Part shown: positions 1-64,000 of the stretch, piece by piece | Numbering within the stretch: the stretch's first letter is position 1 | Layout: every line of letters begins with the position of its first letter | Origin: Thermoplasmata archaeon | GTDB taxonomy: Archaea; Thermoplasmatota; Thermoplasmata; Lutacidiplasmatales; UBA184 | Reading direction: 5' to 3' | Length of the DNA: 64,000 bases | NCBI GenBank assembly: GCA_035656255.1 | Contig: DASRSV010000022.1 | Span: 16,630 to 80,629 of the forward strand | Notes under the pieces: model-generated | The model's input: only the letters and a program-made list of their open reading frames with translations | Database searches by the model: none | Told to the model about the DNA's origin: nothing | Made by a program: the position numbers and the translations under genes

Positions 1-1962
1 GTCTTCGGTGCGGTCTTCGGCGGCCCTGTCGGGGCCGGGGTCGGCTGCGTGGCGGTCGGCCTCGCCACGGCAATCGCCTTCTACATGGGGACGCGGATGA
101 GCGCCCAGGACTCCCTGAACCAGCAGGCCGTCGCCTGGCTCCGGGCCGAGATCTCCGTCGTCGGGAACTGCGCGAACACCACGGGGGGCTTCCTCGGCAA
201 CGCCCTTCAGCTCCTCAACTTCACACAGGACTACTTCGACTCGCGCGCCGACTCGGCCGCTGTCGACCAGCTCGGGAACTCGACGTTCAACGTGCTCCTC
301 GACGAGACGCAATCCGGGACGGCCGTCCAGGCGATGGACGTTCAGTGGGCGGCCGCGCAGTCGGCGGCCCAGTGTCAGGCGGCGTTCCAGTCGTGGTACG
401 TCGCGAACTTCGGGCCGAACGGTCGCTTCAGTTCGGTCCCGTCGCCCAGTATCGACCTCGTCACGCTTGTGAGCACGACCGACTCCTACAACCCGACCTC
501 AGTCCCGCAGTGGGCGGGAGCTGACGTCGAGGGGCTGGGAACGTCCAGCAACCAGTACGTCTACCTCGCTCACGGGACGATCACCGTCGTCAATCACTGC
601 GTGACCACCTGCAACGGGAACAACTTCGTCTTCAACGCCTGGCCCGTCGGTGGAGGTCCTCCAATCCGACTCTGGGGTTGCACCGCGTCGAACACGACCT
701 GCTGGCCGTCCCCCGCAGTCTTCGCGGGTCCGAGCGGGATCTACAATGTCACGCCGACGTCGGGACCGTTCACCGCGAACTTCCTCTTCTACGGCGGCGC
801 GGACATCCAGACCGCTTCCAACGGCGGACAGTGGGTCGCGTGGACCGCCGAGACGGGGAACGTCACGGGCGGCAACTACCATGAGGGGACCATCGTCAGC
901 GCGGCCGCCAACGCACAGACCACCAACTCCGTCCCGTTCTACGGTAACGCCTCCTGGAACCCGGTCTACCCAAACCGGCTCCTGATCCGGTCCGCCCAGG
1001 CGGCTCAGACCTACTGGGCGTTTCTGAAGGGGCTCGGCTTCTCGAGCGCAAGCCAGATCCCGGCGGACTGCGTCATCCCATACCCGAACGAGGTGCTCCC
1101 GCCGACCGTCGACCTCCAGGGGCTCTCCATCTCGGAGTATCAGAGCCTCTTCTACGGCTGGCTCACCGGTCTCGCGACGTTCTTCAACACCACGCTCAAC
1201 TCGACGAACTTCTGCGGGACTCAGGGCCACCGGCAGTTCCAGATCGGCAACGACTCGTACTGGCCGCTGTTCGTCAATGTCACCCTCAGCGTCTACATCC
1301 CGAACGCGACCCTCTACCCCAGCGAGACCTACGGGAACGTCTCCTCCTGGGCGTACACCCACGTCCAGGCGCTCGTCACCCCGCTACTCGCGACCATCCG
1401 CTTCCCAATCGGGCAGCCGTTCAACATCCCCGAGAACGACCCGGTATCGGTTTTCCTGCCCCAACGCGGAGTGTGGCTGAACCTCTACGGGAACGGAACC
1501 AACGTCTCGCTACCGAACCCGATCTGCGCCACCGGGTGCGGGCTCGCCTCCACCAGCTCGGCAGGCCGGGCCGCCGCGGCCGTCCAGCCGCTCGCGTCGA
1601 AGCCTCCCGGCGATGCGGTCTACCTCTACTCGTGCATCATCGGCGGGGTCCCGGCCGCGAACTGCACGGTCGTGACCCAAACGATCAACCAGACGATCCT
1701 CTACCAGAACGCCTCGTGCCAGCCGTCGTGCGGACCGGGCGGAGGGGCGGGGTTCACCTTCACCCTGCCGAACCCGTTCGCTTGGCTGGCCAATGCCTTC
1801 TGCGCCCTGCTCGGACCGCTACTCGGGCCGAACTGCGTCGGCGACCTTTCGCTGCTCTTCGAGGTTGTCTTCGTTCTCGTCGTGGTCCTGGTCGTCGTCT
1901 ACGTCGTCAACGCGCTCTGGCCTCGCCGCGGAAGCTCGCGGGAGACGGGGAGAGGAGGATGA
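1..1962 (+). CDS. Large Cys-rich secreted/membrane-anchored protein, putative viral spike (5'-truncated)
   Basis: Frame is open from base 1 (VFGAVFGGPVGAGVGCVAVGLATAIAFY). Many N-x-S/T sequons and cysteines, C-terminal TM helix (LLFEVVFVLVVVLVVVYVV) followed by a basic tail. Confidence 0.7.
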   Translation, partial: VFGAVFGGPVGAGVGCVAVGLATAIAFYMGTRMSAQDSLNQQAVAWLRAEISVVGNCANTTGGFLGNALQLLNFTQDYFDSRADSAAVDQLGNSTFNVLLDETQSGTAVQAMDVQWAAAQSAAQCQAAFQSWYVANFGPNGRFSSVPSPSIDLVTLVSTTDSYNPTSVPQWAGADVEGLGTSSNQYVYLAHGTITVVNHCVTTCNGNNFVFNAWPVGGGPPIRLWGCTASNTTCWPSPAVFAGPSGIYNVTPTSGPFTANFLFYGGADIQTASNGGQWVAWTAETGNVTGGNYHEGTIVSAAANAQTTNSVPFYGNASWNPVYPNRLLIRSAQAAQTYWAFLKGLGFSSASQIPADCVIPYPNEVLPPTVDLQGLSISEYQSLFYGWLTGLATFFNTTLNSTNFCGTQGHRQFQIGNDSYWPLFVNVTLSVYIPNATLYPSETYGNVSSWAYTHVQALVTPLLATIRFPIGQPFNIPENDPVSVFLPQRGVWLNLYGNGTNVSLPNPICATGCGLASTSSAGRAAAAVQPLASKPPGDAVYLYSCIIGGVPAANCTVVTQTINQTILYQNASCQPSCGPGGGAGFTFTLPNPFAWLANAFCALLGPLLGPNCVGDLSLLFEVVFVLVVVLVVVYVVNALWPRRGSSRETGRGG

Positions 1963-1965
1963 ACG

Positions 1966-2256
1966 GTGGACGCCTTGGACGTTCTCACCGCGCTCTCCCC
2001 GTTCGCGGTCTACCTCGCGTTCGCCGTGATCCTCCTTCTCCTGTACCTCGAGGCCCGGAACGCGTGGAGCCGCGTGGGCACGACGAACCGGAGATCGTGG
2101 GCGGGATCTGTTGGAGTCCTCGTCGTCCTCGCGGTGCTCGCCCTCTTCCTCCTCGGCGAGGGCTGGGAGTGGCTCGGTGGGCTCATCCTGGCGGCCGTGG
2201 TACTGATCGGGATCGGTTGGGCCCTCGCCGCGACCTACCGCCGAAGGCGAGAGTAG
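1966..2256 (+). CDS. Small multi-TM membrane protein (96 aa), putative virion membrane protein
   Basis: GGAGG 7 nt before the GTG start, three hydrophobic segments, basic C-terminus. Confidence 0.75.
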   Translation: MDALDVLTALSPFAVYLAFAVILLLLYLEARNAWSRVGTTNRRSWAGSVGVLVVLAVLALFLLGEGWEWLGGLILAAVVLIGIGWALAATYRRRRE

Positions 2257-2259
2257 GCC

Positions 2260-2400
2260 GTGGTCCGGCGCAAGGGCGGGAGAACTCCGCGGAGTGGCCT
2301 CACCCTCCGCGGCTGGGACCTCGTCATCGAGGCGACGGTGATCGTCACGAGCACGGTGATCGCCGCGCTGATCCTCGTGTGGATCGGGGTGGGCCGTTGA
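2260..2400 (+). CDS. 46-aa single-TM protein (below ORF-track cutoff)
   Basis: GTG 3 nt after the previous stop. MVRRKGGRTPRSGLTLRGWDLVIEATVIVTSTVIAALILVWIGVGR: basic N-terminus plus one hydrophobic helix. Confidence 0.55.
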   Translation: MVRRKGGRTPRSGLTLRGWDLVIEATVIVTSTVIAALILVWIGVGR

Positions 2401-2452
2401 TGCCCCGAGCCCCGCGAGCTCACGATCGTTCTCTTCGAGAACGAGGTGAACC

Positions 2453-2764
2453 ATGAACCGGAAGGTAAGAGAGCGCCTCTGGACGAGCCGAGAGTCGACC
2501 GAGCGACGTTGTGGCGGAGTTGGAGCGGCGGCGGATTGGACCCGCCGGACCGGCCTTCAGCGTGACCGCCGAGGGCTGTCCACGGGCCACGCGGCGGTCC
2601 TGATCCTCGGGCTCGTGACCATCGTCGCGGGACTCTACTTCCTCGTCGCCTTCGGGACGATCTTCACGGGACCCGCGATCGCCGTCCCGGTCATCGGGCT
2701 CATCCTGGTCATTGTCGGGCTATCGGAGACCTGGATCGGCGAAGGTCGCCGGGCCCGCGGCTAA
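2453..2764 (+). CDS. Small 2-TM hairpin membrane protein (103 aa)
   Basis: GAGGTG RBS before ATG, basic N-terminus, two hydrophobic helices. Confidence 0.7.
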   Translation: MNRKVRERLWTSRESTERRCGGVGAAADWTRRTGLQRDRRGLSTGHAAVLILGLVTIVAGLYFLVAFGTIFTGPAIAVPVIGLILVIVGLSETWIGEGRRARG

Positions 2765-2787
2765 GCTCGAGGTAGGAGGCGACCACG

Positions 2788-3135
2788 ATGGCGCGCCGTC
2801 GACGGCTCTACTCCCCCGAGAGCCGGCAGGAGTTCGAACAGCGCTACGAAGCCGAGGGCTACTCGAAGGAGCGGGCCGACCGAATCTTCGGAGCCACCGT
2901 CGGGAAGGTCGCCGCGGAGCAGGCGGCTGAGCGACCTGGCGGCGTCAAGGTCGAGCAGGTGAAGGGCCACGTTGCCTACTTCGACCGCGGCACCCGGTTC
3001 CGCGTCCGACCCCACAGCGCTCGGATCCATTCACACGCCCACCCGCACGCTCGGAGGCACCACTGGGGACCCTGCGACGGCGAGTGCCGTAGCGGTCGTC
3101 GCGCTCACCTCCACGGGCGCCGGAGGCATGCTTGA
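2788..3135 (+). CDS. Basic Arg/His-rich protein (115 aa), putative nucleic-acid-binding protein
   Basis: AGGAGG RBS. The C-terminus is rich in His and Arg with two Cys. Its stop overlaps the next start. Confidence 0.7.
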   Translation: MARRRRLYSPESRQEFEQRYEAEGYSKERADRIFGATVGKVAAEQAAERPGGVKVEQVKGHVAYFDRGTRFRVRPHSARIHSHAHPHARRHHWGPCDGECRSGRRAHLHGRRRHA

Positions 3136-4655
3136 AACCCGCCAGCGCGGTCCTCGCAGCTTCGCTGACCCTTCTGCTCGCCTTCGGCTCCGTAGGCTCC
3201 GCCGAAGGCACGCTTGCGGTCGGCGGCAAGCCCGTCCTGCCGGGAGCGTGGGGGCTACCCTACGGGCAGGGAAGCTCCCCGGGCGGACCGGCCGTCTTCA
3301 ACGACGGGGACTTGGTCTACGACACCACGATCCAGTTCTACGTCCTCAATTCAGAGTCGCAGGTCCAGTCCCTGACAATCAGCCTAGAGCAGTTCGATCC
3401 GGGAACGATGACTCGGTACGTCAACGAGACCCAGGGGAACACCACCGCACTGGTCCCGGTCCAGTTCGACGTGCGCGAGGACGCTCAGTGGTCCAACGTC
3501 ACGGCGACCCTCGCGCCCGGCGGTCTGACCGTTATTCAGGTGCCGGTCCCAGCCGCCTCGTCCGCGCACCACATCGAGCTTCGTGCGGGGAGCGCGGTCT
3601 GGGAACTCCTGCACCTGACCCCGACCGGGAGCTCGCTCGCCGGGCTCTACTCGACCTGGGGGCTGGACGGCGTTCTCCTCCTCGAGGCGGCGGTCACCGC
3701 CGTCGTTTTCCTTGGATTCGCCGCCGCGGCCCGGGGGTTCGCGAAGCGAATCTATCGCCCCCCGAAGGTACCGATCTGGTGGCCCGCGGGGTGGATCATC
3801 GTCCCGCTCGGGTTCTTCTTCGCCGAGTACGTTCCCACGAACCAGTTCCTCGGCGCCCTCAGCCCCTTCCTCTACCCGGTCTTCTTCGGCGTAGCGGCGT
3901 TTCCCTACCTGCCCCGCCTCTGGAAGGAGTTCGAGTGGGCCGAGTTCAACGGCTTCCAGGCCCGCTCGTCGGTCGAGGCAGAGATCCCGAAGGCTGTATT
4001 GCCGGTGGTACGGACGAGGGAGGGACTTCGGTGTGCCCCCGAAACCTGGCGGGAGGCCGTCTACACGTTGTTCGGTGTGCCGCTCCCTCCAGTCCAGATG
4101 GACCGCGTGTCGTCCGCCGGTATCGAACTAAAGGTCGCACCGTCGGGTCTTCCCGCCACCTGCCCGCTGGCGCCCTGGTACGCCTCGGACGTCGATCTCG
4201 TCTACTGGTACGACGCACGAACGGGGTTGTCGAGGACCCGGCACCGGCTCCGATTGTTCCGGGAGGCACCCACCCCAGCGCCCGGGCGCGGGTCCGCCGA
4301 GCGACCACCCACGGAGGCGAAGATCCCTCGACGTTGGTCGCCCCATGTGGATACGGGACGCTTGACGGGCTCTTTCCCTCCGCTACGGGAGATCGCCGAG
4401 TACATGGCCGGAGTACGGGCGGTCGAGCAGGAGGCGTTGGATCACGAGGTCGATCGTCTCCTGGTCGCGCGACTGCGAGGGGATGTCCTCCGGCGGCAGC
4501 GGGAGGCCTCGACCGAACTGCTCGACGCCGCCCTGGAGTCGATCTACGCTGCCGCCTCGCCGTCCACCCGGGACGAGATCGAACGGACGATCCGCGAGGC
4601 GCGGAAGGGGGGTGAACCGATTGGCGGGCAAGCCGTTGCGAGGAGCGGTGACTGA
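3132..4655 (+). CDS. Membrane protein (507 aa) with signal peptide, extracellular domain, central TM helices and cytoplasmic helical tail
   Basis: GGAGG before a TTG that overlaps the upstream TGA. MKPASAVLAASLTLLLAFGS signal-like N-terminus, hydrophobic segments mid-protein. Confidence 0.75.
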   Translation: MKPASAVLAASLTLLLAFGSVGSAEGTLAVGGKPVLPGAWGLPYGQGSSPGGPAVFNDGDLVYDTTIQFYVLNSESQVQSLTISLEQFDPGTMTRYVNETQGNTTALVPVQFDVREDAQWSNVTATLAPGGLTVIQVPVPAASSAHHIELRAGSAVWELLHLTPTGSSLAGLYSTWGLDGVLLLEAAVTAVVFLGFAAAARGFAKRIYRPPKVPIWWPAGWIIVPLGFFFAEYVPTNQFLGALSPFLYPVFFGVAAFPYLPRLWKEFEWAEFNGFQARSSVEAEIPKAVLPVVRTREGLRCAPETWREAVYTLFGVPLPPVQMDRVSSAGIELKVAPSGLPATCPLAPWYASDVDLVYWYDARTGLSRTRHRLRLFREAPTPAPGRGSAERPPTEAKIPRRWSPHVDTGRLTGSFPPLREIAEYMAGVRAVEQEALDHEVDRLLVARLRGDVLRRQREASTELLDAALESIYAAASPSTRDEIERTIREARKGGEPIGGQAVARSGD

Positions 4656-5223
4656 CGCGCGCGTCCGGGTCTGGGCTCGCGCACTCGAGGCGTTACGCTC
4701 GGCGCGCTCGCAGATGCAGGAGCGTGACGAGCGAATCCGGGAGCTCGAGCGGAGACTCGACCGCCTGGAGAGGGAAGCGGGCCGTTCCGTGGACCTGAAA
4801 GTTACGACGACGGCTTTGGAGGGAGGGCTGGGCAACCGGCCGGCCACCGACGCGTACCGGAACCGGCAGATCGCCGGGTTCATGGCGAGCGTGAACGACC
4901 TCGGTCTCGTCTCGCGGAAGTTCGGGACGGAGGCGGCGCGGGTCGCGGTCCAGACCGGGGTCCGGGCGAACCTGGCGATGCTCTATGCGACCGCGCCGGC
5001 CTCGGTGGAGGAGGGGCGGCGCCGCGACCTCCTGCGCGTCCTGTTCTCTAGTCCTGCCGCGGCAGCGATCCTCGCGGGCTCGGAGGAGCGGCACGAGCGG
5101 TTCCGCCACGACGTGATCACCGCGGCGCTGAACGCCGGGGTCGAGACCTCCACGTGGGAGCTCGTCCGGAGGTCGGTGGAGCGCGAGGAATGGGCGACGA
5201 GCTCCACAGACGCCAACCGATAG
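4648..5223 (+). CDS. Coiled-coil hypothetical protein (~191 aa)
   Basis: GAGGAG RBS before GTG 4648, overlapping the upstream gene end (start moved from 4483). Heptad-like stretch ERDERIRELERRLDRLERE. Confidence 0.65.
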   Translation: MTDARVRVWARALEALRSARSQMQERDERIRELERRLDRLEREAGRSVDLKVTTTALEGGLGNRPATDAYRNRQIAGFMASVNDLGLVSRKFGTEAARVAVQTGVRANLAMLYATAPASVEEGRRRDLLRVLFSSPAAAAILAGSEERHERFRHDVITAALNAGVETSTWELVRRSVEREEWATSSTDANR

Positions 5224-6044
5224 GACCGCTCCGCTGGCTCTACGGACCCCCGCCCGACCCGCCGGGGCCGACGCCAGACGAGGTCCGTCGCCACTGGGTC
5301 GCCTACCTCCGTGACCGTGTGGAGAACCACTGGGACAACATGGTCCTCCTTGACGGGATGAGGGGGTCCGGAAAGTCGACTCTCGCCTATCAGCTCGCCA
5401 CGGCCGTCGACCGGACGTTTCGCCCCGGGGACATGGAGTGGCGTATCTGTGGGTCCCCGGAGACCCTGAGCGCCGCCGTCGAACGGGCGACGGTGGGACA
5501 GGTGGTGGTGTTCGACGAGGCGATGATGGGGTTCCGAGGCGTGGACTTCATGAAGCGCCCGTTCCAGGAGCTGGTCTCGATCTTCACGGTGAATCGGTTC
5601 CGAGGCGGCACGTTCCTGGTCCTGTCGCCGTCGATCCACCGGCTGGGAGCCTTCTTCCGAGACGACATCGCGGACGTCTGGATCGCCATTCCGGTCCGGT
5701 CCCGGGGACGGGCGTTCGTCCACCTGAGGACGCCGGGGATCCGTTACGAGTACGGCGAGAAGAAGCCGATCTGGACGAAGGAGTCCCTGTTCAATCCACT
5801 GGAGTGGGGCGAGTCCCGGGGACCCGGTTGGGAGGAGTTCGACCGCATTTCCCGCGGCCGGAAGCTGGAGGTGATCCGGGAGTCGTCGGAACGACTGCGG
5901 AGGACTCGGAGTCCCCGCACTTCTCGCGTACCCGTGGTCTGCCCCCACTGCGGGCACAGCTGGCGAGCGTTACCGGCCCGCCTGTCCCGACAGTGTCCCT
6001 CATGTCTTCGACGATTCAGAATCAGAAATGGAGGACCGGATTAA
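5190..6044 (+). CDS. P-loop NTPase with C-terminal Zn ribbon, putative viral packaging/extrusion ATPase
   Basis: Walker A GMRGSGKST, Walker B VVVFDEA, downstream NRFRGG..LSP element, C-terminal CPHC...CPSC. Start moved to ATG 5190. Confidence 0.8.
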   Translation: MGDELHRRQPIGPLRWLYGPPPDPPGPTPDEVRRHWVAYLRDRVENHWDNMVLLDGMRGSGKSTLAYQLATAVDRTFRPGDMEWRICGSPETLSAAVERATVGQVVVFDEAMMGFRGVDFMKRPFQELVSIFTVNRFRGGTFLVLSPSIHRLGAFFRDDIADVWIAIPVRSRGRAFVHLRTPGIRYEYGEKKPIWTKESLFNPLEWGESRGPGWEEFDRISRGRKLEVIRESSERLRRTRSPRTSRVPVVCPHCGHSWRALPARLSRQCPSCLRRFRIRNGGPD

Positions 6045-6153
6045 CATCACCCTTGGGGCTCCGGGGTTGTCCCGGCAGCGTCTCTGACCCCACAGGGTGG
6101 CGCCAGGAGGCGGCCTGCGACAATCACACGGCCGGCAGTATCACCCGGACCTG

Positions 6154-6615
6154 TTACGGCGGTAGCGGATGCCGTTCGAGCAGCAGTCGACCGTGGAGGT
6201 TCGTCGCGGTGAGCACCTCCCCTTCCGTGACGCTCAGGACTAGGATTTCCCCGAGGGCGAGCTTGTGCGGCAGCACGGCAGCGGGAGTCCGCGCGCCAGA
6301 ATCGGGGGACGCGGGCACAGGTGCCGCCGCCACAGAGCGAGAGGTTCCAACTCTGACCGCCCGGGTCGGTCCTGAAATCCGGTACATCTTTTCATGACCG
6401 GACCTCATCGCAATGATGGCTCCGCTGCGGACGAGTAACCGGAGTGCGTGATACACCGAGTTCGGGTGGAACTTTCGTTGGCTCGCCTTCGCGATCCGCT
6501 TCGCGATGTCGGAGGTCGCGAGGCGGGCGCCCGAGCCCACGGACCGCAGCTCGGCCAGGATCCACTTCTGCGCACCACGGGGATCGGACCGGGACTTACT
6601 TCGCTTGGCCGCCAT
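6154..6615 (-). CDS. Winged-helix DNA-binding protein
   Basis: ILAEL...LATSDIAKRI...NSVYHALRLLVRSGAI...KMYRI fits a wHTH pattern. Start moved to MAAKR at 6615. Confidence 0.7.
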   Translation of the reverse strand: MAAKRSKSRSDPRGAQKWILAELRSVGSGARLATSDIAKRIAKASQRKFHPNSVYHALRLLVRSGAIIAMRSGHEKMYRISGPTRAVRVGTSRSVAAAPVPASPDSGARTPAAVLPHKLALGEILVLSVTEGEVLTATNLHGRLLLERHPLPP

Positions 6616-6879
6616 CGAGTCACGGAGTCGATTCCTGACGTAAATGTATCCGGTAGTCTCCTGCGATGCCGGAGCGTCCACAATGGTCTCGGCTCATGCT
6701 GAAGATCGGAAGGCGAGTACTCCGCATGCTCCAAGGAGTACGAGCCGACACCGGCCGGTAGAGAGCGGATGGGTCGCTGCTGTAGGCCCAGAACCAGGGA
6801 GGCTCGGGCCAGCGATGTTCAGCGAACGGAACCCGAATTGATCCGTCCAGTCGCGTGACCGAGATCCCGGCTTAGGGCC

Positions 6880-7116
6880 CTACGCGGTTCCGGGTGATAG
6901 CAGGTTCTTCGCCTTGAGTTCAGAACGGTGATCAGCGCAGACAGTCACAACGATGGGGCCGCCGACCACTTCCGGGCCGAGCGGGCGGTAGTTGGGGCCC
7001 GGCCGTACGCTCACCGGATTTATCGCCCCACCGCAGACATCGGATTCCGGTCCGTCTTGGCCGGCAACTGAAAAGGCGTGGGTCACTTGACATTGGGCGG
7101 TCACCGCGCCGGGCAT
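6880..7116 (-). CDS. Small Cys/His-containing hypothetical protein (78 aa)
   Basis: ATG start, three Cys plus CADH, no recognised family. Confidence 0.4.
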   Translation of the reverse strand: MPGAVTAQCQVTHAFSVAGQDGPESDVCGGAINPVSVRPGPNYRPLGPEVVGGPIVVTVCADHRSELKAKNLLSPGTA

Positions 7117-8241
7117 ACTTGGCCGCTAGGGTTCGGGCAATATAGCTTTGGAGCGACGGCTCTGGGAAGTCGCCGGTTGGGGCATGATCAAGGTCCGGGG
7201 CCTCCCTATCGCCTAGGCACCGGTATCCTTTTCCATCCGCTCGTCGTCTCGCTTCAGGCGCTGATTTCTGGCAGGGCGCTCGACGCATCGGAGCTAGAAG
7301 CAACTAAGTCCAACCTCGCCGGTTGGCGGCCGTCGGGAGGCAGAGCAACGCCAGGAACTGAGACTGAGCCCTGGAGTGGGCACCTTGAGGCGTTCGTCGT
7401 TCTGGCCGCAGCAGTCGTTCTCGCGGCGCTGCTTCAGCTCGTCGTATTTCTTCCACCGGGGTCCGTGTCTTGGCACTGGACGATCGGCGTGATTGCGGTC
7501 GGGTTCGGCCTCGTCGCGTTCATCTTCCTCGGAGGCTGGGACTGGGCCGCGGGACGCCTGGAAGAGTGGTCGATCCGTCGCCACATTCGCAAGCATCCGG
7601 ATCTAGTGAACGATCTGATTTCCCTGCTCGATCAACACGGGCAGGTGTTCGGATCCGGGAACTGGTTCCTGAACTCGGGCAACTCAGTGATGCAGAATTG
7701 GCTCGCGGCGAGCCTTCAGAACCCCTGCCCATTCACCCCGCAGCAGAAGGAGTCTGGGAACCAGGCCCACGCCCAACTCATGGCTTGGTCGAACGCCTCA
7801 GTCTACTGGTCCTACCTCAAGTCCGTCCTTGAGTGGCGGATCAAGCACCGGGCGTTCGTCGACTCCTACGAGTTTTACTGGGCTGCCAAAATGGTAGGCG
7901 TCGAAATCTCGAGGGGGTTGCTGAGCGCGTCAAACTTCGTCAACGCGATCCGCAATGCCGGTGTCGACAGGCTCCCCAACTACAATTCGGACAGATGGGA
8001 CGACTTCCGTAACCGTGCCGATGAGGTGGTCCGGCTCGCTCACGAAATCAATCGGCGGGGCGAACTGGAACTGGGCCTGAAACTGGATCTGAACTTCCAG
8101 TTCGTTCCTCCGCTTTACCCTCGACCGGGCGACCCTCCCCCTACGGCAGCGCCGCGGATGGGAGAAGTTCAACCCCCGGTTGAGTCCCCAGCATCGGCGC
8201 CGCCACCGACACCCACCGCCACCGGCCAGTCTGCCCGATAA
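7078..8241 (+). CDS. Hypothetical 2-TM membrane protein with soluble C-terminal domain (start uncertain)
   Basis: Two clear TM helices (AFVVLAAAVVLAALLQLVVFL; WTIGVIAVGFGLVAFIFLGGW), a protein-like C-terminal domain and a Pro-rich tail. The first ~90 codons may be non-coding. Confidence 0.65.
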   Translation: MGHLTLGGHRAGHTWPLGFGQYSFGATALGSRRLGHDQGPGPPYRLGTGILFHPLVVSLQALISGRALDASELEATKSNLAGWRPSGGRATPGTETEPWSGHLEAFVVLAAAVVLAALLQLVVFLPPGSVSWHWTIGVIAVGFGLVAFIFLGGWDWAAGRLEEWSIRRHIRKHPDLVNDLISLLDQHGQVFGSGNWFLNSGNSVMQNWLAASLQNPCPFTPQQKESGNQAHAQLMAWSNASVYWSYLKSVLEWRIKHRAFVDSYEFYWAAKMVGVEISRGLLSASNFVNAIRNAGVDRLPNYNSDRWDDFRNRADEVVRLAHEINRRGELELGLKLDLNFQFVPPLYPRPGDPPPTAAPRMGEVQPPVESPASAPPPTPTATGQSAR

Positions 8242-8699
8242 CAGCGTCTGGTTTGGAGATGCGCAGACAGCCCGGTAGAAACCGAAGCGGGTCAGGGTGT
8301 GTATGACCCCTCGGCCAAAACCGACTCTTTACCTTAGGAGTGGGGTAGTTGCACACCCGTGAAGTCCGGCGTGGGAGATGCCCCCCTCAGATAGGCGCCG
8401 AGTGTACCTCGACGAGCTTACTCAACCGACCTGACATCGAATCGAACTTGAACCGCGGCGCAATGCCCCGGCCTGCTCGCCTGAAGACTGAAGTGGCCAG
8501 CGGCGAGCCCAACCGATCCCTCTGACACCGCCTTGAGAGGAGGCCGAATGGAGCTTCGTCGCCCGGAGGCGTGACCTAAGCCCGCCCCTCGAATCCAATG
8601 CCGCGCGCTCGACCCATGCCGTGGGGGGGTGCTCGAAAGGCTGATTTCATACCCGACCGGGCCGCAGTTCTCTAATCCGTCGAGCTGAATTCGTAGGGC

Positions 8700-9206
8700 G
8701 TGATGCCAACCGGCCCTTTGGTCTTCCTCGCTTATCGAATCGACAATGGCGGCGAATGCGATCTCCTCTCGCAGAAGCTGAAAGTGGACCTTCGAGCTCG
8801 TGTTGTCACGGTACACCGCGGGGCGGATCGCTCCCCCGCCGGCGAGTTGATCGAGGACCATGTGTTCCCAGAAATCGAGCGGAGCGACGGCGTGATGATC
8901 CTATGGTCAGAGCCGGCTCGGACGTCTGCATGGGTGAATGCCGAGTACCGCTATGCCCAGAGGATTGGGCGACGAATTTGTCTTGTCCAGTTCCCCGGGA
9001 TTGATCCACCCGACGATTGGCCCCCCGGGCTCAAGCGGGTAAAGCTACGAGGAGTGACTTTCTCCTCGCCCACCCTGGACGGAGGGATTCGATTCTCAAC
9101 GACCGGACCCGCTTACGAAGAAATGCTTGCCGAGTTGGTGGAGTTCGCCCACCGGGCCATGTCGTTCAAGCGAGGGGTAGAACTTCCCCCTTGGCTCAGC
9201 ACCTGA
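8700..9206 (+). CDS. Stand-alone TIR-domain protein
   Basis: VFLAY (cf. VFISY) at the N-terminus, VMILWS, and SAWVNAEYRYA with the conserved TIR catalytic Glu. Confidence 0.8.
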   Translation: MMPTGPLVFLAYRIDNGGECDLLSQKLKVDLRARVVTVHRGADRSPAGELIEDHVFPEIERSDGVMILWSEPARTSAWVNAEYRYAQRIGRRICLVQFPGIDPPDDWPPGLKRVKLRGVTFSSPTLDGGIRFSTTGPAYEEMLAELVEFAHRAMSFKRGVELPPWLST

Positions 9207-9330
9207 ACGATTCGGAGCGTGTCGCGCGCCTTTGCGTACGCTGTAATCGATCCGGGATTCGCGGAATCGGACCGGAGGAGCGCGCGTGAACACAAGTCGG
9301 TTAAGCCAAGGTCCCCCTACAGGCTCCTGA

Positions 9331-10572
9331 ATGCCGAAGAAAGCGGATGCGAAAGGGAGCGCGCTCATAGACTCTCTTCGCCGTTGGGTCACGGCCAAAC
9401 ACGGCACCGCGCCCCTAGAGAGTGCGACTGCGATTCCGGGCGCAAACGGCTCCGATCACCCCTTCATCATCACGTCAGTTCCAATCGCTGACCTGAGGTT
9501 CGAGGACCATCAGTACAACCCGCGCCACCCGAGTCTCGGGCGCGTGAACGAGCTGCGCGCGTCGGTGCACCAACTCGGGCTCCTGTCCCCACTTACCTGC
9601 GCGTACGTCGCAGGCGGAACTGAGGAGGTCGTCCTCATCGATGGACGCCATCGATTCGACGCGCTTCGCGCTCTGTCCGCAGAAGACAAGGAATGGGCGA
9701 AACGAGCGCGTGTGGATCTGAAGGTCTACTACGGCCTGACTAAGAGCGACCTCTTCCAACTCGCCACCTACCTGAACCGAACCCGGAAATCACTCGCCAA
9801 GGGAGAGTACTACAAGGTCGTCGTTCACATTTTCGAGGAGAAGAAGAAGGAGTTGGAGGCGCTGGACGGCAGGCCCCGAACTGAGAAGGAAGTTTTCCAT
9901 GCGGTCAGTTCCCATACCATCTCCGATAGAGATTTCGATCTCTCCATCGGCCGGATCGTCGGAATGGTTGCGTTCGATGAGGAGGAGGATGAAGCATGGT
10001 ATCCCATGGTGGGAACTCGCCAACAGGAACGTATCCGTGGACCACCGTCCCTGAGCGGCTACTGCCCCCTGACCGCCGGGAATCTTGCAGCCTTCCTCGC
10101 CTATCTGTGCAACCCCAAGCCGTACCCCGACAAAGGAGCGCTACGAGACACGGAAATCGGGAATGTCCTACATCTCGGCGCGATATTCCGAAAGCTGATC
10201 ATCGACAAGCCGGTCAAGTCCTATGAGACGGCTACAGGAACCAGCATCGCATGCAAACACTGGTGCCTCGTTGCATTCGGTAGCCTGCTCCACGAGAGCA
10301 GACTGTTCGCTCCGCAGGTACGAGCGGGGAGGTCCCCCTTAGCTGAGGCCGAGCCAGCCTGGGACCGCTTCACGAAGGTGATTGCCGAATACCGCGAAAT
10401 AATGGACGCGCAGGCCGCAATCGTCCGCAGGTACAAGAGCACCGACGAGCCCGGTTTTCTGAAAGACGCCTGGAGCTATCAAACCCAACGCGACCAGGTC
10501 AAGATACCTATGCAGAAGGCGTTCAAAGAACGCGGCATCTCCGACCTTGCCCGGGCGGTTTCCGCCAAATGA
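9331..10572 (+). CDS. ParB/Srx-fold N-terminal domain protein (DGQHR/DndB-like)
   Basis: YNPR, ELRASV..LGLLSPL, VLIDGRHRFDAL and KVYYGL...LATYLNRTRKSL. A TTAAG element lies ~28 nt upstream. Confidence 0.75.
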   Translation: MPKKADAKGSALIDSLRRWVTAKHGTAPLESATAIPGANGSDHPFIITSVPIADLRFEDHQYNPRHPSLGRVNELRASVHQLGLLSPLTCAYVAGGTEEVVLIDGRHRFDALRALSAEDKEWAKRARVDLKVYYGLTKSDLFQLATYLNRTRKSLAKGEYYKVVVHIFEEKKKELEALDGRPRTEKEVFHAVSSHTISDRDFDLSIGRIVGMVAFDEEEDEAWYPMVGTRQQERIRGPPSLSGYCPLTAGNLAAFLAYLCNPKPYPDKGALRDTEIGNVLHLGAIFRKLIIDKPVKSYETATGTSIACKHWCLVAFGSLLHESRLFAPQVRAGRSPLAEAEPAWDRFTKVIAEYREIMDAQAAIVRRYKSTDEPGFLKDAWSYQTQRDQVKIPMQKAFKERGISDLARAVSAK

Positions 10573-11897
10573 CCTCAGATCAAGGCGCACTGCTCGATTG
10601 CCTCGGTGTGCCGCCTAGTCATTCCGATCAAGTTCTTGGAGCATGGGCGCCTTCCAACCCCACCCTTCGAATGCGTTCGATGCTCGAACGTCTCGGGCCC
10701 GAGGCATCGGACCCTAGCTGGCCAGTCGGCCAGTCGCAGGATCGACTTCTGAAGTGGGGACTCTACTCGCCCTTACAGCTCGTCGCCCAGCAATGCGGAG
10801 CCGCCGCGCGTCCCACAATGGAATCCGACTTTCCTTTCTTATTCGGGTTCATGGGGTTGGTTACGCAGGGCCTGATTCATTTTCGGAAGCCCAAACCCCC
10901 CTCGGGAGCTTGGCCCCCCAAGGATCGCAAGGAGGCTCGTCGTTATTCCGCGCTCTATCAATCGGTCTTCCGACTTCGGGAACAACGAGAAGAGCGGGAG
11001 CCGCTGTCTCTCGAGGTCAGGTTGCCGCTCATCACAGATCCCTCACCGCTTCTGCCGCTAAAGAGGTTCGCGCAAGTCGTTGGGCGGGGGGTCGGCGTGG
11101 CAAACGGAGATCGGTTATCGGCACCAACTTCCCCTTCGGCACAGGCCGTCAAATTATTCCGTAACCACGAGGGGACGCCGAGTAATCGGCTCTACCGGCT
11201 TGACTCGGAATACGAGTACATTAGCCCAAAGGACTTGTCGTTAACCTTGCGACGGGACGGGCTGCTCACTCTGGCTTCCAGGTACAACCCGCTGCTCGAT
11301 TTCTACGATGGGGGGTGGCATGTCGTCGATATGGAGGGTGGGCGTCGGGCCATAGATCGACTCTTATCCGCGCGCTTCGGTGGCACTCAGATCGATTCAG
11401 ACCTGCCGAAGTTTCTGCTCAGGCTTGCTTACCACATGGCGACCCATTGGCACGGCGGGATACTCGCGGTGGTTGATGAAAAAGCCGCGGAGAAGCGCCT
11501 TCACCCGGCTCTGCCGGAGTCCAGGGCCATGACACTGCTCATCCGGAAGGCAGCGGGCGCGAAGACGAAGGAATTCCGGATCACCGACGTCGACAAGCCA
11601 GTGGACCCGGACCTGCCCCACAAGCCAAGCTGGGGGCTTGGACGCTTGTTCCTCACCCTCGCGATACAGGATGGCGCCGTGCTCTTTGCGCCGGACGGTC
11701 GGTTCTTGTCTGCCTCTCGATTCGTCGCCGACAACGACCAAAACATAGGCAGTGGTGGAGCGGGTGCCAGGGCCGCCCTCGCCTTGTCCAAGTGTGGGTT
11801 GGCGATCAAGATTAGCGCAGACGGCGCGATCAAGGTATTCGCTCGCGCCGAGAACGGCAGGCTTCTCGTGCCCGCAGCTGGTCTCCGGATTCGATAG
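10569..11897 (+). CDS. Protein with C-terminal DisA_N/diadenylate-cyclase-like domain and uncharacterised N-terminal region
   Basis: HGGILAVV, IQDGAVLF (DGA motif) and GAGARAALALS..LAIKISADGAIKVF matching the DAC fold. The RHR motif is degenerate. ATGA overlap with the ParB-like gene. Confidence 0.7.
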   Translation: MTSDQGALLDCLGVPPSHSDQVLGAWAPSNPTLRMRSMLERLGPEASDPSWPVGQSQDRLLKWGLYSPLQLVAQQCGAAARPTMESDFPFLFGFMGLVTQGLIHFRKPKPPSGAWPPKDRKEARRYSALYQSVFRLREQREEREPLSLEVRLPLITDPSPLLPLKRFAQVVGRGVGVANGDRLSAPTSPSAQAVKLFRNHEGTPSNRLYRLDSEYEYISPKDLSLTLRRDGLLTLASRYNPLLDFYDGGWHVVDMEGGRRAIDRLLSARFGGTQIDSDLPKFLLRLAYHMATHWHGGILAVVDEKAAEKRLHPALPESRAMTLLIRKAAGAKTKEFRITDVDKPVDPDLPHKPSWGLGRLFLTLAIQDGAVLFAPDGRFLSASRFVADNDQNIGSGGAGARAALALSKCGLAIKISADGAIKVFARAENGRLLVPAAGLRIR

Positions 11898-11900
11898 GCT

Positions 11901-13640
11901 CTAGGACGCGGCGAAGCTGCGGCAAATGTCATGTGGCTCGTCGACGATCCGCGCGTCGAACCCCTCGACAACCGGCCCGAATGTCGCGCCGTAAAGACGG
12001 GGCTGAAGGTACGCAACGATTCTCCGATAGTGCTTTCCGATGACGCCGAGAACGGTCGCGGTCCGGATTCGGAGGAACTCTGTGTGGCGTGGGTGAATGG
12101 CGTTGGTCAACGGGAAGTCATATCCCATGATCGCGGGGTTGCCCTCGTGGTCCCAATGGACGGGGCCGTAAAGCCCGCTCAACGTGATCCGATCGAAGTC
12201 GTCGCCTTCCACCCACCCTTCGGATTCCAGATGAGAGAGGATCCTGCGGTGGACTTTGCTTCGGGCGTACGGTCGGGAGCGCGAGCAGGGTAGCAAGAGC
12301 AATGCGGCCTCGGCGCATGGCTCAAACCCCTTGAGCGGAAACGCGTACTCCTTCGGTACAACAGATCCCTTGGTGGCCGCGGGGACTTGAGCAGAGGCGT
12401 GCGGCGCCGCTAGCCCGAGTGCAACTCTGGTCCGCCACCACGAGAGGTTGTGGAGAGCCAGAGCGGCCCAAACATCGGATCGATTGACTCGCCTCTCACC
12501 AATCATGAGGGGACGATAGGGAGGTCGCGTCAGGAGCTCGACGACGTTCTCCCTCCCAACTCCCATCAGGAGCGTGCATCCCGGGCAAGAACATCCAGAG
12601 TCTTCGCTCGGGTCGAAGTCGCGATAGTTGCCGATCCGATGATCAAAGACACGCTTTCGGAACGCCGCCTGAACATAGGTCGAGTTGTCGAACGATAGGG
12701 GCCGACAATCTGGGTGTCGCCTGACTAGTTCCCCAACCACGGCCTCTCCAACACCGAAGAGATGCAGAGGGGTGTTGTCGGCGGTTGTCCGCGCCATCCA
12801 GGAGAGTACTGCCTCGCAGTTCTGGAGGATGCGTTGCGGCTCCCTTGACAGAGGAACCTGACTCCCGAGTGCAATCCCGAGAGCCGGCGAGGAAAACGCG
12901 CCGACGGGTAGGGCGTCTTCAAGCGATCGGGCGCACCACGTGACTTCCTCCGCGGACCTGCCGTGGACCGCCAAGTACGCAGTCGGGGTACTGTTCGATC
13001 CGATCACCGCACTGGCCAGCCATGCCGAGTTACGCACGCTGGCAATGATGTGGCGCCGCGCCTGTCTCGGGCTGGCCCCGCGCGGGATAGGTGAGTCGAG
13101 GCTTGCGATTCGCGACGGACCAAACTTGAGTTGCATTTCGAGGACACTCTCTGGGGAGAGATCCATGCCCCACGGGGAAAGGTCGATTTTGTCCCCGTGA
13201 AGAATTTGAAACCCACCACTATCCAGGAAGACATCTCCGGACGGCCCCAGAAGTTCCTCGAGTTCCCGTTGGATTCGCACGCCACCGTACCACGGCGCGA
13301 ACCACGCCTCCCACGCTCGGTCGCTGAGTTCGTAGGCCGTGAAGTGCAGTGCTTGGACCATGAGGCGAGGCGGCCCATCGACTCCCCTCAGCCCGGCTTT
13401 GATGGCTTTCCAGACGCCGCCGTTCCTCGTGAGTCCGGGTGGCCCTGTGAGCAGGTGGACAACGGGGAAGAAGGATACCGGGCCCCCGCCTTCCTGCATG
13501 GGGGGGGATGAGAGGGCCACCGTTTGAGCGCTTCTGTCTCGCGGCGGGGCGAGCGAGGGTTTCCCCGGGCCGCTAGATTGGGCGACTGTCCCGTGGGAGT
13601 GCGCTCTGTCAAACTCAATCGGCCGGGACTGGGACCTCAT
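11901..13640 (-). CDS. tRNA-guanine transglycosylase (TGT/DpdA)-like enzyme fused to a C-terminal DUF5591/ArcS-like domain
   Basis: VFLDSGGFQ, HLFGVG, SFDNSTY, Zn motif CSCPGC...HNL, C-terminal LLLLPCSRSRPYARSKVH. Start is probably ATG 13640 or 13499 rather than 13898. Confidence 0.8.
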   Translation of the reverse strand: MRSQSRPIEFDRAHSHGTVAQSSGPGKPSLAPPRDRSAQTVALSSPPMQEGGGPVSFFPVVHLLTGPPGLTRNGGVWKAIKAGLRGVDGPPRLMVQALHFTAYELSDRAWEAWFAPWYGGVRIQRELEELLGPSGDVFLDSGGFQILHGDKIDLSPWGMDLSPESVLEMQLKFGPSRIASLDSPIPRGASPRQARRHIIASVRNSAWLASAVIGSNSTPTAYLAVHGRSAEEVTWCARSLEDALPVGAFSSPALGIALGSQVPLSREPQRILQNCEAVLSWMARTTADNTPLHLFGVGEAVVGELVRRHPDCRPLSFDNSTYVQAAFRKRVFDHRIGNYRDFDPSEDSGCSCPGCTLLMGVGRENVVELLTRPPYRPLMIGERRVNRSDVWAALALHNLSWWRTRVALGLAAPHASAQVPAATKGSVVPKEYAFPLKGFEPCAEAALLLLPCSRSRPYARSKVHRRILSHLESEGWVEGDDFDRITLSGLYGPVHWDHEGNPAIMGYDFPLTNAIHPRHTEFLRIRTATVLGVIGKHYRRIVAYLQPRLYGATFGPVVEGFDARIVDEPHDICRSFAAS

Positions 13641-13711
13641 AGTCAGCCTTTCGAGCACGACCCTCCGGCCTCGGGGCGGGCCTGGCGCACGATTTGACAG
13701 GGGGAGTTTGC

Positions 13712-13942
13712 TCACGGAGTTGTGGCGGACCGCCAACCCCACGAGTAGGCCAGCCGCTGGAGAAACCACAGGGTCGAGAACCCGGGAACGAGCCGAAGCG
13801 GGATTCGATTGGACTGGAATCCTCGAAGCTCCGCCCAGTAATCCCGTAAGAGGGCCCCAGGCGTCAGGGGTCCCGGAATCATGGAGGCGGAGTGCCACTC
13901 TGCAGCCTGCCCGTCCGTCCGGTCGACCTGAAGATATGTCAT
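13712..13942 (-). CDS. 76-aa hypothetical protein coupled to the glycosyltransferase
   Basis: ATG overlaps the GT stop (ATGA). MTYLQVDRTDG...FSTLWFLQRLAYSWGWRSATTP. Confidence 0.45.
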   Translation of the reverse strand: MTYLQVDRTDGQAAEWHSASMIPGPLTPGALLRDYWAELRGFQSNRIPLRLVPGFSTLWFLQRLAYSWGWRSATTP

Positions 13943-14655
13943 GACGGTTCTACCGGGCCGAAGATTCGGTCCGTCGCCTGTCGACAGCCCCGTCCGTAGT
14001 TGCGGAAGGTCCGCAAGAAGTCCAACACGCCGGGCCGGAATTCGTGCCGCACGAGCGCGTCGGGGACGTACTTGAACGTCCATCCCGCGCGGCGAAGCCG
14101 TATGCTCAGGGCAACGTCCTCCCCGCCGGGAGTCGGGATCGAGCCGTCGAACCCCCCCACGGCGAGCGCCTCACGACGAGAGTAGGCGCAGTTGGCGGTC
14201 ACGAGGTAGAGCATCGATGGCGGAGGCTCAAGGATTCGGTAGTACGCGTAGTACCGAGAGATCCAATCGATATCGGTGGGGAGGACCCGCCCCCCGGCGC
14301 CGACGATTCGGCGGGAGGTGTCGATGGGGCTGATCAAGGACCCCAACCAGTCGGGATCCACGATGCAATCGTCGTCCGCGAAGGCTACAATGTCCGCCGA
14401 GGTGGACTCCATACCTAAGTTGCGCCCGTGGCCAGGACCTGTGCCGTCGGTCTGCGAGACGATCACCGGATCGAATGAGTGGGGGGCGGCACCCCATTCT
14501 CGGAGAAACTCCGGAGTGGAGTCCCGCGATCGGCCATCCACGACGACTACCTCGTCCGGGCGGAGGCCTCGGAGCCGGTCGACAGACCCGAGGAGTCGTT
14601 CGAGCCGGATTTGTCGATCCCTAGTGGGAATCACTAGCGCGACGCTCCGCGTCAT
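13939..14655 (-). CDS. Family 2 (GT-A) glycosyltransferase
   Basis: VALVIPTRDR, VVVVDGRSRD, RNLG, FADDDC (DxD), GGFD, EDVAL. ATG 14655 overlaps the epimerase stop. Confidence 0.9.
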   Translation of the reverse strand: MTRSVALVIPTRDRQIRLERLLGSVDRLRGLRPDEVVVVDGRSRDSTPEFLREWGAAPHSFDPVIVSQTDGTGPGHGRNLGMESTSADIVAFADDDCIVDPDWLGSLISPIDTSRRIVGAGGRVLPTDIDWISRYYAYYRILEPPPSMLYLVTANCAYSRREALAVGGFDGSIPTPGGEDVALSIRLRRAGWTFKYVPDALVRHEFRPGVLDFLRTFRNYGRGCRQATDRIFGPVEPS

Positions 14656-15578
14656 CCCGATGGGTGCCCCCGCATCCACAGGATCGTTCGCTCGAGGCCC
14701 TCCTCCAAATCGACGCGGGGCTGGTACCCGAACGCCTCCTTCGCCTTCGAGATGTCCAGCCAAGTCCGGAGCCCCTCCTCCCCCCGTCGATACTTCCACG
14801 AGGGGTCGAACTCGACCCTTCCCGACCCGACCTTCCGCACCACCGAATTGCCAAGGTCGAGAATCGAAAGTTCCCTGCCGCTCGCGATGTTGAACGTCCC
14901 CGAGGCACCCGCGTCAAGCGCCATTCGAACGCCGTCTACGAAGTTCGTGACGAAGTTCAGGTCACGCGTGGGGTGGCCCCCAAGGACAGGTTCGGCGGGG
15001 AATAGGAGGGGCTCGTTGCGAAGTGCGCGGCGGACGAATTTGGCGACGACCTGGGCCTTAGGGTCGCTGCGAGGACCGTACCCCATGCCGCTCCGGACGA
15101 TCAGGGCCTTGCTGCCAAAGGCGCTCCGGACCAGCACCTCTGCCGCGGCCTTCGACGCCGCGTACGGGGACTGGGGGTTCGGTAAGACGGTTTCCGGGGT
15201 GGGATAGGCAACCGCCGGACCGTACACGGTTTCGGATGATGCATAGAGGAATGTCCTGAGGTCACCTCCGAGTTGGAGCGCGGCTTGGATCAGGTTGATC
15301 GTGGCGACGACGTTGTCCCGGTAGGTCCCGATCGGATCTTCGAACGAAGGCTCGACGCGCGCTTGCGCCGCGAGATGAACTATCACCTCGGGGGAGATCC
15401 GGCGGACCAGGCTGCTGAGCCCGTCGGGGTTGCAGAGGTCTGCCAGATGGTAGACGACGCCGTCGACGCGTTCGAGGGGCGGACGCCGATCCACCCCGTG
15501 GAGCTTATCGCGCCCTGAGCGGGCCTCGAGGAACGAAGTGCCGATGAAGCCCGAACAACCCGTGAGCAGAATCTTCAA
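14652..15578 (-). CDS. NAD-dependent NDP-sugar epimerase/dehydratase (extended SDR)
   Basis: ILLTGCSGFIG, HLAAQARV, ASSETVYG, PYAASK, YGPR, RDLNFV. Confidence 0.92.
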   Translation of the reverse strand: MKILLTGCSGFIGTSFLEARSGRDKLHGVDRRPPLERVDGVVYHLADLCNPDGLSSLVRRISPEVIVHLAAQARVEPSFEDPIGTYRDNVVATINLIQAALQLGGDLRTFLYASSETVYGPAVAYPTPETVLPNPQSPYAASKAAAEVLVRSAFGSKALIVRSGMGYGPRSDPKAQVVAKFVRRALRNEPLLFPAEPVLGGHPTRDLNFVTNFVDGVRMALDAGASGTFNIASGRELSILDLGNSVVRKVGSGRVEFDPSWKYRRGEEGLRTWLDISKAKEAFGYQPRVDLEEGLERTILWMRGHPSG

Positions 15579-15622
15579 CGCCGCAGCCCCTCCCAGTCCC
15601 TCGGGAGGGTGTTCCCCAATTT

Positions 15623-16270
15623 CTACCCCGCTGAGGCCTCGGCGCTCTCATCGGCCATCTGTAGGGTGCCCCCCGAAGGGTGGACCGATTGGTCCCGCCT
15701 TAGCACCGAGCGAACGGCTCCCAGTTTGAGGTTCATTTTCTGGGAGATCATTCGAAGGCTCTCGCCTCCGGCTCGGCGGGCTTGGACCTCCCTCGCAATA
15801 CGCTCCGGGATTCTCCGAGGTGCCCCAAACTTCTTGCCCAGCGCGCGAGCCCGCGCCACGCCCGCTTGGGTTCGTTCGAGGATGAGCTCGCGCTCGAATT
15901 CTGCCAGGGCTGCGAGCATGTTCCGCTGCAGACGACCGCTTGGGGTGGAGGTGTCGATTCCCTGGTCGATGACAATCACGCGGGCTCCTGCCGCCTCAGC
16001 GTCGTCCCAGAACCGCAGGATCATACCCAACGAGCGGCCTAGCCGGTCCATCTTGGAAACTACGATCGTATCGAACTCGCCCGAGGCGAGCCGCTCCCGA
16101 AGTCGATCAAGCTCCGGTCGGTTGTCCCGGATGCCTGAGATTCCGTCGTCCCGAAAGACCGCGACATCCGGCCAGCCTCTCGCCTGGCAGTAGGCGGTGA
16201 GCTGACCGACTTGGGCCTCCGTCGACTGTTCCTTGGTCGAGACGCGAGCGTAGATCGCGACCCGAGTCAT
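15623..16270 (-). CDS. Serine recombinase (resolvase/invertase family) with C-terminal HTH
   Basis: AIYARVSTKEQ, SG..DNRPEL, SKMDRLGRS, LAALAEFERELILERTQAG. ATG 16270 overlaps the MTase stop. Confidence 0.93.
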   Translation of the reverse strand: MTRVAIYARVSTKEQSTEAQVGQLTAYCQARGWPDVAVFRDDGISGIRDNRPELDRLRERLASGEFDTIVVSKMDRLGRSLGMILRFWDDAEAAGARVIVIDQGIDTSTPSGRLQRNMLAALAEFERELILERTQAGVARARALGKKFGAPRRIPERIAREVQARRAGGESLRMISQKMNLKLGAVRSVLRRDQSVHPSGGTLQMADESAEASAG

Positions 16271-17643
16271 GCTGGGGCCTCTTCCCGCGTTGCAACGTCG
16301 GCGACCCCGGCGGCCGAGCGGTGGCGAGAGAGAATCACGTAGTCGGGGTTGAGTTCGATACCGACGGATCTGCGGCCTAGTCGGCGCGCGACCGCGAGGA
16401 CGGTACCGCTTCCCGCGAAGGGGTCGAGAACGAGGCAAGGGACGGTGCCGGTGGTCTCACAGGAGCAGCGTTTGCGGAACCCCAAGTCAACCCGCCGGTA
16501 GCTCCCATCGTGCCACCCGGGGGCGTTGGCGACGGGGGCGCGGCCCGACACCAGCGGAGCCTCGAGTTTCTGCGCGTGGCCGATGGCGCCCCCAACGGCC
16601 CGGACTTCCCTCGACCAGGGAGTCCCGCACTTGGCGCACGCCCCGCGCTCGGAGGTTCCCGCCAGGATGCAGAGCTCGGGGAGCTTCTCCGGGAACGTGG
16701 CGAAGTGGGCCGCCCGGTAGGGCTGGGTCGGGATCCACCAGACCGACCGGAGGTTGCGACCTGAGGGGGTCGTGTTTCGCAACATTGGGAATCGCCGAAA
16801 GTCCCCCTCGGGATGCTTCGAGTGGGAGCCGCGATTATCGGTTGGGTTTGGTAGATGATGTCGGAGCCTTTGGAGCGTGCTCTCCTGAAGGGGCTCGCGG
16901 ACCGCGTACGTGTCGTAGAAGTAGCGTCTCGACTTCGTGAGAAGGAAGACCGAGTCGTGGGCCCGGGTGGGCCGATCCTTGACCGCCTCCGGCATCGGAT
17001 TCGGCTTCGCCCAAACACAATCGGACCTAAGCCACCAGCCCCGGCGTTGCAGCTCGAAAGCGACTCGCCAAGGAATCCCCACGAGATCCTTCGGCTTCAG
17101 TCCGGGCGCCCGCTTGTCGATCCGACCGGCCTGTTCGGCCCCCGTGTGGTTCCGGTTGGATAGCGTCGAGGCCTTCCATCGCTTCTCGCCGGTGAGTCCA
17201 GATGGGTGGGTGGCATAGGTATCGCCGAGGTTCAGCCAGAGCGTCCCGTCGGGCCGCAAGACCCGGCGGACTTCGTCGAAGACGCCCGCGAGATGCTCCA
17301 CGAATCCTTCGGGGGTGGGCTCCAAGCCGAGCTGGCCGAGCCACCCTCCGCACTTCCGGCAGGTTGAACCGCCCTGCGAAGCGTCGTAAGGGTCGCTCTC
17401 ACTTGGCCGAGCGGGCCCACCGTTTGTGCCATCCGCATCGCGCTGGCGCTGCGGCTGCGCCAGCTCCCATTCGTGGTTACAAGCCGCCAGTCCGCCCCAT
17501 CTGATCGGTCGGAGCCCGTAGTCTCGAAGTCCCCAGTACGGGGGGGACGTGACAATGCAGTGGATCGAGTCGTGCGGGAGGCAGCGCAGGATGTCCAGAA
17601 CGTCCCCCTCGAGGATGACCGGAGTCGGGTCATCCGGGATCAC
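16267..17643 (-). CDS. Site-specific DNA methyltransferase (N4-C/N6-A, beta-type motif order), copy 2
   Basis: VTSPPYWGLRDY N-terminal and DPFAGSGT C-terminal. GGAGG before GTG 17643, which overlaps the upstream stop. Confidence 0.92.
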   Translation of the reverse strand: MIPDDPTPVILEGDVLDILRCLPHDSIHCIVTSPPYWGLRDYGLRPIRWGGLAACNHEWELAQPQRQRDADGTNGGPARPSESDPYDASQGGSTCRKCGGWLGQLGLEPTPEGFVEHLAGVFDEVRRVLRPDGTLWLNLGDTYATHPSGLTGEKRWKASTLSNRNHTGAEQAGRIDKRAPGLKPKDLVGIPWRVAFELQRRGWWLRSDCVWAKPNPMPEAVKDRPTRAHDSVFLLTKSRRYFYDTYAVREPLQESTLQRLRHHLPNPTDNRGSHSKHPEGDFRRFPMLRNTTPSGRNLRSVWWIPTQPYRAAHFATFPEKLPELCILAGTSERGACAKCGTPWSREVRAVGGAIGHAQKLEAPLVSGRAPVANAPGWHDGSYRRVDLGFRKRCSCETTGTVPCLVLDPFAGSGTVLAVARRLGRRSVGIELNPDYVILSRHRSAAGVADVATREEAPA

Positions 17644-19016
17644 GCGGTTGCCTCCGCCGTATGACGGGGGATGGCAGAGGCGACGGGGAAACTCCGGAGG
17701 CGAGCCATCTCGACGTATTCCGGGTTCAGGTCGATACCGATCGACCTCCGCCCCAGCCGCCGGGCCGCCGCCAATACCGTCCCGCTCCCGGCGAAGGGAT
17801 CGAGGACGAGACACGGGACAACCCGGTCGCCCGGGCAGGCGCACCGCTTTCGGAAACCGAGGTCGATCCTTCGGTAGCTCCCGTCAAGATGACCGGGAGC
17901 CGTAATCCCCTGCACCCGACCGCGCGTGAGTGACTTGTCTGGGTACCAATCGTGCCCGATCGAACCGCCTTCGACTCGCACCTCGCGAGCCCAGGGTCTA
18001 CCGCACGAAGCGCAGGATCCGCGCTCGGAGGTTCCGGCTCGAATGCAGATGTCGGGAAGCGCCTCAGGGAACGTCGCGAAGTGAGCACCGGAGTATCCCC
18101 GGGTCGCAATCCACCAGACGGACCGGAGGTTCCGACCGCGCCCGGGCGGGAGCTCCGTGGCGACAGCCCGGGCGAGGCTCGAATTGGATCGGACGCCCGA
18201 GCCCGGGGTCGCTAGTTTACGGGCGGCCCGACCGCCCTTGGGGTGGGCTGCGCCGGAGACCGGCTCTCGGACGGCCTCGCCGTCGTAGAAGTACCGCCGC
18301 GATTTCGTGAGGATGAAGACGTACTCGTGCGAGCGGGTCGGACGATCCACGACCGATTCCGGCATCGGGTTTGGCTTCGCCCATACGCAATCGGAACGGA
18401 GCCACCAGCCCCTCCGTTGGAGCTCGAACGCGACCCTCCAAGGGATTCCTGCTAGGTCCTTCGGCTTGAGCTGGCCGTGGCGGGAAGCGCTTCTCCGCGC
18501 CCCACCCCTGCTGCGGATCTGGGAAAGGTCCCACCCAGGGGAGAACGCCTCGGCCGACGATCGGCATACCGGGCTGTCCGTGTGGAAGGTGTCGCCAAGA
18601 TTGAGCCAGAGCGTCCCGTCACGACGGAGAACTCGCCGGACCTCATCGAAGACCGCGCCGAGGTGGTCGACGTAGAGCTCGGGGGTTGGTTCCAGGCCCA
18701 GCTGTCCAAGCCAGCCGCCACATCGGACACACCCCTCCGTTGATCGGAGCTCGATGTTGGCCCCTGCATGGGCCGCCTGAACCGATCCGGGGTTCCGGAC
18801 GTCGTCGGGGGAGCGTTTTCGTCGCGGCGGGAGTTTTGCCCAACTGTGCCGGCACGACGAATCGCCGCCCCAGAGGACGGGGGGAAGACCGTAATCCCGG
18901 AGGCCCCAGTACGGAGGCGAGGTGACCACGCATTGGATTGAATCGTCGGGGAGTCGAGCGAGAACCTTCCCTACGTCGCCCTCGAGGATGGTCGGGGTAA
19001 GGTCCGTGGGGATCAC
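17640..19016 (-). CDS. Site-specific DNA methyltransferase (N4-C/N6-A, beta-type motif order), copy 1
   Basis: VTSPPYWGLRDY and DPFAGSGT. Paralog of the adjacent MTase. Confidence 0.92.
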   Translation of the reverse strand: MIPTDLTPTILEGDVGKVLARLPDDSIQCVVTSPPYWGLRDYGLPPVLWGGDSSCRHSWAKLPPRRKRSPDDVRNPGSVQAAHAGANIELRSTEGCVRCGGWLGQLGLEPTPELYVDHLGAVFDEVRRVLRRDGTLWLNLGDTFHTDSPVCRSSAEAFSPGWDLSQIRSRGGARRSASRHGQLKPKDLAGIPWRVAFELQRRGWWLRSDCVWAKPNPMPESVVDRPTRSHEYVFILTKSRRYFYDGEAVREPVSGAAHPKGGRAARKLATPGSGVRSNSSLARAVATELPPGRGRNLRSVWWIATRGYSGAHFATFPEALPDICIRAGTSERGSCASCGRPWAREVRVEGGSIGHDWYPDKSLTRGRVQGITAPGHLDGSYRRIDLGFRKRCACPGDRVVPCLVLDPFAGSGTVLAAARRLGRRSIGIDLNPEYVEMARLRSFPVASAIPRHTAEATA

Positions 19017-19282
19017 GTCGCCTCCTCAAGGTTCCGCCAGAAGCGTTCATTCCGGGCCGTACTCGCCCGCCGGATCCGGTGCTCGACGGCGACGTCACGA
19101 GCGAACTGGACTCGTGGGGCGAACTCCGCCCGCACTCGGTCCCACTCACTCCGAACGCGCCACTCCGGCTTGGTGAACTCCTCCACGACGGAGTTGAGCC
19201 GGGAAGCGTAGCCCTGAAGCAGGAGGACGACGTTTTCCAGTTCGCGGCGGCTGAGCAGCCGGAGCTCGACGGTCTCGCTCAT
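19013..19282 (-). CDS. 89-aa helical hypothetical protein
   Basis: MSETVELRLLSRRELENVVLLLQGY..., overlapping both neighbours by 4 nt. Start moved from 19789. Confidence 0.6.
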   Translation of the reverse strand: MSETVELRLLSRRELENVVLLLQGYASRLNSVVEEFTKPEWRVRSEWDRVRAEFAPRVQFARDVAVEHRIRRASTARNERFWRNLEEAT

Positions 19283-19872
19283 CCGGCGAGAGTCGCCTCC
19301 TGGTCGAGTGGTCGGCAGCCGAGGTTGCCTCGGAGGTAGTGGTAGTCGGGAACCCGAGTCGGCGGAGGGGCCGAATCGACGATGATCCACTCCTCTCCGT
19401 CGCTCCACGTTGGGCGGAGGAGACCGTTCTCGCAGAATCCGGCGATGACGTGGAGCCGTCGAGGGGGCCGGTAGCTCGGGAAGGTCTGGACGACCATCCG
19501 GTCGACCGCTGGAAACGGCGCGAGCCAGCCGAACGGGTGGGGGGCGTAGAAGACCCGCAGGGCCCGAATGGCGGCTTCGTCGACCTTGCGGGGAGCCGCA
19601 GCGCGCGCGCACACGCGCTGCCGCCAGCGGTAGGCCTCCAGCAGCTCCAAGAGCGTCGCGTCGGCGATAGGGGGCCGTCCTCCGGATCTGCCCCGGCCTC
19701 TCCCCCGACCTGAGGAGCCTACGAGGCCCCGCTGGGAGACGATCCGTTGGACGTGCCGGAACTCGGACCAAGTCCGGTCCGAGAGCCAAAGGTGGCGCTG
19801 GGAGGTGGGAGGGTGAGGGAGTTCCGGGCCCGGAACAGGGGCAGTTCCGGTACCGGAACTACCGTAGTTCAT
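19279..19872 (-). CDS. Hypothetical protein (~197 aa), possibly DNA-binding
   Basis: ATG 19872, stop overlaps the next start, basic GRGRGRG segment. No family recognised. Confidence 0.5.
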   Translation of the reverse strand: MNYGSSGTGTAPVPGPELPHPPTSQRHLWLSDRTWSEFRHVQRIVSQRGLVGSSGRGRGRGRSGGRPPIADATLLELLEAYRWRQRVCARAAAPRKVDEAAIRALRVFYAPHPFGWLAPFPAVDRMVVQTFPSYRPPRRLHVIAGFCENGLLRPTWSDGEEWIIVDSAPPPTRVPDYHYLRGNLGCRPLDQEATLAG

Positions 19873-19883
19873 GTCCCGGAACT
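19820..19883. repeat. Three tandem 18-bp palindromic units at a 23-bp period
   Basis: agttccgggcccggaaca (19820, perfect 16-bp palindromic core), agttccggtaccggaact (19843, perfect palindrome) and agttcatgtcccggaact (19866). The outer units each match the middle one at 15/18. Confidence 0.8.
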
Positions 19884-19967
19884 CGGGGGATTTAGAGAGG
19901 ATCGGGGAGCCCGGAACGGGCTCGGAGGGAGCCTTCACTGACGGAGACGACGGGCGTTGCACGAGAC

Positions 19968-20183
19968 TCACCCCGTGGCTCCCCGTGCGCGCGCGTACCC
20001 GGTGAGTCGGATTTCCACCAGTCCGGCTGCGAAGCCGTGGATCGGACAGAACGAGATGCGAAGAGTCAGATTGTGTTGGGCGTTCAGGCGACAGCGTTCG
20101 CAGACCAAGCGTGGAGCGATCAGGGCGGAGTCGGAGCTGCCCCGATCGACAAGGAAGGTAATCTCGGCGTACGGGAGGGTCAC
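19968..20183 (-). CDS. Small Zn-finger-like protein (71 aa)
   Basis: CERC...CPIH motif, first ORF of the leftward gene run. Confidence 0.55.
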   Translation of the reverse strand: MTLPYAEITFLVDRGSSDSALIAPRLVCERCRLNAQHNLTLRISFCPIHGFAAGLVEIRLTGYARARGATG

Positions 20184-20303
20184 CCGACCACCCCCGGCGA
20201 CGTTTCAAGGACCGCCCGCATGGCCCTGGTGGCGGCGGGAGTCTGGGCCTGTTCAGCCCGATTCCGAGCCGGTTTTCGGCTGGGTTCTATAAGAAAGTGG
20301 TTA

Positions 20304-20330
20304 TGGGCCCGGACGGATTCGAACCGACGA
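20304..20330 (-). repeat. Degenerate duplicate of a tRNA 3' end (att-like site)
   Basis: tgggcccggacggattcgaaccgacga matches tgggccgggacggattcgaaccgtcga at 22538 (25/27), covering the T-arm and the acceptor 3' strand only. Confidence 0.8.
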
Positions 20331-20403
20331 ATGTCTGGAACCGCGGATTCTCTGGCGTCCGCCCGGTCGATCGGAGGACGCCTCTCGCCGGGCGACCCGA
20401 CGG

Positions 20404-22260
20404 CTATCGCCTCTGACCGATCGGCTTGGGGGGGCGACGGCGAACCCAAACGACGACCAGAGCGATGCACACCGCCACGGCGACTTCGAGTGCGAGCCAG
20501 GCCAGAAGCGGCAGGCTTGCGAACACAGAAGTGTTCCCCGGTCGGACTGCTGGAGAGGCGGGAGGCGAAGGGGCCTGGGCGTGAATGACGGGTCCGGTCA
20601 CCATCGATCCCGCGACGGTGATGCTCGTCGACGAAGCGTTCCCCGAGTATCCGGCAGGGAGGGAGAAGCCGATGGAGTACGTCCCGTTCGACAGAAAGAA
20701 GACCAGCGAGTTGCTCGTTGAGCTCTTCGTCAGATTGAAGCCGGTCGAGAGGTTCGAGATGGTTACGCTCCAGTTGGAGCCCGGCGGAAGACCGAACTCG
20801 ACGAAGACGATCGGATAGGTGAGCGGCCGGAATCCCACCGCTACGATCAAATCGCTCCCGTTGATGAACGCGAGGCCGGAACTCGGAACAACATAACCCG
20901 CTACCGGGAGTACCACGTAACCGTACGTGCCGTTCGGCTCGGTGTAGGTCAGATTGCTCGTGAACGAGGTTTGGGACTCGCTCCCGATGAGGACTCCCCA
21001 ACCAGATCCGGTGGGCAGTCCGGTTTCGTGAAAGACGAGCTGATAGCTCACCCGGTGAAATACGACAGAGACGCTCGTCCCAAATCCCTCGACCGCAACT
21101 GTTCCGATGGACGGATTGGCCGTGCTCAGGTTCGATTGATAGCCAGGCGCCTCAGCGACAAAGCTGTACGTTCCGGGATGAACTGAGTATTGGATTTGCG
21201 TGCCGGTCGTGGCGGTTTTTGATCCGTTCAGCGTGATGGACCAGGGGGTCCCGGGTGGCAAGCCGCTCCGGACGAACGTAACGGGGAACCATTGGGCGCT
21301 CCAATTGATCGACGGTGTCAGGTACGCGTTCTGAACGATCTTCGTCGTGTTGTCCTGAACGAATGAGAGCACGCTCAGGTTGAACCGGTTCCACGTAGAG
21401 TTGAGCGGTTCCGTCGCGTTAAAGCCCAAGGTCTGGCCCATCGTGACCGTCATCGGGTGGTTGTGGACGGTGGCCCGGACGACGTAACCGATGCTGTGCG
21501 GCCCGTACCCGTTCGAGACGCCGGTCTTGTTGATGTACTCGAGGAGGTAGGTGATCACGTTGTACGTCCCGTTGACCCCCGACGTGATCCCCACGGCCGC
21601 ACGGACAGTCGTGCCGGAGAGGACCACCGTCTGCGCGATGGAGACGTTCCCTGGTACCTTCGAGGCGTTCTGGATGGCGTCCCAATAGACGTTCTGCGAG
21701 TACGCCTCGGTACTGCCCTCCTGGCCGATCAGCCCGTGCTGGCCGTCGAAAAAGACGGTCGGATAGCCCTGAAGATGGTAGTAGGCGCCGCGAGCGTCGG
21801 TCGTCCCGTCAGGCGGAACGTATGCCTCGAGGCAATTCGGGGGCGGCGCTGCGCATCCGTGCAACTCGGCGATGGCAACCACTGAGGGGCTTTGTTGCTG
21901 GTCGATGTTGTAGAGCGCCTGCGACTCGTCCGGACAGTAGTGGCACCAGACCCCGGTGAAGGCTTCAACGAGTACCGTCCTTGGATACGGGCCAACTGCC
22001 GCCGGACGATCCGATCGGGCGCCGTGCGTATCCGCAGGAGTGGCCTGTCGAGCGGTTACTTGGGAAGGCTGTAACACAGTACTAGCAGATCGAGGAGGAG
22101 GCGAGTAGCCCGATCGATCCGGCGTGGCCGGATTCGGAGCGTGCGACAGGTTCGCCCAAACGCCTGCCCTCGCGATCGAGGGTGTCGCGGCGCCGAGAAG
22201 GACGACCACCCCGAGGAGCGTGGCAGTCACGCCGATCCCGGCCCTTGGAACACCGGACAT
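20404..22260 (-). CDS. Surface-anchored protein with Omp28-like thioredoxin (CxxC) domain, GLPxG repeats and C-terminal TM
   Basis: Signal-like N-terminus from ATG 22260, VLVEAFTGVWCHYCP, three vxFxExGLPxGxxW repeats, TM helix followed by RRRP. Confidence 0.8.
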   Translation of the reverse strand: MSGVPRAGIGVTATLLGVVVLLGAATPSIARAGVWANLSHAPNPATPDRSGYSPPPRSASTVLQPSQVTARQATPADTHGARSDRPAAVGPYPRTVLVEAFTGVWCHYCPDESQALYNIDQQQSPSVVAIAELHGCAAPPPNCLEAYVPPDGTTDARGAYYHLQGYPTVFFDGQHGLIGQEGSTEAYSQNVYWDAIQNASKVPGNVSIAQTVVLSGTTVRAAVGITSGVNGTYNVITYLLEYINKTGVSNGYGPHSIGYVVRATVHNHPMTVTMGQTLGFNATEPLNSTWNRFNLSVLSFVQDNTTKIVQNAYLTPSINWSAQWFPVTFVRSGLPPGTPWSITLNGSKTATTGTQIQYSVHPGTYSFVAEAPGYQSNLSTANPSIGTVAVEGFGTSVSVVFHRVSYQLVFHETGLPTGSGWGVLIGSESQTSFTSNLTYTEPNGTYGYVVLPVAGYVVPSSGLAFINGSDLIVAVGFRPLTYPIVFVEFGLPPGSNWSVTISNLSTGFNLTKSSTSNSLVFFLSNGTYSIGFSLPAGYSGNASSTSITVAGSMVTGPVIHAQAPSPPASPAVRPGNTSVFASLPLLAWLALEVAVAVCIALVVVWVRRRPPKPIGQRR

Positions 22261-22537
22261 CCGACCGTGAATTCGGTCGACGCTCGGTGCGGCTAAAGAC
22301 CTCTCCAACGAAGCTGCGACGCAGCCGGCGGCACGGGTTCCATGTCCCCGTTCAACGACGCGGCGGACCGAGCCGCGCCCTCCCTCCAACGCCCTCTGAG
22401 GGCGTGAAGCTCAGCTACCGAAGTTCGCCGCTCCTCGATCTGAACTCGGAGCGCAGAATGCGACCTAGCGGTTCGAGGCCGCGGGCGGGTGAGTTACCCG
22501 TGATTTCGCGAGGCAAGAGGGCGAATATCCCTCTCGA

Positions 22538-22610
22538 TGGGCCGGGACGGATTCGAACCGTCGAGCTCCGCGTTGTAAGCGCGGCGTCCTCACCGCTAGA
22601 CCACCGGCCC
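22538..22610 (-). tRNA. tRNA-Val(TAC)
   Basis: GGGCCGG/CCGGCCC-A acceptor stem, anticodon arm CCGCG-CTTACAA-CGCGG, T-loop GGTTCGAATCC. Confidence 0.95.
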
Positions 22611-22732
22611 ATCGGCGGGACCGAGTCCGGTACAAAGTTACTGCTGGCCACCGGACTGCGTCAGACCGTGGTCCCGCCACGATGCGGCTCCCGGTCCCTC
22701 GAAGATCCCGGTCTCTCCCGAAGGAGGGACCC

Positions 22733-23356
22733 TCATGGGACGGGAGGCGAACCGGCAGGCGCCGCGGCCCGGACCCAAGGACCCCGAATCTCGGCGAGCC
22801 GTGTCCAGCCGGCCCACCGTTTCTCGAGAAGCGCGTCGACCGTCCACCGACTCGGACCGAAGGTCGCGTTGATGACGATCAGCCCGACGAACATCAGGGC
22901 GTACACCACGCCGGTCCCGGCGTCCGTCCCGCCGGAGCCGAAACTGTACGGTCCGCCGAACCCCTCGGGCACGGCCCAGATCAGGAGGCTCAGCACGATG
23001 CCTCCGGTGTAGGCGATCTTCCGGAGGAACCCGAGGACGAGGGCCGCTCCCAGCGCGAGCTCGACGATCCCCACGGTATCCACGATCGCCGCGGAGTTCG
23101 CGTTCGCCTGGGCGTACCAGAAGGAGTACCATCCCGACAGCCAGCCCGGCGCGTTCGCCCCGGCGTTCTGGACCGCGCCCGGGAAGCTCGCCACAAACCC
23201 CGACGTGAACTTGAGCGTCCCGTCGATCAGCCAGAGGACGCCGAAGACGATCGCGAGCCCGCGCTTCAGCACCGAGACGTTCCGCACGATCCACGTATCG
23301 AGCCGAACCTGAACGAACATCTTCGTCGCTCCCCTTCCGGAGGTGACGGGGGCCAC
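22733..23356 (-). CDS. DoxX/TQO-small-subunit-like membrane protein
   Basis: LAIVFGVLWLIDGTLKF, VELALGAALVLG, LIWAVPEGFGGPY. Confidence 0.75.
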   Translation of the reverse strand: MAPVTSGRGATKMFVQVRLDTWIVRNVSVLKRGLAIVFGVLWLIDGTLKFTSGFVASFPGAVQNAGANAPGWLSGWYSFWYAQANANSAAIVDTVGIVELALGAALVLGFLRKIAYTGGIVLSLLIWAVPEGFGGPYSFGSGGTDAGTGVVYALMFVGLIVINATFGPSRWTVDALLEKRWAGWTRLAEIRGPWVRAAAPAGSPPVP

Positions 23357-23439
23357 TGCCTCCTTATTCGATAGCGGGGCGCGGGCGGGGGGCGCTCGCC
23401 CCCCCGAGCAGAGCCGTCGAGGCTATCCCCCACCCACGG

Positions 23440-25311
23440 CTAGCGAGAGGAACCGACCTGAGCCGTCGGCGCGCCCGGAGTCGCGGACCCACCGGCACGA
23501 TGGCGCACGGTAACCGCGCGCCCGCGCCGGAGTTCGGTCATCAGTCGACCCGGAAGTTCCGCCTCGCCCACGGCGAACGGGGCGTTGTCGCGGACGAGCG
23601 TGACGGCGTCGCCCACGCGGATCGCCGGGTCCGCCTCCGCTACGCCCCCCACGAACAGGTCGCCCCGGAGCTCGAAACCGGGGGCGACGGTCACCGCGAG
23701 CGCCCCGGCGGAACCTGCCCGGCGGGCTCCCGGGACGGTGAGCTGGAACAGTCCGCGCTCTTCCCGCCAGGTGGCGAGATCGACGCCCCCTCCGTCCGAG
23801 AGGCGTTGGAACCACGGCCGCCCGTGCAGCCGAACCGGCGGAGCGAACAGCGACTCGGCGAACGCGCGTCCGAACTGGAAGGCAGCGACCTCACGGAGCT
23901 CCTCGAGAACCGTCGAGATCGGGCCCGGGCGTTCGGTCGAGTTCAGGGCGGGGTCGGCCCCGAGGTCCCGACGCAGGCGGTCGATCGACCCCGGGGCGGT
24001 CGGGCGGTCGCCTTCGGACGTCCATGCGGCAGCGAACTCGGTCGGGATCCCATCCGTGATGAAGCCGTACTCTTGGGCATCCAGGTGGACGACGACCCGG
24101 TCGTACCGACCGCGGTCGAGGAGGTGCCTCAGGAGGCCGACGACACGCTCGCGCTCTTCCTGAGCCCAGGTGTGGGTGACGGGAATGTCGTAGTGGCGCG
24201 CGGGGTAGACGTCCTCGAGCTCGCGCGGGACGAGCCCGAGAGGGGAAGTGACGGATACGACGTGGATGCGATGGGGAGCAGCGAGCCCCTCCCACGCCCG
24301 TGCAATAGCGCGGTGCGTTCGCGAGTTCCGGTACGGCTTCGTCCGGGAGCAGGGGACGACGAGGAGCACCTTCTTCGAAGCCGGCGGGACGTACCGCCTC
24401 CGCAGTCGGTCGATGAAGCGGGCGACCTCAGGCCGTCGATGCGACTCGGCGAACACGTAGGAGACGGGGGCGGAAGCGGTGACCGGGGTTCGTTCTTCGA
24501 GGAGGTCCGCGAGCTCTCGGTCGGCGTAGCGGAGCAGTTCGGCGAGGGCTGGCTCGGCGACCTGACGGGCTTCGGCGAGGTCGCGCAGGCGATGGTGGCT
24601 TGCCGCCGCGCGGACGAAGCCGATCTCCTGGGACATCCGGTCGACGGCGCACCGGATCCGCCCGCTCGAGCCCCCGGAGGAGCACGTCGGACACACCGCG
24701 TCGGAGAACGTCGAGGCTTCGGCGGAGATGGGACCGAGCTGGGCGTCGAGGTGGAACGCACGGAGCGCCCACGCCACGGCTTCGTGGTTCGTTACGAGGT
24801 CGACTCCGAGGTAGGCGAGCAGGGCGAGCCGATGGGGCAGCGCGACGCGGGGGATCCAGAGGAGCGGATGGGAGCCCAGACGCCGGCGGATGTCGCCGAC
24901 TGCCAGGACGAACGGCCGCCCCTCGTCGTAGAGCGCGGCCGCGTTCGCGAGGACGACCGCGTCGGGCCGGCCGGCCCGAGCATTCTCCCAGCCCGCATCG
25001 GGAAGCGGCCAATGGATCGATACGACCCCCTCGCCGACCTTCGCGGCCTCCGTCGGAGGCGCGCCGACCTCCGGCGCCGGGATCGGAAAGTCGAGCACGA
25101 ACCGGGAGCGGCCGTCGGTGAGCACGTTCTCGCGATGAAGCATCGCCCATCCGGCGGGCGAACCCGGCTCGATACCCAGCCCGGCGGAGTCGAACGGCAC
25201 TCCCTCGACCCCGCGGACCGGGAGCAGCCCCGGTGTCGCGATGCGGAACGGACCGAGGTCGGCCCGGCTTGGGGTCGAGAGTCCTTCCAGCCGCTCGACC
25301 TCCCGGGGCAT
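23440..25311 (-). CDS. arcS: Archaeosine synthase subunit alpha (TGT-paralog domain + DUF5591 + PUA)
   Basis: LVVPCSRTKPYRNSRTH, VTSPLGLVPRELE..YPA.HYDIPVT, C-terminal PUA (DPAIRVGDAV..GEAEL). Start moved to 25311. Confidence 0.88.
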   Translation of the reverse strand: MPREVERLEGLSTPSRADLGPFRIATPGLLPVRGVEGVPFDSAGLGIEPGSPAGWAMLHRENVLTDGRSRFVLDFPIPAPEVGAPPTEAAKVGEGVVSIHWPLPDAGWENARAGRPDAVVLANAAALYDEGRPFVLAVGDIRRRLGSHPLLWIPRVALPHRLALLAYLGVDLVTNHEAVAWALRAFHLDAQLGPISAEASTFSDAVCPTCSSGGSSGRIRCAVDRMSQEIGFVRAAASHHRLRDLAEARQVAEPALAELLRYADRELADLLEERTPVTASAPVSYVFAESHRRPEVARFIDRLRRRYVPPASKKVLLVVPCSRTKPYRNSRTHRAIARAWEGLAAPHRIHVVSVTSPLGLVPRELEDVYPARHYDIPVTHTWAQEERERVVGLLRHLLDRGRYDRVVVHLDAQEYGFITDGIPTEFAAAWTSEGDRPTAPGSIDRLRRDLGADPALNSTERPGPISTVLEELREVAAFQFGRAFAESLFAPPVRLHGRPWFQRLSDGGGVDLATWREERGLFQLTVPGARRAGSAGALAVTVAPGFELRGDLFVGGVAEADPAIRVGDAVTLVRDNAPFAVGEAELPGRLMTELRRGRAVTVRHRAGGSATPGAPTAQVGSSR

Positions 25312-25357
25312 GGGCCGAGGAGCAGGGGAACCGACCGTAAGCGGTTCGGCCGGCGGG

Positions 25358-25705
25358 TTACGTCTTCTCCGCGGCTTTTCGCCCCCGTCCTCGCGACGGG
25401 GCACCGGCGGGGAAGAACGCCTCCCAGGCGGTCACGAGCTGCTCGCGCCGCTCGGCGCCGGCTTCGGATCGGCCCCGCTTGCCGAACATCGGGTCGTGGG
25501 TATCCCGGACCGAGCGGAGGAACTCCCCCGGGTTCTCGCTCGCTCGCTCGAAACCGTACAGGATGAGCTGGCGCAGGAAGCTCGAACGGCCCCGCCAACC
25601 GATGCGCCGTCGGACGAGGGGGTTGAGGTGGCGCTTCGCCATGCGCCACACGTCGTTGGTGGTCCGGTAGTCGCGCGCGGAGAGTCCGATCATGACCTGC
25701 GGCAT
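25358..25705 (-). CDS. Hypothetical basic protein (115 aa)
   Basis: ATG 25705 in the ubiA-arcS gap. Protein-like composition, unlike the upstream part of the track ORF. Confidence 0.5.
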   Translation of the reverse strand: MPQVMIGLSARDYRTTNDVWRMAKRHLNPLVRRRIGWRGRSSFLRQLILYGFERASENPGEFLRSVRDTHDPMFGKRGRSEAGAERREQLVTAWEAFFPAGAPSRGRGRKAAEKT

Positions 25706-25818
25706 GGCGAGGCGAAGACCGGGGAGTCGACCATAAGATTTGGCGCAGGAACGTACCGCCAGCGTCGCGGAGAACCGCGCGTTCGCGCTCGAAGTACCCC
25801 GGAACGGGGCCCCAATCC

Positions 25819-26694
25819 TTAGAGAGACCCCGCGAACAATGACGCCGCGACCCCCGCGAGGAAACTTGCGGCGGCGACGAAGTGCAGTCGAAAAGGTCGA
25901 AGCACGTTGCGGGGACGCTGGGCGAGCGTGAGGTCCACGTACCCGGCGACGACGATCATCGGGACGACGCCGACGAGGCCGAGGGGGGCGAGCCGCGCGA
26001 GGAACACGAAGGCGACGAACAGTCCGACCGCGGTCGCATGGAAGAGCGGAAGGGCCCGGCGGGCTCTTTCGGGCCCCCACCGGGCCGGCAGCGAACGCAG
26101 CCCCGCCGCTCGGTCGGCGTCGACGTCGCCCAGGCTGTGGACCGTTTCGAACGCGGTCCCCCACGCGACGAGCGCGCCCACCGCCGTGAGGACGAACCAG
26201 GGGAGCGTGCCCGTGACCGCGATGTAGATCGCCGCCGGCGTGATCCCCTCCACCAGTCCGAGGTACGGGGTCGTGAGCGCGGTGAACCGCTTGGTGTAGC
26301 TGTAGACGAAGATCAGCGCGAGCGCGACCGGTGCGAGCGCGAGGGCGAGCAGATTCAGGAGGCCCGCGGCCACGATGAGGAGACCCCCGCTCAGGACGGC
26401 GACGGTCAGCGCGAAGGTCGGCGATAGTCGACCGCTCGGGAGCGCCCGTCCTCGGGTGCGGGGGTTGGCGGCGTCGTAGCCGCGGTCCGCCCAGCGGTTG
26501 AAGCTGTGCCCGGCGTTCCGGGCGGCAACGAACGCCACAACGATCAGGCCGGTGACCCACCACGACGGGACCCCCCGGGCGGCGGCGAGGAGGAAGGCGA
26601 CCGCGAACGGAAGGTTCAGCCCCAGATTCTGGATCTCGAGGAAGCGGCCCACCTCGGCGAGCCGCGAGGGCCGGGCGGCGGCGGGAGGTCTCAC
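25819..26694 (-). CDS. ubiA: UbiA-family prenyltransferase (4-hydroxybenzoate octaprenyltransferase/MqnP-like)
   Basis: ARNAGHSFNRWADRGYDAANPRT..RALPSG, YSYTKRFT, DVDADRAAGLRSLP. Confidence 0.9.
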   Translation of the reverse strand: MRPPAAARPSRLAEVGRFLEIQNLGLNLPFAVAFLLAAARGVPSWWVTGLIVVAFVAARNAGHSFNRWADRGYDAANPRTRGRALPSGRLSPTFALTVAVLSGGLLIVAAGLLNLLALALAPVALALIFVYSYTKRFTALTTPYLGLVEGITPAAIYIAVTGTLPWFVLTAVGALVAWGTAFETVHSLGDVDADRAAGLRSLPARWGPERARRALPLFHATAVGLFVAFVFLARLAPLGLVGVVPMIVVAGYVDLTLAQRPRNVLRPFRLHFVAAASFLAGVAASLFAGSL

Positions 26695-28175
26695 GATGCG
26701 ACGTTCGGTCCGAGGAGTCGGCGCAGGACCGGGTCGGAGCGGAGCAGGGCGTCGACCTTCGAGACGACCCCCGGATCCATCCGGATCTCCTCGGGCCATG
26801 GCCTCGGGAACCCGTCCTCGGGGCGCTTGCGGGTCGCGTCGACGCCGACCTTCCCGCCGAGGTTCGCCACCGCGTTCGAGATCGACAGCTGGTCGACCGG
26901 CCCCTGGACGAGCTCGAGATCACGCGCCGGGTCGGCCTGGAGGCCCACGCGGTAGAGGACCTCGCCGAGGTCGTGGACGTTGACGTCCTCGTCGACGACG
27001 ACGATGTAGCGGAGGAACATCAGCTGCCCCAGCCCCCAGAGGGCATGCATCACCTTTCGGGCGTGGTCGGGATACGATTTCCGGATCGCCACGATCCCGA
27101 CGTTGATGAACAGCCCCTCCATCGGGAGGTTCATGTCGGTGATCTCGGGGATGACGAGCCGGACGATCGGGAGGAACACGCGCTCGATCGCCTTGCCGAT
27201 CACGGCGTCCTCGGTGGGCGGTTTCCCCGTCACCGTCGTGAAGTAGACCGGCCGCTCCCGTCGGGTGACGCGCGTCACGTGGAACACCGGGAACGGTTCG
27301 GGAGCCGAGTAGTAGCCCGTGTGGTCGCCGAACGGGCCCTCGATATGCCGCTCGACGGGGTCGACGTATCCTTCGAGAACGACCTCCGCCTGCGCGGGCA
27401 CGTCGAGGTCCACGCTCCGTGCTTTGACGAGCTCAAGGGGAGCGTCGTTGAGGAACCCCGCGAAGACGAAGTTGGAGACCCCTTCGGGGACGGGAGCCAG
27501 GCCGGCGAGGACCGTCGCGGGGTCGCAGCCGATCGCCGCAACGACCGGCATCCGCTCGCCGCGGGCCGCCCACTTTCGGTAGTTGTTCGCCCCGACCCGA
27601 TGGACCTGGAAGTGCATCCCGAGCGTGTCGGGGCCGTACTGCTGCAGCCGGTAGACCCCCGTGTGCGGCTCGCCGGTCTCGGGGTCGCTCGTGACTACGA
27701 CCGGGAAGGTGATCGTCCGCCCGCCGTCGCCGGGCCAGCAGCGGAGGATCGGCAATCGGTCGAGGTCGACGTTCGCCTCCTCCACCTCCTGGCACGGGCC
27801 CGAACTCCGATGCTTCGGTCCGAGGTTGCGCAGCAGCTCGAGCGTGGCGAGCGTCCCCCCGAGGTCCTTGAGGGCGCCGACGACCCCGGCCGGCGGTCGA
27901 AGCCGAACGAGCCGCCCGATCTTGTCGGCGACCGAACCGAGGTCGGCCGCGCCGAGCGCGCGGGCGATCCGCCGGTGCGAGCCGAGCACGTTCGTAGCGA
28001 CCGGCATCGTCGCCCCCGGGACGTTCTCGAAGAGGAGGGCGGGTCCGTCGCGGGCGACGGCACGCTGGGTGATCTCCGTGATCTCGAGGTCCCGAGCCAC
28101 CGGGGTGCGGACGCGCAGAAGGTCGCCCGCGGACTCGAGCTCCGCGAGGAACTCTCCGAGGGCCCCGAACCCCAT
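26691..28175 (-). CDS. ubiD: UbiD-family (prFMN) decarboxylase
   Basis: GPALLFENV, LPILRCWPGDGG, EGPFGDHTGYY, KVGVDAT.K. Confidence 0.93.
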   Translation of the reverse strand: MGFGALGEFLAELESAGDLLRVRTPVARDLEITEITQRAVARDGPALLFENVPGATMPVATNVLGSHRRIARALGAADLGSVADKIGRLVRLRPPAGVVGALKDLGGTLATLELLRNLGPKHRSSGPCQEVEEANVDLDRLPILRCWPGDGGRTITFPVVVTSDPETGEPHTGVYRLQQYGPDTLGMHFQVHRVGANNYRKWAARGERMPVVAAIGCDPATVLAGLAPVPEGVSNFVFAGFLNDAPLELVKARSVDLDVPAQAEVVLEGYVDPVERHIEGPFGDHTGYYSAPEPFPVFHVTRVTRRERPVYFTTVTGKPPTEDAVIGKAIERVFLPIVRLVIPEITDMNLPMEGLFINVGIVAIRKSYPDHARKVMHALWGLGQLMFLRYIVVVDEDVNVHDLGEVLYRVGLQADPARDLELVQGPVDQLSISNAVANLGGKVGVDATRKRPEDGFPRPWPEEIRMDPGVVSKVDALLRSDPVLRRLLGPNVAS

Positions 28176-28198
28176 CTCCCTCGAGGAGCGGCGGGGCA

Positions 28199-28206
28199 TA
28201 TTTAAG
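28199..28206 (-). promoter_or_regulatory. TATA-like box of the ubiD-ubiA operon
   Basis: TTAAATAT on the - strand about 25-30 nt before ATG 28175, in otherwise very GC-rich DNA. Confidence 0.55.
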
Positions 28207-28269
28207 GCGGGGCGCGGCCCCTGTCAAGGTTCATATCGAAACCCCTGATCGCGTCCCCGATCCCGTCCG

Positions 28270-28965
28270 ATGCAGGCGGTCACGCTCGAATTCGCGACCG
28301 CCGATCTCGAGTCGATCGGGGTCGTCCCGCGGGAGGTGTTCCGGCGCGTCGAGGAGGTCGAGCTCCTCGAGACTCTCCGGCTCGAGCACGGCTGGCGGCT
28401 CCAGTTGCTGCGGGTCCGCCGACGCGGTGCGCTGCGGACCGCGGGCGAGCTCGAGCGGGATACCCGCCGCATCCGGCGCGAGTACGGGCTCGAGAGCTTC
28501 GAGCTCGTGGAGCGGCGGCCGCGGACCCGGGACTACATTCTCCTCGTTCGTCAGCGGAACGCCCCGACCTTGCGTCGGCTGCTGGACGTGGCCGGCGGCG
28601 GGGTGACGCCCGCCGCTCCGTTCCTGCTGACGCCCGAGCGCGTGGTCGCCTCCCTGCGGGGCGAGGAACGGTCTGTGCGGCGGGTACTTCGGCGCCTGAA
28701 GACCGAGGGCCTGCCGTTCCGGGTGGTCCGGACCACGCCGCGGCCGTACGCGGTCGCCCGCGAGCCCCGCACGCTCTCCCCGCGGCAGGAGACGGCGCTC
28801 GCGCGGGCTTGGACGCTGGGCTACTACGCGGTGCCGAGGCGGATCACCCTGACGCGGCTCGCGCGGGTCATCGGGGTGAGCCCACCGGCCGTCGGAAAGC
28901 TGTTGCGTCGCGCCGAAGGCCATCTCGTCGCCCGGTTCCTGGCCGGCAGTCCTCCGGTCGCGTGA
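28270..28965 (+). CDS. Bat/HTH_10-type transcription regulator
   Basis: C-terminal LSPRQETALARAWTLGYYAVPRRITLTRLA..IGVS...LLRRAE. Confidence 0.85.
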   Translation: MQAVTLEFATADLESIGVVPREVFRRVEEVELLETLRLEHGWRLQLLRVRRRGALRTAGELERDTRRIRREYGLESFELVERRPRTRDYILLVRQRNAPTLRRLLDVAGGGVTPAAPFLLTPERVVASLRGEERSVRRVLRRLKTEGLPFRVVRTTPRPYAVAREPRTLSPRQETALARAWTLGYYAVPRRITLTRLARVIGVSPPAVGKLLRRAEGHLVARFLAGSPPVA

Positions 28966-29060
28966 GCATCGGCGGCGGCGTCGCGGGCCGGCCCCACCGG
29001 CGCAACGGTGAAAGCGCCGCCCGGTCCGGACCGGCCGTGGCGGCGGCACGACGGTTGGGC

Positions 29061-29477
29061 GTGACGGTCGAGCGCATCTCGGACGGAGCCCGGCTGCCCG
29101 CCCGCGCGACCCCGGGGTCGGCGTGCTTCGACCTCCACGCGGCCGAAGCCGTCGAACTTCGCCGAGGGCGCGTCGATCTCGTACCGACCGGCGTCAAGCT
29201 CCGCGCGCCGCCCGGCACGTTCCTGGAGGTTCGCCCACGGAGCGGCCTCGCCTCCCGCGGAGTGTTGATGGTGAACGCTCCGGGAACGATCGACCGCGAC
29301 TACTCGGGGGAGGTCAAGGTGCCGCTGACGTTCCTCGGGAAGGGATCGTACGCGATCGCCGCGGGCGACCGCATCGCTCAGGTACGCCTGGCCGCCGACC
29401 ACGCCACCGAGTTCCGTTGGGGCCGGGTCCCGCCGGTCGGCGGTCGCTCTGGCGGTTTCGGCAGCACCGGGCGGTGA
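29061..29477 (+). CDS. dut: dUTP diphosphatase
   Basis: SACFDL, LVPTGV, RPRSGLA, NAPGTIDRDYSGE, GDRIAQ, RSGGFGSTG. Start uncertain. Confidence 0.92.
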   Translation: MTVERISDGARLPARATPGSACFDLHAAEAVELRRGRVDLVPTGVKLRAPPGTFLEVRPRSGLASRGVLMVNAPGTIDRDYSGEVKVPLTFLGKGSYAIAAGDRIAQVRLAADHATEFRWGRVPPVGGRSGGFGSTGR

Positions 29478-29492
29478 TCCCGCGCCGACGCC

Positions 29493-31088
29493 TCAGCCGG
29501 GCAGCTGCTGCTGGACCGTCCGCCGAGCAGCGGGTCGAAGCGACCCCTTCCGCGACTCCTCTTCGACCCGGTCCAGGATCTCGACCATCTTACGTTCCCG
29601 GGCCCGTGACGCCCGTTGCAGCACGACGTCCCGCCCCGGCGCCTGGAGAACGATCGTCCGACCGGCCCGGAACCGACCCGTTCGACCCCGCCGCTGGATG
29701 GTCCGGATGACGTCCGGCACCGGCTCGTAGAAGATCACCAGGTCGGTCGACGGGACGTCCAACCCCTCCTCCCCTACCGACGTCGCCACGAGGCAGTTCA
29801 CGGCTCCGGAACGGAACCGATCGAGCAGCTCGACCTGCTCCTTCTGCGTCATCCCGACGTCCGCTCCTCGGGAGGCCTGACCCACGAACCGGGCCGGGCG
29901 CACGGCCGGATCCCGAAGGAGGGCGAGCTCCCCGACCAGTTGCTCGGCCGTGCGCCGGAACTGCGCGAAGACGAGGACGCGCGAGAGGGGTGCGGCATGG
30001 AGCTCCTGCGAGACGATCTCGACCGTCATCGCGACCTTCGGATGCTCGAGCTCGGTGGAACCTAGTGCTGCTCGCGTGCGGACCACGTCGGGGTCGCCCA
30101 CGAACGCCCGCTGGGCGGGGGATACACGGCCGCGCTTCGGCTCTCCCTGCTCGTCGAGGAACTTCCGAAGCCCGTCGACGCTCTGGGACTCGGCGAGCTC
30201 GAGCGCGTGGAGGCCCTTCATCGCCGCGGCGTGGGCGGTGTTCACCGTCCAGAGTCTCGGGGGCACGTTCTCCCCCCGGCTTCGATACCCCTCGATCTGG
30301 CCGTGGATGGTGGCGCCGACCGCGAGGAGTTCGCGACGGGTCGCCTCGGTGGCGCCGAGGAGTCCGAAGGCGCGCAACTGCTCGGTCTGGCGACGGACCG
30401 CCGCACGGAGCAGCACCGCGAGCTGCTGCAGCTCCGCGGGTACCGGAACCTCCCGTACCTCGACGCCGATGTCGTGCACGTAGGGTCGCACGTCGGGATC
30501 CTCGGCGGTGCGAAGTTCGAAGTGCTCGATCCCCAGGTTCGCCCACACCTCCCGCACGCGCTCGAGCTGGGAACCGGGGGACGCCGTCATCGCGAGCACC
30601 CGAGCGCGCGGTCCTTCTCGATTCGCCTCGGCGATCGCGACGTAGGGGTATTCCCCCACGGCGCGGTGCGCCTCGTCGAACACGATCAACGCGAACGGGT
30701 CGAGGCGGAGCCCGCCCTGGGCGAGGTCGTTCGCGATCACCTGGGGGGTCGCGACGATCACTTGGGGCGGGTTCACGAGCGCGGCACGGCGGGCCGGAGG
30801 AATCGTCCCGGTGAGGACGACGGGTTCGGGTCCGACGAGCGCGGCCTCGATCGAGCGGGCGTGCTGCACGACGAGAGGGCGTGTCGGCGCGAGGAACAGC
30901 AGGGACCGCGTGGGGGCCCGATCCCATGTCTCGGCCATCGTTCGGAGCGCGATGGTGGTCTTGCCGAGTCCGGTCGGCAGGACTACGAGCGTGTTTCTCG
31001 CCACCGCGCTCTGGGCGATGTTGCCTTGGTAGAGGCGGTCCTCCAGAACCCCGGCTCGGATACGGGGATGCACGACGGTGTCCGCCAT
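29493..31088 (-). CDS. hef: Hef/FANCM-family SF2 helicase (helicase domain only)
   Basis: LPTGLGKT, DEAHRAVG, MTASPG, VATSVGEEGLDVP, IQRRGRTGR. Confidence 0.88.
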   Translation of the reverse strand: MADTVVHPRIRAGVLEDRLYQGNIAQSAVARNTLVVLPTGLGKTTIALRTMAETWDRAPTRSLLFLAPTRPLVVQHARSIEAALVGPEPVVLTGTIPPARRAALVNPPQVIVATPQVIANDLAQGGLRLDPFALIVFDEAHRAVGEYPYVAIAEANREGPRARVLAMTASPGSQLERVREVWANLGIEHFELRTAEDPDVRPYVHDIGVEVREVPVPAELQQLAVLLRAAVRRQTEQLRAFGLLGATEATRRELLAVGATIHGQIEGYRSRGENVPPRLWTVNTAHAAAMKGLHALELAESQSVDGLRKFLDEQGEPKRGRVSPAQRAFVGDPDVVRTRAALGSTELEHPKVAMTVEIVSQELHAAPLSRVLVFAQFRRTAEQLVGELALLRDPAVRPARFVGQASRGADVGMTQKEQVELLDRFRSGAVNCLVATSVGEEGLDVPSTDLVIFYEPVPDVIRTIQRRGRTGRFRAGRTIVLQAPGRDVVLQRASRARERKMVEILDRVEEESRKGSLRPAARRTVQQQLPG

Positions 31089-31113
31089 CGGCGCGGAGCC
31101 GAGCAGCCTCGCC

Positions 31114-31120
31114 TTAATTA
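31114..31120. promoter_or_regulatory. Candidate bidirectional TATA element
   Basis: TTAATTA is the only AT-rich patch between the divergent starts at 31088 and 31142, about 25-30 nt from each. Confidence 0.5.
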
Positions 31121-31141
31121 GGCGGGGACTGGGCACGGGCG

Positions 31142-32308
31142 TTGCTCCCGCTCCTCGTCGCCGGGGCGCTGCTCGCCTTCGGTGTCGTCGTGCTGTCGTT
31201 CCACGGTGCCGCGCTCTACTTTGCGGCGCGAATGCCCCGACTCGACCCTGAGCCTTCGGGCGACGAGCGGGCCCTGCCGACAGTCACCGCGATCGTAGCG
31301 GCCCGAAACGAGGAGGAGGATCTGCCCGGCTGCCTCGACGACCTGGCCGCCCAGCGATACCCGAACCTCGGGATCGTCGTGGTCGACGGGGCTTCGACCG
31401 ACGGGACGAGGGAAGCGGTGAAGGCCCGGTCGGACCGCGTGCGGCTCCTCGACGAGCCGCCGTTGCCCAGCGGCTGGGTTGGGAAGAATTGGGCGCTCCA
31501 CGAAGGAGCCCGGGAGAGTTCCTCCGAGTGGATCCTGTTCACGGACGCGGACGTCCGGTACGATCCCCGCGCGGTCGCGAGCACGGTCCGGTGGGCGATG
31601 CGGGAGGGCGCCGACCTCGCCTCGCTCGCGCCCCGCGTCGCGATGCGCGGATTCTGGGAGAATCTGATCCTGCCGTTCTACGTCCAGATGGTGCTGACGT
31701 ACTTCCGCGCCCCCCGCGTCAATCGCGACCGCTCGCGCGCCGCGATGGCGAACGGCCAGTACCTGCTGGTGCGCCGTTCCGCCTACGACGCCATCGGGGG
31801 GCATGCGGCGGTTCGGACGGCGGTGCTCGAAGACGTCGCCTTGGCTCGCCGATTCCGAGCGCGCGGGTTCCGTCTGCGCATCGGTTGGTCGCCCGGACTG
31901 ATCACGACGCGGATGTACCGGAGTCGACCCGAGATGTTCGAGGGCCTGCTCAAGAACGTCCACGACGAACGGTTCTCGGCGGCCCGCCAGCTGGGCTTCC
32001 TCGCTGCGCTGGTCGCGCTGTTCTGGGCGCCGTTCGCGATCCTTCCCATCGGGGTCGCGGGCGGGTCCCTCCCGGTCGCGCTGTTCGGCGCGTTCGTCGC
32101 GGGCGCGCTGCTGGCGAAGCACGTGGTCTTCACCCGCGCCGTCCGGGGCCGGGCGGTGTACGGCCTGCTCTTTCCCCTCGCTGTGGGGTACTACCTGGTC
32201 GTCGTTGCGACGTCGCTTTCGAGGGGGCTCCGGCGTCGGCCGATTGTGTGGAAAGGTCGGGAGTACGCCCTCGAGACCGACCGCGGCCGCGCGCCGCGTC
32301 ACCATTAA
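31142..32308 (+). CDS. Membrane-bound family 2 glycosyltransferase (HpnB/carotenoid GT-like)
   Basis: ARNEEE, VDGASTDGT, GWVGKNWA, FTDADV, ANGQ, LEDVALAR. Confidence 0.88.
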   Translation: MLPLLVAGALLAFGVVVLSFHGAALYFAARMPRLDPEPSGDERALPTVTAIVAARNEEEDLPGCLDDLAAQRYPNLGIVVVDGASTDGTREAVKARSDRVRLLDEPPLPSGWVGKNWALHEGARESSSEWILFTDADVRYDPRAVASTVRWAMREGADLASLAPRVAMRGFWENLILPFYVQMVLTYFRAPRVNRDRSRAAMANGQYLLVRRSAYDAIGGHAAVRTAVLEDVALARRFRARGFRLRIGWSPGLITTRMYRSRPEMFEGLLKNVHDERFSAARQLGFLAALVALFWAPFAILPIGVAGGSLPVALFGAFVAGALLAKHVVFTRAVRGRAVYGLLFPLAVGYYLVVVATSLSRGLRRRPIVWKGREYALETDRGRAPRHH

Positions 32309-32339
32309 GCGGGGGTCGACGCTCGGCGCCGCTCCGTCC

Positions 32340-33821
32340 ATGTCCGGCGACTCCTCGGTCGAGCGGTTCGGTCTCTTCGTCAACGGCGCGGAGGCGCCGG
32401 GCGGCGGTGCGGAGGAGCGTACGCTCCTCGATCCCGCGAACAATCGGCCCACGGCCCGCGTCGCGGTCGGGACGGTCGACGACGCGCGGCACGCGATGGA
32501 ATCCGCCGACGGGGCGTTCCGGGGCTCGGGTTGGGCCGACGACGACGGCAGCCGTCGGGGACGCGCGCTCTACCGGCTCGCGCGGCTCCTCGAGGATCAG
32601 GCGGACGTCTTCGCGAAGCTCGAGACGCGGAACATGGGCAAGACGCTCCGCGAGTCGCGGGGCGACATCGGGTTCGTCGTTCGGACGCTCGAGTACGTCG
32701 CGGGGCTGGCCGACAAGATCGAAGGCGAGACGATACCGGTTCCCGGCGCGCGCCTGGACTACACACTGCGCGAGCCGCTCGGGGTCACGGTCCACATCGC
32801 GCCGTGGAACTACCCGCTCCTCCTCTCGGTCCGCTCCGTCGCGCCGGCCCTCGCCGCGGGCAACGCCGTCGTGCTGAAGCCGGCGAGCCTGACCCCGCTC
32901 ACAGCCCTCCGCTTCGCACCGCTCGCGAAGGAGGCCGGCGTCCCGGACGGGATCTTCAACGTCGTCACCGGCGCCGGCGCGGACGTCGGTGAGGCGCTCG
33001 TCGCCGACGTGCGATGCCGGAGCGTCTCCTTCACCGGGAGCGGCGACGTCGGCCAGCGGATCGCCCAGTTGGCCGCGCGCCGGGTGATCCCCGTCACGCT
33101 CGAGCTCGGTGGCAAGAGCCCGGTCATCGTCCTTCCCGACGCCGACCTCGACCGGGCGGCGAAGGGGATCGGCTACGGCATCTTCGGGAACGCCGGCCAG
33201 ATGTGCTGGGCGGGCTCGCGGCTCGTCGTGCTCGAGGGCGTGCACGAACCGCTCGTCGAGAAGGTCGCCAAGATCGCCCAGGGCCTCAAGGTCGGTCCCG
33301 GTCTCGCCGACGGGGTCGAGATGGGGCCGGTCGTTTCGTCCGACCACCTCCAGCGCGTGCTCGGCTTCGTCGACGACGCCCGGAGCTCGGGCGCGCACGT
33401 CGCGAGCGGCGGGGGTCGGCTCACGGACGCCCCGCTCGCCGAAGGGAACTTCATGCAGCCGACGGTCGTCACCGACGTGCCGACCGACCACCGCGCGGCC
33501 CAGGAGGAGATCTTCGGGCCGGTGCTCTCGGTGTTCCGCGTCGCGTCCGTCGAGGAGGCGGTCCGTGTGGCGAACGCGACGCGCTACGGTCTTTTCGCCT
33601 CCGTCTGGACGCGCGACCTCGGGGCGGCGCACACCGTGGCCCGGCAGCTCGAGGCGGGGATGGTCTCCGTGAACGAGCCCCCGACGACCTTCCCGCAGTC
33701 GCCGTTCGGCGGCTACAAGGAGAGCGGGATCGGCTTCGAGCAGGGACGGCGGGTCGTGGAGCAGTACACCCGTCGCAAGAACATCATCGTGAACCTTGGG
33801 GCGCCGAAGGCCCGGAAGTAG
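32340..33821 (+). CDS. NAD-dependent aldehyde dehydrogenase
   Basis: PWNYP, KPASLTP, FTGS, LELGGKSP, GQMC, EEIFGPV, FGGYKESG. Confidence 0.95.
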   Translation: MSGDSSVERFGLFVNGAEAPGGGAEERTLLDPANNRPTARVAVGTVDDARHAMESADGAFRGSGWADDDGSRRGRALYRLARLLEDQADVFAKLETRNMGKTLRESRGDIGFVVRTLEYVAGLADKIEGETIPVPGARLDYTLREPLGVTVHIAPWNYPLLLSVRSVAPALAAGNAVVLKPASLTPLTALRFAPLAKEAGVPDGIFNVVTGAGADVGEALVADVRCRSVSFTGSGDVGQRIAQLAARRVIPVTLELGGKSPVIVLPDADLDRAAKGIGYGIFGNAGQMCWAGSRLVVLEGVHEPLVEKVAKIAQGLKVGPGLADGVEMGPVVSSDHLQRVLGFVDDARSSGAHVASGGGRLTDAPLAEGNFMQPTVVTDVPTDHRAAQEEIFGPVLSVFRVASVEEAVRVANATRYGLFASVWTRDLGAAHTVARQLEAGMVSVNEPPTTFPQSPFGGYKESGIGFEQGRRVVEQYTRRKNIIVNLGAPKARK

Positions 33822-35085
33822 CTTCGTTCCGTGGGCCCCCGGCCAGCGCCACGCGCCGGAACCGGACGTACACGGCCAGGTCGTAGCCGGACTTGAGCGC
33901 CCCGGCGATCAGGAACGGAGCGCCGAGGTATCCCGCCGCTTCCAGCGCCGACCCGGGGAACGGTCCGATGCTCTGGGCGACCCCGCGACTGCCCGCAAGC
34001 GTGGCGGCCGTCGGAGCCCGGTCGGCCGCCGGGACGAGGGCCATCGAGTACGCCTGACGGGTGGGGACGTCCATCTGGGAGAGGGACGACCGCGCCACGA
34101 GGGCCGCGAGGGCGAGCCCGAACGTCGGCATGAGCGGCACGACGGCCAGGAGCACGTTCGAGGGCAGGTGGGTCGCCACCATCGTGCGCAGCAGACCGAA
34201 CCGCCGTGCGAGCGCGCTCGCGAGGAGGAAGCTCAGCCCCGAGACCGCACCGACCACGAACAGGATCTCCCCGACGGCGGCCGCATCCGCTCCCCACGCG
34301 AGGACGAAGTAGGCGGCGATGAGCGGATTGATGACGAGGCCCCCGGCGAACGCGTCGAGACTGAAGAGCGCCGCCAGATCGAAGATCCGTCGCCGAGTGA
34401 CGGGGTCCGTGGGGGGCCGGTGCGAGGACTCCTTCGGTCGGGATACATCGCCCACGGGAGCCAGTGACGCATAGACGCCGAGCATCGCGACGGCGAGGGC
34501 GAGGTAGGCGAGCCACACCCACGCGTGGGGGGCCCCGGGAAGAAGGGGAACCGACGTCGGAGTGAGCGCCGAGGGGACCGCGACGAGCAGGGCTCCCGCG
34601 GCGCTGGCGAAGCTCGCGAACAGATTGTACCGTGCGAAGGTCTCCCCCGCGTCTCCGCCCTCGGTGAGCGAGGCGAGCATCGATTGGTCGAGGCTCGCGA
34701 GTGGACCGTTGTCGGCCGAGGCGGCGGCAACGCCACCGACCAGTACCGCGAGGAGCACGACGACCGGCTCGCTCGAGAGGTACAGGAGTGCGGCCGAAGC
34801 GACGAACAGGGCGGAGAAGAGCAGAAATCCGGAGCGGGTTCCCAGGCGTCGCGCGACCGGTCGCACGCCCACGAGGCTCGCGACCGCGGATCCGACCAGC
34901 GTGAGCGAGGTGATGACGAGGCCATCGAGCGTGGTGAAGCCAAGGTCGAATTCGAGGTACAGCAGCAGCGCGGCGCTGAGGAGCCCGTACGCGACCGCGC
35001 GGAGGGACTTCGCCAGGTAGATCTTCGCCCGTTCGGTTCCCGGCGGGGTCGGGCCCGGTTCGGGATGGAGGGGTGCCGAGTCCAC
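33784..35085 (-). CDS. MFS transporter
   Basis: About 12 hydrophobic segments, LDAFAGG, SQMDVPTRQAY. Confidence 0.85.
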   Translation of the reverse strand: MDSAPLHPEPGPTPPGTERAKIYLAKSLRAVAYGLLSAALLLYLEFDLGFTTLDGLVITSLTLVGSAVASLVGVRPVARRLGTRSGFLLFSALFVASAALLYLSSEPVVVLLAVLVGGVAAASADNGPLASLDQSMLASLTEGGDAGETFARYNLFASFASAAGALLVAVPSALTPTSVPLLPGAPHAWVWLAYLALAVAMLGVYASLAPVGDVSRPKESSHRPPTDPVTRRRIFDLAALFSLDAFAGGLVINPLIAAYFVLAWGADAAAVGEILFVVGAVSGLSFLLASALARRFGLLRTMVATHLPSNVLLAVVPLMPTFGLALAALVARSSLSQMDVPTRQAYSMALVPAADRAPTAATLAGSRGVAQSIGPFPGSALEAAGYLGAPFLIAGALKSGYDLAVYVRFRRVALAGGPRNEATSGPSAPQGSR

Positions 35086-35179
35086 CGCGGGGTGACCAAC
35101 CGCTTCGGCTATTTCGGAAGCGCGCCGCGGCGGGGTTCGTACGAAGGGAGGAAAACCGCTCCACCGGAGTCGGAGCCCC

Positions 35180-35797
35180 GTGGCGGACCCCCCCGCGCCC
35201 CCGCGCGCCGGGTGGCGGACGTGCGTCTCGTGCGGGGACGCGCTCCTTGCCGGCGACGTTCGGTGCCCGACGTGCGGCTCGGACCGGATCGTTCACGAAG
35301 GAGAGGTGGGCATGCTTCCCCGACGCACCCGATTCCGATTCCTCGCGCTCCGTAACTTCCGGGTCCTCGCGATCGTCGTTGCGATCGTCGCGGTCGGCTA
35401 CGTGCTCGTGGGCGCGGTCCTTACGGGACCGCCGACGTACGCCGACCCGCTCACCACCCGCGGCGCCCACGTGATTCCCGCGGGCAGCGTCACCTACCTC
35501 TCCGGCAACGTGACGGGGGAGGACTACATCGTGGGGAACTACTCGGTTGTCGCCCCGGCGGGGGTTTCGGTCGGGTTCCGGATCTTCAATACGACGGAGT
35601 TTGTCCAGTACCTCCACCATCAGGGCGACGCGGCGCAGTGGTCGATCACGCCCCAGACCTCCGCGCGAATCGTATGGGCCGCCCCGTACACCGACACGTT
35701 CTACCTTGTCTGGACGAGCCCGTTCCCCGTCGCGAGCGGAACGAACGTGACGGTGTTCGCCTCGACGGACTACATGTCCAACATCGTCATCGGCTAA
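35180..35797 (+). CDS. Zn-ribbon single-TM membrane protein
   Basis: CVSC...CPTC, one TM helix, beta-rich extracellular domain. Confidence 0.7.
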   Translation: MADPPAPPRAGWRTCVSCGDALLAGDVRCPTCGSDRIVHEGEVGMLPRRTRFRFLALRNFRVLAIVVAIVAVGYVLVGAVLTGPPTYADPLTTRGAHVIPAGSVTYLSGNVTGEDYIVGNYSVVAPAGVSVGFRIFNTTEFVQYLHHQGDAAQWSITPQTSARIVWAAPYTDTFYLVWTSPFPVASGTNVTVFASTDYMSNIVIG

Positions 35798-35950
35798 GCC
35801 GAAGGAACCGGGCCCCGCCCAAACGTTGAGGCCCCGGCTCGTTGGAGCCGTGTTCAGCCCGTAGCCGGCAGCGACGGCTCGCCGTCAACCCCGGGCTTTC
35901 CCGAGGCCTCCCAACCGGACTTATCGCCCCGTGGGACCTTCCGCGGACCA

Positions 35951-38506
35951 ATGCCCGGGCGCCGGATCCGGACTGGCACGGGTCCGGGTTGGGCACGCCC
36001 GGGAACCTTGGCATGCGTGGTCGCCGCGACCTCCCTGCTCCTCCTCTCCGTGGCGATCCTCCCGGCGGCGCCCGCCTCCCCCGCCCTTGCTTCCTCCCGT
36101 TCGGCGAGCTCGGCGGTCGGGCCTGAGGGCCGGGATTCCGGTCCCACCGGCGACGTTTTCGCCCGTCCCAACGGGGCTCTTTCCGGCGAGGGCCAATGGA
36201 CCCGCATCCCCGCATACAATCCCGGCTCCGCCCTCCTCGCGACCGATCCCTCGAGCGGCGATGTGCTATCGTTCGGGGGGCTCGGACCGTTCCTCGGCTA
36301 CCGTCCTTCCGGTCCGTTCAATCTGACATGGACCTTTTCCGGGGGAATGTGGCAGAATCTGACGGGAGGCCAGGCACCGCCCGTCAACCTCACCTTGGGG
36401 GCCGTCGCCTCCGACCCACCCGACCACGGGGTGCTGCTGACCGGAAGTACCGCCGCCTACGCCCCTCCGTGGGGCGCCATGGAGACGTGGCTCTACTCGG
36501 GCGGGAATTGGTCCCAGCTCCATCCCGCCGCCTCACCGACCTCCCGCTTCTGGTCGTCGATGGCGTGGGACGCCTCGACGGGCTCGATCATCCTGTTCGG
36601 TGGGACGGGACCGAACGGAGATCTGAACGACACGTGGAGCTACTCCAACGGGACGTGGACCAACCTGAGCCTGGCGATCGGCCCACCCGTTCGATCGCAC
36701 GCCCTCATCGAGTTCGACGCGGCCGACGGGTACCTCCTGCTGTTCGGCGGGCAAGGAACCCGATGTTCGTTCGGATGCACCGAGGTGGAGCTCAACGACA
36801 CTTGGGCGTTCCACGGCGGCCGGTGGAGCCAGCTCTTGTCGGGCTCGGCGCCGCCCGCGAACGCCGTCTCATCGATGGCCTCCAACCCCGGTGGGGGACC
36901 CATCCTCCTCTACACGGCGTCGTTTTCGTATCCGGGGGCCCGCGCAGAGACCTGGAGCTTCACCGGCGGAGCGTGGCGCTTTCTCCGGACCGACTGGGCT
37001 CCGTCCGCCCCGTTCGTCGCTCTCGATTGGGACCCGGAGATCCACGCGATCGTTCAGTCCACCGGCACTCCCTACGTCTACCAGTGGAATGGAACGGGGT
37101 GGAACTATGCCGGGGGCGTCCTCGGGCGCGGCGCCGCGGCGACCTACGACGCGAAGGACGGATACGTCGTCGCCTACGCGAACGTGAACTCCAGCTCGCT
37201 CCTCGACACCTATCGGTTCGACGGTCGGAACTGGTGGCGGGTCCCCGTCGCCGTCGCACCGCCGCACCGGCTCTACCCGCTCTTTGCCTACGACCCCGCC
37301 GCGGGCGGGGCCATACTCTTCGGGGGCGCGAACGCGACCAACTCCACCGCGTGCTACGGGGATGCTTGGCTGTATTCGGGGGCCCGTTGGACGATCCTCC
37401 CCGGGTCGATCGCTCCGCCGCCGCGGTGCCAGGGGGCGATCGCGTACGACGCGTCGCTCGAGGCGGTGGTCGTCTCCGGTGGGTTCCAGACCCCCTACAC
37501 CCGCCTTAACGACACGTGGGAGTACCACGACGGCGGGTGGAGCCTGATGCACACCGCCCATGCTCCGCCTGCGCTGCCGGCGGGGTCGCTGGAGACGTTG
37601 ACTCCAGACCCGCTGCACCAGTGGCTGGTGGCGTTCGATTCGGGTGAGTTCGGCCTAGCCACGCAGAAGGCCGGGAGTCAGACTTGGGAGTTCGACGGCC
37701 AAGATTGGACGCAGCTCTCCTCACCGATCACCCCGGAGCCCCGCACGGGTGAGGCGGCTGGCTTCGACCCCGCCCATGGGTACGCGCTGCTCGTTGGGGG
37801 AGTCTGTGACACATGTCCCGGTGCGGTCGGGGTCGGCATCGCGAACGACACGTGGGGTTTCGCAGGGGGGTCCTGGTTCCGCGTCCCGACGAAGGGCGGC
37901 CTCCCAGCGGTCACCGACGGATCGCTCGTCTACGACTCGGCGATCGCGGAGATGGTGCTCGCTGGAGGAGCCGTCTACTCCGACGTCGGGGGCAGTTACC
38001 AAGGAGCGGAGTTGGCGGATACCTGGCTTCTGGCCCCACCGCCACTGACGACCCACCCGGAGCCGGTACTCTTCCGGGAGAGCGGGCTCCCGCCCGACTC
38101 GGTGTGGGCGGTCAGCGTGGGGAACGCCACCGATTCGGCCAACTCGACAGTGGTGTCGTTCGGGGTGCCCAACGGCTCGTACCCCTACTCGATACCGTAC
38201 GTCGGCGACTACCGTGCCTCTCCGGCCTCTGGCTCCGTCGTCGTCGCGGGAGGGGTCACGACGGTCGGGGTCGTCTTCCATCGCGACTACACGGTACCGC
38301 TGCTGGTCGCCGGGTCGCTCGGCTCGATCGTGGCCGCGAGCGTGGTGGCCGTCTGGTACGGGCGAAAGCGACCGAAGGAGCCGCGCGACCTGCCCGGTTG
38401 GAACCCCGCACGGTATGATGTCGGAACGAGCTTCGCCCCTCGCGAACCGTTCCCCCGGCCCCCGCCAGGGTCCGACGCTCCGCCGGGGAACTACGGACCG
38501 CCCTGA
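35951..38506 (+). CDS. Kelch/beta-propeller surface protein with GLPxD repeat and C-terminal TM
   Basis: Repeated LFGG...NDTW.Y.GG.W units, signal-like N-terminus, TM near the C-terminus. Confidence 0.85.
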   Translation: MPGRRIRTGTGPGWARPGTLACVVAATSLLLLSVAILPAAPASPALASSRSASSAVGPEGRDSGPTGDVFARPNGALSGEGQWTRIPAYNPGSALLATDPSSGDVLSFGGLGPFLGYRPSGPFNLTWTFSGGMWQNLTGGQAPPVNLTLGAVASDPPDHGVLLTGSTAAYAPPWGAMETWLYSGGNWSQLHPAASPTSRFWSSMAWDASTGSIILFGGTGPNGDLNDTWSYSNGTWTNLSLAIGPPVRSHALIEFDAADGYLLLFGGQGTRCSFGCTEVELNDTWAFHGGRWSQLLSGSAPPANAVSSMASNPGGGPILLYTASFSYPGARAETWSFTGGAWRFLRTDWAPSAPFVALDWDPEIHAIVQSTGTPYVYQWNGTGWNYAGGVLGRGAAATYDAKDGYVVAYANVNSSSLLDTYRFDGRNWWRVPVAVAPPHRLYPLFAYDPAAGGAILFGGANATNSTACYGDAWLYSGARWTILPGSIAPPPRCQGAIAYDASLEAVVVSGGFQTPYTRLNDTWEYHDGGWSLMHTAHAPPALPAGSLETLTPDPLHQWLVAFDSGEFGLATQKAGSQTWEFDGQDWTQLSSPITPEPRTGEAAGFDPAHGYALLVGGVCDTCPGAVGVGIANDTWGFAGGSWFRVPTKGGLPAVTDGSLVYDSAIAEMVLAGGAVYSDVGGSYQGAELADTWLLAPPPLTTHPEPVLFRESGLPPDSVWAVSVGNATDSANSTVVSFGVPNGSYPYSIPYVGDYRASPASGSVVVAGGVTTVGVVFHRDYTVPLLVAGSLGSIVAASVVAVWYGRKRPKEPRDLPGWNPARYDVGTSFAPREPFPRPPPGSDAPPGNYGPP

Positions 38507-39177
38507 ACCGGAGAATCGGACGGCGGCGGCTCGGCGGACTCGTGCCGCGTGAGGTACTCCGGCGGGACCTGGTCGACCAGAAAGACGGTCTTCCCCGCCT
38601 GCATGATCACGAGGCCCCGGCTCCGGGCGGTCTTGGCGTCGACGGCCAGGATGACCGGTTCGGGCGTGCGCACGGAGCCGGCCGCGCGGGCGTCGGCCGC
38701 CGTTCGGGAGAGATGGACCTTCTTCCGGTCGGACGGTTTCAGTCCCACCTCCAGGACGAGCGCCGCCTCCTCGGGGGTGACCGGGAAGTAGAGCTCGTCG
38801 GGCACCTTGTCGGTCGGGAGGTCGAGGTCGACGTCGAGCGTGTGGCCGTAGGTCGCGCGGACCCGGTCGTCCTTGATCTCGTACCGGCCCTTCGGGTCGG
38901 TCTCGACGATCGCGGTCAGGTGGTGGGCGCGGAGCCAGTGGTAACCCCGGTGATGGCTCGAGATCGCCTGGACGAGCTGACCCATCTCGATCCACCCGTG
39001 CGCGTCGACCTGAAGCCCGTACTTGTCCGGGAAGTGCCGGAGGATCCCCGTCATCACCCGTCCCAGATGGTCGAGCTCCCGGTCGTTCATCAGGAACCGT
39101 CCCTGGCCGCTGCAGACCGGACAGTTCTCGGCCCGGAAGTAGCCGTGCTGCGGGCACTCCTTCAGCATGGGGGTCAC
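38491..39177 (-). CDS. kptA: RNA 2'-phosphotransferase (Tpt1/KptA)
   Basis: ILRH, DPKGRYE, RATYGHT, KKVHLS. Confidence 0.92.
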   Translation of the reverse strand: MTPMLKECPQHGYFRAENCPVCSGQGRFLMNDRELDHLGRVMTGILRHFPDKYGLQVDAHGWIEMGQLVQAISSHHRGYHWLRAHHLTAIVETDPKGRYEIKDDRVRATYGHTLDVDLDLPTDKVPDELYFPVTPEEAALVLEVGLKPSDRKKVHLSRTAADARAAGSVRTPEPVILAVDAKTARSRGLVIMQAGKTVFLVDQVPPEYLTRHESAEPPPSDSPVQGGP

Positions 39178-39190
39178 TCGGGGAGGAGGG

Positions 39191-39478
39191 TCAGTTGCGG
39201 ATCTTCTCGGCCTTCTTGTCGAAGGTCGTGAGCGCGTCGCCGTAGACGTCGGCGAGGTCCTTCAGGATCCGCTTGAGCACCTGCTGCGGCTTCTCGCCCT
39301 TCGTCTTGAGGTAGAGCGTCGGGCGGTCGAGGAGCGGATGCCCGAGGTAGTAGCGCGCCTCGACGACCTTCTCCTCAGCCTGGAGCATCTCGACGAGCGG
39401 GATGAGGAGCGTCTCCTCGCCCCGCGGGAACTCGAGGCGGAGCACGTCGTGCTCCTTCTCCACCACGCGGACGTCCAT
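39191..39478 (-). CDS. rpoL: DNA-directed RNA polymerase subunit L (Rpo11)
   Basis: GEETLL, ARYYLGHPLLDRPTLYLKT. A TATA-like TTATGAA ~30 nt upstream supports ATG 39478. Confidence 0.85.
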   Translation of the reverse strand: MDVRVVEKEHDVLRLEFPRGEETLLIPLVEMLQAEEKVVEARYYLGHPLLDRPTLYLKTKGEKPQQVLKRILKDLADVYGDALTTFDKKAEKIRN

Positions 39479-39592
39479 GGGAGGGCCGTCCACCGACGCC
39501 CCGTTCATAAGGGTGACGAGTTCGGCCGCCCGTCGGCCGGGCGCGCTTCACCATCGTTATGAGCCGCATCCCGTCGCCGGCGGCGATTCCGC

Positions 39593-40999
39593 ATGCGGGT
39601 CGCGCTCTTCGGCGGCGGGGCGCGGGAGCATGCGCTCGGCTGGGCCCTCACCCGATCGGGCGCGGAGCTCATCGTCGTCTCCTCCAACGCGAACCCGGGC
39701 CTCGACCGGATCGCCCGACGGGCGGTCCGCGCGGATCCCGCGGACGCCACCGCGGCCGTCGCCGCGGCGCAGCGCGAGCAGGTCCAGCTCGCGGTGGTCG
39801 GCTCCGAAGCGCCGCTCGCCGCCGGTGTCACGGATGCCCTCCGGGGGGCCGGTATCCCCGTCGTAGGTCCGAGCCGAGCCGCCGCCCGCATCGAGACGTC
39901 GAAGCGCTTCTGTCGGGAGCTGCTGGCGAAGCATGGGATCGACGCCCAGCCGCGGTACGCCGCGGTCTCGAAGCCCGAAGAGGTCGCTCCGGCGGTCGCA
40001 CAGTTTCCCTCGGGCTTCGTCGTCAAGCCCGTGGGGCTCACGGGCGGAAAGGGGGTCCGCGTCCAAGGCGCGGACTTCGCCACCCCTGCCGAGGGCGCGG
40101 CGTACGCGACGGAGCTCCTGAAGCGGGGCGGCGACGGGGTCGTCCTCGAGGAGAAGGTCGAAGGCGAGGAGTTCAGCCTGATGGCCCTCGTCTCGGATTC
40201 CGGCCTCTTCCCCATGCCGACCGTGCAGGACTTCAAGCGGGCGCTCGAAGGGGACCGGGGCCGGAACACCGGCGGGATGGGCTCGTACTCCCAGCGCGAC
40301 CACCTGCTGCCGTTCCTTCCGCCGGAGCAGCACGAACGCGCGGTCGACGTCCTTCGTCGTACCGTCGAGGCGCTCCGAGCCGAAGGGATGCCGTACCGCG
40401 GGTTCCTGTACGGCGGGTTCATGATGACGGCCCGCGGGCCGGTGCTGCTCGAGTTCAACGCACGGCTGGGCGACCCCGAGGCGATGAACGTGCTCGCCCT
40501 CTACGAGGAGGGGGACTTTGATGAGCTGCTCCTCGAATGTGCGAACGGTCGGATCGATCCGGATCTCGTCGCGTTCCGCCTCCGGGCGACCGTCGTGAAG
40601 TACCTCGTTCCGCCAGGGTACGGCGCCGACCCGAAGGCGGGGGGTGTCCTCACGGTCGACGAGCCCGCGATCGAGGCGACCGGGGTGCACCTCTTCTACG
40701 GCTCGGTCGAGCACGCGGGGCCGGGGCGCGTCCGCCTATCGACCTCCCGAGGCGTCGCGCTGGTCGGGGAAGCGAGCGCGATCCACGAGGCCGGACGCCG
40801 GGTCGACGAGGCGCTCAAGTTCGTCCGCGGCGACTTCTACGTCCGTCGCGACATCGGGACGAAGGAGGATCTCGCGCGACGGACCGAGCACATCCGCGCC
40901 CTGCTCGCCCCCGGGGCGAAGCCGTCACCCCTCCCGCTGAGCGTGGCTCCGGCGAACGCGCCGCCGTCGAGCGCCGGGACCGAGGCGCAGCTTCTCTAG
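39593..40999 (+). CDS. purD: Phosphoribosylamine--glycine ligase
   Basis: GGGAREHA, ETSKRF, VVKPVGLTGGKGV, QDFKRALEGDRGRNTGGMGSY, EFNARLGDPE. Confidence 0.95.
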   Translation: MRVALFGGGAREHALGWALTRSGAELIVVSSNANPGLDRIARRAVRADPADATAAVAAAQREQVQLAVVGSEAPLAAGVTDALRGAGIPVVGPSRAAARIETSKRFCRELLAKHGIDAQPRYAAVSKPEEVAPAVAQFPSGFVVKPVGLTGGKGVRVQGADFATPAEGAAYATELLKRGGDGVVLEEKVEGEEFSLMALVSDSGLFPMPTVQDFKRALEGDRGRNTGGMGSYSQRDHLLPFLPPEQHERAVDVLRRTVEALRAEGMPYRGFLYGGFMMTARGPVLLEFNARLGDPEAMNVLALYEEGDFDELLLECANGRIDPDLVAFRLRATVVKYLVPPGYGADPKAGGVLTVDEPAIEATGVHLFYGSVEHAGPGRVRLSTSRGVALVGEASAIHEAGRRVDEALKFVRGDFYVRRDIGTKEDLARRTEHIRALLAPGAKPSPLPLSVAPANAPPSSAGTEAQLL

Positions 41000-41060
41000 C
41001 GCGACGAACGTCCGCCCGCCCCCGTCATTAAATAGCGTCGTCCCGGTTTCGAACGTTCCC

Positions 41061-41372
41061 ATGTTCTGTCCGAAATGCAAGCGGCTCATGCGGCCGGATA
41101 AGGCGCAGAATCTCTGGGTCTGCTCCTCCTGCGGGACGAAGGTCGCGATGGGGCGGGGCGTCCAGGTCGGGAAGTCGAACCCGACCGGGCGCTCGATGGT
41201 CGTCATCGAGGGGGGGAAGGGCCCGACCCTCCCGACGGCGAGCGAGACGTGCCCGAAGTGCGGCAACGACACGGCGTACTGGGTCCTTCGCCAGACCCGC
41301 GGGGCGGACGAGCCCGAGACCCGGATCTTCGAGTGCACGAAGTGCGGCCACAAATGGCGGGAGTACCAGTAG
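41061..41372 (+). CDS. tfs: Transcription factor S (RpoM-like)
   Basis: MFCPKC, CPKCGN, QTRGADEPETRIFECTKCGHKWREY. Confidence 0.95.
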   Translation: MFCPKCKRLMRPDKAQNLWVCSSCGTKVAMGRGVQVGKSNPTGRSMVVIEGGKGPTLPTASETCPKCGNDTAYWVLRQTRGADEPETRIFECTKCGHKWREYQ

Positions 41373-42673
41373 CCGCGCTCCCGCGATCGCTCATCGAGGA
41401 GCTGTTCGCTCCCGGGGCGGTCGGCAAGCGGACGATGGTCCGCGGCTGGGTGCAGCGCTCGCGCTCCTCGGGAGGGATCCTGTTCGCGCTCGTGCGCGAC
41501 CGCACGGGCGTCGTCCAGGTGACGGGCCGCCGGGACCAGCTCGGGGACGAGGGGTTCGACCGCGCGGAGCACGTCCAGGTCGAAGGGCTCGTCGAGGTGA
41601 CGGGAGCCGTCGCGGACGACCGTCGGGCGCCGGGCGGTCGCGAGCTGCGGGCCGAATCCATCCGGGTGATCGACGCCGGCCAGCCGTTCCCGATCTTCGC
41701 CGACCAGACCGAGGAGTTCCGGCTGGACAAGCGGCATCTCGCGATCCGCGCGCCCGAGTCGGTCGCCCTGTTCCGGCTCAAGGCCGAGCTGCTCCGATCG
41801 CTCCGACTCTTCCTCGAGGAGGAGCAGGTGACCGAGATGACGCCGCCGATCCTCACCGGGAACGCGGCCGAGGGCGGCGCCGAAGCGTTCACGCTCGACT
41901 ACTTCGGTCGGCCGGCGTTCCTCGCCCAGACCGCGCAGTTGTACCTGGAAGCGCTCCTCTTCCCGCACGAGCGCGTCTACGCCCTCACCCCGTCGTTCCG
42001 CGCCGAGAAATCGCGGACGCCCCGGCACCTCACCGAGTACTCCCACCTGGAGGTCGAGCTCGCGTGGATCGACCTCGACGAGCTCCTCGGCTTCATCGAG
42101 CGGATGGTCGTCCGCGCGGCGCGCGACCTCGCGACGCGGCGTTCGGCCGAACTCAAGGTCCTCGACCGCGACCCGAAGGAGCTCGAGGCGTTCGAGGCGC
42201 CGTTCCCCCGCGTCACCTACGCGGAGGCGATCGCCCGGCTGCAGAAGGAGGGGTTCTCGGTCGAGTGGGGGAGCGACCTCGGCACCGCCGAGGAGCGCGC
42301 GCTCACGGTGAGCTCGCCGCAGCCGATGTTCGTGACCCACTTCCCGTACCAGATCAAGGCGTTCTACATGCGTCGGTCGCCGGACGACGCGCGGACCGTC
42401 GAGGGCGCGGACCTCCTCGGCTCCGAAGGGTACGGTGAGGTCGTCGGGGCGAGCCTGCGCGAGACGGACATCGAACGGCTCACCGAGCGGATCCGCGAGA
42501 TCGGAGCGAGCGTCGCGGACTACGAGTGGTACCTCGACCTGCGACGCCACGGCAACGTCGCCCACGGCGGGTTCGGCATCGGCATCGAGCGGCTCGTGCG
42601 GTGGTTCGCCCGCCGCGAGCACATTCGGGAAGCGACGCCGTTCCCCCGGACGCCGACGCGCGTGCTGCCGTGA
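41354..42673 (+). CDS. asnS: Asparagine--tRNA ligase (class IIb)
   Basis: OB-fold N-terminus, AQTAQLYLE, SFRAEKSRTPRHLTEY, HGGFGIGIERL. A non-discriminating AspRS is not fully excluded. Confidence 0.82.
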   Translation: MAGVPVAALPRSLIEELFAPGAVGKRTMVRGWVQRSRSSGGILFALVRDRTGVVQVTGRRDQLGDEGFDRAEHVQVEGLVEVTGAVADDRRAPGGRELRAESIRVIDAGQPFPIFADQTEEFRLDKRHLAIRAPESVALFRLKAELLRSLRLFLEEEQVTEMTPPILTGNAAEGGAEAFTLDYFGRPAFLAQTAQLYLEALLFPHERVYALTPSFRAEKSRTPRHLTEYSHLEVELAWIDLDELLGFIERMVVRAARDLATRRSAELKVLDRDPKELEAFEAPFPRVTYAEAIARLQKEGFSVEWGSDLGTAEERALTVSSPQPMFVTHFPYQIKAFYMRRSPDDARTVEGADLLGSEGYGEVVGASLRETDIERLTERIREIGASVADYEWYLDLRRHGNVAHGGFGIGIERLVRWFARREHIREATPFPRTPTRVLP

Positions 42674-42796
42674 GCGGACCCGAGCGGAGCGGTCGATCGG
42701 ACCGCGTCGCCGGGAGGGACGCGTCCGTGCCCGGCGAAAGTATTAGTTGGGTCGAACGCTCCGGAGCCTGAACCGTCGGCAGGGGCCCAAGGAGAG

Positions 42797-43333
42797 TTGG
42801 CGCAGAACAGTTCGGCCCGGCGCGAGGAGAAATCCGCCGAGCTCCCCTCCAAGCAGACGGTCGGTGCTCCCGTCGTCGTCGAACGGCTCTCCCACCCGGA
42901 CATCCCGGAGATCTGCGCGCTCTACAAGCGGGTCTGGGAGACGTTCCAGCCCGCGCTGCCCTCCGAGCTCCAGAAGTCGTGGTCGCCGAGCCCGCTCGAG
43001 TTCACGAGCTGGATGGAGGGGATCACGTTCTTCTCCGCCCGGCGCGACGGGAAGGTCGTCGGCGCGATCGGCTGCGAGATCGCCGACGGCAGTTGCCGCA
43101 TCGTCCACCTCGTCGTCGCCCCCGAAGCCCGTCGGCAGGCCGTCGGCACGGCGCTCGCGAAGGGGGCCGTCGATTGGGCGCGCCACAGCGGCACCCGAAC
43201 GGTCTGGGTCGACGCGCTCGACCGGTTCTCCGCCGCGCACGCGATGTTCCGTCGTCTCGGCTTCGCCGAGGCCGGCGTCCTCCACCGCCACCGGTGGGGC
43301 GAGGACGTCAGGCTGTACGAGCTGCTCCTGTAG
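42797..43333 (+). CDS. GNAT-family N-acetyltransferase
   Basis: LVVAPEARRQAVGTAL, AMFRRLGF. Confidence 0.85.
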   Translation: MAQNSSARREEKSAELPSKQTVGAPVVVERLSHPDIPEICALYKRVWETFQPALPSELQKSWSPSPLEFTSWMEGITFFSARRDGKVVGAIGCEIADGSCRIVHLVVAPEARRQAVGTALAKGAVDWARHSGTRTVWVDALDRFSAAHAMFRRLGFAEAGVLHRHRWGEDVRLYELLL

Positions 43334-44300
43334 ACTTCGGGCCGTCGCCGCCGGGGCCGCGGCCGGCGCGACCGCCCGGTGCGCCGTGCACCTGGGCGAG
43401 CAGGCGGAGGCGCCGGAGCGCCTCCTCGGGATGGCCCCGCACGAACTCGCGCGCCCCGCGTGCGAGCTCGGAGGCCTCGAGCTCGATCGGGAGCCCGTCG
43501 CTGCGCTCGCGCAGGAGGAACTCGCCGTACGTGGTCACGTACTGCGGCAGGCTCTGCTTGAGCCGCGCGACCGCCTCCTGCCGCACGCCGCGGAGGCGCT
43601 GCTTGAGCGGCGCGAGGCGCCCGCCGCGGAGCTCCCGCTCGAGGTCGGCGCCGACCTGGGTGGGAGGTTCGGGGGGTTCGAGGCCGAGCGCCTCCATGTC
43701 CCGGAGGAGGGAGACGAGACGCTCGAGCTCGTCGCGCGCCTGGTCGAGGTGGCGCTCCTTGAGCGTCACGACGCGGTCGACCTGCTGGAACGTCGCGAGC
43801 GCCTGACCGACGTCGCCCGCGCGGGCCGAATGGAGCACGTCCTCCATCTGGTCGCGTTCGAGACGGCCGTCGACGCTGTACGCCTCGAGGCGGGCGAGCC
43901 GCGTCTTCGTCTTGCGGTCCCACTCCTCGAGCGCGGTCACGACGCGGCGCTGGGCGAGCCGCTCGACGCCGCGCGCGACCTCGAGCCACCCCTCCGCCCC
44001 GCCCGGTTCGCGCCCGAACTCCTCGGCCCAGGGAGGCATCGACGGAAGCGTGACCCCGAGGGCGGAGGCGCCGTCGGCCCACGCCTGCAACTTCGCGACC
44101 CGGCGCACGAGCTCGTTGCTGGCCGACCCCCCCGCGGGCGGGGGCGTCGTTGGGGGATCGCTCTCCGGCGCGCCGTCGGCCGACCCGTTGTCGGGGGCGT
44201 CCGACTCGTCCTCGACGGCCGCGCCGCACGACGGGCAGCTGAGCGCTCCGTCTGGGAGCGGCTCCCCGCAGGAACGGCACCGGTCGACGGGTTCGGGCAC
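43308..44300 (-). CDS. Zn-ribbon coiled-coil hypothetical protein
   Basis: CRSCG...CPSCG N-terminus, acidic linker, long helical region. Confidence 0.7.
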   Translation of the reverse strand: MPEPVDRCRSCGEPLPDGALSCPSCGAAVEDESDAPDNGSADGAPESDPPTTPPPAGGSASNELVRRVAKLQAWADGASALGVTLPSMPPWAEEFGREPGGAEGWLEVARGVERLAQRRVVTALEEWDRKTKTRLARLEAYSVDGRLERDQMEDVLHSARAGDVGQALATFQQVDRVVTLKERHLDQARDELERLVSLLRDMEALGLEPPEPPTQVGADLERELRGGRLAPLKQRLRGVRQEAVARLKQSLPQYVTTYGEFLLRERSDGLPIELEASELARGAREFVRGHPEEALRRLRLLAQVHGAPGGRAGRGPGGDGPKSTGAARTA

Positions 44301-44319
44301 GGAACCTACCGGAGTGGTA

Positions 44320-44404
44320 TGCAGGGGGTGAGATTTGAACTCACGAACTCCTACGAGACCAGGACCTCAACCTGGCGCCTTTGACCAAGCTGGGCCACCC
44401 CTGC
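44320..44404 (-). tRNA. tRNA-Leu(GAG)
   Basis: GCAGGGG/CCCCTGC-A acceptor stem, anticodon arm CCAGG-TTGAGGT-CCTGG, long variable arm, GTTCAAATC T-loop. Confidence 0.95.
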
Positions 44405-44510
44405 AGGACCCGGCCCGCCTACGGGGCACCTCCCTTAACGGTTTGTGCGGGAATCCCGCGCGACCCCTCGGCGCGGGGCCCGGGACGAATAAGGATTTGA
44501 GCGAGGGCCG

Positions 44511-44861
44511 ATGGGAGCGGCCGTGAACGCGGGAGCCGGGCCCGGAGCGACCGTGTTCATCGGCACGAAGCCGACGATGACCTACGTCTTCCAGGTCGTC
44601 GCGCAGCTGAACAGCGGCATCGCCCCGGTCGTCGTGCGGGCGCGTGGGAACGCGATCTCCAAGGCGGTCGATGTCGCGGAGGTCGTGCGCCGACGGTTCC
44701 TCGAGGGTCAGGTCGCCGTCGGGCCGATCGCGATCGACACCGAGCGCCTCGTGAACCGCGAGGGCCGGGACGCGAACGTCTCGTCGATCGCGATCCCGAT
44801 CACCCGTACGGGGTCGGCGCCGGGCGCGTTGACGGGACCCCCGCCCCCCGCGGCACCGTAG
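44511..44861 (+). CDS. albA: DNA/RNA-binding protein Alba
   Basis: VFIGTKPTMTYV, RARGNAISKAVDVAE, NVSSIAI. Confidence 0.93.
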   Translation: MGAAVNAGAGPGATVFIGTKPTMTYVFQVVAQLNSGIAPVVVRARGNAISKAVDVAEVVRRRFLEGQVAVGPIAIDTERLVNREGRDANVSSIAIPITRTGSAPGALTGPPPPAAP

Positions 44862-46677
44862 CCGCGGGGCTCTGTCGAACCACCCACGTTCCGGCGACGA
44901 AGTCGCCGAACCGCTGGGCTTCCCGACCGGTGCCGATCGCCAGCAGGCTCGCGAGCCCGGGGATTCCGAGTCCGAGGACCAGGATGACGGCGGCCACGCC
45001 CACCCCGATCGCGACCCCCGGCGCCAGCGTCGGGGAGACGGCGATGGTCGGGTACCGGGCGAAGAGCCCGAAGAGGACCGCGGCGACCGACACCGCGTAG
45101 AGCGGCACCAGCTTCGGGATGTTCCGGACGAGCGAGCTCACGATCCCGGGCCGCGCGAGGCGACGATCCGTGACCTCGATCCGCGTGATCCGCTTGCCCA
45201 CGGTCGAGCCCCAGAGCCATTCCGCGAGGACGAAGTAGAGGAATCCGAACGTCGCGGCGCCGGTCGTGACGAGGAACAGCTCGGGACTCGTCAACGTCGA
45301 CGGGTCGGACGGGTTCGCCCAGGCGACGAACAGGGCCCAGCCGACGGCGCCGACCGCCGTGAACAACCCGAGGTCGATCGAGAACGCGCGGGCTCGGCGG
45401 CCGAACGTCGCGAACCGGGCTCGCGCGAGGACGAGCGCGACGTGGACGAGGTAACGCGCGGTCACGACCGCCCGCTGGGCGTCGCCCCGCTCTTCGGTCG
45501 GGCGCTCCGCGAGCGCGTCCAGGTTCGTCTGGTCGGCGGAGACCCACGGAGGCACGGCGATCTCCCCCCACGGCCGGGCCGGGTCGCTCGGCGGGGGAAG
45601 GCCCGCGAGGCGGCGCAGGAGCGCGACGGCCGAGCGCACCGCCGAGGCCGAGCCCGTGATCGCTTCCGAGCTCCTGCCTTCGAGGGCCGCCGCGCGCGCG
45701 CGACGCAGGGCCGCGACGGGGGTCGGTTCGGCGATCGGGCGGTCGGCATCGGCGGGGGTGCCGCGGCGGGCCAGTCGGTACACGAGATACGCGATCGGTA
45801 GCGCGATGAGCCCGGAGAGGAACACGAGGTCCCCCACGCCCCCGCCGCCGATGGCGAAGACGGTGGAGCTGCGGAGCCCGTAGAGCGGGGGCTGACGCAG
45901 AAGGTCGGCGCCGAGGAGCGTGCCGAAGGTCGTCGCCGCGTAGGCCACGGGGAGACCGGCCTCCACGGTCCAGCCGGATCTCGGGAGCGCTCGAACGAGC
46001 GGAACGGCGACCGCCCCGATGGCGCACGGGGCGGTCAGGAAGTACGGGAATCCCGAGGAGATGCCGTTCGGGTTCGGTTGGGTCGTGAGGTACGTGCCGA
46101 TGATCCCGAGGCCGGTCAAGCCGATCAGGATCGCCGCCCGGCTCCAGATTCGGCCCTGCTCCATCGCTCGGAAGCGGGCGGCGGCGAACGCGACGACCGC
46201 GGCCGCGACGAACGTCCCCGTGACGAGGAGCGCCGGGCCGGATACTGGCACAGCCGCGAGCCCGTGGAAGATGGCCAGCTGGATCACGGATGCTGGCGAC
46301 GCGAGGGGGGAGACGGCGATCGTCGCGACCGCCGAGGCGACCGCCACGACCAGAAGGAACCGACCGAGGACGGGGGTCGGGCGGTCGGTGATGCGCACCA
46401 GCGCGTAGAGGCTGACGACGACCGGGATCAGACCGCCGGTCACGTTGACGGCGAGCACGTCGGTCCGGTAGTCGAGCAGCGGGACGTCCCCCAATTGCCA
46501 GGCAAGGAGCCCGAGCGGGAGCAACAGCCAGACGACGGTCCGGCCGAAGCCGATCCGGCGCGCGAGCGCCGGCTCTTCCCAGGCGAACAGGAAGAGGAAC
46601 AGCGCGACCAGCCCCGGAACCAGGAGCGTGACTGCGTTCTGGAGCACGTCGCTTGCGAGGGTGACCGTGTCGACCAT
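44800..46677 (-). CDS. DUF1614-like membrane protein fused to an RDD domain
   Basis: LAVNVTGGLIPV, AYAATTFGTLLGADL, IGGGGVGDLVFL, then RRARAFSID...TVGKRITRIEV...QRFGD. Confidence 0.7.
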   Translation of the reverse strand: MVDTVTLASDVLQNAVTLLVPGLVALFLFLFAWEEPALARRIGFGRTVVWLLLPLGLLAWQLGDVPLLDYRTDVLAVNVTGGLIPVVVSLYALVRITDRPTPVLGRFLLVVAVASAVATIAVSPLASPASVIQLAIFHGLAAVPVSGPALLVTGTFVAAAVVAFAAARFRAMEQGRIWSRAAILIGLTGLGIIGTYLTTQPNPNGISSGFPYFLTAPCAIGAVAVPLVRALPRSGWTVEAGLPVAYAATTFGTLLGADLLRQPPLYGLRSSTVFAIGGGGVGDLVFLSGLIALPIAYLVYRLARRGTPADADRPIAEPTPVAALRRARAAALEGRSSEAITGSASAVRSAVALLRRLAGLPPPSDPARPWGEIAVPPWVSADQTNLDALAERPTEERGDAQRAVVTARYLVHVALVLARARFATFGRRARAFSIDLGLFTAVGAVGWALFVAWANPSDPSTLTSPELFLVTTGAATFGFLYFVLAEWLWGSTVGKRITRIEVTDRRLARPGIVSSLVRNIPKLVPLYAVSVAAVLFGLFARYPTIAVSPTLAPGVAIGVGVAAVILVLGLGIPGLASLLAIGTGREAQRFGDFVAGTWVVRQSPAATVPRGAGVPSTRPAPTPYG

Positions 46678-46747
46678 GCGTGCCCCCAGTGCAGGGGCCC
46701 CGCACCATCCCCCCTTTTCTTAAGGTGCGTTCCACTCGCCGGGCCGG

Positions 46748-48148
46748 ATGGCGTCGGTCCGTACCGAGAAGGACTCGCTCGGCCCTCGAGAGGTCCCGTC
46801 GGACGCCTACTACGGCATCCAAAGCCTGAGGGCGCGCGAGAACTTTCCGGTGAGCGGAGTCCGCCCGTCCCGCCACCTGATCCGGGCGTACGGGCTCCTC
46901 AAGCGGGCGGCAGCGGAAGCGAACGTCGCTCTCGGCGGCGTCGACGCGCGACGGGGCGAGGCGATCGCCGCGGCCGCCCAGGAGCTCGCGGACGGGAAGT
47001 TCGACGGCGAGGTCGTCGTCGACGTCTTCCAGGCCGGGGCCGGCACGTCGACGCACATGAACGTCAACGAGATCCTCGCGAACCGGGCGCTCGAGATCCT
47101 CGGCCGGCCAAGGGGCGCGTACGACGAGGTGAGCCCGAACGATCACCCGAACCGTGGGCAGTCGACCAACGACACCTACCCGACGGCCGCGCAGGTCGCC
47201 GTTCTCTTCGCGCTCGCCGAGCTCCGCGCCTCCGTCCAGAAGCTGACCGCAAGCCTCCGGCGGAAGGCGAAGGAGTTCGCCGAGGTCCCGAAGGCCGGCC
47301 GAACCCATCTCAAGGACGCGCTCCCCGTGACGCTCGGTCAGGAGTTCGCGGCGTACGCCTCCGCCTTGGAGCACACCCTGGATCTGCTCCCCATCATCGA
47401 GGGGACGCTCGCGGAGGTCCCGTTCGGTGGCACGGCGGTCGGAACCGGCGTCAACAGCGTGCCCGGGTTCCGTGCCCAGGCCGTGGGGCGCCTGGCGCAG
47501 CTGAGCGGACTGCCCCTCCGCGCGGCGCGGGATCCGTTCGAGACGATGCAGAGCCGGGCCCCGCTCGGGCATGCCGCGGGATGGCTGCGGGCCCTCGCGA
47601 ACGAGCTCGTCCGAATCGCGAACGACCTCCGATTGCTCTCGAGCGGCCCCGCGACCGGCCTCGACGAGATCCGGCTGCCGGAGATCCAGCCCGGCTCGTC
47701 GATCATGCCCGCGAAGGTGAACCCGTCCGCGGCGGAGTGCCTCGACATGGTCGCCTTCCATGTCATCGGCGCCGACCTCGCGACGAACCTCGCGACGCAG
47801 GCCGGGCAGCTCGAGATCAACGTGATGATGCCGCTCGCCGCCTACGAGGTGCTGTTCTCCGCCGAGATCCTCGCCCGGTACCTCCCGGTGTTCGCCACCA
47901 GCTGCGTCGACGGGATTGCCGCCAACGCCCCGACGATGCGGCGGGGGCTGCTCGACTCGACGGCGCTCGCGACAGTGCTGACCCCGCAGCTCGGCTACCT
48001 CAAGGTCTCGGAACTGATCCACGAGTCCGCACGCTCCGGTGTGCCGGTCACTGAACTGCTGGTTCGCCAGGGACTGATGACCCCGGAGCAGGTCGAAACG
48101 AAGCTCGGGCCGGCCGCGCTGCTCAAGCTCACCGACGTGGTCCCATGA
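46748..48148 (+). CDS. aspA: Aspartate ammonia-lyase / class II fumarase family enzyme
   Basis: YYGIQSLRA.ENF, QAGAGTSTHMN.NE, GQSTND, GRTHL.DA, PGSSIMPAKVNP. fumC is not excluded. Confidence 0.82.
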   Translation: MASVRTEKDSLGPREVPSDAYYGIQSLRARENFPVSGVRPSRHLIRAYGLLKRAAAEANVALGGVDARRGEAIAAAAQELADGKFDGEVVVDVFQAGAGTSTHMNVNEILANRALEILGRPRGAYDEVSPNDHPNRGQSTNDTYPTAAQVAVLFALAELRASVQKLTASLRRKAKEFAEVPKAGRTHLKDALPVTLGQEFAAYASALEHTLDLLPIIEGTLAEVPFGGTAVGTGVNSVPGFRAQAVGRLAQLSGLPLRAARDPFETMQSRAPLGHAAGWLRALANELVRIANDLRLLSSGPATGLDEIRLPEIQPGSSIMPAKVNPSAAECLDMVAFHVIGADLATNLATQAGQLEINVMMPLAAYEVLFSAEILARYLPVFATSCVDGIAANAPTMRRGLLDSTALATVLTPQLGYLKVSELIHESARSGVPVTELLVRQGLMTPEQVETKLGPAALLKLTDVVP

Positions 48149-48897
48149 CGACCCTCGAGGAGGTCGCGGCCTCGCTCGGGAGTGAGATCTCGCAGGAGTA
48201 CCGCCGCGCCGTCGAGGTGCTCGGCAAGGTCGGGCTCACCCTCTATGAGGCCCGGGCCTACATCGCCCTAGTGGCGCGCGGGGTCGGCGACCCCGCGACG
48301 CTCGCCCAGGTCGCCGGGATCCCACGGACGTCGTCGTACAAGGTCCTCGAGTCGCTCGCCCGCAAGGGGTACGCCGTGACCGCCGGCGGTAAGCCGGTCC
48401 TCTTCCGACCGAAACCCCCGCTCGATGTGGCCGAGGGGCTCAAGACCGCCATCCAGGAGGTGTTCGAGAAGCTCGCGACGCTCCACGAGATCGTCGCCGA
48501 CCACGGTGAGCCGCAGCTCGTCTACCTGCTCAGCGGTCGGGAGAAGGTCGTCGCGAAGATCGGCGAGCTCGTCGATCAATCGACGAAGACTTTCATCCTC
48601 ACGACACCGCAGCTCTCCGAGGTCCGCGACGAGATCGCGAAGAAGATCGCCTCGGCGGTCAAGCGGGGCGTCCACGTCACGTTCGTCACCGCCCCGCTCC
48701 AGAAGGTACCCGAGGGCGTCGAGCACATCGCCCTCAAGGACCTCCGCGCGACGGAGGTTCTCGCCGACGGCGAGCACGCGCTGCTCGCGGCGCCGGGGCT
48801 CGACGCCTGCGGGTTCACCGACAATCCGATCCTGACGGCACACCTGAAGCAGTTCCTCGATGTGATCCTCGAGAAGGGTTCGCAACCCGCGGCGTAA
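48145..48897 (+). CDS. TrmB-family transcriptional regulator
   Basis: GLTLYEARAYIAL, AGIPRTSSYKVLESL..KG. Confidence 0.9.
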   Translation: MTTLEEVAASLGSEISQEYRRAVEVLGKVGLTLYEARAYIALVARGVGDPATLAQVAGIPRTSSYKVLESLARKGYAVTAGGKPVLFRPKPPLDVAEGLKTAIQEVFEKLATLHEIVADHGEPQLVYLLSGREKVVAKIGELVDQSTKTFILTTPQLSEVRDEIAKKIASAVKRGVHVTFVTAPLQKVPEGVEHIALKDLRATEVLADGEHALLAAPGLDACGFTDNPILTAHLKQFLDVILEKGSQPAA

Positions 48898-48913
48898 GGA
48901 GCCGCGCCGTCCG

Positions 48914-49774
48914 ATGCGGGCCGCTCCGGTCCAGCGGGTGCGCGCCCGGCTCGAAGCGACCGTCGGCGCGACGGCGAGCGCGGCCGTCCCGCGCAGTTAC
49001 CAGCGGGTCGGGCGGGTCCTGATCGTCCAGCTCCCCGAGTCCGCCCGCCCGCACTTCCAGGCGATCGGCGAATCGTACCGCGCGGAGTTCGGAGTGGCGA
49101 CCGTCCTGCGCCGTGCCGGCCCGATGACGGGGGAGTGGAGGCTCCCCGTGACGGAGACGATCGCGGGCGACGGTGCGGAGACCGAGGTGCTGGAGCACGG
49201 GATCCGCTACCGCTTCGACGCCGCCCGCCTCATGTTCTCTCGGGGAAACCAGTCCGAGAGGAAGCGCGCGGGCGACGTGACGCGTCCCGGGGAGACGGTC
49301 GTGGACCTGTTCGCCGGGATCGGCTACTTCACTCTCCCGGCCGCGGTCATCGGGCGCGCGGCCCGGGTGATCGCCTGCGAGGGGAATCCGTTGGCGTGTT
49401 CGTACCTCGCGTCGAACGTCCGGCGGAACGGCGTGCCGGAGGTCGTGGAAGTGGTGCGCGGCGACAATCGAACCGCCCCCGTGCCGCACGGCATCGCGGA
49501 TCGGGTGTTCCTGGGTTGGCTCCCGAACTCCCTCCCTTGGGTGTCCCGCGCCCTCGAGCTCGTGCGGCGCGAGGGCGCGACGCTCCACGTCCACGTGGCG
49601 GCGCCGGCCCAGGAACCGGTCGCCGCTGCCGAGCGCGACGCGTCCATGGCGGTGGCGGCCGCGGGTGGAATCGTCGAGAGTCTCGCCGGGCGGGTCGTGA
49701 AGCCGTACGGGCCGGGGCGAACCCACGTCGTCGTCGATGTGCGGGCCCGGCCACCGAACGGGATCGGCGGCTAG
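48914..49774 (+). CDS. Trm5/TYW2-family SAM-dependent tRNA-modifying transferase
   Basis: EHGIRYRFD...MFSRGN..ER, VVDLFAGIGYFTLP, ADRVFLG. Confidence 0.85.
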   Translation: MRAAPVQRVRARLEATVGATASAAVPRSYQRVGRVLIVQLPESARPHFQAIGESYRAEFGVATVLRRAGPMTGEWRLPVTETIAGDGAETEVLEHGIRYRFDAARLMFSRGNQSERKRAGDVTRPGETVVDLFAGIGYFTLPAAVIGRAARVIACEGNPLACSYLASNVRRNGVPEVVEVVRGDNRTAPVPHGIADRVFLGWLPNSLPWVSRALELVRREGATLHVHVAAPAQEPVAAAERDASMAVAAAGGIVESLAGRVVKPYGPGRTHVVVDVRARPPNGIGG

Positions 49775-49777
49775 GCC

Positions 49778-50899
49778 TCAGGCGGCGACCGGCTTTGCCC
49801 GCAGCTTGGCGACCGCCTCGGGGAACGCTCGCGCGAACCGTTCCACCTCGGCAGGCGGGTTCGAGAACGACGCGCGGACGAATCGAGCGCCGAACTTCGG
49901 GGAGAGATAGTTCCCGGCCCGGACGAACACTCCGTGGTGCACGAGCAGCTCCTGCTGGAGCGCTTCCGGCGCGAGGCCGGTCTCCGCGATGTCGATCGCG
50001 AACATGTTCGCCTGGGAGGGGAACACCGGGAGGGACGCGCCGGGAACCTCCGCGACCGCCCGGCGGATCGTCTCCTGGTTGGCGCGCGTCGTCGCCTTGA
50101 CGGCGGGGAACCAATCCGACTTCGTCCGGAGCGCCGCGACCGCGGCGACCTGGGCGAGGACGTTCACGCCGAGGTCGTTCGTGTTGAACGGCAGCACCCG
50201 ACGAAGGAGCGCCGGCGTCGCCGCGAGCCCCCCGATCCGCATCCCCGCGAGCCCGCAGTTCTTGGCCGCCGACCAGACCGTGAGGGTTTGCTCGGGGGCG
50301 GTCCGGGCGGCGAGCTCGTGCTGGTCCGCGAAATCGCGGTAGGTGACGTCGTTCACGAGGATCAGCCCCCGATCCTTCGCGATCTCGGCGATCGCGCGGA
50401 CATCGGCCGCCGGGTAGCCGGAGCCGAGGGGGTTGAGCGGGTCGATGAGGAGGATCATCCGGGTCCGGGCGGTGATCGCCTCCTGGACCCGGTCGGGGGT
50501 GAGGCGGAACGGAGGTGCGTAGATGTCGAGGTTCCGGGTGTGGGCGCCCGCGAGCTCGACGAACTTGTGGATGATGAGGTAGCTCGGGTCGGACGCGATT
50601 ACCTCGTCACCGGGAGCGAGGAGCGCGCGCTCGAGGGCGTAGAGTCCCTCCGTTCCTCCCGCGGCGATGTGGACGCCCCAGTCGGACGGGAAGCCGAGGT
50701 CGCTCAGCACGAGCCGCTTCAATTCGGGGTCGCCCGGCGCGTACGGGTACCCCTCGTACCGCCGTTCCCGGATCGCCTCCGCGACCGCGCCCGCGATGAC
50801 CGTCGGGGGGACGAGGTGGTTGGTGTTCTGGCTCATCCAGACGACCTCCCGGCGGCGCTCGTGGGCGTAGCGGAACGCGTCGAACGGTGGGTCGGGCAT
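49778..50899 (-). CDS. PLP-dependent class I/II aminotransferase
   Basis: IDPLNPLG, NDVTY, SAAKNCGLAGMRIG. Confidence 0.88.
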   Translation of the reverse strand: MPDPPFDAFRYAHERRREVVWMSQNTNHLVPPTVIAGAVAEAIRERRYEGYPYAPGDPELKRLVLSDLGFPSDWGVHIAAGGTEGLYALERALLAPGDEVIASDPSYLIIHKFVELAGAHTRNLDIYAPPFRLTPDRVQEAITARTRMILLIDPLNPLGSGYPAADVRAIAEIAKDRGLILVNDVTYRDFADQHELAARTAPEQTLTVWSAAKNCGLAGMRIGGLAATPALLRRVLPFNTNDLGVNVLAQVAAVAALRTKSDWFPAVKATTRANQETIRRAVAEVPGASLPVFPSQANMFAIDIAETGLAPEALQQELLVHHGVFVRAGNYLSPKFGARFVRASFSNPPAEVERFARAFPEAVAKLRAKPVAA

Positions 50900-50929
50900 C
50901 TGCGGCGATCGCGGGGAGCCCGGTCGAGA

Positions 50930-51733
50930 TTAATCCATCGATGCCGGGGCTGCGGCCCCGGCCTCTCCCAGGAACGAGGTGACGATCCCCTGCGACTGGC
51001 GGACGCCGTCGACGCGGGGGAAGCCGGCGTCGCGCATGAGCTCGAGCATCCGCTCCCGGCTCGGGAGGCGGCGGAGCGATTCCGGAAGGTAGCGGAACGG
51101 ACCGGCGCTCTTCACGGCTGCGCCGAGCCAGGGGACGACGTGGTCGAAGTACGCGTGGAACATCGACCGCACCACCGCGGACGGCGGCTCGGTCGTCTCG
51201 AGCGTGAGGAGGGTTCCGCCCGGCACGAGCACCCGACGGAACTCGCGGAGCGCCTTCGGAAGATCGCTCAGGTTCCGCGCGACGAACGCCGACATCACGA
51301 GGTCGAACGAACCGGACCGGAACGGGAGGGCGAGACCGGTCGCGCGCCCGAACTGGACCTTGGACGATGCGCCCAACCGGCGGGCCCGGGCGGTCGCCCG
51401 CACGACCATCGCGCCCGTGAAGTCGATGCCGACGGCCCGGGACGCGGGCGCGTGGCGGGTCGTGAGGAGGGCGAGGTCACCGGTCCCGCAGCCGACGTCG
51501 AGCGCCCACCGGAGCGGCCGTCCGACCCGGAACCGATCGACCGCCCAGAGCGCCCGCGGCCGCCAGACGAGATCCTGCCCGAGCGTCGCGACGTGGTTGA
51601 ACCAGTCGTACTGGTGCGCGATATGGGTGAACATCGCGCGGACCTCGCGCTCGAACGTCGGCCGGGCACGGTCCGGGTACGGCGAGCCGTCGGGCGCGAG
51701 CCGAGGGGCGGTCGGCGCGGCCGGATCCGTCAC
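50930..51733 (-). CDS. ubiE: UbiE/MenG-family quinone methyltransferase
   Basis: MFTHIAHQYD..N, LDVGCGTGDL, IDFT..M, FVARN, YLPES. Confidence 0.88.
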   Translation of the reverse strand: MTDPAAPTAPRLAPDGSPYPDRARPTFEREVRAMFTHIAHQYDWFNHVATLGQDLVWRPRALWAVDRFRVGRPLRWALDVGCGTGDLALLTTRHAPASRAVGIDFTGAMVVRATARARRLGASSKVQFGRATGLALPFRSGSFDLVMSAFVARNLSDLPKALREFRRVLVPGGTLLTLETTEPPSAVVRSMFHAYFDHVVPWLGAAVKSAGPFRYLPESLRRLPSRERMLELMRDAGFPRVDGVRQSQGIVTSFLGEAGAAAPASMD

Positions 51734-51756
51734 GGCCCGACGACGCCGTCGAGGGC

Positions 51757-54189
51757 TTAATCGGCGCCCGGCGGGCCCCCGGCCAGTCGCTCCGATAGCT
51801 CGGCGAGCGGCCGGGCCAGGTCGGGCCGAGTTTCGGCGAGGCGCCGTCGTAGCTCATGGGAGAGGAGCTCCCGCGCTTCGTCGCGTCGCCCCGCGCGTTC
51901 GGCGTGGATCGCGAGGCGAAGGTCCATCTCCACGACCTGGGGGATCAGGTCCCCGCCCCGCGCCTGCTCACGAGCGAGCTCGAACAGCCGCTCGGCGTCC
52001 GCGTACTTGTGCTCCGCCTCCGCGATCATGCCGCGGATCATCGTCGTCTGCTGCGCCGCGAGGGGGTCCCCGAGGGGTTCGAGTAACGGCTGGGCGCGGT
52101 CGATCGCCTGGCGAGCGCCGAGCGGGTCGAGCGCCTCGCAGCGGATCTGCGCGAGGTTGAGGAGGCAGTAGCCGAGCCAGATCCGCGACCGGGAGCGCTC
52201 TGCCGCCTCGACGGCCCGCGTCACGTCCCGGAGCGCCTCTTCGATGTGGCCCGCGGCGTAATGGAGCAGGCTGCGGTTCATCAGGACCCGCGCGTGCGCG
52301 CTGAAATCATGCTGCGCCTCGAAGAGCTGGTCCGCCTCGTCGTAGAGCCGGAGCGCCTCGGAGCTGGGTTGGGGACCGCTCACCGTGTTCGCGAGGTCGA
52401 CGAGCGCGTGGCCGACCTCGGACGGGGTCCCGTGGGCCCGCGCGAGCGCGAGGCTCGCCCGGTGGTGCTCCTCGGCGCCCGCGACGTCCCCCTGGCGCCA
52501 GAGGGCGACCCCGAGGATGCGGTGGGCCGCCATCTGCCCCCGGACGTGGCCGAACCGCTCGAGGAGGAGGTACGCCTCCCCGGCCATCGACCGCGCCTCG
52601 ATGTACTTGGTGAGGTCCGACTTCGTCTGCGCCAGCCCGAGGATCGCGAGCGCGGTGTCGACCGGCCGGTCGCCCGACGTGCGGAGCGTCTGGACGGTCT
52701 CTTCGAGGACCGTTTCCGATTGCCGGAGGTCGCCGACCTCGTTGAGGTACCGACCGAGCTCGATCTGCAGACGGAGCTCACGCGACCCGTCGCGGTTCGG
52801 GAGCCGACGGGCACACTCGAGCGCCCGCTCGAGGTAGACGATCGCGGTGTCGTAGGCGAACGCCTGCGCGGAGTGGTCGGCGGCGCGGCGGTTGAACTCG
52901 GTCCCTTGGGCGTCGTCGCGGCCGAGGTAGAAGTGGCGAGCGAGCTCGAACACCTCGGCGACCGTCCCCCCTCCGGTCGCCTCGAGCGCGCGGGCGGCGC
53001 GGAGATGGAGGAGCCGGCGCCGGGTGTCGGTGAGGTCGGAGTAGACGTCCGCCCGCACCCGTTCGCTCGCGAACTCGTAGACCTCCTCGCCGCGCTCGCG
53101 GACGAGTCCCGTGCGGACCAGGCGGTCGAGGCTCTCGCTCAGCTGCTCCTCCTCGCCCCCCGCGGCCTTTGCGAGCGTGGGGAAGTGGAACTCCTTTCCG
53201 AGGACCGAGGCGTAGACCAGGAGGCGCCGGTCCCCCTCGGGGAGCTCGTGCACCTGCGCGCGGACGAACTGGTCGAACCCTCCGTCCGCGGTCGCGGCGA
53301 CGGACGGCGCGATCAGCGTCGAACGGACGAGGCTCGTGATGAAGAGCGGGTTCCCCTCCGTCTGGGTGTACCAGCGGAGGACGTCGCGCGCCTGCGGGTC
53401 GCGTCCGTGCTGGAGCCAGCGGACGAACTCCCGCACCTCGGGCTGGGTCAGCGGACGGAGCGTGACCACCGAGGCGGGATAGGCGCTCAACGTGACCTGG
53501 ACCCGGTCCGCCGTGCGGGCCGGAGCCTCGTCCGGCGGAACCACGGTCGCGACGATGAGGAGCCGATGGCCGGGGAGCTCCTCGATGAGCGAGGTGAGGA
53601 ACTCGTACGACGAGTCGTCCGCGAACGGGAGGTCGTCGAGGGCGATGAACACGGGCCGGTCGTTCGACCGTTCGATGAACAGGCTTGCGACGCGCCCGAG
53701 GAGCGAAGCGTAGCTCGCGTCCGACCGCTCCGTCGGCGAGGCGACCAGCGCCTGGAGCAGGCGGTCGAACTCGGCGGTGCGTCCAGCGGCGCTCGGACCT
53801 TCCTCTCGGGGCAGCTCGAGATCATCCGGCTCCTGTTCGTACGGCGCGAGGAACAGGGGGAGCGGTCCGCTGCCGTCGGCGGGCGCCGGCGTCGCGGTCG
53901 CCGGGAACGCCCGCAGGAGCATCCTCAGGACGGTGAACGGCTCGGGGACATCGGTCGGTAGCGCCCGCGCCCGGAGCACCTCGAAGCCGGCCTCCCGGGC
54001 CCGTCGCGCGACCACGTCGAGGAGCGTGCTCTTGCCGACGCCGGAGCGCCCGACGATCGCGACGAACGAGCCTTCGCCCTCGCGGGCCTTCTCGATGCGC
54101 CGGACGAGGCGTTCGAGCACCTCGCCCCGGCCGATGAACGGCCCCGTGTGACCGTCTCCTGCCGTCGGTGCACGGGTCGCTTCGGCCAC
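51757..54189 (-). CDS. AAA/STAND-like ATPase with wHTH and TPR repeats
   Basis: FIGR..L, GRSGVGKST, IALDDLPFAD, EGNPLF, ASVLGKEF, TPR-like C-terminus. Confidence 0.85.
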   Translation of the reverse strand: MAEATRAPTAGDGHTGPFIGRGEVLERLVRRIEKAREGEGSFVAIVGRSGVGKSTLLDVVARRAREAGFEVLRARALPTDVPEPFTVLRMLLRAFPATATPAPADGSGPLPLFLAPYEQEPDDLELPREEGPSAAGRTAEFDRLLQALVASPTERSDASYASLLGRVASLFIERSNDRPVFIALDDLPFADDSSYEFLTSLIEELPGHRLLIVATVVPPDEAPARTADRVQVTLSAYPASVVTLRPLTQPEVREFVRWLQHGRDPQARDVLRWYTQTEGNPLFITSLVRSTLIAPSVAATADGGFDQFVRAQVHELPEGDRRLLVYASVLGKEFHFPTLAKAAGGEEEQLSESLDRLVRTGLVRERGEEVYEFASERVRADVYSDLTDTRRRLLHLRAARALEATGGGTVAEVFELARHFYLGRDDAQGTEFNRRAADHSAQAFAYDTAIVYLERALECARRLPNRDGSRELRLQIELGRYLNEVGDLRQSETVLEETVQTLRTSGDRPVDTALAILGLAQTKSDLTKYIEARSMAGEAYLLLERFGHVRGQMAAHRILGVALWRQGDVAGAEEHHRASLALARAHGTPSEVGHALVDLANTVSGPQPSSEALRLYDEADQLFEAQHDFSAHARVLMNRSLLHYAAGHIEEALRDVTRAVEAAERSRSRIWLGYCLLNLAQIRCEALDPLGARQAIDRAQPLLEPLGDPLAAQQTTMIRGMIAEAEHKYADAERLFELAREQARGGDLIPQVVEMDLRLAIHAERAGRRDEARELLSHELRRRLAETRPDLARPLAELSERLAGGPPGAD

Positions 54190-54199
54190 GGCTCCCTCC

Positions 54200-55795
54200 T
54201 CACCCCTCCGAGGCGGGCGGGGTCGCCTTCGCGGGCCCGGCGGTGGGGTCGGGTAACCCCTCGCTCGCGAGCGTTCGCTCGAGCTCCCGGAACGCCCGGG
54301 CTCGGGCGGGTCGGTACTGGGTGAGGCGCCCGCGGCGCGCGGCTTCGAGATGCTCGCGCGCGGCGGAGAAGTTGCGGAGCTTGTAGTGAAGGCGAGCGAG
54401 CGCGAAGTGGCTGTCGGCGACCTCGGGCGGGACCCCGGCGCGCTCGGCGCGGTCGAGGGCTTCGCGGTAGGCGGCCTCGGCCTCCTCCCACTCCCCGCGA
54501 CGCTCGGCGATCAGTCCACGGTTCCGAGCGACCTGCTGCAGCCCGACGGGGTCGCCGCTCCGCTCGAGGAGACCGCGGGCCTGCTGGTTGTCGCGCTCGG
54601 CCTCTTCGGTCTGACCGACGGCGAGCCGCATCTCCACGCCGGTGAACAGCGTCCACGCGGTCCACCGGCGGTCGTGCGCCCGCTCGGCGTACTGGCGCGC
54701 CCGCTCGAGCTGCTCGAGGCCGGCCTGCGGCCGCGCGTCGCCGAGCATCGCCCCCAGGTTGTGGTAGGCGCGCGCGAGTTCGACCCAGTCGTCGACGGCC
54801 TCGAGGTGCGCGATCGCCCGGCGGTACCACGCGTCCGCCTCGGTCGCCATCTCGGGGCCGAGGGACGCGAACGCGTTCCCGATGTCCGTGCAGAGGCGGC
54901 CGAGGACGCGCTCGTCCGGCGAATCGCGGAGGAGGTCGAGCGCCGCGAGCCCTTCCTCGAGGGCCTCGCGGTATTCGCCCCGCTCGAAGTGGATCCGGCC
55001 CAGGACCCGGTGCGCCCCCGCGGCTCCGGCGAGGTCCCCCGCCCCGAGGAAGAGGGCGCGCGCCTCCTCGACGAATCGTCGGGCGGCGTCGACCGAGAGC
55101 CGCTCGCGGGCGATCTCCCCGCGGGCCAGGAGGAAGCGGGCGCGCCGGACGGCGTCGCTCGCCTCGACGCGCTCGAGCCCCTCCGCGAAGAGGCTGTCCG
55201 CCCGCTCGTCATCCCCCGTGTCGAAGTAGAGGTCGCCGAGCTCCTGGAGGAGGTCCGTGTACTCGTTCGCGTGGTCGCCCGGCAAGCTCGCGAGGTCGAT
55301 GCGGATCCGCTCGAGGTGGTTGGCGAGGAGCTCGGGGTTCCGGTCGTGCCGGGCGAGCTCAGCGCCGCGGCGATTGAACTCGTACGACTTCTCGGGGAAC
55401 TTTCCGAGGAAGTAGTGCCGGCCGAGCTCGGCGATCACTTCGGGGGAGGGGTCCGGGTCGGTCGCCTCCATCGCTTCCGCCACCTTCCGATGCAGGACGC
55501 GGAGGCGGCTCGCGGTGAGGGACTGGTAGATGCGGACGCGTTCCTCCTCATTGGCGAAGGCGAACCGGTCGCCGCCGAGACGCTCCCGAAGGAACCGACG
55601 GTGGACGAGCTGCTCGAGCCGCTCGACGACCCGCTCCTCGTCGATGCCGGTCGCCCGGGTCAGGAGCCCGAAATCGAACTCCCGGCCGATGGCACTGGCG
55701 TACGCCAAGATCCGCTCCTCCTCGGGTGAGACGTCGTGGGGGCGGTGGGCCGCGGCGGTCGACCCCTCCGGGGGCTCCGCCGCCACCGTCCCCAT
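54200..55795 (-). CDS. wHTH + TPR protein, ATPase-less paralog of the neighbour
   Basis: YASAIGREFDF...LHRKVAEAME aligns with the neighbour's YASVLGKEFHF...LHLRAARALE. No Walker motifs. Confidence 0.82.
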   Translation of the reverse strand: MGTVAAEPPEGSTAAAHRPHDVSPEEERILAYASAIGREFDFGLLTRATGIDEERVVERLEQLVHRRFLRERLGGDRFAFANEEERVRIYQSLTASRLRVLHRKVAEAMEATDPDPSPEVIAELGRHYFLGKFPEKSYEFNRRGAELARHDRNPELLANHLERIRIDLASLPGDHANEYTDLLQELGDLYFDTGDDERADSLFAEGLERVEASDAVRRARFLLARGEIARERLSVDAARRFVEEARALFLGAGDLAGAAGAHRVLGRIHFERGEYREALEEGLAALDLLRDSPDERVLGRLCTDIGNAFASLGPEMATEADAWYRRAIAHLEAVDDWVELARAYHNLGAMLGDARPQAGLEQLERARQYAERAHDRRWTAWTLFTGVEMRLAVGQTEEAERDNQQARGLLERSGDPVGLQQVARNRGLIAERRGEWEEAEAAYREALDRAERAGVPPEVADSHFALARLHYKLRNFSAAREHLEAARRGRLTQYRPARARAFRELERTLASEGLPDPTAGPAKATPPASEG

Positions 55796-55879
55796 CCTCC
55801 CTTACGAAGGGCGACCCTCGCCGTTTAAACTCGCGTCTTCGGCGAATCGTTAAGTGCGCCGACCGAAGGAAACCGTGGG

Positions 55880-56140
55880 ATGGCCGAGACCGAAACGACG
55901 ACGGCGGAGCGTCCCGCCCCGCCCCGGCCCCGCTGGTCCCTTGTCCGGCGCGTGGAGTTCTTCGGCTTCGCCGCTCTCGCCCTGCTCGGCCTGGTGTTCT
56001 ACCTCTGGTGGGGGTTCAGCTTCGGCGTCTGGATCGACAACGGGGTCTACGCGGTCGTCTCGGTACTGGTCCTGTTCGGACTCGCGGGGATGTGGCTCGT
56101 GATGCCGAACGCGCCGGTTCCCGCGCCGGACCACTCGTAG
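55880..56140 (+). CDS. Small 2-TM membrane protein
   Basis: Two hydrophobic helices, DNGVY motif. Confidence 0.65.
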   Translation: MAETETTTAERPAPPRPRWSLVRRVEFFGFAALALLGLVFYLWWGFSFGVWIDNGVYAVVSVLVLFGLAGMWLVMPNAPVPAPDHS

Positions 56141-56150
56141 CGGCCCGGTT

Positions 56151-57578
56151 TCAGATCGGCCGACCCGCGACCGCCCAGCCGACGTTCTCCGTCGTCCCAC
56201 AGGCGAGGCAGGGGCCGGGTTTCGGGAGCTCGAGGGGAAGGGGGTCCTCGGGAGTCCCGAGCAGCGCGCCGTCGTAGGTCGCTTCCACCTGGTGCCCGCA
56301 CTCCGTCGCGCCGCACCATCCAAACACCGCGAGAAGGTCGAGCCCCTTGAGGTCGGAGAGCTGGGAGACGAGCCGGAACGCCTGGCGGAACGCCACCTCG
56401 GCCCGGGCGCGAAGCTCGGCGTCGACGGACTCGAGGGCGGTCCGGACCCCCGCGACCAGGCTCTCCTTCTCGAGGGTCGACTTGCGACCGAGACGGTCGA
56501 CGGCGGTAGCGGAACCCTCCGCCGCCTCCCGGCGGCCGATCTCGAGCCTCAGGGGGACCCCCGCCGTCTCCCAGTGGTAGTACTTCGCGCCGGGACGATC
56601 GGGGTCGGCGTCGACGTGCACGCGGAGTCCGCCTTTGCGGAGCGTCTCCGCGACGCTCCGCGCGTGGGACTCCGGGTCCGGGGTCGCGCCCGCCGCGGGG
56701 ATGGGGACGATCACCACGACGAACGGAGCGACCGCCGGAGGGAACACGACGCCCTTGTCGTCGCCGTGCGCCAAGGCGACCGCGCCGATCAACCGCTCGG
56801 AGAGACCGAACGTCGTCTGGTGGACGAAGCGGGTCGTGCCGTCGGGCGCCTCGTACGAGATGCCGTACGGCCTCGAGAAGTTCTCGCGGTAATGGTGGAC
56901 GCTCCCGAGCTGCAAGGTCCGTCCTTCCCCGATGGGGATGTCGAAGGCCACGGTGTAGAACGCCCCGGGGAACTTGTCCCACTCCGGCCGCCGCAGCGCG
57001 ACGTACGGCAGGCCGAGCGACCGCGCCATCTCACGGAAGGCGGCCAGGTTCGAGCGGACGCGCGCGGTCGCCGTCGCCTCGTCGACCTGGCAGGTGTGCT
57101 CTTCGAAGAAGTGGATCTCGCGGACCCGGACGAACGGCCGGGTGGTCTTCGTCTCGTACCGGAACGTGTTGACGATCTGGTAGACGTTCAGCGGTAGGTC
57201 GCGGTGCGACCGGATCCAGAGCGCGAAGACCGGGTACATCGCGGTCTCGCTCGTCGGGCGGAGGACGAGGTTGACGTCGAGCGGGCTCTCCCCCCCGCGG
57301 GTCACCCAGTAGACTTGAGCGTCGAACCCCTTGATGTGCTCCCGTTCCTTCTGGAACTCCGTTTCCGGGATCAAGGTGGGGAACTCGACGGGCTTCGAGC
57401 CGGTCGCCTCGATCTCCCGGACCATGATGGCGTCCAGGAGCCGGCGCACCTGGAAGCCGTAGGGCGTCCAGACGTTCATCCCCTTCACGGGGTACCGCTT
57501 GTCGGTGAGGTTCGCCGCCTCGACGGCGGCCAGGTACCAATCGATCAGATTGGCCGCCTTCTTCGGTAGGTCCGCCAT
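56151..57578 (-). CDS. proS: Proline--tRNA ligase (archaeal type)
   Basis: YPVKG, LRPTSETAMY, FRYETKTTRPFVRVREI.FFE, HQTTFGLSER. Confidence 0.95.
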   Translation of the reverse strand: MADLPKKAANLIDWYLAAVEAANLTDKRYPVKGMNVWTPYGFQVRRLLDAIMVREIEATGSKPVEFPTLIPETEFQKEREHIKGFDAQVYWVTRGGESPLDVNLVLRPTSETAMYPVFALWIRSHRDLPLNVYQIVNTFRYETKTTRPFVRVREIHFFEEHTCQVDEATATARVRSNLAAFREMARSLGLPYVALRRPEWDKFPGAFYTVAFDIPIGEGRTLQLGSVHHYRENFSRPYGISYEAPDGTTRFVHQTTFGLSERLIGAVALAHGDDKGVVFPPAVAPFVVVIVPIPAAGATPDPESHARSVAETLRKGGLRVHVDADPDRPGAKYYHWETAGVPLRLEIGRREAAEGSATAVDRLGRKSTLEKESLVAGVRTALESVDAELRARAEVAFRQAFRLVSQLSDLKGLDLLAVFGWCGATECGHQVEATYDGALLGTPEDPLPLELPKPGPCLACGTTENVGWAVAGRPI

Positions 57579-57709
57579 CGCTCGCCGCCGTCGGCCCCTT
57601 CCCCCCTTAACGGTGGCGTTACGCTGGATTCCCGGCGTGCACGGGCCTGCCCGGTCGCCGCGCCACTGACAAAAGTGCTATCCCGCCCCGCCGCCTATGT
57701 TTCGCTCCC

Positions 57710-58804
57710 ATGCGCCTAGTCGTCTGCGTCGACCGTGACGACGACCTCGGCCGGAAGGCCGGCGTCGTCGGTCCCGTGATTGGTCGCGACGCCGTCCTCG
57801 CCGCGGCCATGAAGCTCGGCATCGCGGACCCCGAGGATTCCGACACGAACGCGATGCTCGCGGGGGTCCGCCTCTATGACGAGCTCAGGAAGGTCGGGGA
57901 CGACTGCGAGGTCGTCGTGCTCACCGGCTCGCCGAAGGTCGGCGTGCTCTCCGACCGCCGGGTCGGCGAGCAGTTCGACAAGGTGCTTCAGGAGATCCCC
58001 GCGCGCTCCGCCCACCTCATGAGCGACGGTGCGGAGGACGAGTTCCTCTTCCCGATCCTCGCCTCCCGGGTCAAGATCGACGGCGTCCACCGCGTCTACG
58101 TCCGGCAGGCGGCGAACCTCGAGTCGACGTACTATACCCTCGTCCGCGCGCTCAAGGACCCCAAGCTGCGCGCGAAGACGGTCCTCCCGTTCGCTCTCGT
58201 GATGCTCACGCTCGGGCTCGCCGCCGCGGCCGGGTTGATCTGGTGGGGGGTGATCGGCCTCGCGATCCTCCTCGGCGTCTACCTCATCTTTTGGACGTTC
58301 GACATCGACGAGGCGCTCATCGACTCGCTCCGCAGCGCGTCGACCGATATCCGCCAGGGGTCGGCCGCGTTCGGCTTCGGCCTCTTCGCGATCGCGCTCG
58401 TCGGCCTCGGGTTCCTCACCGGCTACAACCAGTTCGTCGGAGCGCCGAACTCCGAGCCGATCGTCCGCGTCCTCCTCTTCCTCAAGTCGGGGCTCCTCTG
58501 GTGGGGGTTCGGCGCGGGCGTCTGGGAGACCGGCCGGGCGATCCGTGCGTACCTGGTTCGGGGGCGTTTCCCGCAATCGTACCCTATCGCCACCACCTCG
58601 ATCGTCGGGATCGGGATCCTGAGCTACGGGCTGGTCTTCCTGGTGGAGTACCTCGAAGGGGTCGGGGCGGCCCCGCCGCTCTTGCTGATCGTGTCGGCGA
58701 TCATCCTCGGGCTCGCCATCGTCATCGGGGCGAACGTCCTGTTCACGTTCGTCCGGGGCCGCCGGACGTCGGGTGACGTCGGCAGCGGCGCCCCGACGAG
58801 CTGA
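57710..58804 (+). CDS. DUF373-family membrane protein
   Basis: LVVCVDRDDDLGRKAG, DPEDSDTN, SDGAEDE, VRQ..NLESTYY. Confidence 0.88.
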   Translation: MRLVVCVDRDDDLGRKAGVVGPVIGRDAVLAAAMKLGIADPEDSDTNAMLAGVRLYDELRKVGDDCEVVVLTGSPKVGVLSDRRVGEQFDKVLQEIPARSAHLMSDGAEDEFLFPILASRVKIDGVHRVYVRQAANLESTYYTLVRALKDPKLRAKTVLPFALVMLTLGLAAAAGLIWWGVIGLAILLGVYLIFWTFDIDEALIDSLRSASTDIRQGSAAFGFGLFAIALVGLGFLTGYNQFVGAPNSEPIVRVLLFLKSGLLWWGFGAGVWETGRAIRAYLVRGRFPQSYPIATTSIVGIGILSYGLVFLVEYLEGVGAAPPLLLIVSAIILGLAIVIGANVLFTFVRGRRTSGDVGSGAPTS

Positions 58805-58862
58805 GCTGTCCGATCCCGTCCCCCAGGTTGGGCGGCGACCCGCCGCCCGGTCGAATCCGGGA

Positions 58863-59312
58863 TCACCAGTCGAACGGAGACCGAAGGTCCGTCCCGTGGT
58901 CGAGGACGGACTTCAGGTTCGTGAGGAAGTACGCCCACCGCGCCGAGCATTCGGCGAAGTGCCGGGGGTCGCGGAACCCCGAGTGCCGGAGGCGCAGCAG
59001 GGTCCCGTTCCCCCTTTTCCCGACCTGGAATCGCGCGCGCGTCACGGCGGTACCGCTCTGGGGAAGGGAGTCCACCCACCGGAACGTGACGCTTCGGTCC
59101 TTCCGCAGCTCGAGGAGCCGACCCTCCATGCGATAGCCATCGAGCCAGGTGAATGCGAACGATCCACCGGACCTCGGCTCGAACTTCGCCTCCGAGAGGA
59201 ACCATCGGACGAGCTCCTTCGGGTCGGAGAGGGCGGCGAACACGCGACGGGGCGAGCTCTCGAAGAAGTACGACTGCGCTGCGACGTAGCTCTTCGGCAC
59301 GCGGGGCCCCAT
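58863..59312 (-). CDS. SRPBCC/AHSA1-domain protein
   Basis: RVFAALSDP..L.RWF, TLLRLRHSG, W..FL..LK..L. Confidence 0.85.
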   Translation of the reverse strand: MGPRVPKSYVAAQSYFFESSPRRVFAALSDPKELVRWFLSEAKFEPRSGGSFAFTWLDGYRMEGRLLELRKDRSVTFRWVDSLPQSGTAVTRARFQVGKRGNGTLLRLRHSGFRDPRHFAECSARWAYFLTNLKSVLDHGTDLRSPFDW

Positions 59313-59387
59313 CTCGACGTTCGGAGAGAGAGTGCTCCGTCGTTCCCGGGGCGGCCGGGGAGCCGACCACCGGCCGAAGGATGGACT

Positions 59388-59999
59388 TCAGACCGCCGAA
59401 CTCGGCCGAACCGCTTCGATGTCCTGTAGCGGGACCTCGAACCCCGACCGGGTTCGGAGGAGCTCCCGGGCCCCCGCGGCGCTCCCGGCCTCGGCCCAAG
59501 CGCGGCCGCCGAGGGTCGCGAGATCCTCCCAGTACGTCCAAGGGAACACGACCCACGCCCACCGGTCGCCGGGGATCTCTTCGGCACGGTACGTCGGGAC
59601 GTACTTCGAATGGCTGATGTGGAGGTAGGCGGCGCTTTCGACCCTCGCGGGACCTCGCTGCCTCACGTGGGCGACCGCGAGCTCCAGGCTCTCACCGGTG
59701 TCGGTGATGTCGTCGACGACGAGGACGTTCGAGCCCGCGACGGGGGCGCTCAGTCCCTCGGTAATCTCGGCCTTGCCGGTGGGCGTGGCGGTGACCCCCC
59801 AGTGCTGGGCGCGGAGGGCACCCATCCGTTTCACGAGCAACCGGTCGGCGAGGAGCCGCGCCGGAACCCAGCCGCCGCGGGTGAGTCCGACGATGACCTC
59901 CGGCACGCGTCCGGCCGCTCGGACCTTCGCTGCGAGGGCGTCGGCCCAGCGATCGATCTCCGCCCAGGTCGCGAGCCGACACGGGGGGAAGTCGGCCAT
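59388..59999 (-). CDS. Type I phosphoribosyltransferase (purine PRT-like)
   Basis: LTRGGWVPAR, VLVVDDITDTGES, WVVFPW. Confidence 0.9.
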   Translation of the reverse strand: MADFPPCRLATWAEIDRWADALAAKVRAAGRVPEVIVGLTRGGWVPARLLADRLLVKRMGALRAQHWGVTATPTGKAEITEGLSAPVAGSNVLVVDDITDTGESLELAVAHVRQRGPARVESAAYLHISHSKYVPTYRAEEIPGDRWAWVVFPWTYWEDLATLGGRAWAEAGSAAGARELLRTRSGFEVPLQDIEAVRPSSAV

Positions 60000-60026
60000 C
60001 GCGAGGAGAGGGGGGGGCGGGCCGTC

Positions 60027-61289
60027 CTACGGGTAGATCCCGCGGATCTTGATCGCGTCGACGACCCGCTGGATGGCGACCACGTAGGCCGCGGTCCGGT
60101 TGTGGATCTTCCGCGCCTCGGCGACCTTGTGCACCTCGGCGTACGATTGTACCATGACGCGTTCGAGGCGCTGGTTGACCTCCTCGAGGGACCAGAAGAA
60201 CCCCTGGATGTCCTGGGCCCACTCGAAGTAGCTCACCGTGACGCCGCCCGCGTTCGCGAGGATGTCCGGCAGCACGGTGATCTTCCGCTCGTAGAGGATC
60301 GTGTCCGCTTCGGGGGTGGTCGGGCCGTTCGCGGCCTCAGCGACGAGCTTCGCCTGGATCTTATCCGCGTTCTTCTGGGTGATCTGGTTCTCGAGCGCCG
60401 CCGGGATGAGCACATCGCACGGGAGTTCCAGGATCTCGGTGTTCGACACCGGCTTCGAGCCGGGGAATCCGATGACCGATCCGGTCTTCTTCTTGTGCGC
60501 CTCGACCTCGGTCGGATTGAGCCCGTTCGGGTTCGTGATACCGCCCTTCGAGTCGGAGAGCGCGATGATCTTCGCGCCGTGGTCGTGGTACAGGAGTTGC
60601 GCGGCGACGCTCCCGGCGTTGCCGAACCCTTGGATCGCGACCGTCGGGCCCTTCATGTGGATGCCCGCGTGCCCCGCCGCCTCGCGGATCACGTAGACGC
60701 AGCCGCGGCCCGTCGCCTCGCCACGGCCCTCGCTCCCGCCGAGGGAGATCGGCTTTCCGGTGACGACGCCCGGGACGCTGAACCCCTTTTGCATCGAGTA
60801 CGTGTCCATGATCCACGCCATCGTCTGGCTGTCCGTGTACACGTCCGGCGCCGGGATGTCGACCTCCGGACCGATGAGCGGGGCGATCTCGCTCGCGTAC
60901 CGCCGGGTCAGTCGCTCGAGCTCGCTCTGGCTCATGTGCTTCGGGTCGCAGACGACGCCGCCCTTGCCGCCGCCGTACGGGAGGTTCACGACGGCGCACT
61001 TCCACGTCATCCATGCCGCGAGCGCGCGCACCTCGTCGAGCGTCACCTGCGGATGGTAGCGGATTCCGCCCTTCGTCGGGCCCCGCGCCATGTTGTACTG
61101 GACGCGGTGGCCGGTGAACACTCGGTAGGAGCCGTCGTCCATACGGACCGGGAAGTTCACCGTGAGCTCGCGCTTCGGCGCCTTCAGCATCTCGCGCATG
61201 CCCCCGTTCAGGCCGAGGAGGTCGGCGACGATGTCGATCTGTTTCTTCGCGGTCTCGAACGGATTGATGACGGCAGCGTCGTTGCCCAT
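60027..61289 (-). CDS. gdhA: Glu/Leu/Phe/Val dehydrogenase (glutamate dehydrogenase)
   Basis: GPTKGGIRYH, MTWKCA, GGGKGG, PAPDV, QGFGNAG, EAANGP, NAGGVTVSYFEW. Confidence 0.93.
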   Translation of the reverse strand: MGNDAAVINPFETAKKQIDIVADLLGLNGGMREMLKAPKRELTVNFPVRMDDGSYRVFTGHRVQYNMARGPTKGGIRYHPQVTLDEVRALAAWMTWKCAVVNLPYGGGKGGVVCDPKHMSQSELERLTRRYASEIAPLIGPEVDIPAPDVYTDSQTMAWIMDTYSMQKGFSVPGVVTGKPISLGGSEGRGEATGRGCVYVIREAAGHAGIHMKGPTVAIQGFGNAGSVAAQLLYHDHGAKIIALSDSKGGITNPNGLNPTEVEAHKKKTGSVIGFPGSKPVSNTEILELPCDVLIPAALENQITQKNADKIQAKLVAEAANGPTTPEADTILYERKITVLPDILANAGGVTVSYFEWAQDIQGFFWSLEEVNQRLERVMVQSYAEVHKVAEARKIHNRTAAYVVAIQRVVDAIKIRGIYP

Positions 61290-61388
61290 CTGCTGACTCC
61301 GAGCGGGGCGGCGACCGGGCTGGCCTACTTGAATCTACCCCGCGAATTTGCCCCCTGCCGTGCGCCACCGAGGCGCGGGCGCACGTCC

Positions 61389-62153
61389 CTACGGTTCGCG
61401 CCACCGCGCGAGGGAGACGGCGCCGAGCGCAAACGCGCCGGCGCTGAGCAGGAGGACCGCGACCTCGACGAGCGGCGAGCCGAGCCACGACGGGCTCACC
61501 GTGATCCCGGACCCGATCCCGACGACCTGGTCGGAGAGGACCGCGCCCCACGTGGACGGGGCAATGAAGGCCACCCATCGATAGTCCGCATCGATCGTGG
61601 TGATCGGGTAGAACACCGGCGGGAGGACGGAGAGGGTCGAGAACGTCAGCGTCCCGATCGGCCAGATCTCGCGCAGCTGGCGGAAGAACGTGGAGATGAG
61701 GAACCCCAGGCTCGTCGCCATGAGCCAGGTGACCAGCACGACCCCGACGAGGGTGAAGAAGACGGCGACCGAGAACGGGTGGACGAGGAAGAGGATCGCG
61801 AAGAACAGCGTGAGGGCGGGGATCGTGAAGGCAAGCTCGCTCAGCGCCATCCCGAGGACATAGGAGATCGGCCGCACCGGGCTCGCGACGAACACCTGCT
61901 GGAGCTGTCGTTCGAGACGGAGGTACGCACAGTCGTTGAGCATCCCGTTGCCGGTGAACAGGGCGGTGAACATCACCCCGCCCACCACCCCGAATGCGAA
62001 GTACTGGTGCGGGGCGATGACGAAGAGGAAGAACAGGAAGCTGAACGGTGTGAGGAACACCGCCGCCGTCAGGAGCGGCTGGCGGCCGAGCGGGAGCACC
62101 CCGTTGAAGTAACAGAGACGGACGATCGCATTGAGCTGGGTGCGGAGCGTCAC
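61389..62153 (-). CDS. ABC-2 type transporter permease
   Basis: About six TM helices, SVLPPVFYP, coupled to the ATP-binding gene. Confidence 0.85.
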   Translation of the reverse strand: MTLRTQLNAIVRLCYFNGVLPLGRQPLLTAAVFLTPFSFLFFLFVIAPHQYFAFGVVGGVMFTALFTGNGMLNDCAYLRLERQLQQVFVASPVRPISYVLGMALSELAFTIPALTLFFAILFLVHPFSVAVFFTLVGVVLVTWLMATSLGFLISTFFRQLREIWPIGTLTFSTLSVLPPVFYPITTIDADYRWVAFIAPSTWGAVLSDQVVGIGSGITVSPSWLGSPLVEVAVLLLSAGAFALGAVSLARWREP

Positions 62154-63070
62154 GCCTCCTCCTCCTCGATCCCTCGGCCGACCAGCTCGAGGAACGCCTC
62201 CTCGAGCGTCACGGGCCCGGCGTTCACGGCGACCCCTCTCCGGAGCGCGACATCGGTGAGTTCGGTCGCCTCGCGACGCGTCGTGAGCAGCGTGAACCGG
62301 TCCCGGTCATGGAAGACCTTCCCGTACCGCCCCAGCTCCTCCTCCGAGAAGCCGGAGCTGAACTGGAGCCGCACCTCGCGATGGATCGTCGCCCGCAGCG
62401 CTTCCGCCGACCCACGGTAGAGGAGCCGGCCCCCCTCGATCACCGCGAGGTCCTCGCTGAGCTGCTCCGCCTCGTCCAGGTAGTGCGTCGTGAGCAGCAC
62501 CGTTGAGCCTTCGCGGGTGGCGCGACGGATCACCTCCCAGACCTGCCGGCGGGCGAACGGGTCCATCCCGAGCGTGGGTTCGTCGAGGAAGAGGAACGGC
62601 GCCCGGGTCGCGAGGATCATCGCGACGAGCGTCCGTTGCTGGATGCCGCCCGAAAGACGGAACGACGGCTCCTCGGCGAACGGACGGAGGCCCATCTGCT
62701 CGATGATCTCGGCCGTCCGCGCCCGCGCGCTTTCTCGGGCTGCACCGCGGGTCCGCAGGTACTCCTCGACGTGCTCGCGCGGCGTAAGGTGGAACCACGG
62801 GTGCCCCTCCTGCGGGACGAGCGCGATCTGCTCGCGCACCTTCCGCGGCGAGCGGACGACATCCTCGCCGAAGAGCCGGACCTCGCCCTCCGTCGGAAGG
62901 AGGAGCGTGCTGGCGATCTTGATGAAGGTCGTCTTGCCCGCGCCGTTCCGCCCGAGGAACGCGAGGAGACGGCCTTTCGCGATCTCGATCGAGACGTCCC
63001 GGAGCGCGTCTACGCGGCCGCGACGGCCGAAGTACGTCTTCGAGACGTGCCGCGCCTCGAGGGCCTCCAT
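62150..63070 (-). CDS. ABC transporter ATP-binding protein
   Basis: GRNGAGKTT, LSGG, LFLDEPTLGMD, TTHYLDEAE. Confidence 0.93.
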   Translation of the reverse strand: MEALEARHVSKTYFGRRGRVDALRDVSIEIAKGRLLAFLGRNGAGKTTFIKIASTLLLPTEGEVRLFGEDVVRSPRKVREQIALVPQEGHPWFHLTPREHVEEYLRTRGAARESARARTAEIIEQMGLRPFAEEPSFRLSGGIQQRTLVAMILATRAPFLFLDEPTLGMDPFARRQVWEVIRRATREGSTVLLTTHYLDEAEQLSEDLAVIEGGRLLYRGSAEALRATIHREVRLQFSSGFSEEELGRYGKVFHDRDRFTLLTTRREATELTDVALRRGVAVNAGPVTLEEAFLELVGRGIEEEEA

Positions 63071-63092
63071 CGCGCCCGCCAACGATGGGCGG

Positions 63093-64000
63093 TCAAAGCC
63101 GTGCCGACCGGGGCGAGGGACGCGGGCCGGCGTTCAGCGGTCGTGCCGCGAACGGCTGCCACAACGCTCGGGGGAGCGGTTCCCGCCGACCGCCGCGTTC
63201 CAGCTGCGCGCCGCGACCTCGCTCGATCGAGCCGATCACCGTGAGCGGGCAGCCGAACCGGAGCAGCGCGCGACGGGCCGGATCGAGTCGGCCGGGGGGG
63301 ACGGCGGCCAGGAGTTCGTAATCTCCGCCGAAGAAGGCGACGTCAAGATCCCGCGCCGTTCGGGGTCGACCCAGCCTCGGGGTCACCGGAAGTCGTTCGG
63401 CCGCCACGATGATCCGCACTCCGCTCGCCTCGGCCATGAGGTGGGTCGCATCGGCGACACCGTCCGAGGTGTCCATCATGGCGTCTGCGTACGGCGCGAG
63501 CGCCGGCCCCTCCCGCACCCGGGGGACCACATCGACCAGTCGACGTCGGACCGACCGCGTGGTGCCGCGCTTCGCGAGCTCGCGGTACGCCGCCCCTCCC
63601 CGGCCGACGGTCCCCGTGACCACGAGGAGGTCGCCGGGCCGGGCGCCCGAGCGGCGGACCAGGGCGTCGGTGGGGACCCACCCGAGTGCGGTCGCGGCCA
63701 CCACGGGGACCGGGGCCGGCTTCGTATCGCCGCCGACCACGTGCGCGCCGAACCGCGCGACCGTCGCCTCCGCCCCTCGCGCGACGGCACGCGGCCACCC
63801 CGGGGGTGTCCCGGGCGGTAGCAGGAGGTCGAGGAGAAGCGCGATTGGCCGGCCTCCCTTCGCCGCAATGTCGCTCAGGTTCACGCTCGCGGCGGCCGCC
63901 CCGACCGCCTCGGGCTCGGTTCCGGGGAGGAAGTGCACTCCCTCCACGAGCACGTCGCTCGTCCCGAGGAGGAGCGCGCCGGGGGGGAGCCGGAGCGCCG
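63093..64000 (-). CDS. thiL: Thiamine-monophosphate kinase (5'-truncated by the window edge)
   Basis: SDVLVEGVHF, NLSDIAAKGG, GGDT, MDTSDG, GGDYELL. Confidence 0.92.
   Translation of the reverse strand, partial: ALRLPPGALLLGTSDVLVEGVHFLPGTEPEAVGAAAASVNLSDIAAKGGRPIALLLDLLLPPGTPPGWPRAVARGAEATVARFGAHVVGGDTKPAPVPVVAATALGWVPTDALVRRSGARPGDLLVVTGTVGRGGAAYRELAKRGTTRSVRRRLVDVVPRVREGPALAPYADAMMDTSDGVADATHLMAEASGVRIIVAAERLPVTPRLGRPRTARDLDVAFFGGDYELLAAVPPGRLDPARRALLRFGCPLTVIGSIERGRGAQLERGGRREPLPRALWQPFAARPLNAGPRPSPRSARL

Follow-up and report, generated by a model that had tools for sequence, protein, structure and literature searches.

We favour, with some reserve, the view that the block of co-oriented genes at the left end of the window (the whole stretch of 64,000 nucleotides analysed here) is the particle-forming module of a temperate archaeal virus that has a membrane but no tail and resides in its host genome as a 36.6-kb provirus. 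The element is probably the provirus of a new lineage of membrane-containing viruses, with a pleolipovirus-like organisation. The evidence comes from the conservation of the block, from the boundaries of the element that carries it, and from the homology of its NTPase to ATPases of archaeal viruses.

The gene block and its distribution

All eight co-oriented ORFs on the + strand described in the initial annotation are present and intact (Table 1). Their coordinates were right, but the proposed spike ORF is cut by the edge of the window, its true start lying 413 nt upstream. Some 3 kb of the block lie outside the window, on its left, and include a second glycoprotein gene as well as a conserved 94-aa gene. 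The same eight genes were obtained from independent gene calls on a 94.5%-identical contig of another sample. Relative to this contig, no indels were found, and dN/dS was comprised between 0.10 and 0.27 for 7 of the 8 module genes tested, the remaining one, tm103, giving 0.78 on few sites. The module genes are thus under purifying selection.

The order of the genes is shared by more than 30 loci, found in MAGs of Lutacidiplasmatales-like Thermoplasmata and in peat or soil metagenomes (genome, Logan and JGI contigs). It starts with the 94-aa gene, two signal-anchored glycoproteins, small membrane proteins and the basic protein, and continues with the 507-aa membrane protein, the helical protein, the NTPase and the winged-helix protein. 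The same synteny was found in a Thermoplasmata family of 49% GC. The conserved module ends at the 175-aa winged-helix-like gene, which has 59-62% identical counterparts at the same position in loci L019 and L023. In the L049 locus, whose spike is 53% identical, a DNA polymerase gene lies directly upstream of the module. The best PHROG of this polymerase is phrog_11768 (4e-27), the family of His2 PolB, and the contig that links it to the module, 16 kb long, also has small genes of the CxxC type, in which it resembles His2. The module had no match in INPHARED or IMG/VR, none of the contigs carrying it was terminally redundant, and no CRISPR array was found in the genome of the window (G000).

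The host had been taken for a Thermoplasmata-like archaeon, and it is indeed one, Lutacidiplasmatales-like; the carrier of the element is an uncultured soil archaeon. The NTPase was found in 18 of the 186 genomes of the order, and the 507-aa protein in 9 of the 401 genomes of the class. As the module is present in only 18/186 genomes of the order, we conclude that it is mobile, and not the syntenic core genome that the initial annotation had considered as a counter-explanation.

Table 1. Positions, in the window, of the module genes and of the other features of the element and its right border.
Feature	Position	Strand	Remarks
Large glycoprotein ("spike")	1..1962 (start 413 nt left of window)	+	791 aa in full; signal peptide
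96-aa protein, three hydrophobic segments	1966..2256	+	gene call also on independent contig
46-aa protein, single TM	2260..2400	+	conserved in L023, L067, L068, L073
103-aa protein, basic N-terminus, C-terminal two-helix hydrophobic hairpin	2453..2764	+	
115-aa basic, His-rich soluble protein	2788..3135	+	26 K+R vs 13 D+E
507-aa hallmark membrane protein	3132..4655	+	alignments A1, A10
203-aa helical (coiled-coil) soluble protein	4612..5223	+	gene call from 94.5%-identical contig
284-aa P-loop NTPase, C-terminal CxxC zinc ribbon	5190..6044	+	phrog_5484 at 1.7e-6
175-aa winged-helix-like protein, candidate regulator	6154..6681	-	weak winged-helix matches
Variable cargo hot spot 2	7078..15578	.	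Pfam
Conserved right-arm block: serine recombinase, two N6/N4 DNA methyltransferases	15623..19016	-	Pfam
Element right end: two small conserved genes, palindrome array (19820-19883), terminus GGCTGGGTTCTATAAGAAAGTGGTTA	19013..20303	-	
Element part inside window	1..20303	.	GC 58-68% vs host 70-74%
tRNA 3' end fragment, 27 nt (att copy), abutting the element's right end	20304..20330	.	
Island B, 2.2 kb, between att fragment and tRNA	20331..22535	.	
661-aa secreted, sequon-rich protein, single gene of island B	20404-22389	-	
tRNA-Val (TAC), 3' end = repeated att sequence	22536..22611	-	

The integrative element

The element occupies positions 359-36932 of the contig (C22 of G000), that is 36,574 bp, and relatives of about 35.5 and 39.6 kb were found. 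It is flanked by copies of a tRNA 3' end in direct orientation, located at C22 344-358, at 36933-36959, and in the tRNA-Val gene from 39165 onward. Its right terminus and TAGAACCCAGCC at the left end are inverted repeats of each other, and identical termini were found in three insertions at tRNA-Met, in genomes G066, G059 and G166. Together with the preceding 9 nt of the terminus, the att fragment makes a stretch of 36 nt which is 94-97% identical to the element end/tRNA-Met 3' end in G066 and G059.

The left 16.3 kb of the element lie upstream of the window and hold an att copy, an integrase-like gene, RecT, SNF2/DUF1156/DUF499 defence genes, NYN, the 94-aa gene and the first glycoprotein gene. 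The initial annotation had expected a replication gene, an integrase and the left att site in this region. The integrase-like gene and the att repeats at the tRNA are there, but no replication gene was recognised, in this element or in those of G059 and G066. The tyrosine-integrase-like gene, at the left end, gave weak matches only (phrog_1, 3e-4; NCBIfam XerA, 3.4e-4). The right-arm block of recombinase and methyltransferases is 80-90% identical and at the same position in G066, G059 and G166. There are two internal hot spots, in which the defence genes differ from genome to genome. The second one encodes here a 2-TM protein, a TIR protein, a ParB-like/DAC-like/TGT-DUF5591 trio, a GT2 and an epimerase, and in G059 and G066 different defence genes occupy this position.

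A conjugation (T4SS) or S-layer nature of the proteins had also been envisaged. Scans with Pfam, PHROGs and NCBIfam detected no S-layer family, and no VirB4, VirD4, HerA or FtsK-type transfer ATPase and no relaxase in the module and arms. As had been noted from the sequence, no terminase, portal, tail or capsid gene is recognisable either, when the module proteins are compared with Pfam and PHROGs. Finally, the initial annotation had opposed a strong use of Shine-Dalgarno motifs in the block to apparently leaderless host genes. The difference holds, with such motifs in 7 of 12 module genes and in 24 of 128 long host ORFs, but it is equally expected for the internal genes of an archaeal operon.

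Proteins encoded by the module

The spike has 19 sequons and 19 Cys, a Cys-rich ectodomain and a C-terminal TM segment with a basic tail. Its residues 125-169 form a conserved internal pair of Gly-rich hydrophobic segments, hairpin-like. Homologues, 13 in number, are 24 to 97% identical. No family or PDB match was obtained (Pfam, PHROGs, profile search of PDB sequences), and in profile comparisons the alignment of the spike family (A2) gave a probability below 1% with a five-virus VP4 alignment and with AvPV1 gp05 and gp06, and no similarity to SSV1 VP4/C792 or His1 VP27. The AF2 model of the spike was unusable (pLDDT 39). The second glycoprotein, directly upstream, has 339 aa, 12 N-X-S/T sequons, a signal peptide and a C-terminal anchor.

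The 96-, 46- and 103-aa proteins have one to three hydrophobic segments each. Profile similarity of these small proteins to HRPV-1 VP3 was not found, short hydrophobic proteins being poor targets for such a comparison, and neither was similarity to His1 VP21, despite the two-helix hairpin of the 103-aa protein. The latter, compared individually with VP21 and VP3, gave no similarity to either; it may be an internal membrane protein or a coat protein. The 115-aa gene ranks among the most widely conserved of the family, its product being 37-77% identical in at least 11 loci, divergent group B elements included. This protein is a candidate DNA binder. The 203-aa coiled-coil gene is kept in all group A loci.

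In the 507-aa protein, a signal peptide is followed by a beta-sandwich ectodomain (residues 33-161), three TM helices (177-263) and a beta-rich domain on the cytoplasmic side, and the C-terminal part is a long helix. Its AF2 model, of mean pLDDT 75, had as best BFVD match a 185-aa protein of the gammapleolipovirus Hardyhisp2 (Foldseek E 7.8e-4), with low TM-scores (0.15, and TMt 0.34). In the PDB the matches were generic Ig-like or Fn3 domains, those of Ig-like type scoring similarly. Judging by its length, the matched protein is HdyHp2_140, the signal-anchored gene product encoded just after the spike (ORF6/ORF30 position). No significant sequence-profile similarity was detected between the 507-aa protein and pleolipovirus ORF6, ORF7 or AvPV1 gp08.

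The NTPase has 538 relatives in 1.84 billion proteins. As the initial annotation had proposed, it is homologous to pleolipovirus-type NTPases: hhalign gave 92.2% with the VP8 family and 95.8% with AvPV1 gp10 (E 7e-9, 172 columns), both alignments reaching beyond the Walker motifs, and phrog_5484 is the best PHROG of both gp10 and the module NTPase. The scores with spindle-shaped viruses were 97.2% for His1 ORF16 (E 4.6e-11) and 94.7% for SSV1 B251. Profile similarity thus places the NTPase in the archaeal-virus AAA/"DnaA-like" ATPase clade common to pleolipoviruses and spindle-shaped viruses, a homology which supports a viral origin. As the profile fits the spindle-virus ATPases as well or better, it expresses no preference for pleolipoviruses.

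Alternative readings and comparison with known systems

The best NTPase fit being to His1 ORF16, with SSV1 B251 also matched, the block could be the structural module of a spindle-shaped virus, related to His1/Halspiviridae, Fuselloviridae or Thaspiviridae. The 103-aa or 96-aa protein would then be the major coat protein, the 115-aa protein would bind DNA in the manner of VP2, and the large glycoproteins would form the terminal fibre or serve in adsorption. In His1 too, signal-anchored proteins in tandem (VP26, VP27) precede small 2-TM proteins, and a protein-primed PolB is encoded; a small two-helix hairpin protein together with a very basic small protein, as found here, is absent from pleolipoviruses. 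We nevertheless consider this reading quite improbable: the small TM proteins are without profile similarity to His1 VP21, and the spike without similarity to SSV1 VP4/C792 or His1 VP27; among viral folds, the 507-aa protein is matched best by a pleolipovirus protein, and the NTPase gene comes last among the co-oriented genes of the module, as in pleolipoviruses, whereas those of His1 and SSV1 are placed away from the structural genes. An element that makes no true virion, either an integrated plasmid or a carrier of defence islands, seems unlikely. Its module would serve vesicle-mediated or contact-dependent transfer (compare the vesicles of Halorubrum plasmid pR1SE), or surface modification or exclusion. 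The large size of the element (35-40 kb), consisting mostly of cargo (defence systems, methyltransferases, RecT, serine recombinase), would agree with it, as would the failure to find capsid and recognised replication genes and the fact that only the NTPase matches a known virus protein, the membrane proteins and glycoproteins matching none. Furthermore, the integrase and the arms are 80-97% identical between genomes and the module 30-75%, which suggests that the module is an exchangeable cassette. On the other hand, the NTPase family is tied to virus ATPases, one relative joins the module to a virus-type polymerase, and transfer ATPases and relaxases were not detected. Pleolipoviruses themselves, moreover, are hardly distinguishable from vesicle plasmids.

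The proteins are also secreted, rich in N-glycosylation sites and membrane-anchored like archaeal surface proteins, and might belong to a host cell-envelope or S-layer glycoprotein operon of the core genome. This is hardly conceivable given the small fraction of genomes of the order and class in which the genes occur, the position of the module inside an att-bounded element of lower GC, the different tRNA sites occupied in different genomes, and the linkage to a virus-type ATPase. Distribution and insertion boundaries effectively refute it.

If the block is a virus module, as we favour, the genome would circularise after excision and be wrapped in a host-derived membrane bearing both glycoproteins, the larger of which may mediate attachment and, through its Gly-rich hydrophobic segment, fusion. 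The 507-aa protein would line the membrane together with the small TM proteins, the basic 115-aa protein would bind DNA, and the NTPase may power genome loading or budding. By analogy with pleolipoviruses, the virus would be released without lysis. The lysogen could benefit from the exchangeable anti-phage defence cargo of the two hot spots.

The initial annotation had likened the block to pleolipoviruses and viewed it as a possible new virus lineage for this host group. The novelty applies to the order Lutacidiplasmatales, of which no virus is mentioned in the paper describing it, but not to the phylum, because VP4-like proviruses have already been published in another order of Thermoplasmatota, the Methanomassiliicoccales (Medvedeva et al. 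2023, as cited in PMC10919331). By that account, these are likewise integrated pleolipovirus-like elements of the same host phylum, but they were recognised through a VP4-like fusogen, unlike the present family, which was not recognisable in that way. As for the pleolipovirus-like order, gene order and NTPase homology stand, but the spike and small membrane proteins have no detectable similarity to VP4 and VP3.

With His1 and SSV1, the element shares a homologous AAA ATPase, with His1 also tandem signal-anchored virion proteins and small TM proteins, and with SSV1 the integration at a tRNA. It differs from both in that the VP21/VP1-type coat protein (compared through His1 VP21) and the terminal fibre proteins are not matched, and in the placement of the ATPase relative to the structural genes. 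At 36,574 bp, it is about twice the largest known pleolipovirus-like genome (range for known pleolipoviruses, 7-18 kb).

In His2 and Hardyhisp2, a small TM virion protein, a signal-anchored glycoprotein, a larger signal-anchored spike and a signal-anchored protein are followed, in the same orientation, by a 2-TM protein, a small 2-TM protein and an NTPase with HTH or zinc motifs. These viruses, AvPV1 and the present module have in common signal-anchored glycoproteins in tandem, with membrane proteins and an NTPase next in order. The NTPase is homologous to that of gammapleolipoviruses at the profile level, the L049 polymerase shares the PHROG of His2 PolB, and the best-scoring viral match to the model of the 507-aa protein is from Hardyhisp2, generic Ig-like PDB domains scoring similarly. 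There are also differences from gammapleolipoviruses. No similarity was detected between the spike and VP29/VP4, or between the small proteins and VP3/VP27; a single 507-aa polypeptide stands between spike and NTPase where His2 has separate ORF30-like and ORF31-like proteins; the basic 115-aa protein is present, and the window's copy has no PolB. The element is integrated and of 36.6 kb instead of 16 kb, with integrase, RecT and defence cargo, and its host is a non-halophilic soil Thermoplasmata.

AvPV1, of 17.9 kb instead of 36.6 kb, encodes gp05, gp06 and gp08 to which no module protein has detected similarity, gp06 being modelled as a VP4 fold in its paper. It also occupies a tRNA site, as a temperate provirus with an integrase and att repeats. 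Its spike-like genes are likewise two in tandem, a large protein (550 aa) is encoded between spike and NTPase, and its NTPase is the closest pleolipovirus-type match, with phrog_5484 in common. In gene organisation, the closest analogues of the element are the gammapleolipoviruses His2 and Hardyhisp2, and AvPV1.

The module and its distribution

The eight co-oriented ORFs were found in the window as the initial annotation had described them, in a source MAG of 2.3 Mb that is 92% complete; the window corresponds to C22:16630-80629 of this genome. The spike ORF is truncated by the window edge; on the upstream contig it starts 413 nt left of the window and its full length is 791 aa. The protein labels proposed earlier were consistent with hydrophobic segments, charge and sequon counts (12 in the 339-aa glycoprotein upstream, 19 in the spike). 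An independent Logan contig gave the same gene calls, with 94.5% identity over 7.66 kb and no indels between the two module copies. Comparison of these copies yielded dN/dS values of 0.10-0.27 for the spike, the 96-aa and 46-aa small TM proteins, the 115-aa, 507-aa and coiled-coil proteins and the NTPase, and of 0.78, on few sites, for the 103-aa TM protein. Given the indel-free copies and the low dN/dS, we conclude that the module genes are functional. The reported contrast in Shine-Dalgarno use was recovered (an SD-like motif lies ahead of 7 of 12 genes in the module and of 19% of long host ORFs), but the same contrast is expected for internal genes of archaeal operons.

By tblastn and blastp against fetched loci, the module order is shared by at least 9 genome loci: 94-aa gene, glycoprotein 1, spike, small TM proteins, basic 115-aa protein, 507-aa TM protein, helical protein, NTPase and winged-helix gene. 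Logan contigs and 22 JGI contigs from soil and peat have it too. Conservation is highest in the 507-aa protein (37-75% identity) and the basic 115-aa protein, and divergence is fastest in the spike and NTPase. Relatives of the NTPase, 538 in all, required an exhaustive HMMER search, as a word-indexed search of 5.8 billion proteins returned only the query itself. Within the order, the NTPase was present in 18 of 186 genomes, at identities of 34% or less; a class-wide profile search found the 507-aa protein in 9 of 401 genomes, nearly all of one family. One distant 507-aa match, in a 49%-GC family, keeps the gene order, together with a serine invertase and a clear tyrosine integrase (L094 in the table). 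Syntenic core genome, which the initial annotation had named as one outcome that would overturn it, was not what these counts showed, and a core envelope operon is ruled out by the patchy distribution. The module is a mobile cassette.

Several related arrangements were noted. Outside the window, the source genome carries two divergent extra NTPase copies (26-28% identical; loci L033 and L034). A 94-aa homologue adjoins both, a 115-aa homologue adjoins the L033 copy, and the 507-aa gene is absent. This "group B" arrangement, also seen in L024 and L026-L030, may represent a second related element family. A full module was found on L042 (JAJZYM010000028.1, 13,380 bp), deposited under a "Proteobacteria bacterium" MAG; this is probably a binning error, the DNA being archaeal or viral. 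In the source genome and in genome G066 the NYN/OST-HTH gene is upstream of the module, and in soil contigs L079 and L084 (78% identity) it is downstream of the NTPase; occurring on either side, it is therefore mobile within the element family.

Another relative, L049 (Logan SRR24677565, 16,164 bp), has a spike 53% identical to that of the window. Directly upstream of its module lies a 668-aa DNA polymerase, whose best PHROG is phrog_11768 (4e-27), the one that also takes in His2 PolB (1.4e-210). Also ahead of the module are genes for a thymidylate-synthase-like protein and a DUF1643 protein, with many small ORFs. In layout L049 resembles a linear genome of the His2 type; the contig carries no direct or inverted repeat at its ends and is therefore incomplete.

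Ends, integration and cargo of the element

GC content is 58-68% from the contig start to tRNA-Val and 70-74% beyond. An integrase and a left att site, which the initial annotation had proposed to look for upstream, were both found there, as an integrase-like ORF and a repeat of the tRNA 3' end. The ORF beside the left att (444 aa) matched phrog_1 (3e-4) and the NCBIfam archaeal XerA (3.4e-4), both over residues ~21-153; these weak but concordant matches suggest an integrase-like protein. BLASTP against the HRPV-9 integrase, Pfam and PDB sequence searches returned nothing for it.

Positions of the element's features and of related loci (C22 and C29, contigs of source genome G000; L numbers, fetched loci)
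Feature	Position	Detail
Element	C22 359-36932; right end, window 20303	36,574 bp
tRNA-Val 3'-end direct repeat	C22 344-358	15 nt exact
tRNA-Val 3'-end direct repeat	C22 36933-36959	27 nt, two mismatches
Left terminus		...TGGGCC(C/G)GGACGG then (G/T)TCTAAGATGATAAGCTATTAGAACCCAGCC...
Right terminus		...GGCTGGGTTCTATAAGAAAGTGGTTA then TGGGCCCGGACGGATT...
Excised-circle junction, expected order		right end ...AAGAAAGTGGTTA, core TGGGCC(C/G)GGACGG, left end (G/T)TCTAAGATGATAAGC...
Inverted repeat, 12 nt	inside both ends	TAGAACCCAGCC / GGCTGGGTTCTA
Integrase-like gene and RecT, region	C22 405-3448	
Slot 1, G000	C22 3666-13544, upstream of window	SNF2 helicase with NOV_C; DUF1156 methyltransferase; Swt1-HEPN plus DUF499
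Slot 2, G000		TIR protein; TGT-DUF5591 set
Slot 1, G066		SNF2 helicase; Sacsin-domain protein; PLD-domain protein
Slot 2, G066		OLD-type AAA-TOPRIM protein
94-aa gene	upstream of spike	minus strand
NYN/OST-HTH gene	upstream of spike	
339-aa glycoprotein	upstream of spike	signal plus anchor
Palindromes	window 19756-19911	GTTCCGG-N-CCGGAAC, repeated
Second island	window 20331-22535	2.2 kb
tRNA-Val	window 22536-22611	intact
Extra NTPase copy, L033	C29:211227-211946	
Extra NTPase copy, L034	C29:239040-239759	
NYN/OST-HTH gene, L079	3434-4231	
NYN/OST-HTH gene, L084	6099-6896	
Region preceding module, L049	41-7334	
Distant module, L094	G204:C1:285500-305499	another Thermoplasmata family, 49% GC; 314-aa and 701-aa glycoproteins with same Gly-rich segment; 464-aa TM protein; 482-aa NTPase with C-terminal HTH; then serine invertase, tyrosine integrase

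In genomes G066 and G059, the integrase-like gene and the RecT block sit 35-40 kb left of a common right-arm block (serine recombinase, two N6/N4 methyltransferases and small genes), which ends at tRNA-Met with host genes beyond; genome G166 has the same right junction. The integrase-like gene of the source genome is 96-97% identical in G066 (L089) and G059 (L091), and RecT 80-85%, while the spikes of these genomes are only 32-65% identical. The difference points to cassette exchange or to strong diversifying selection on surface proteins. The termini, including the inverted repeat, are common to all four copies, and with exact termini and att sites excision is open to a direct check by PCR or read mapping. 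Near the right end, where the sequence is apparently non-coding, repeated palindromes may serve as an operator, an origin or an accessory site for a recombinase.

In the source genome, tRNA-Met lies on contig C31; its flank shares homology with the right flanks of G066 and G059, and the element end is absent from this locus. Direct insertion at tRNA-Val holds only in part: the intact tRNA is set apart from the element by a second island, which lies between this tRNA and the 27-nt tRNA 3' fragment. The only gene of the island encodes a secreted, sequon-rich protein of 661 aa with a weak Omp28-like match; the island has no recombinase and was probably left behind by a separate insertion. Element and island together fit successive insertions at one tRNA. 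No empty site was found among 150 genomes of the genus, which are only ~67% identical and do not keep tRNA synteny.

Two slots carry defence-type genes that differ from genome to genome. Slot 1 is flanked by the RecT block and the 94-aa gene, and slot 2 by the winged-helix gene and the serine recombinase. In none of the elements of G000, G059 and G066 was a replication protein recognised.

Module proteins and the nature of the element

An NTPase profile built from 40 sequences matched the pleolipovirus VP8 family (92%, E 5.8e-7, 151 columns) and AvPV1 gp10 (95.8%, E 7e-9, 172 columns), the latter alignment including a conserved RG-x-A/G motif after Walker B. NTPase and gp10 also share their best PHROG, phrog_5484. 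In control comparisons, PDB sequences gave matches of P-loop length only, but the spindle-virus ATPases SSV1 B251 (94.7%) and His1 ORF16 (97.2%) matched as strongly. The NTPase is thus homologous to VP8 and gp10 and places the module among archaeal non-tailed viruses, without choosing between pleomorphic and spindle-shaped ones.

In the model of the 507-aa protein (pLDDT 75), three TM helices join a beta-sandwich ectodomain to a cytoplasmic beta domain, and a long helix forms the C-terminus. Its best match among predicted viral structures was a 185-aa Hardyhisp2 protein (E 7.8e-4), with low TM-scores and PDB Ig-like domains scoring alike; by length, this is the signal-anchored gene just after the spike, in the ORF6/ORF30 position. 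The 507-aa protein may thus be a fusion of ORF6-like and ORF7-like proteins, of which the match is a hint, not proof. Profile comparisons gave probabilities below 10% for the 507-aa protein against ORF6, ORF7 and gp08, for the spike against VP4, AvPV1 gp05/gp06, SSV1 C792 and His1 VP27, and for the small TM proteins against VP3 and VP21. The spike family had no match in Pfam, PHROGs or PDB sequences, and a sub-threshold NCBIfam match covered its Gly-rich segment only. AF2 prediction of the full spike from 13 sequences gave an unusable model (pLDDT 39).

On balance we lean towards a provirus representing a new lineage of non-tailed archaeal viruses with a membrane and a pleolipovirus-like organisation. 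A spindle-shaped virus would account for the B251 and ORF16 matches, but with neither the spike resembling C792 or VP27 nor the small TM proteins VP21, we regard it as distinctly improbable. A non-viral integrative or vesicle-plasmid-like element is also unlikely. Membership of Pleolipoviridae is not established: the genome is too large for the family, and on the hallmark VP4 the profile comparison gave no match and the spike model was unusable.

Under the provirus reading, a fuller picture can be drawn tentatively: a lineage of temperate, membrane-enveloped archaeal viruses that is new at family level, has genomes of 35-40 kb and is the first for the soil order Lutacidiplasmatales. Its entry glycoprotein would be unrelated in sequence to VP4 and would contain a Gly-rich hairpin resembling a fusion peptide; a membrane protein of fused ORF6/ORF7 type, a basic nucleoprotein-like protein and two defence-gene hot spots would complete the set. 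Through the shared ATPase it could bridge the pleomorphic and spindle-shaped groups. Should the element be a virus, the range of enveloped or pleomorphic archaeal viruses would reach into temperate terrestrial soils, a new candidate for a prokaryotic membrane-fusion protein would be at hand, and such viruses would be seen to carry exchangeable defence cargo.

Lutacidiplasmatales, an uncultured order of archaea, abound in acid soils and peat. No virus of the order was mentioned in the literature searched, nor in the paper describing it (PMC9287336). With its 2.3 Mb and a host GC of about 70%, the source genome agrees with that paper's account of the order. According to PMC10919331, VP4-like proviruses had already been recognised in Methanomassiliicoccales (Thermoplasmatota), as had AvPV1-like viruses in Archaeoglobi. 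A 2026 survey covering 5,041 genomes of Thermoplasmatota and 2,275 of Nanobdellota reported only 30 provirus regions in both phyla combined (PMC13573593). By tblastn, the NTPase and 507-aa protein had no match in 50,697 phage and archaeal-virus records. IMG/VR scans and INPHARED gave no relative; standard virus-hallmark searches miss this family. None of the related contigs ended in direct or inverted repeats, and a complete free genome was therefore not obtained. A CRISPR array scan of the source genome found none.

The order of spike, membrane proteins and NTPase, read initially as pleolipovirus-like, is indeed that of His2, Hardyhisp2 and AvPV1, with two tandem signal-anchored glycoproteins followed by membrane proteins and an NTPase, all co-oriented, but the likeness does not extend to profile matches of the spike and small proteins. 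The element genomes, at 35-40 kb, are about twice the size of any pleolipovirus-like genome, and the module has a basic 115-aa protein, possibly nucleoprotein-like, that pleolipoviruses lack.

What the first reader, a model, noticed from the sequence alone, without database searches (positions are those of the whole stretch)
9331..15578. Candidate undescribed nucleic-acid base-modification system: TGT-DUF5591 fusion + GT2 + sugar epimerase facing a ParB/DGRHR + DAC-like pair
Seen: two convergent blocks meeting 3 nt apart (11897/11901). One is epimerase>GT2>76-aa ORF>TGT-fusion and the other is ParB-like>DAC-like, inside a mobile element next to two DNA MTases. Established: Dpd systems put 7-deazaguanines into DNA with a TGT paralog (DpdA), a DndB/DGQHR-family partner (DpdB) and DpdC. 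Inference: this is a Dpd-like system with extra parts, namely a sugar-transfer module and a nucleotide-signalling-like domain. It could place a glycosylated deazaguanine in DNA (anti-restriction or self/non-self marking) or in tRNA. No queC/D/E or folE is present, so the base would come from the host archaeosine pathway (arcS is at 23.4 kb). I do not know a named system with this gene set.
Basis: partly seen in the sequence, partly recalled or inferred. Interest (0 to 1): 0.9.

Follow-up and report, generated by a model that had tools for sequence, protein, structure and literature searches.

The report
Archaeal deazaguanine DNA-marking gene trio
A mobile island in a Thermoplasmata archaeon carries a conserved three-gene set that most likely swaps guanine in DNA for a modified 7-deazaguanine base; the neighbouring sugar genes are an unrelated cassette, not part of it.

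Summary

The conserved unit is a trio: the fusion, the ParB-like protein and the 442-aa DAC-fold protein. Among 23 non-redundant relatives, the ParB-like gene sits next to the fusion in 21 and the DAC-fold gene in 18.

The SDR-GT2-orf76 cassette is a 2-kb indel. It is absent from the closest relative (84% nt identity) and from all 23 relatives. In a same-genus genome it occurs without the trio. It assorts independently.

The fusion keeps every TGT catalytic and zinc residue and the ArcS core motif, with K changed to R. Its two halves match the DpdA and ArcS2 proteins of Sulfolobus virus STSV2; the homologous DpdA2 + ArcS2 pair of Vibrio phage nt-1 makes dG+ in DNA. Divergent relatives lie in operons with DpdJ-like helicases and DpdK-like PLD nucleases, and one lies next to a queuosine-salvage gene.

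Best reading: a Dpd-like module that only modifies DNA, with no restriction genes, carried on a tRNA-integrated element and fed by host preQ0. It is not a Dpd member by HMM. I found no published description. It is a new variant of a known kind, and nothing about its chemistry has been tested.

The parts
9331..10572 (+). ParB-fold protein (413 aa): N-terminal ParB/Srx domain with invariant NPR and DGRHR motifs, plus a helical C-terminal domain. Predicted NTPase partner of the transglycosylase, analogous to DpdB.
   Evidence: PHROG ParB 3.5e-10. Profile against Noc 0.0045. AF2 pLDDT 92.8. Foldseek hits pNOB8 ParB, ParB-CTP, Noc, PadC, Srx and Atu1540, the same set reported for DpdB in PMC10164549. 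Invariant residues. Next to the fusion in 21/23 loci.
10569..11897 (+). 442-aa protein. The N-terminal ~250 aa have no recognisable fold. The C-terminal ~180 aa have a diadenylate-cyclase (DisA_N) fold with the DGA and S-x-D-G motifs kept, but GTRHR replaced by GGAGARAA. Conserved third subunit of unknown role.
   Evidence: AF2 pLDDT 90.7. Top 20 Foldseek PDB hits are all DAC domains, E about 5e-4. Profile against 2fb5 and DisA gives 0.012 to 0.1. Motif census. Present in 18/23 loci. No Pfam, NCBIfam or PADLOC hit.
11901..13499 (-). TGT-DUF5591 fusion (532 aa from the likely start; the ORF stays open to 13898). Predicted bifunctional DNA guanine/7-deazaguanine transglycosylase plus ArcS2-type nitrile-modifying domain. 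No PUA or C2 domain.
   Evidence: Pfam TGT and DUF5591. 132+ homologues. hhalign to STSV2 DpdA 94.4% and to STSV2 ArcS2 91.9%.
12420..13478 (-). TGT catalytic domain of the fusion. Invariant DSGGFQ (D93), LDSP (D135), (F/Y)DNSTY (D271) and the zinc site CxCxxC...H350.
   Evidence: These align to D95, D130, D249 and CSCPVC of P. horikoshii ArcTGT 1iq8.
11970..12347 (-). DUF5591 (ArcS C1 core) domain with the motif PCSRSRPYARSKVH, that is PC-X3-RPY-X2-S-X2-H. The canonical motif has K where this has R.
   Evidence: The canonical motif is quoted in PMC10516641. The host ArcS has PCSRTKPY.
13673..15690 (.). 2.0-kb indel relative to the closest related island. It carries SDR (14652-15578), GT2 (13939-14655) and orf76 (13712-13942), all on the minus strand and ATGA-coupled. 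It is an independent cassette, not part of the trio, and is probably a lipid-linked or surface glycan module.
   Evidence: blastn breakpoints. Absent from 23 relatives. Present without the trio in G013 and G026. NCBIfam best hits are MftF, EpsD, AglG and AglJ-type GT2, all below their cut-offs.
8700..9206 (+). Small TIR-like gene directly upstream of the ParB-like gene and on the same strand. Possible defence neighbour; a link to the trio is not shown.
   Evidence: Pfam TIR_2 at 26 bits, below the cut-off of 28. Conserved in L001, where an IS element splits it. TIR or SIR2 genes also lie near the fusion in L085 and L086.
15623..19016 (-). Island backbone: serine resolvase (15623-16438) and two paralogous N6_N4 DNA methyltransferases (16267-17844 and 17640-19016).
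   Evidence: Pfam. Shared with L001 and with G013.
23440..25404 (-). Host canonical ArcS, outside the island. DUF5591 at 148 bits, PCSRTKPY motif, C-terminal extension. Its N-terminal domain has no Pfam TGT match.

Best explanation
Window 9331-13499 encodes a three-protein DNA base-modification module of the Dpd kind, carried by a tRNA-integrated mobile island. The steps below are inferred from homology unless marked otherwise.

1. The host queuosine/archaeosine pathway supplies preQ0. QueC is present in the genome.
2. The TGT domain of the 532-aa fusion exchanges guanine in double-stranded DNA for preQ0. It uses the conserved Asp nucleophile and a zinc-stabilised fold.
3. The ParB-fold DGRHR protein acts as the nucleotide-hydrolysing partner on DNA, as DpdB does for DpdA.
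4. The fused DUF5591 (ArcS core) domain converts the 7-cyano group in place, through its invariant Cys, to an amidine-type product. The product would be 2'-deoxyarchaeosine (dG+) or a related adduct, as shown for the Vibrio phage nt-1 DpdA2 + ArcS2 pair.
5. The 442-aa DAC-fold protein is a conserved accessory subunit. It probably binds a nucleotide. Its role is unknown, and it is dispensable in at least one lineage.

No helicase or nuclease partner is present in this genome. Here the module would therefore mark or protect DNA, acting with the two orphan methyltransferases as anti-restriction or epigenetic cargo, rather than restrict. In related lineages the same writer is wired to DpdJ-like or DruE-like helicases plus PLD nucleases. 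The SDR-GT2-orf76 cassette next door is separate cargo.
For: Recurrence:
- The fusion sits next to the ParB-like gene in 21/23 non-redundant relatives and next to the 442-aa gene in 18/23. The arrangement may be convergent, divergent or co-directional.
- Sequence identities to the window proteins co-vary: rho 0.89 for the ParB-like protein and 0.93 for the 442-aa protein.

Catalytic integrity:
- D93, D135, D271 and CxCxxC..H are invariant in 41 sequences and align to the ArcTGT catalytic residues.
- The ArcS core motif is kept, with an invariant Cys.

Functional precedent:
- By hhalign the two halves match STSV2 DpdA (94.4%) and STSV2 ArcS2 (91.9%).
- Phage nt-1 DpdA2 + ArcS2 gave dG+ in plasmid DNA (PMC10516641).

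ParB-fold partner: Foldseek returns the same structural neighbours as published for DpdB, which is an ATPase required for preQ0 insertion.

Defence linkage:
- L010 and L027 carry the operon HxlR, helicase (PADLOC DpdJ 2.8e-47), PLD (DpdK 2.4e-12), ParA, p144 (a 144-aa ORF with no family hit), fusion; in L010 the ParB-like and DAC-fold genes follow, while the L027 contig ends just after the fusion.
- L014 has a DpdJ-like helicase at 4e-47. L020 has a DruE/DpdJ-like helicase, a PLD and a Q_salvage gene. Bacterial L100 has the fusion plus a 1320-aa helicase.

Not the tRNA enzymes:
- The host has its own ArcTGT (207 bits) and ArcS.
- The fusion lacks a PUA domain and scores 22.8 against the ArcS cut-off of 440.

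Accessory and mobile:
- The fusion is in 3 of 401 genomes of the class.
- The island lies at a tRNA.
Against: - No biochemical or nucleoside data exist. The target (DNA or RNA) and the product are inferred only.
- The PADLOC DpdA, DpdB and DpdC models and the NCBIfam models do not hit any of the three proteins. Homology to Dpd proteins exists only at superfamily or fold level.
- The TGT domain is about as far from the host ArcTGT (hhalign 87.8%) as from viral DpdA (94.4%).
- The ArcS motif has R where canonical ArcS has K. Canonical ArcS needs the radical-SAM partner RaSEA to finish G+, and I did not look for it.
- No viral or phage relative was found.
- The role of the DAC-fold protein is unexplained.
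- ParB-fold proteins also serve in plasmid partition. A ParA-like gene sits in the L010 operon.
Confidence: 0.6

Rival explanations
1. The SDR-GT2-orf76 sugar module works with the trio, so the island writes a glycosylated 7-deazaguanine into DNA or tRNA.
For: The cassette is co-directional with the fusion gene, ending 70-210 nt upstream of it, and is tightly coupled internally. L010 has a GT4 at 26.9 bits on Pfam GT4-conflict, against a cut-off of 26, and an SDR a few kb downstream of its operon.
Against: - The cassette is a 2-kb indel, absent from the 84%-identical island L001.
- It is absent within 5 kb of the fusion in 23/23 relatives.
- It occurs without the trio in G013, beside an E2-ThiF-TIR module, and in G026.
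- Its GC content is higher than that of the trio.
- The nearest GT2 families are lipid-linked or exopolysaccharide transferases.
Confidence: 0.06
2. The fusion acts on tRNA or another RNA, as an element-borne alternative ArcTGT/ArcS. The ParB-like and DAC-fold genes form an unrelated partition or maintenance pair of the mobile element.
For: TGT+DUF5591 is the ArcS-type architecture. The best PDB sequence match is ArcTGT. ParB-fold proteins commonly serve in partition, and a ParA-like gene is in the L010 operon.
Against: - There is no PUA or C2 RNA-binding domain.
- The host already has ArcTGT and ArcS.
- The ParB-like gene follows the fusion into chromosomal, non-mobile contexts such as L003, and its sequence divergence tracks that of the fusion.
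- Relatives are wired to DpdJ/DpdK-like DNA helicase and nuclease pairs.
Confidence: 0.12
3. The trio is an effector rather than a marker. The TGT domain excises or swaps bases in invading DNA and so damages it. The DAC-fold protein makes or senses a nucleotide signal that couples to neighbouring TIR or SIR2 NADases.
For: TIR or SIR2 genes lie next to the module in the window, L001, L085 and L086. The DAC fold keeps its DGA and S-x-D-G motifs.
Against: - The RHR motif needed for c-di-AMP synthesis is lost in most members.
- TIR adjacency is seen in only a few loci and fits ordinary clustering of defence genes in islands.
- In G013 the TIR belongs to a different E2-E1 module.
- The DUF5591 tailoring domain makes more sense for a stable mark.
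Confidence: 0.1
4. The genes are decaying cargo with no current function in this genome.
For: No restriction partner is present. The DpdJ-like helicase query finds nothing in the 92%-complete genome. The related cassette in G013 is frameshifted.
Against: All three ORFs are intact. The invariant catalytic residues are kept, and they are 90-94% identical in protein to a relative whose DNA is only 84% identical, which points to purifying selection.
Confidence: 0.04

Closest known systems
Viral DpdA + ArcS2 pairs: Vibrio phage nt-1 DpdA2 + ArcS2, and Sulfolobus virus STSV2 STSV2_15/16 (Cui, Hutinet et al. 2023, PMC10516641)
   Same: A TGT-superfamily DNA transglycosylase combined with a stand-alone DUF5591 (ArcS core). 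For nt-1 the pair was shown to give dG+ in DNA. The two halves of the window fusion match STSV2_15 and STSV2_16 by hhalign at 94.4% and 91.9%. Both depend on preQ0.
   Different: Here the two activities are fused in one polypeptide. The motif has K changed to R. There are ParB-fold and DAC-fold partners that the viral pairs lack. The setting is a cellular or integrated element, and no viral relative was found.
Bacterial Dpd system, dpdA-K (Thiaville 2016; Gedara et al. 2023, PMC10164549)
   Same: A TGT paralogue works with a ParB-fold NTPase partner to insert preQ0 into DNA, followed by a tailoring step. Related loci carry DpdJ-like helicases and DpdK-like PLD nucleases.
   Different: The PADLOC and NCBIfam DpdA, DpdB and DpdC models do not hit. 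Tailoring would be done by a fused ArcS-type domain, not by DpdC, so the expected product is an amidine rather than ADG. The motif is DGRHR rather than DGQQR. There are no dpdD-K genes in this genome. The DAC-fold subunit is extra.
Canonical archaeosine synthase ArcS (TgtA2), NCBIfam NF040592
   Same: The same domain order, a TGT-like N-terminal domain followed by the DUF5591 C1 core, with a near-identical core motif.
   Different: The window protein keeps the TGT catalytic Asp residues and matches Pfam TGT. The N-terminal domain of the host ArcS does not match Pfam TGT or the fusion profile, and I saw no DSGG- or FDSASY-type motif in its sequence (read by eye). The window protein lacks the C2 and PUA domains and scores 22.8 against the cut-off of 440.
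BRIGADE systems of haloarchaea (YprA-helicase preprint, PMC12458937)
   Same: Predicted archaeal Dpd-like systems that combine a 7-deazaguanine gene cluster with YprA-family helicases and PLD nucleases. L010, L014 and L020 resemble this layout.
   Different: BRIGADE is defined by two YprA helicases and was reported only in halophiles. The held text and supplements do not mention TGT, DUF5591 or ParB. The window has no helicase or nuclease.
Diadenylate cyclases DisA, CdaA and CdaM (DAC / DisA_N fold)
   Same: The fold of the C-terminal ~180 aa of the 442-aa protein. The DGA motif and the Ser/acidic motif are kept.
   Different: There is no Pfam DisA_N hit. RHR is replaced in most members. The N-terminal 250 aa are novel. 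The genomic context is DNA modification.

Membership tests
Dpd system (DpdA) | TGT-superfamily fold with the catalytic Asp residues and the zinc site | tested here: met
   Pfam TGT 30.4 bits against a cut-off of 26.3. D93, D135, D271 and CxCxxC..H are invariant.
Dpd system (DpdA) | Match to a curated DpdA model | tested here: not met
   PADLOC scans of the window and L010 fusions gave no hit. PDLC02809 (DpdA) gave no match in the whole genome, but it also rang in none of the control genomes, so that run lacks a positive control. NCBIfam lists only ArcS, TgtA and tgt_general, all far below their cut-offs.
Dpd system (DpdB) | ParB-fold N-terminal domain with a DGQ(Q/H)R-type NTPase motif, plus a helical C-terminal domain | tested here: met
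   The AF2 model and Foldseek give ParB, Noc, PadC, Srx and Atu1540, the neighbours reported for DpdB. The motif here is the invariant DGRHR.
Dpd system (DpdB) | Match to a curated DpdB model | tested here: not met
   PADLOC gave no hit. PDLC02812 (DpdB) gave no match in the genome, although it did ring in a control genome.
Dpd system | DpdC tailoring enzyme and the DpdD-K restriction genes in the cluster | tested here: not met
   No PADLOC hit for any window protein. No DpdJ-like helicase in the genome. DpdJ-like and DpdK-like genes occur only in related loci L010, L014 and L027.
Dpd system | dPreQ0 or dADG present in DNA and dependent on the genes | not testable with these tools
   This needs LC-MS/MS of nucleosides.
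Viral DpdA + ArcS2 module | A DNA-type TGT together with the DUF5591 core carrying PC-X3-KPY-X2-S-X2-H | tested here: inconclusive
   Both halves match by hhalign. The motif is present, but with R for K in at least 90% of family members. They are fused rather than separate, and no viral relative was found.
Canonical ArcS (tRNA archaeosine synthase) | C1 + C2 + PUA domains and a score above the NF040592 cut-off | tested here: not met
   22.8 bits against a cut-off of 440. Only about 30 residues follow the DUF5591 domain. The host has a separate canonical ArcS.
Diadenylate cyclase (DAC, PF02457) | DisA_N fold | tested here: met
   The top 20 Foldseek PDB hits are all DAC domains with probability 1.00.
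Diadenylate cyclase (DAC, PF02457) | Catalytic DGA and RHR motifs, and a match to the Pfam model | tested here: not met
   DGA is invariant, but GTRHR is GGAGARAA in the window and is variable across the family. No Pfam hit even at E<=10.
BRIGADE | Two YprA-family helicases plus a PLD or PD-(D/E)xK nuclease, with a 7-deazaguanine cluster | tested here: not met
   No helicase or nuclease lies in the island, and the L010 helicase query finds no match in the genome.

The most novel reading that the evidence does not exclude
One polypeptide both inserts preQ0 into DNA and converts it in place to an archaeosine-type amidine (dG+ or an amino-acid adduct). A ParB-like NTPase loads it onto DNA. A new DAC-fold enzyme assists, either by completing the chemistry in place of the radical-SAM partner RaSEA or by coupling the modification state of DNA to a nucleotide signal. 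This would be the first cellular archaeal 7-deazaguanine DNA-marking system, with a subunit type not seen in any DNA-modification pathway.
Probability: 0.15. Interest if true: 0.85.

Novelty: new variant of a known kind. Interest (0 to 1): 0.62.

Why it matters
7-Deazaguanine in DNA is known from bacterial Dpd islands and from phages. For archaeal cells there are only predictions. This family offers a compact three-gene writer that can be tested directly in E. coli.

It fuses the insertion and tailoring steps. It also brings a ParB-fold partner and a diadenylate-cyclase-fold partner that no described system has.

Related lineages plug the same writer into DpdJ/DpdK-like or DruE-like helicase-nuclease pairs. 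The family could therefore show how modification modules are exchanged between defence systems and mobile elements.

The result also corrects the original claim. The glycosyltransferase module is unrelated cargo, so the idea of a glycosylated deazaguanine should not drive experiments.

Tried and rejected
- Single-sequence Pfam, NCBIfam, PADLOC and PDB searches of the ParB-like and 442-aa proteins gave nothing useful. Family profiles and AF2 models were needed.
- Scans of viral contigs and the phage collection with the fusion found nothing. Foldseek of the 442-aa model against viral structures found nothing.
- I asked whether orf76 is a frameshifted C-terminus of GT2. Three-frame reading did not settle it. 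orf76 is conserved as a separate ORF in G013 (55%) and G026 (27%), so I treat it as a gene.
- I looked for a DpdJ-like helicase in the genome and found none.
- I considered a GT link through the GT4 and SDR downstream of the L010 operon. I rejected it because it occurs once, and the SDR and neighbouring ORFs lie on the opposite strand.
- I did not build a TGT-superfamily tree. At about 20-25% identity it would not resolve DpdA against ArcTGT, so I used hhalign comparisons instead.
- The BRIGADE preprint and its held supplements do not mention TGT, DUF5591 or ParB.
- I did not use the search of protein representatives, because its hits carry no context or names.

Full report
**Observation**

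The window is a 0.70-GC archaeal contig. It comes from a 2.3-Mb MAG that is 92% complete, and its closest relatives are Thermoplasmata. A lower-GC stretch (0.60-0.66) runs from about 6 to 22.5 kb. It ends at tRNA-Val (22536-22611), and a 28-nt copy of the tRNA 3' part sits at 20303-20330.

All ORFs in the finding exist as described.
- The 413-aa gene 9331-10572 (+) overlaps the 442-aa gene 10569-11897 (+) by 4 nt.
- The 442-aa gene stops 3 nt from the stop of the convergent ORF 11901-13898 (-).
- Upstream of that ORF, on the minus strand, lie SDR 14652-15578, GT2 13939-14655 and orf76 13712-13942. They are linked by ATGA overlaps.
- Flanking genes are a serine resolvase, two N6_N4 methyltransferases and a weak TIR hit.

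**Domain identities**

The long minus-strand ORF matches Pfam TGT (30.4 bits) and DUF5591 (31 bits), both just above their cut-offs. Family alignments place the real start near 13499, which gives 532 aa.

The GT2 and SDR calls are solid.

The 413-aa protein is only marginal on Pfam ParB_N (E=0.09). Other evidence is stronger.
- It hits a PHROG ParB family at 3.5e-10.
- Its family profile hits Noc at 0.0045.
- An AF2 model (pLDDT 92.8) retrieves pNOB8 ParB, CTP-bound ParB, Noc, PadC, sulfiredoxin and Atu1540.
- That is the same set of neighbours published for DpdB (PMC10164549).
- NPR and DGRHR are invariant.

The 442-aa protein has no family hit at all. Its AF2 model (pLDDT 90.7) gives DisA, CdaA or CdaM as all 20 top PDB matches. 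The family profile weakly hits the same DAC proteins. DGA and S-x-D-G are invariant. GTRHR is G[AST]G[ANT]RAA in most members and GGAGARAA here. The N-terminal 250 residues match nothing.

**What is conserved**

The fusion has more than 130 homologues. About 60 are archaeal proteins of ~530 aa. A more distant, largely bacterial set has 600-740 aa.

I fetched about 100 loci in all, from species-representative genomes, metagenome contigs, exact-sequence look-ups of encoding contigs and relatives' genomes. In the clade at least 35% identical to the window protein there are 23 non-redundant loci.
- The ParB-like gene lies next to the fusion in 21. One exception is a short contig. The other is L020.
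- The 442-aa gene lies next to it in 18.
- Orientation varies: convergent, divergent or co-directional. Adjacency does not.
- Identities to the window proteins co-vary, with rho 0.89 and 0.93.
- L003, with 10-kb flanks, has the fusion and the ParB-like gene but no 442-aa gene.
- The ParB-like and 442-aa families are small (57 and 54 clusters). They come from contigs of the same lengths as the fusion hits.

**The sugar module is separate cargo**

The closest relative island is L001/L005, from a Thermoplasmata MAG.
- It aligns at 84% nt identity to window 8794-13672 and at 82% to window 15691-17809. Only about 38 bp lie between those two blocks in L001.
- Window 13673-15690 is therefore a 2-kb indel carrying exactly SDR-GT2-orf76.
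- In L001 the resolvase abuts the fusion gene.

None of the 23 relatives has a GT2 or SDR within 5 kb.

The converse case also exists. A same-genus genome (G013, L093) has MTase, resolvase, SDR, a frameshifted GT2 and orf76 at 69% nt identity to window 13700-17357. These are followed by Prok-E2_E, ThiF and a TIR protein instead of the trio. A more distant genome (G026) has SDR-GT2-orf76 on a 4.5-kb contig that shows none of the trio genes.

So each module occurs without the other. The slot beside the resolvase holds exchangeable cargo. The nearest GT2 families are lipid-linked, exopolysaccharide and S-layer N-glycosylation transferases, all below their cut-offs. My inference is that the cassette modifies surface glycans, as prophage gtr clusters do.

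**Evidence that the trio acts on DNA with a 7-deazaguanine**

1. The TGT domain is catalytically complete. DSGGFQ (D93), LDSP (D135), (F/Y)DNSTY (D271) and CxCxxC...H350 are invariant in 41 sequences. They align to D95, D130, D249 and CSCPVC of P. horikoshii ArcTGT.
2. The DUF5591 part keeps the ArcS core motif as PC-X3-RPY-X2-S-X2-H, with an invariant Cys. The host ArcS at 23440-25404 has the canonical PCSRTKPY and a long C-terminal extension. Its N-terminal domain matches neither Pfam TGT nor the fusion profile.
3. The host has its own ArcTGT (207 bits) and QueC. preQ0 is therefore available, and the island enzyme is a third paralogue.
4. By hhalign the family profile matches Sulfolobus virus STSV2 DpdA over 223 columns (94.4%) and STSV2 ArcS2 over 116 columns (91.9%). 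It matches the host ArcTGT at 87.8%. In Vibrio phage nt-1, DpdA2 alone gave dPreQ0 in plasmid DNA, and DpdA2 plus ArcS2 gave dG+ (PMC10516641).
5. DpdB, the ParB-fold partner of DpdA, is an ATPase required for preQ0 insertion (PMC10164549).
6. Divergent relatives sit in defence-type operons.
   - L010 reads HxlR, a 1315-aa helicase (PADLOC DpdJ 2.8e-47), PLD (DpdK 2.4e-12), ParA-like, a 144-aa ORF, the fusion, the ParB-like gene and the DAC-fold gene.
   - L027 shares the first five plus the fusion. L014, L033, L039 and L032 show a helicase and/or PLD just upstream.
   - L020 (fusion 47% identical) has a 1615-aa DruE/DpdJ-like helicase and a DrmC-like PLD on one side, and a Q_salvage (PF10343) gene on the other.
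   - A bacterial fusion (L100) is followed by a 1320-aa DEAD helicase on a mobile element. Another (L099) sits beside an N6_N4 MTase and MutH.
7. The fusion is found in 3 of 401 sampled genomes of the class. The related island in L001 ends inside a tRNA-Arg.

**Mechanism proposed (inferred)**

- Host preQ0 is exchanged for guanine in DNA by the TGT domain.
- The ParB-like NTPase assists on DNA.
- The fused ArcS-type domain converts the nitrile to an amidine-type product (dG+ or an adduct).
- The DAC-fold protein is a nucleotide-binding accessory subunit of unknown role.
- The genome has no DpdJ-like helicase, and the island has no nuclease. Here the module would therefore mark or protect DNA alongside the two orphan MTases.

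**Limits**

- There is no chemical evidence.
- The curated DpdA, DpdB and DpdC models do not hit these proteins. DpdA and DpdB models do exist in PADLOC (PDLC02809 and PDLC02812), and neither matches anywhere in the genome.
- This is therefore not a Dpd member by sequence. It is a system that probably works like one.
- The K-to-R change in the motif, the possible need for a RaSEA-type partner and the function of the DAC-fold protein all remain open.

**Known or new**

- "DUF5591" occurs in only two held papers, which are versions of the same study.
- Searches for DpdA/ArcS fusions and for archaeal DpdA/DpdB returned no description of this trio.
- The closest published archaeal class is BRIGADE, in haloarchaea. 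It is defined by YprA helicases and PLD nucleases with a 7-deazaguanine cluster. Its held text does not mention these proteins.
- Earlier unchecked notes of this scan describe other TGT/DUF5591 modules. I partly confirmed the bacterial fusion plus helicase layout myself.

This is a new variant of a known kind, and interest is moderate to high.

Noticed in passing
L093 (G013:C1) 1003-3746: In a same-genus genome, the slot that holds the TGT trio here is filled by Prok-E2_E + ThiF (E1) + a TIR protein. This sits next to the same MTase-resolvase-SDR-GT2-orf76 backbone, so the site is an exchangeable defence-cargo slot.
   Followed up: partly
L010 3778-14614; L027 1540-8772: L010 carries an eight-gene co-directional operon: HxlR, DpdJ-like helicase (1315 aa), DpdK-like PLD, ParA-like ATPase, a 144-aa ORF, the TGT-DUF5591 fusion, the ParB-like gene and a 546-aa DAC-fold gene. 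It looks like a complete Dpd-like restriction-modification candidate in Thermoplasmatales. L027 shares the genes from the helicase to the fusion, where its contig ends.
   Followed up: partly
L020 4241-13408: A TGT-DUF5591 fusion without ParB-like or DAC-fold partners. It is flanked by a 1615-aa DruE/DpdJ-like helicase and a DrmC-like PLD on one side, and by a Q_salvage (PF10343) gene on the other.
   Followed up: partly
window 20303-20330 and 22537-22564: A 28-nt copy (93%) of the 3' part of tRNA-Val brackets a 2.2-kb piece holding a 661-aa Omp28-like surface protein gene. Homology to the L001 island ends at 20325, and in L001 it ends inside a tRNA-Arg. This fits successive tRNA-targeted integrations.
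   Followed up: partly
window 16267-19016: The two tandem N6_N4 methyltransferase genes share blocks of 74-78% nt identity, offset by about 1370 nt. No endonuclease gene was recognised beside them.
   Followed up: no
L001 14443-16085: In the related island, the TIR gene upstream of the ParB-like gene is split by a DDE_3 transposase insertion.
   Followed up: no
window 5154-6044: An ORF with weak hits to the STAND NTPase family nSTAND3 (below cut-off) and to a DnaA-like replication initiator PHROG. It may be the replication or ATPase gene of the integrated element. ORFs at 1-5 kb have no family hits.
   Followed up: no
L093 4414-5258: The GT2 gene of the related cassette in G013 is broken into three frames, so it is probably a pseudogene. 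The SDR and orf76 beside it are intact.
   Followed up: no
L085 9575-12648; L086 12829-16901: SIR2+Sel1 and TIR genes lie next to the trio in L085. TIR-EAD2-VMAP, AAA_5 and TIR genes lie next to a 704-aa bacterial fusion in Dictyobacter vulcani. NADase-type defence genes recur around these writers.
   Followed up: no
window 25819-26799: A UbiA-family prenyltransferase gene lies directly upstream of the host arcS on the same strand.
   Followed up: no

Follow-up and report, generated by a model that had tools for sequence, protein, structure and literature searches.

The question raised by this locus is what a protein that joins a TGT domain to an ArcS-type DUF5591 domain modifies in an archaeon that already keeps a complete tRNA archaeosine pathway. 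Its gene lies in a 64,000-nt stretch of a Thermoplasmata archaeon contig, here called the window. Bacterial Dpd islands and viruses are known sources of 7-deazaguanine marks in DNA; for archaeal cells, the sole proposal to date comes from a haloarchaeal preprint and is based on comparative genomics (bioRxiv 10.1101/2025.09.15.676423). The fusion most likely writes a mark of this type in DNA, not in tRNA. With a probability of about 0.6, it would act in a Dpd-like module that replaces G in DNA with preQ0 and then turns the nitrile into an amidine (dG+ or a preQ0-lysine-type adduct), a substrate and product that we infer from conserved residues and gene context.

The fusion ORF spans 11901..13898 on the minus strand, with its stop at 11901 and its best start at ATG 13499, which gives a gene at 11901..13499 encoding 532 aa plus stop (protein P0001). 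This start is backed by the assembly's own 532-aa gene call and by an AlphaFold model that opens at barrel strand beta-1, and most fusion homologues, 525-540 aa in length, begin at the equivalent position. The first-pass annotation had placed the start at ATG 13640 (579 aa), probably 47 codons too far upstream, given these three lines of support. The in-frame upstream extension containing that start (13500..13898, minus strand) has a low-complexity translation rich in P, R, S and G; missing from the family consensus and from the assembly gene call, it is probably untranslated. Two Pfam domains are recognized in the protein, TGT (PF01702, 30.4-31.1 bits with a gathering cut-off of 26.3) and DUF5591 (PF17884, 31 bits, barely over its gathering cut-off), and no others. 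PF17884 is present in 59/59 family members, none of which has a match to PUA, TGT_C1 or TGT_C2 at E<=1. The domain content described at first pass, a TGT fused to an ArcS-type DUF5591 domain with no PUA, is therefore confirmed, and C2 is likewise missing. In the AlphaFold2 model (pLDDT 91, pTM 0.89) the first strand begins at residue 8 and the N-terminal lid is lacking, while the interdomain linker (aa 363-382; 12354..12413, minus strand) falls below pLDDT 50 for residues 367-380. Both halves are under strong purifying selection, with a dN/dS of 0.08-0.09 in each when compared with a 90%-identical relative. Together with signatures kept across 59 homologues, this agrees with the earlier impression that both are catalytically intact.

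The TGT half occupies 12414..13484 (minus strand), as delimited by Foldseek, by the profile against Pyrococcus horikoshii ArcTGT (1IQ8) and by the AlphaFold2 model. The first-pass annotation had made its reading depend on alignment of the catalytic Asp residues, and all three align and are invariant in the 59 homologues. The general acid/base D93 falls in DSGGFQ (13206..13223), where D93, S94, G95, G96 and Q98 are invariant, and corresponds to Asp95 of 1IQ8; the base-recognition residue D135 (LDSP, 13095..13097) corresponds to Asp130; and the nucleophile D271 (SFDNS, 12687..12689), invariant along with S273, corresponds to Asp249. The Zn site C303-x-C305-x2-C308...H350 (CxCx2Cx41H, 12450..12593) is formed by CSCPGC at 12576-12593 and the His of HNL at 12450-12452, all on the minus strand. 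Its four ligands are invariant, and C303, C305 and C308 align with Cys279, Cys281 and Cys284 of 1IQ8, so that both signatures picked out at first pass, DSGGFQ and the Zn site, hold across the family. The spacing to the Zn-site His, 41 residues, is longer than the 22-25 of ArcTGT, DpdA and bTGT, and the 32 residues between D271 and C303 are tRNA-TGT-like. An invariant His, H179 (VHGR, 12963..12965, minus strand), stands where 1IQ8, E. coli-type TGT and the host ArcTGT carry the Gln of their IQG motif. His is also found at this position in the DpdA of STSV2 and 9g, and Salmonella Montevideo DpdA uses His181 at its base-binding site (PMC10164549).

Structure and profile comparisons place ArcTGT about level with viral DpdA as a relative of the TGT half. 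The best Foldseek matches are ArcTGT 1j2b/1iq8 (E 4e-11, prob 1.00), followed by bacterial and human TGT, and the 59-homologue profile matches 1IQ8 at E 2.9e-6; BFVD matches include viral DpdA-like proteins, among them R9TGF0 of phage nt-1. In hhalign, STSV2 DpdA (94%) and the host ArcTGT (88%) rank almost equally, which makes the ranking non-discriminating, and 9g DpdA reaches 3%. The ArcTGT/TgtA equivalog model TIGR00432 gives P0001 21.8 bits, under its cut-off of 350, and the PADLOC DpdA models (PDLC02807/02808) have no match to it at E<=0.1. PADLOC DpdA-positive proteins reach about 60 bits with the TGT-half profile, whereas E. coli TGT and the ArcTGT of the host score 12-17; this link to DpdA is only transitive, running through the family profile. 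In all, roughly 350 members of the wider superfamily were recovered. Phylogeny, proposed at first pass as a check, was informative in part: in a maximum-likelihood tree, which carries long-branch warnings for phage sequences, all TGT-DUF5591 fusions form one clade (97/98) with ArcTGT and bTGT outside it, but fusions, DpdA-like proteins and tRNA TGTs are left as a polytomy.

The second half (aa 383-532; 11904..12353, minus strand) is an ArcS2-like DUF5591 core. Its ArcS signature, PC-x3-(K/R)PY-x2-S-x2-H as defined for ArcS with K in the variable position (PMC5699537; PMC10516641), reads PCSRSRPYARSKVH at 12249..12290 (minus strand), with K replaced by R. C405, P410, Y411 and S414 do not vary across the 59 homologues, and R409 hardly does. 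The host ArcS carries LLVVPCSRTKPYRNSRTH within an ORF at 23440-25404(-) of the same window, which encodes DUF5591 (144 bits), TGT_C2 and PUA. The resemblance between the two motifs reported at first pass is borne out: they are nearly identical, and in a six-frame search of the window for PCS[RK]..PY they are the only two sites. The family profile also matches AF0587 (2q07) over the DUF5591 half at E 3.4e-5, hhalign pairs this half with the host ArcS at 95% and with STSV2_16 ArcS2 at 91%, and further matches are to the nt-1 DUF5591 protein R9TEI9 (BFVD) and to phrog_34505 (E 0.002). Against NF040592 (archaeosine synthase alpha), P0001 scores 23.4 bits, under the cut-off of 440. The architecture is that of ArcS2, a bare DUF5591 core free of RNA-binding domains and joined to a PUA-less TGT homologue.

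The fusion gene is rare, patchy and horizontally acquired. It is found in 3/301 genomes of the class, and here it sits on an island of 60-65% GC in a genome of 70% GC, together with a serine recombinase, two DNA methylases and a TIR protein. It is an extra copy beside a complete tRNA archaeosine pathway: the host genome keeps ArcTGT (207 bits), ArcS, QueC and a RaSEA-like TIGR01210 protein, and two other carriers (G154 and G243) also retain ArcTGT and ArcS. A search for tRNA-Val-derived att repeats bounding the island recovered only one 28-nt copy, 2.2 kb from the tRNA. No relative was returned when the fusion was searched by tblastn in 50,697 phage records or when IMG/VR viral contigs were scanned by pattern, so a viral origin cannot be shown.

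Conservation at the fusion loci extends to only three gene families, counting the fusion itself. The first partner is a ParB-N-like protein of 413 aa (9331..10572, plus strand) with a DGRHR motif at 9640-9654, of which all 51 sequences share D104, G105, H107 and R108. It matches the ParB-like phrog_1033 at E 3.5e-10 (aa 49-164), Pfam ParB_N at E 0.004 and Noc 7ol9 at E 0.019, stays below the NCBIfam DGQHR/DndB-type models, receives no PADLOC DpdB assignment, and adjoins the fusion in 7/7 loci. Overlapping this gene at ATGA is that of a 442-aa protein (10569..11897, plus strand) with a DAC fold at its C-terminus (AlphaFold2 pLDDT 90.9). All of its top-50 Foldseek PDB matches are to CdaA, DisA or DacM (best E 1.6e-4, prob 1.00), and it has no match to Pfam DisA_N. 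Q367, D368, G369 and A370 are invariant, with DGA at 11670-11678 and a degenerate RHR (GAGARAA) at 11757-11777. It thus has the DAC fold and the GxLxV and DGA motifs in common with CdaA and DisA but differs in that RHR is reduced to G-A-R and about 250 N-terminal residues are without recognized relatives. This protein adjoins the fusion in 6/7 loci; at the exception, L003, its gene is missing from the locus and present apart from the fusion in the same MAG. PADLOC finds no matches among the neighbors, and neither PADLOC nor NCBIfam assigns DpdA, DpdB or DndB to any of the three proteins. Nucleases and helicases are both missing from the conserved cassette, so there is no evident restriction arm.

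More distant TGT-DUF5591 fusions, 600-740 aa long, occur in Chloroflexota, cyanobacteria, Halobacteria and other archaea. They have the two-domain layout and the TGT-half clade (97/98) in common with P0001, but are only 25-29% identical to it, the bacterial members retain the N-terminal lid, and their partners are helicases and nucleases rather than ParB-like and DAC-fold proteins. Their gene contexts are DNA-defence-type: a DNA MTase and a MutH-like nuclease (L026), an SF1 helicase-PD-(D/E)xK protein (L024), YprA/MrfA-type helicases (L034 and L035), an operon with DUF6884, a second TGT, a GHKL ATPase and GIY-YIG (L036 and L037), and a conjugative/defence island (L005). The Dpd-like BRIGADE systems of haloarchaea also count among the closest known systems, and a term search of the preprint describing them found no mention of a TGT-ArcS fusion (bioRxiv 10.1101/2025.09.15.676423). 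Likewise, no paper was found that describes a TGT-DUF5591 fusion or the set of ParB-like and DAC-fold partners.

The characterized systems closest to it are bacterial DpdA/DpdB/DpdC and the viral pairs of DpdA and ArcS2 (STSV2_15/STSV2_16; Vibrio phage nt-1; PMC6884629; PMC10516641). The viral pairs combine a PUA-less transglycosylase with a bare DUF5591 protein and have His at the Gln position, as in the fusion. In E. coli DNA, the DpdA2 and stand-alone DUF5591 protein (ArcS2) of nt-1 yield dG+ (PMC10516641). The two STSV2 genes lie side by side and overlap, whereas P0001 is a single polypeptide encoded on a cellular chromosome; the Zn site kept in P0001 is not seen in the aligned DpdA sequences of STSV2 and 9g; and P0001 differs further in its ParB-like and DAC-fold partners and in having no BLAST-level similarity to phage records. 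With the bacterial DpdA/DpdB/DpdC system (Salmonella Montevideo; Thiaville 2016; PMC10164549), the proposed module would have its logic in common, namely exchange of preQ0 for G in DNA followed by nitrile tailoring. [quoted passage not shown] DpdA requires the ParB-like ATPase DpdB (PMC10164549), whose motif is DGQQR where that of the partner here is DGRHR. Nitrile tailoring is carried out by the DUF328 protein DpdC (amide) in bacterial Dpd but is predicted here for an ArcS-type domain (amidine). The Dpd restriction genes DpdD-K are absent from the fusion cassette, which has an archaeal host and an additional DAC-fold partner. The archaeal ArcTGT, ArcS and RaSEA set performs the same two chemistries as proposed here, and ArcTGT is the nearest solved structure. 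P0001, in contrast, has no lid, C1, C2 or PUA, and is accessory and island-borne, not core; and while the TGT-like half of ArcS is not a transglycosylase, the TGT half of P0001 looks active from its conserved residues.

Altogether, these features are consistent with a compact, mobile, Dpd-like cassette for 7-deazaguanine modification of DNA, with the fusion as its writer enzyme. Free preQ0 would be drawn from the host's queuosine/archaeosine precursor pathway. The TGT half would then excise a DNA guanine via a covalent Asp271-deoxyribose intermediate and insert preQ0; Asp93 would serve as general acid/base, the base would be read by Asp135 and His179, and the ParB-N-like protein may take the role of DpdB in NTP-dependent DNA loading or opening. 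Once preQ0 is in place, the tethered ArcS core would add lysine or ammonia as an amine to its nitrile. The amidine formed would be 2'-deoxyarchaeosine or else a preQ0-lysine-type adduct, which may or may not be trimmed by the host RaSEA. This addition would prevent reverse exchange, as known for ArcS on tRNA; back-exchange is blocked by the ArcS product, and the enzyme takes a preQ0 nucleoside 5'-phosphate but not the free base as its substrate (PMC11298593). The DAC-fold partner could be an accessory nucleotide-binding subunit, perhaps a regulator or sensor, and the mark would serve self/non-self discrimination or shield the element's DNA from restriction. Amine donor and final product (dG+, lysine adduct or amide) are indistinguishable from sequence. 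A more elaborate version, in which a hitherto undescribed, self-contained archaeal system of three genes writes an archaeosine-type or amino-acid amidine (e.g. dPreQ0-lysine) in chromosomal DNA while a separable ParB-like/DAC-fold module loads on DNA and couples modification state to a nucleotide signal or nucleotide-gated response, is speculative and quite improbable. The first-pass interpretation, that one polypeptide performs base exchange and a second maturation step on a non-tRNA substrate, is supported in that all of its computationally testable parts agree, the non-tRNA substrate being drawn from context.

DNA might also be modified while the DUF5591 half is no amidine synthase, either converting nitrile to amide (dADG) as DpdC does or only binding DNA or a partner. 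A haloarchaeal neighbor of a related fusion has matches to DUF5591 as well as to DUF6884 and YaaA/DUF328 (the DpdC family), suggesting a relationship between these folds; STSV2, with DpdA and ArcS2, has dCDG and not dG+ (PMC10516641); and Hutinet et al. have raised an amidohydrolase role for viral ArcS (PMC6884629). This option is nevertheless doubtful, because the ArcS signature is kept almost to the letter across the family, no fusion family member matches PF03883 or PF21818 at E<=1, and the sole stand-alone ArcS2 to have been tested produced dG+ (PMC10516641).

If the substrate were instead RNA, the fusion would be an additional enzyme that inserts and matures preQ0 in tRNA, at a second position, or in a different RNA (rRNA, viral or defence RNA), and it could dispense with PUA because the ArcS core needs only the preQ0 nucleotide. 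ArcTGT as the nearest solved structure by profile and fold, the weak NCBIfam TgtA and ArcS matches, and the spacing between nucleophile Asp and Zn Cys would all fit such a role, as would G+ at positions 13 and 15 of Thermoplasma tRNA (PMC5699537) and the finding that ArcS does not require the tRNA L-shape (PMC11298593). Against it, the fusion occurs in about 1% of class genomes, on a low-GC mobile island here, and is additional to full-length ArcTGT and ArcS in its carriers; it lacks C1, C2, PUA and lid altogether, is strictly linked to a ParB-like, DNA-type partner, and has relatives embedded in restriction- and helicase-type loci. The multisite activity of T. acidophilum reportedly belongs to ArcTGT itself (the work is that of Kawamura et al. 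in 2016), which also counts against an RNA role, and we regard it as unlikely. A role on free nucleotides, in which the fusion and the DAC-fold protein make or alter a 7-deazapurine nucleotide as a signal or a toxin/antibiotic-like metabolite, would draw on the nucleotide-cyclase fold of the partner, with DGA intact, and on the acceptance of preQ0 nucleoside 5'-monophosphate by ArcS (PMC11298593). A TIR protein neighbors the fusion here, and SIR2 and TIR do so in L006; neither is conserved with the cassette. Base exchange on mononucleotides is not known for any TGT-family enzyme. In addition, the DAC partner is dispensable at L003 and its RHR is degenerate, and DNA is indicated both by the ParB-like partner and by the surroundings of related fusions, making this role very improbable.

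If the fusion does insert and tailor a base in DNA, the locus would be a second, different archaeal case of 7-deazaguanine DNA modification and the smallest system of its kind, with one fused enzyme performing both steps and drawing on the host tRNA precursor pool. Its ParB-type helper would parallel DpdB, and its DAC-fold partner would be without precedent in such systems; were the three-gene version true, DNA hypermodification would be tied to DAC-type signalling, a link not seen before. The protein would offer a compact construct for studying how the TGT fold is retargeted from tRNA to DNA, and would make it possible to ask whether ArcS-type chemistry on DNA gives dG+ or a lysine adduct. 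It could also be used to probe the role of the wider TGT-DUF5591 fusion clade in bacterial and archaeal defence islands.

Several other neighboring genes were weighed as candidate members of the system and discarded. Upstream of the fusion, GT2 and sugar-epimerase genes (13939-15578) have no counterpart at L001, the 90%-identical locus, or at any other locus, and the gap of about 440 nt between the GT2 stop and the likely fusion start also counts against membership of GT2. TIR, SIR2, methylase and recombinase genes are unconserved beyond the closest relative. SIR2 and TIR were observed together at locus L006.

The fusion of a TGT domain with a DUF5591 (ArcS-core) domain is encoded in a single long ORF on the minus strand (11901-13898), for which there are three candidate starts, GTG 13898, ATG 13640 and ATG 13499. 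The first-pass annotation had placed the start at ATG 13640; this is replaced here by 13499, which is best taken as the predicted start because it is the assembly's own gene call (giving a 532-aa product with a 100% identity match in the protein collection), because almost all homologues are 525-540 aa long, because the 133 residues upstream within the ORF are of low complexity, and because the AlphaFold model opens directly with barrel strand beta-1, from residue 8. Exactly two Pfam domains are found in the protein, TGT (PF01702, 30-31 bits) and DUF5591 (PF17884, 31 bits). Both scores only just exceed their cut-offs and are marginal taken alone, and the assignments are secured by family-wide conservation and structural models. 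The motifs quoted in the first-pass annotation are all present in the window where it had located them, and the missing PUA domain that it pointed out is borne out across the family, where a search relaxed to E<=1 gave no match to PUA, TGT_C1 or TGT_C2 in any of 59 members. The canonical host ArcS, which holds the host ArcS motif, is encoded on the minus strand at 23440-25404 and carries DUF5591 (144 bits), TGT_C2 and PUA.

About 60 full-length homologues of the fusion (31-90% identity) were recovered in a search of 5.8 billion proteins, and every one with a named source belongs to a Thermoplasmata or Thermoplasmatota MAG. In an alignment of 59 homologues, from which residue conservation was read, D93, S94, G95, G96, Q98, D135, H179, G180, R181, G249, G251, D271 and S273 are invariant in the TGT half, together with C303, C305, C308 and H350, as are C405, P410, Y411 and S414 in the second domain. 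The family profile aligns with Pyrococcus horikoshii ArcTGT (1IQ8; E 2.9e-6), with the cysteine cluster on Cys279/281/284 and the three catalytic Asp residues, D93, D135 and D271, on Asp95, Asp130 and Asp249. The C-terminal half of the profile matches the DUF5591 protein AF0587 (2q07; E 3.4e-5). The AlphaFold2 model (pLDDT 91, pTM 0.89) consists of two domains and a disordered linker (residues 367-380), and Foldseek ranks ArcTGT as its best match (E 4e-11), with bacterial and human TGT coming next. Among viral models it matches DpdA-type proteins, R9TGF0 of phage nt-1 and M4SLA5 of phiST among them, as well as the DUF5591 protein of phage nt-1. Relative to the 90%-identical relative (locus L001), dN/dS is 0.08 in each half, and both domains are therefore under purifying selection. 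The signatures of the fusion are real and not a product of chance.

In the wider TGT superfamily, 349 proteins in all were matched by the fusion family profile at E<=1e-3 (HMMER, 1.84 billion representatives). The strong matches are mostly TGT-DUF5591 fusions of 600-740 aa from bacteria and other archaea, and among the weaker ones five of ten proteins of 310-340 aa fit the PADLOC DpdA model. With a profile of the TGT half, other fusions score 130-280 bits, haloarchaeal stand-alone TGT paralogues 100-118 bits, DpdA-positive proteins about 60 bits, E. coli TGT 17 bits and the host ArcTGT 12 bits. All fusions form a single clade (97/98) in an IQ-TREE tree, with the Thermoplasmata family nested inside it on a long branch (100/100) and ArcTGT and bTGT as a separate pair (100/99); this tree does not resolve how the fusions branch more deeply relative to tRNA TGTs and DpdA-like proteins. 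As in DpdA (PMC10164549), the N-terminal beta-lid is missing, and H179 stands at the Gln position of ArcTGT and bTGT, where STSV2 and 9g DpdA likewise have His. The large Ins8 of DpdA is, however, missing from the fusion, and DpdA HMMs gave zero matches to it. The hhalign values for the TGT half are 94% with STSV2 DpdA, 88% with the host ArcTGT and 3% with 9g DpdA, and for the second half 95% with the host ArcS and 91% with STSV2 ArcS2. The DpdA and ArcS2 genes of STSV2 are adjacent and overlapping, a split version of the fusion architecture.

The host genome (2.3 Mb, 92% complete) encodes a canonical ArcTGT (207 bits) on a contig other than that of the window, QueC, and a RaSEA-family radical-SAM protein (TIGR01210, above cut-off), the gene for which is missing from the cassette; the canonical ArcS lies in the window. 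Full ArcTGT and ArcS are also kept beside the fusion in two other carriers (G154 and G243). The fusion gene comes in addition to these canonical tRNA enzymes and is not one of them. Of 301 genomes sampled from the class as a whole, only 3 carry it; within the genus the figure is only 2 of ~23.

Comparison of seven loci (the window, L001, L002, L003, L006, L017 and L018) gave exactly three recurring gene families: the fusion (7/7), a ~410-aa protein (7/7) and a ~440-aa protein (6/7). In the window the former partner (413 aa, 9331-10572) has a ParB N-terminal domain by profile matches (phrog_1033, E 3.5e-10; Pfam ParB_N, E 0.004; Noc 7ol9, E 0.019), with D, G, H and the last R of its DGRHR motif invariant in 51 sequences. 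Nearly all of its ~60 homologues share a contig with a fusion, and its long C-terminal region (~300 aa) contains many charged residues that are invariant and may conceal an enzyme activity. The gene for the latter partner (442 aa, 10569-11897) and the ParB-like gene have an ATGA overlap; in the model of this protein (pLDDT 90.9) the C-terminal domain has diadenylate cyclases (DAC) as all of its top 50 PDB matches, namely CdaA, DacM and DisA. Its DGA motif is invariant, and the position of the RHR motif reads GAGARAA. The two partners are a separable pair, since in one MAG the fusion and a ParB-like gene occur at L003 and a second ParB-like gene with the DAC-fold gene at L039. The latter pair (5784-8338) has a 4-nt overlap and no adjacent fusion gene; L039 is from the same metagenome as L003, which lacks a DAC gene, and from the same MAG by locus-tag prefix. 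Since the cassette is accompanied by neither a conserved nuclease nor a conserved helicase at the seven loci, it may be a modification-only module or depend on unlinked effectors.

The cassette is read as a probable case of DNA 7-deazaguanine modification. It is proposed that preQ0 would be supplied by the host and exchanged for G in DNA by the TGT half through TGT double displacement, with the putative ParB-like NTPase assisting as DpdB assists DpdA; the tethered ArcS core would then add an amine to the nitrile of the inserted preQ0. ArcS of T. kodakarensis, whose lysine adduct undergoes no back-exchange by ArcTGT, leaves the free preQ0 base untouched and accepts the preQ0 nucleoside 5'-phosphate (PMC11298593); this substrate range and locked adduct fit an order of insertion, then tailoring and locking. 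The DpdA2 and ArcS2 pair of phage nt-1 produces dG+ in E. coli DNA (PMC10516641). Candidate products here would be dG+, a lysine-type adduct or an amide, among which the sequence does not discriminate. In a full-text literature search, which returned work on viral DpdA with ArcS2, Dpd biochemistry and a haloarchaeal Dpd-like preprint, no description was found of a TGT-ArcS-core fusion or of the ParB-like/DAC partner set.

The fusion lies in a stretch of lower GC (60-65% over ~6-22 kb, against ~70% for the genome) in which a serine recombinase, a TIR protein and a pair of paralogous N4/N6 DNA methylases are also encoded. These genes were rejected as cassette parts, being common only to the window and L001, its closest relative. 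The tandem methylases (15623-19016) adjoin the small recombinase, their DNA blocks being 74-78% identical at a spacing of ~1370 nt; the arrangement is kept in L001, and no cognate endonuclease was seen. The TIR protein (8700-9206), stand-alone and with weak ThsB-like matches, is encoded upstream of the ParB-like gene; its homologue in L001 is broken by a DDE transposase, and SIR2 and TIR genes adjoin the cassette at L006. GT2 glycosyltransferase and NDP-sugar epimerase genes (13939-15578), between the recombinase and the fusion and directly upstream of the latter, were likewise rejected; they are probably a local insertion outside the cassette, since they are missing even from the otherwise syntenic L001. 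The stretch ends near a tRNA-Val, the intact gene for which (TAC; 22536-22611) has a 28-nt, 93% identical copy of its 3' end 2.2 kb away (20303-20330); the pair encloses only an Omp28-like 661-aa ORF (20404-22389), and a third copy bounding the larger low-GC island was looked for and not found. At 5154-6044 a P-loop protein is encoded that matches a family of DnaA-like replication initiators from phages (phrog_5484, E 1.7e-6), and close to it a small winged-helix-like protein (6154-6681). An integrated virus or plasmid may make up the left part of the island.

Elsewhere, related fusions have varied neighbours. In a bacterium (L026) the genes immediately upstream encode a DNA methylase and a MutH-like nuclease, a 1524-aa SF1 helicase-PD-(D/E)xK protein adjoins the fusion in an archaeon (L024), and in Dictyobacter (L005) it is surrounded by a conjugative/defence island; the context at L019 is uninformative. 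A DEAD/ResIII helicase of ~1320 aa follows the fusion in Aggregatilineales (Chloroflexota; L034, 7826-11788) and in the cyanobacterium Spirulina (L035, 7813-11829; weak match to the MrfA Zn-binding domain of the YprA family, E 0.003), which recalls Dpd/DISARM-type systems. In two Halobacteria, Halorutilales (L036, 5911-11751) and Halorussus (L037, 5007-10357), the fusion shares an operon with a ~150-aa protein, a second TGT (413 aa) and a GHKL (HATPase_c_3) ATPase, apparently as a complete modification-restriction system; at L036 a GIY-YIG nuclease gene comes next. The small protein there is DUF6884, and its weak matches to both YaaA/DUF328 (the DpdC family) and DUF5591 are a hint of kinship between the nitrile-tailoring enzymes of the DpdC and ArcS-type pathways. 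In the Methanobacterium virus PhiF1, the 170-aa ORF75 (L021, 1100-1612), annotated as a putative ArcTGT, matches the DUF5591 region only (E 0.6) and may be a further stand-alone ArcS2, from a methanogen virus.
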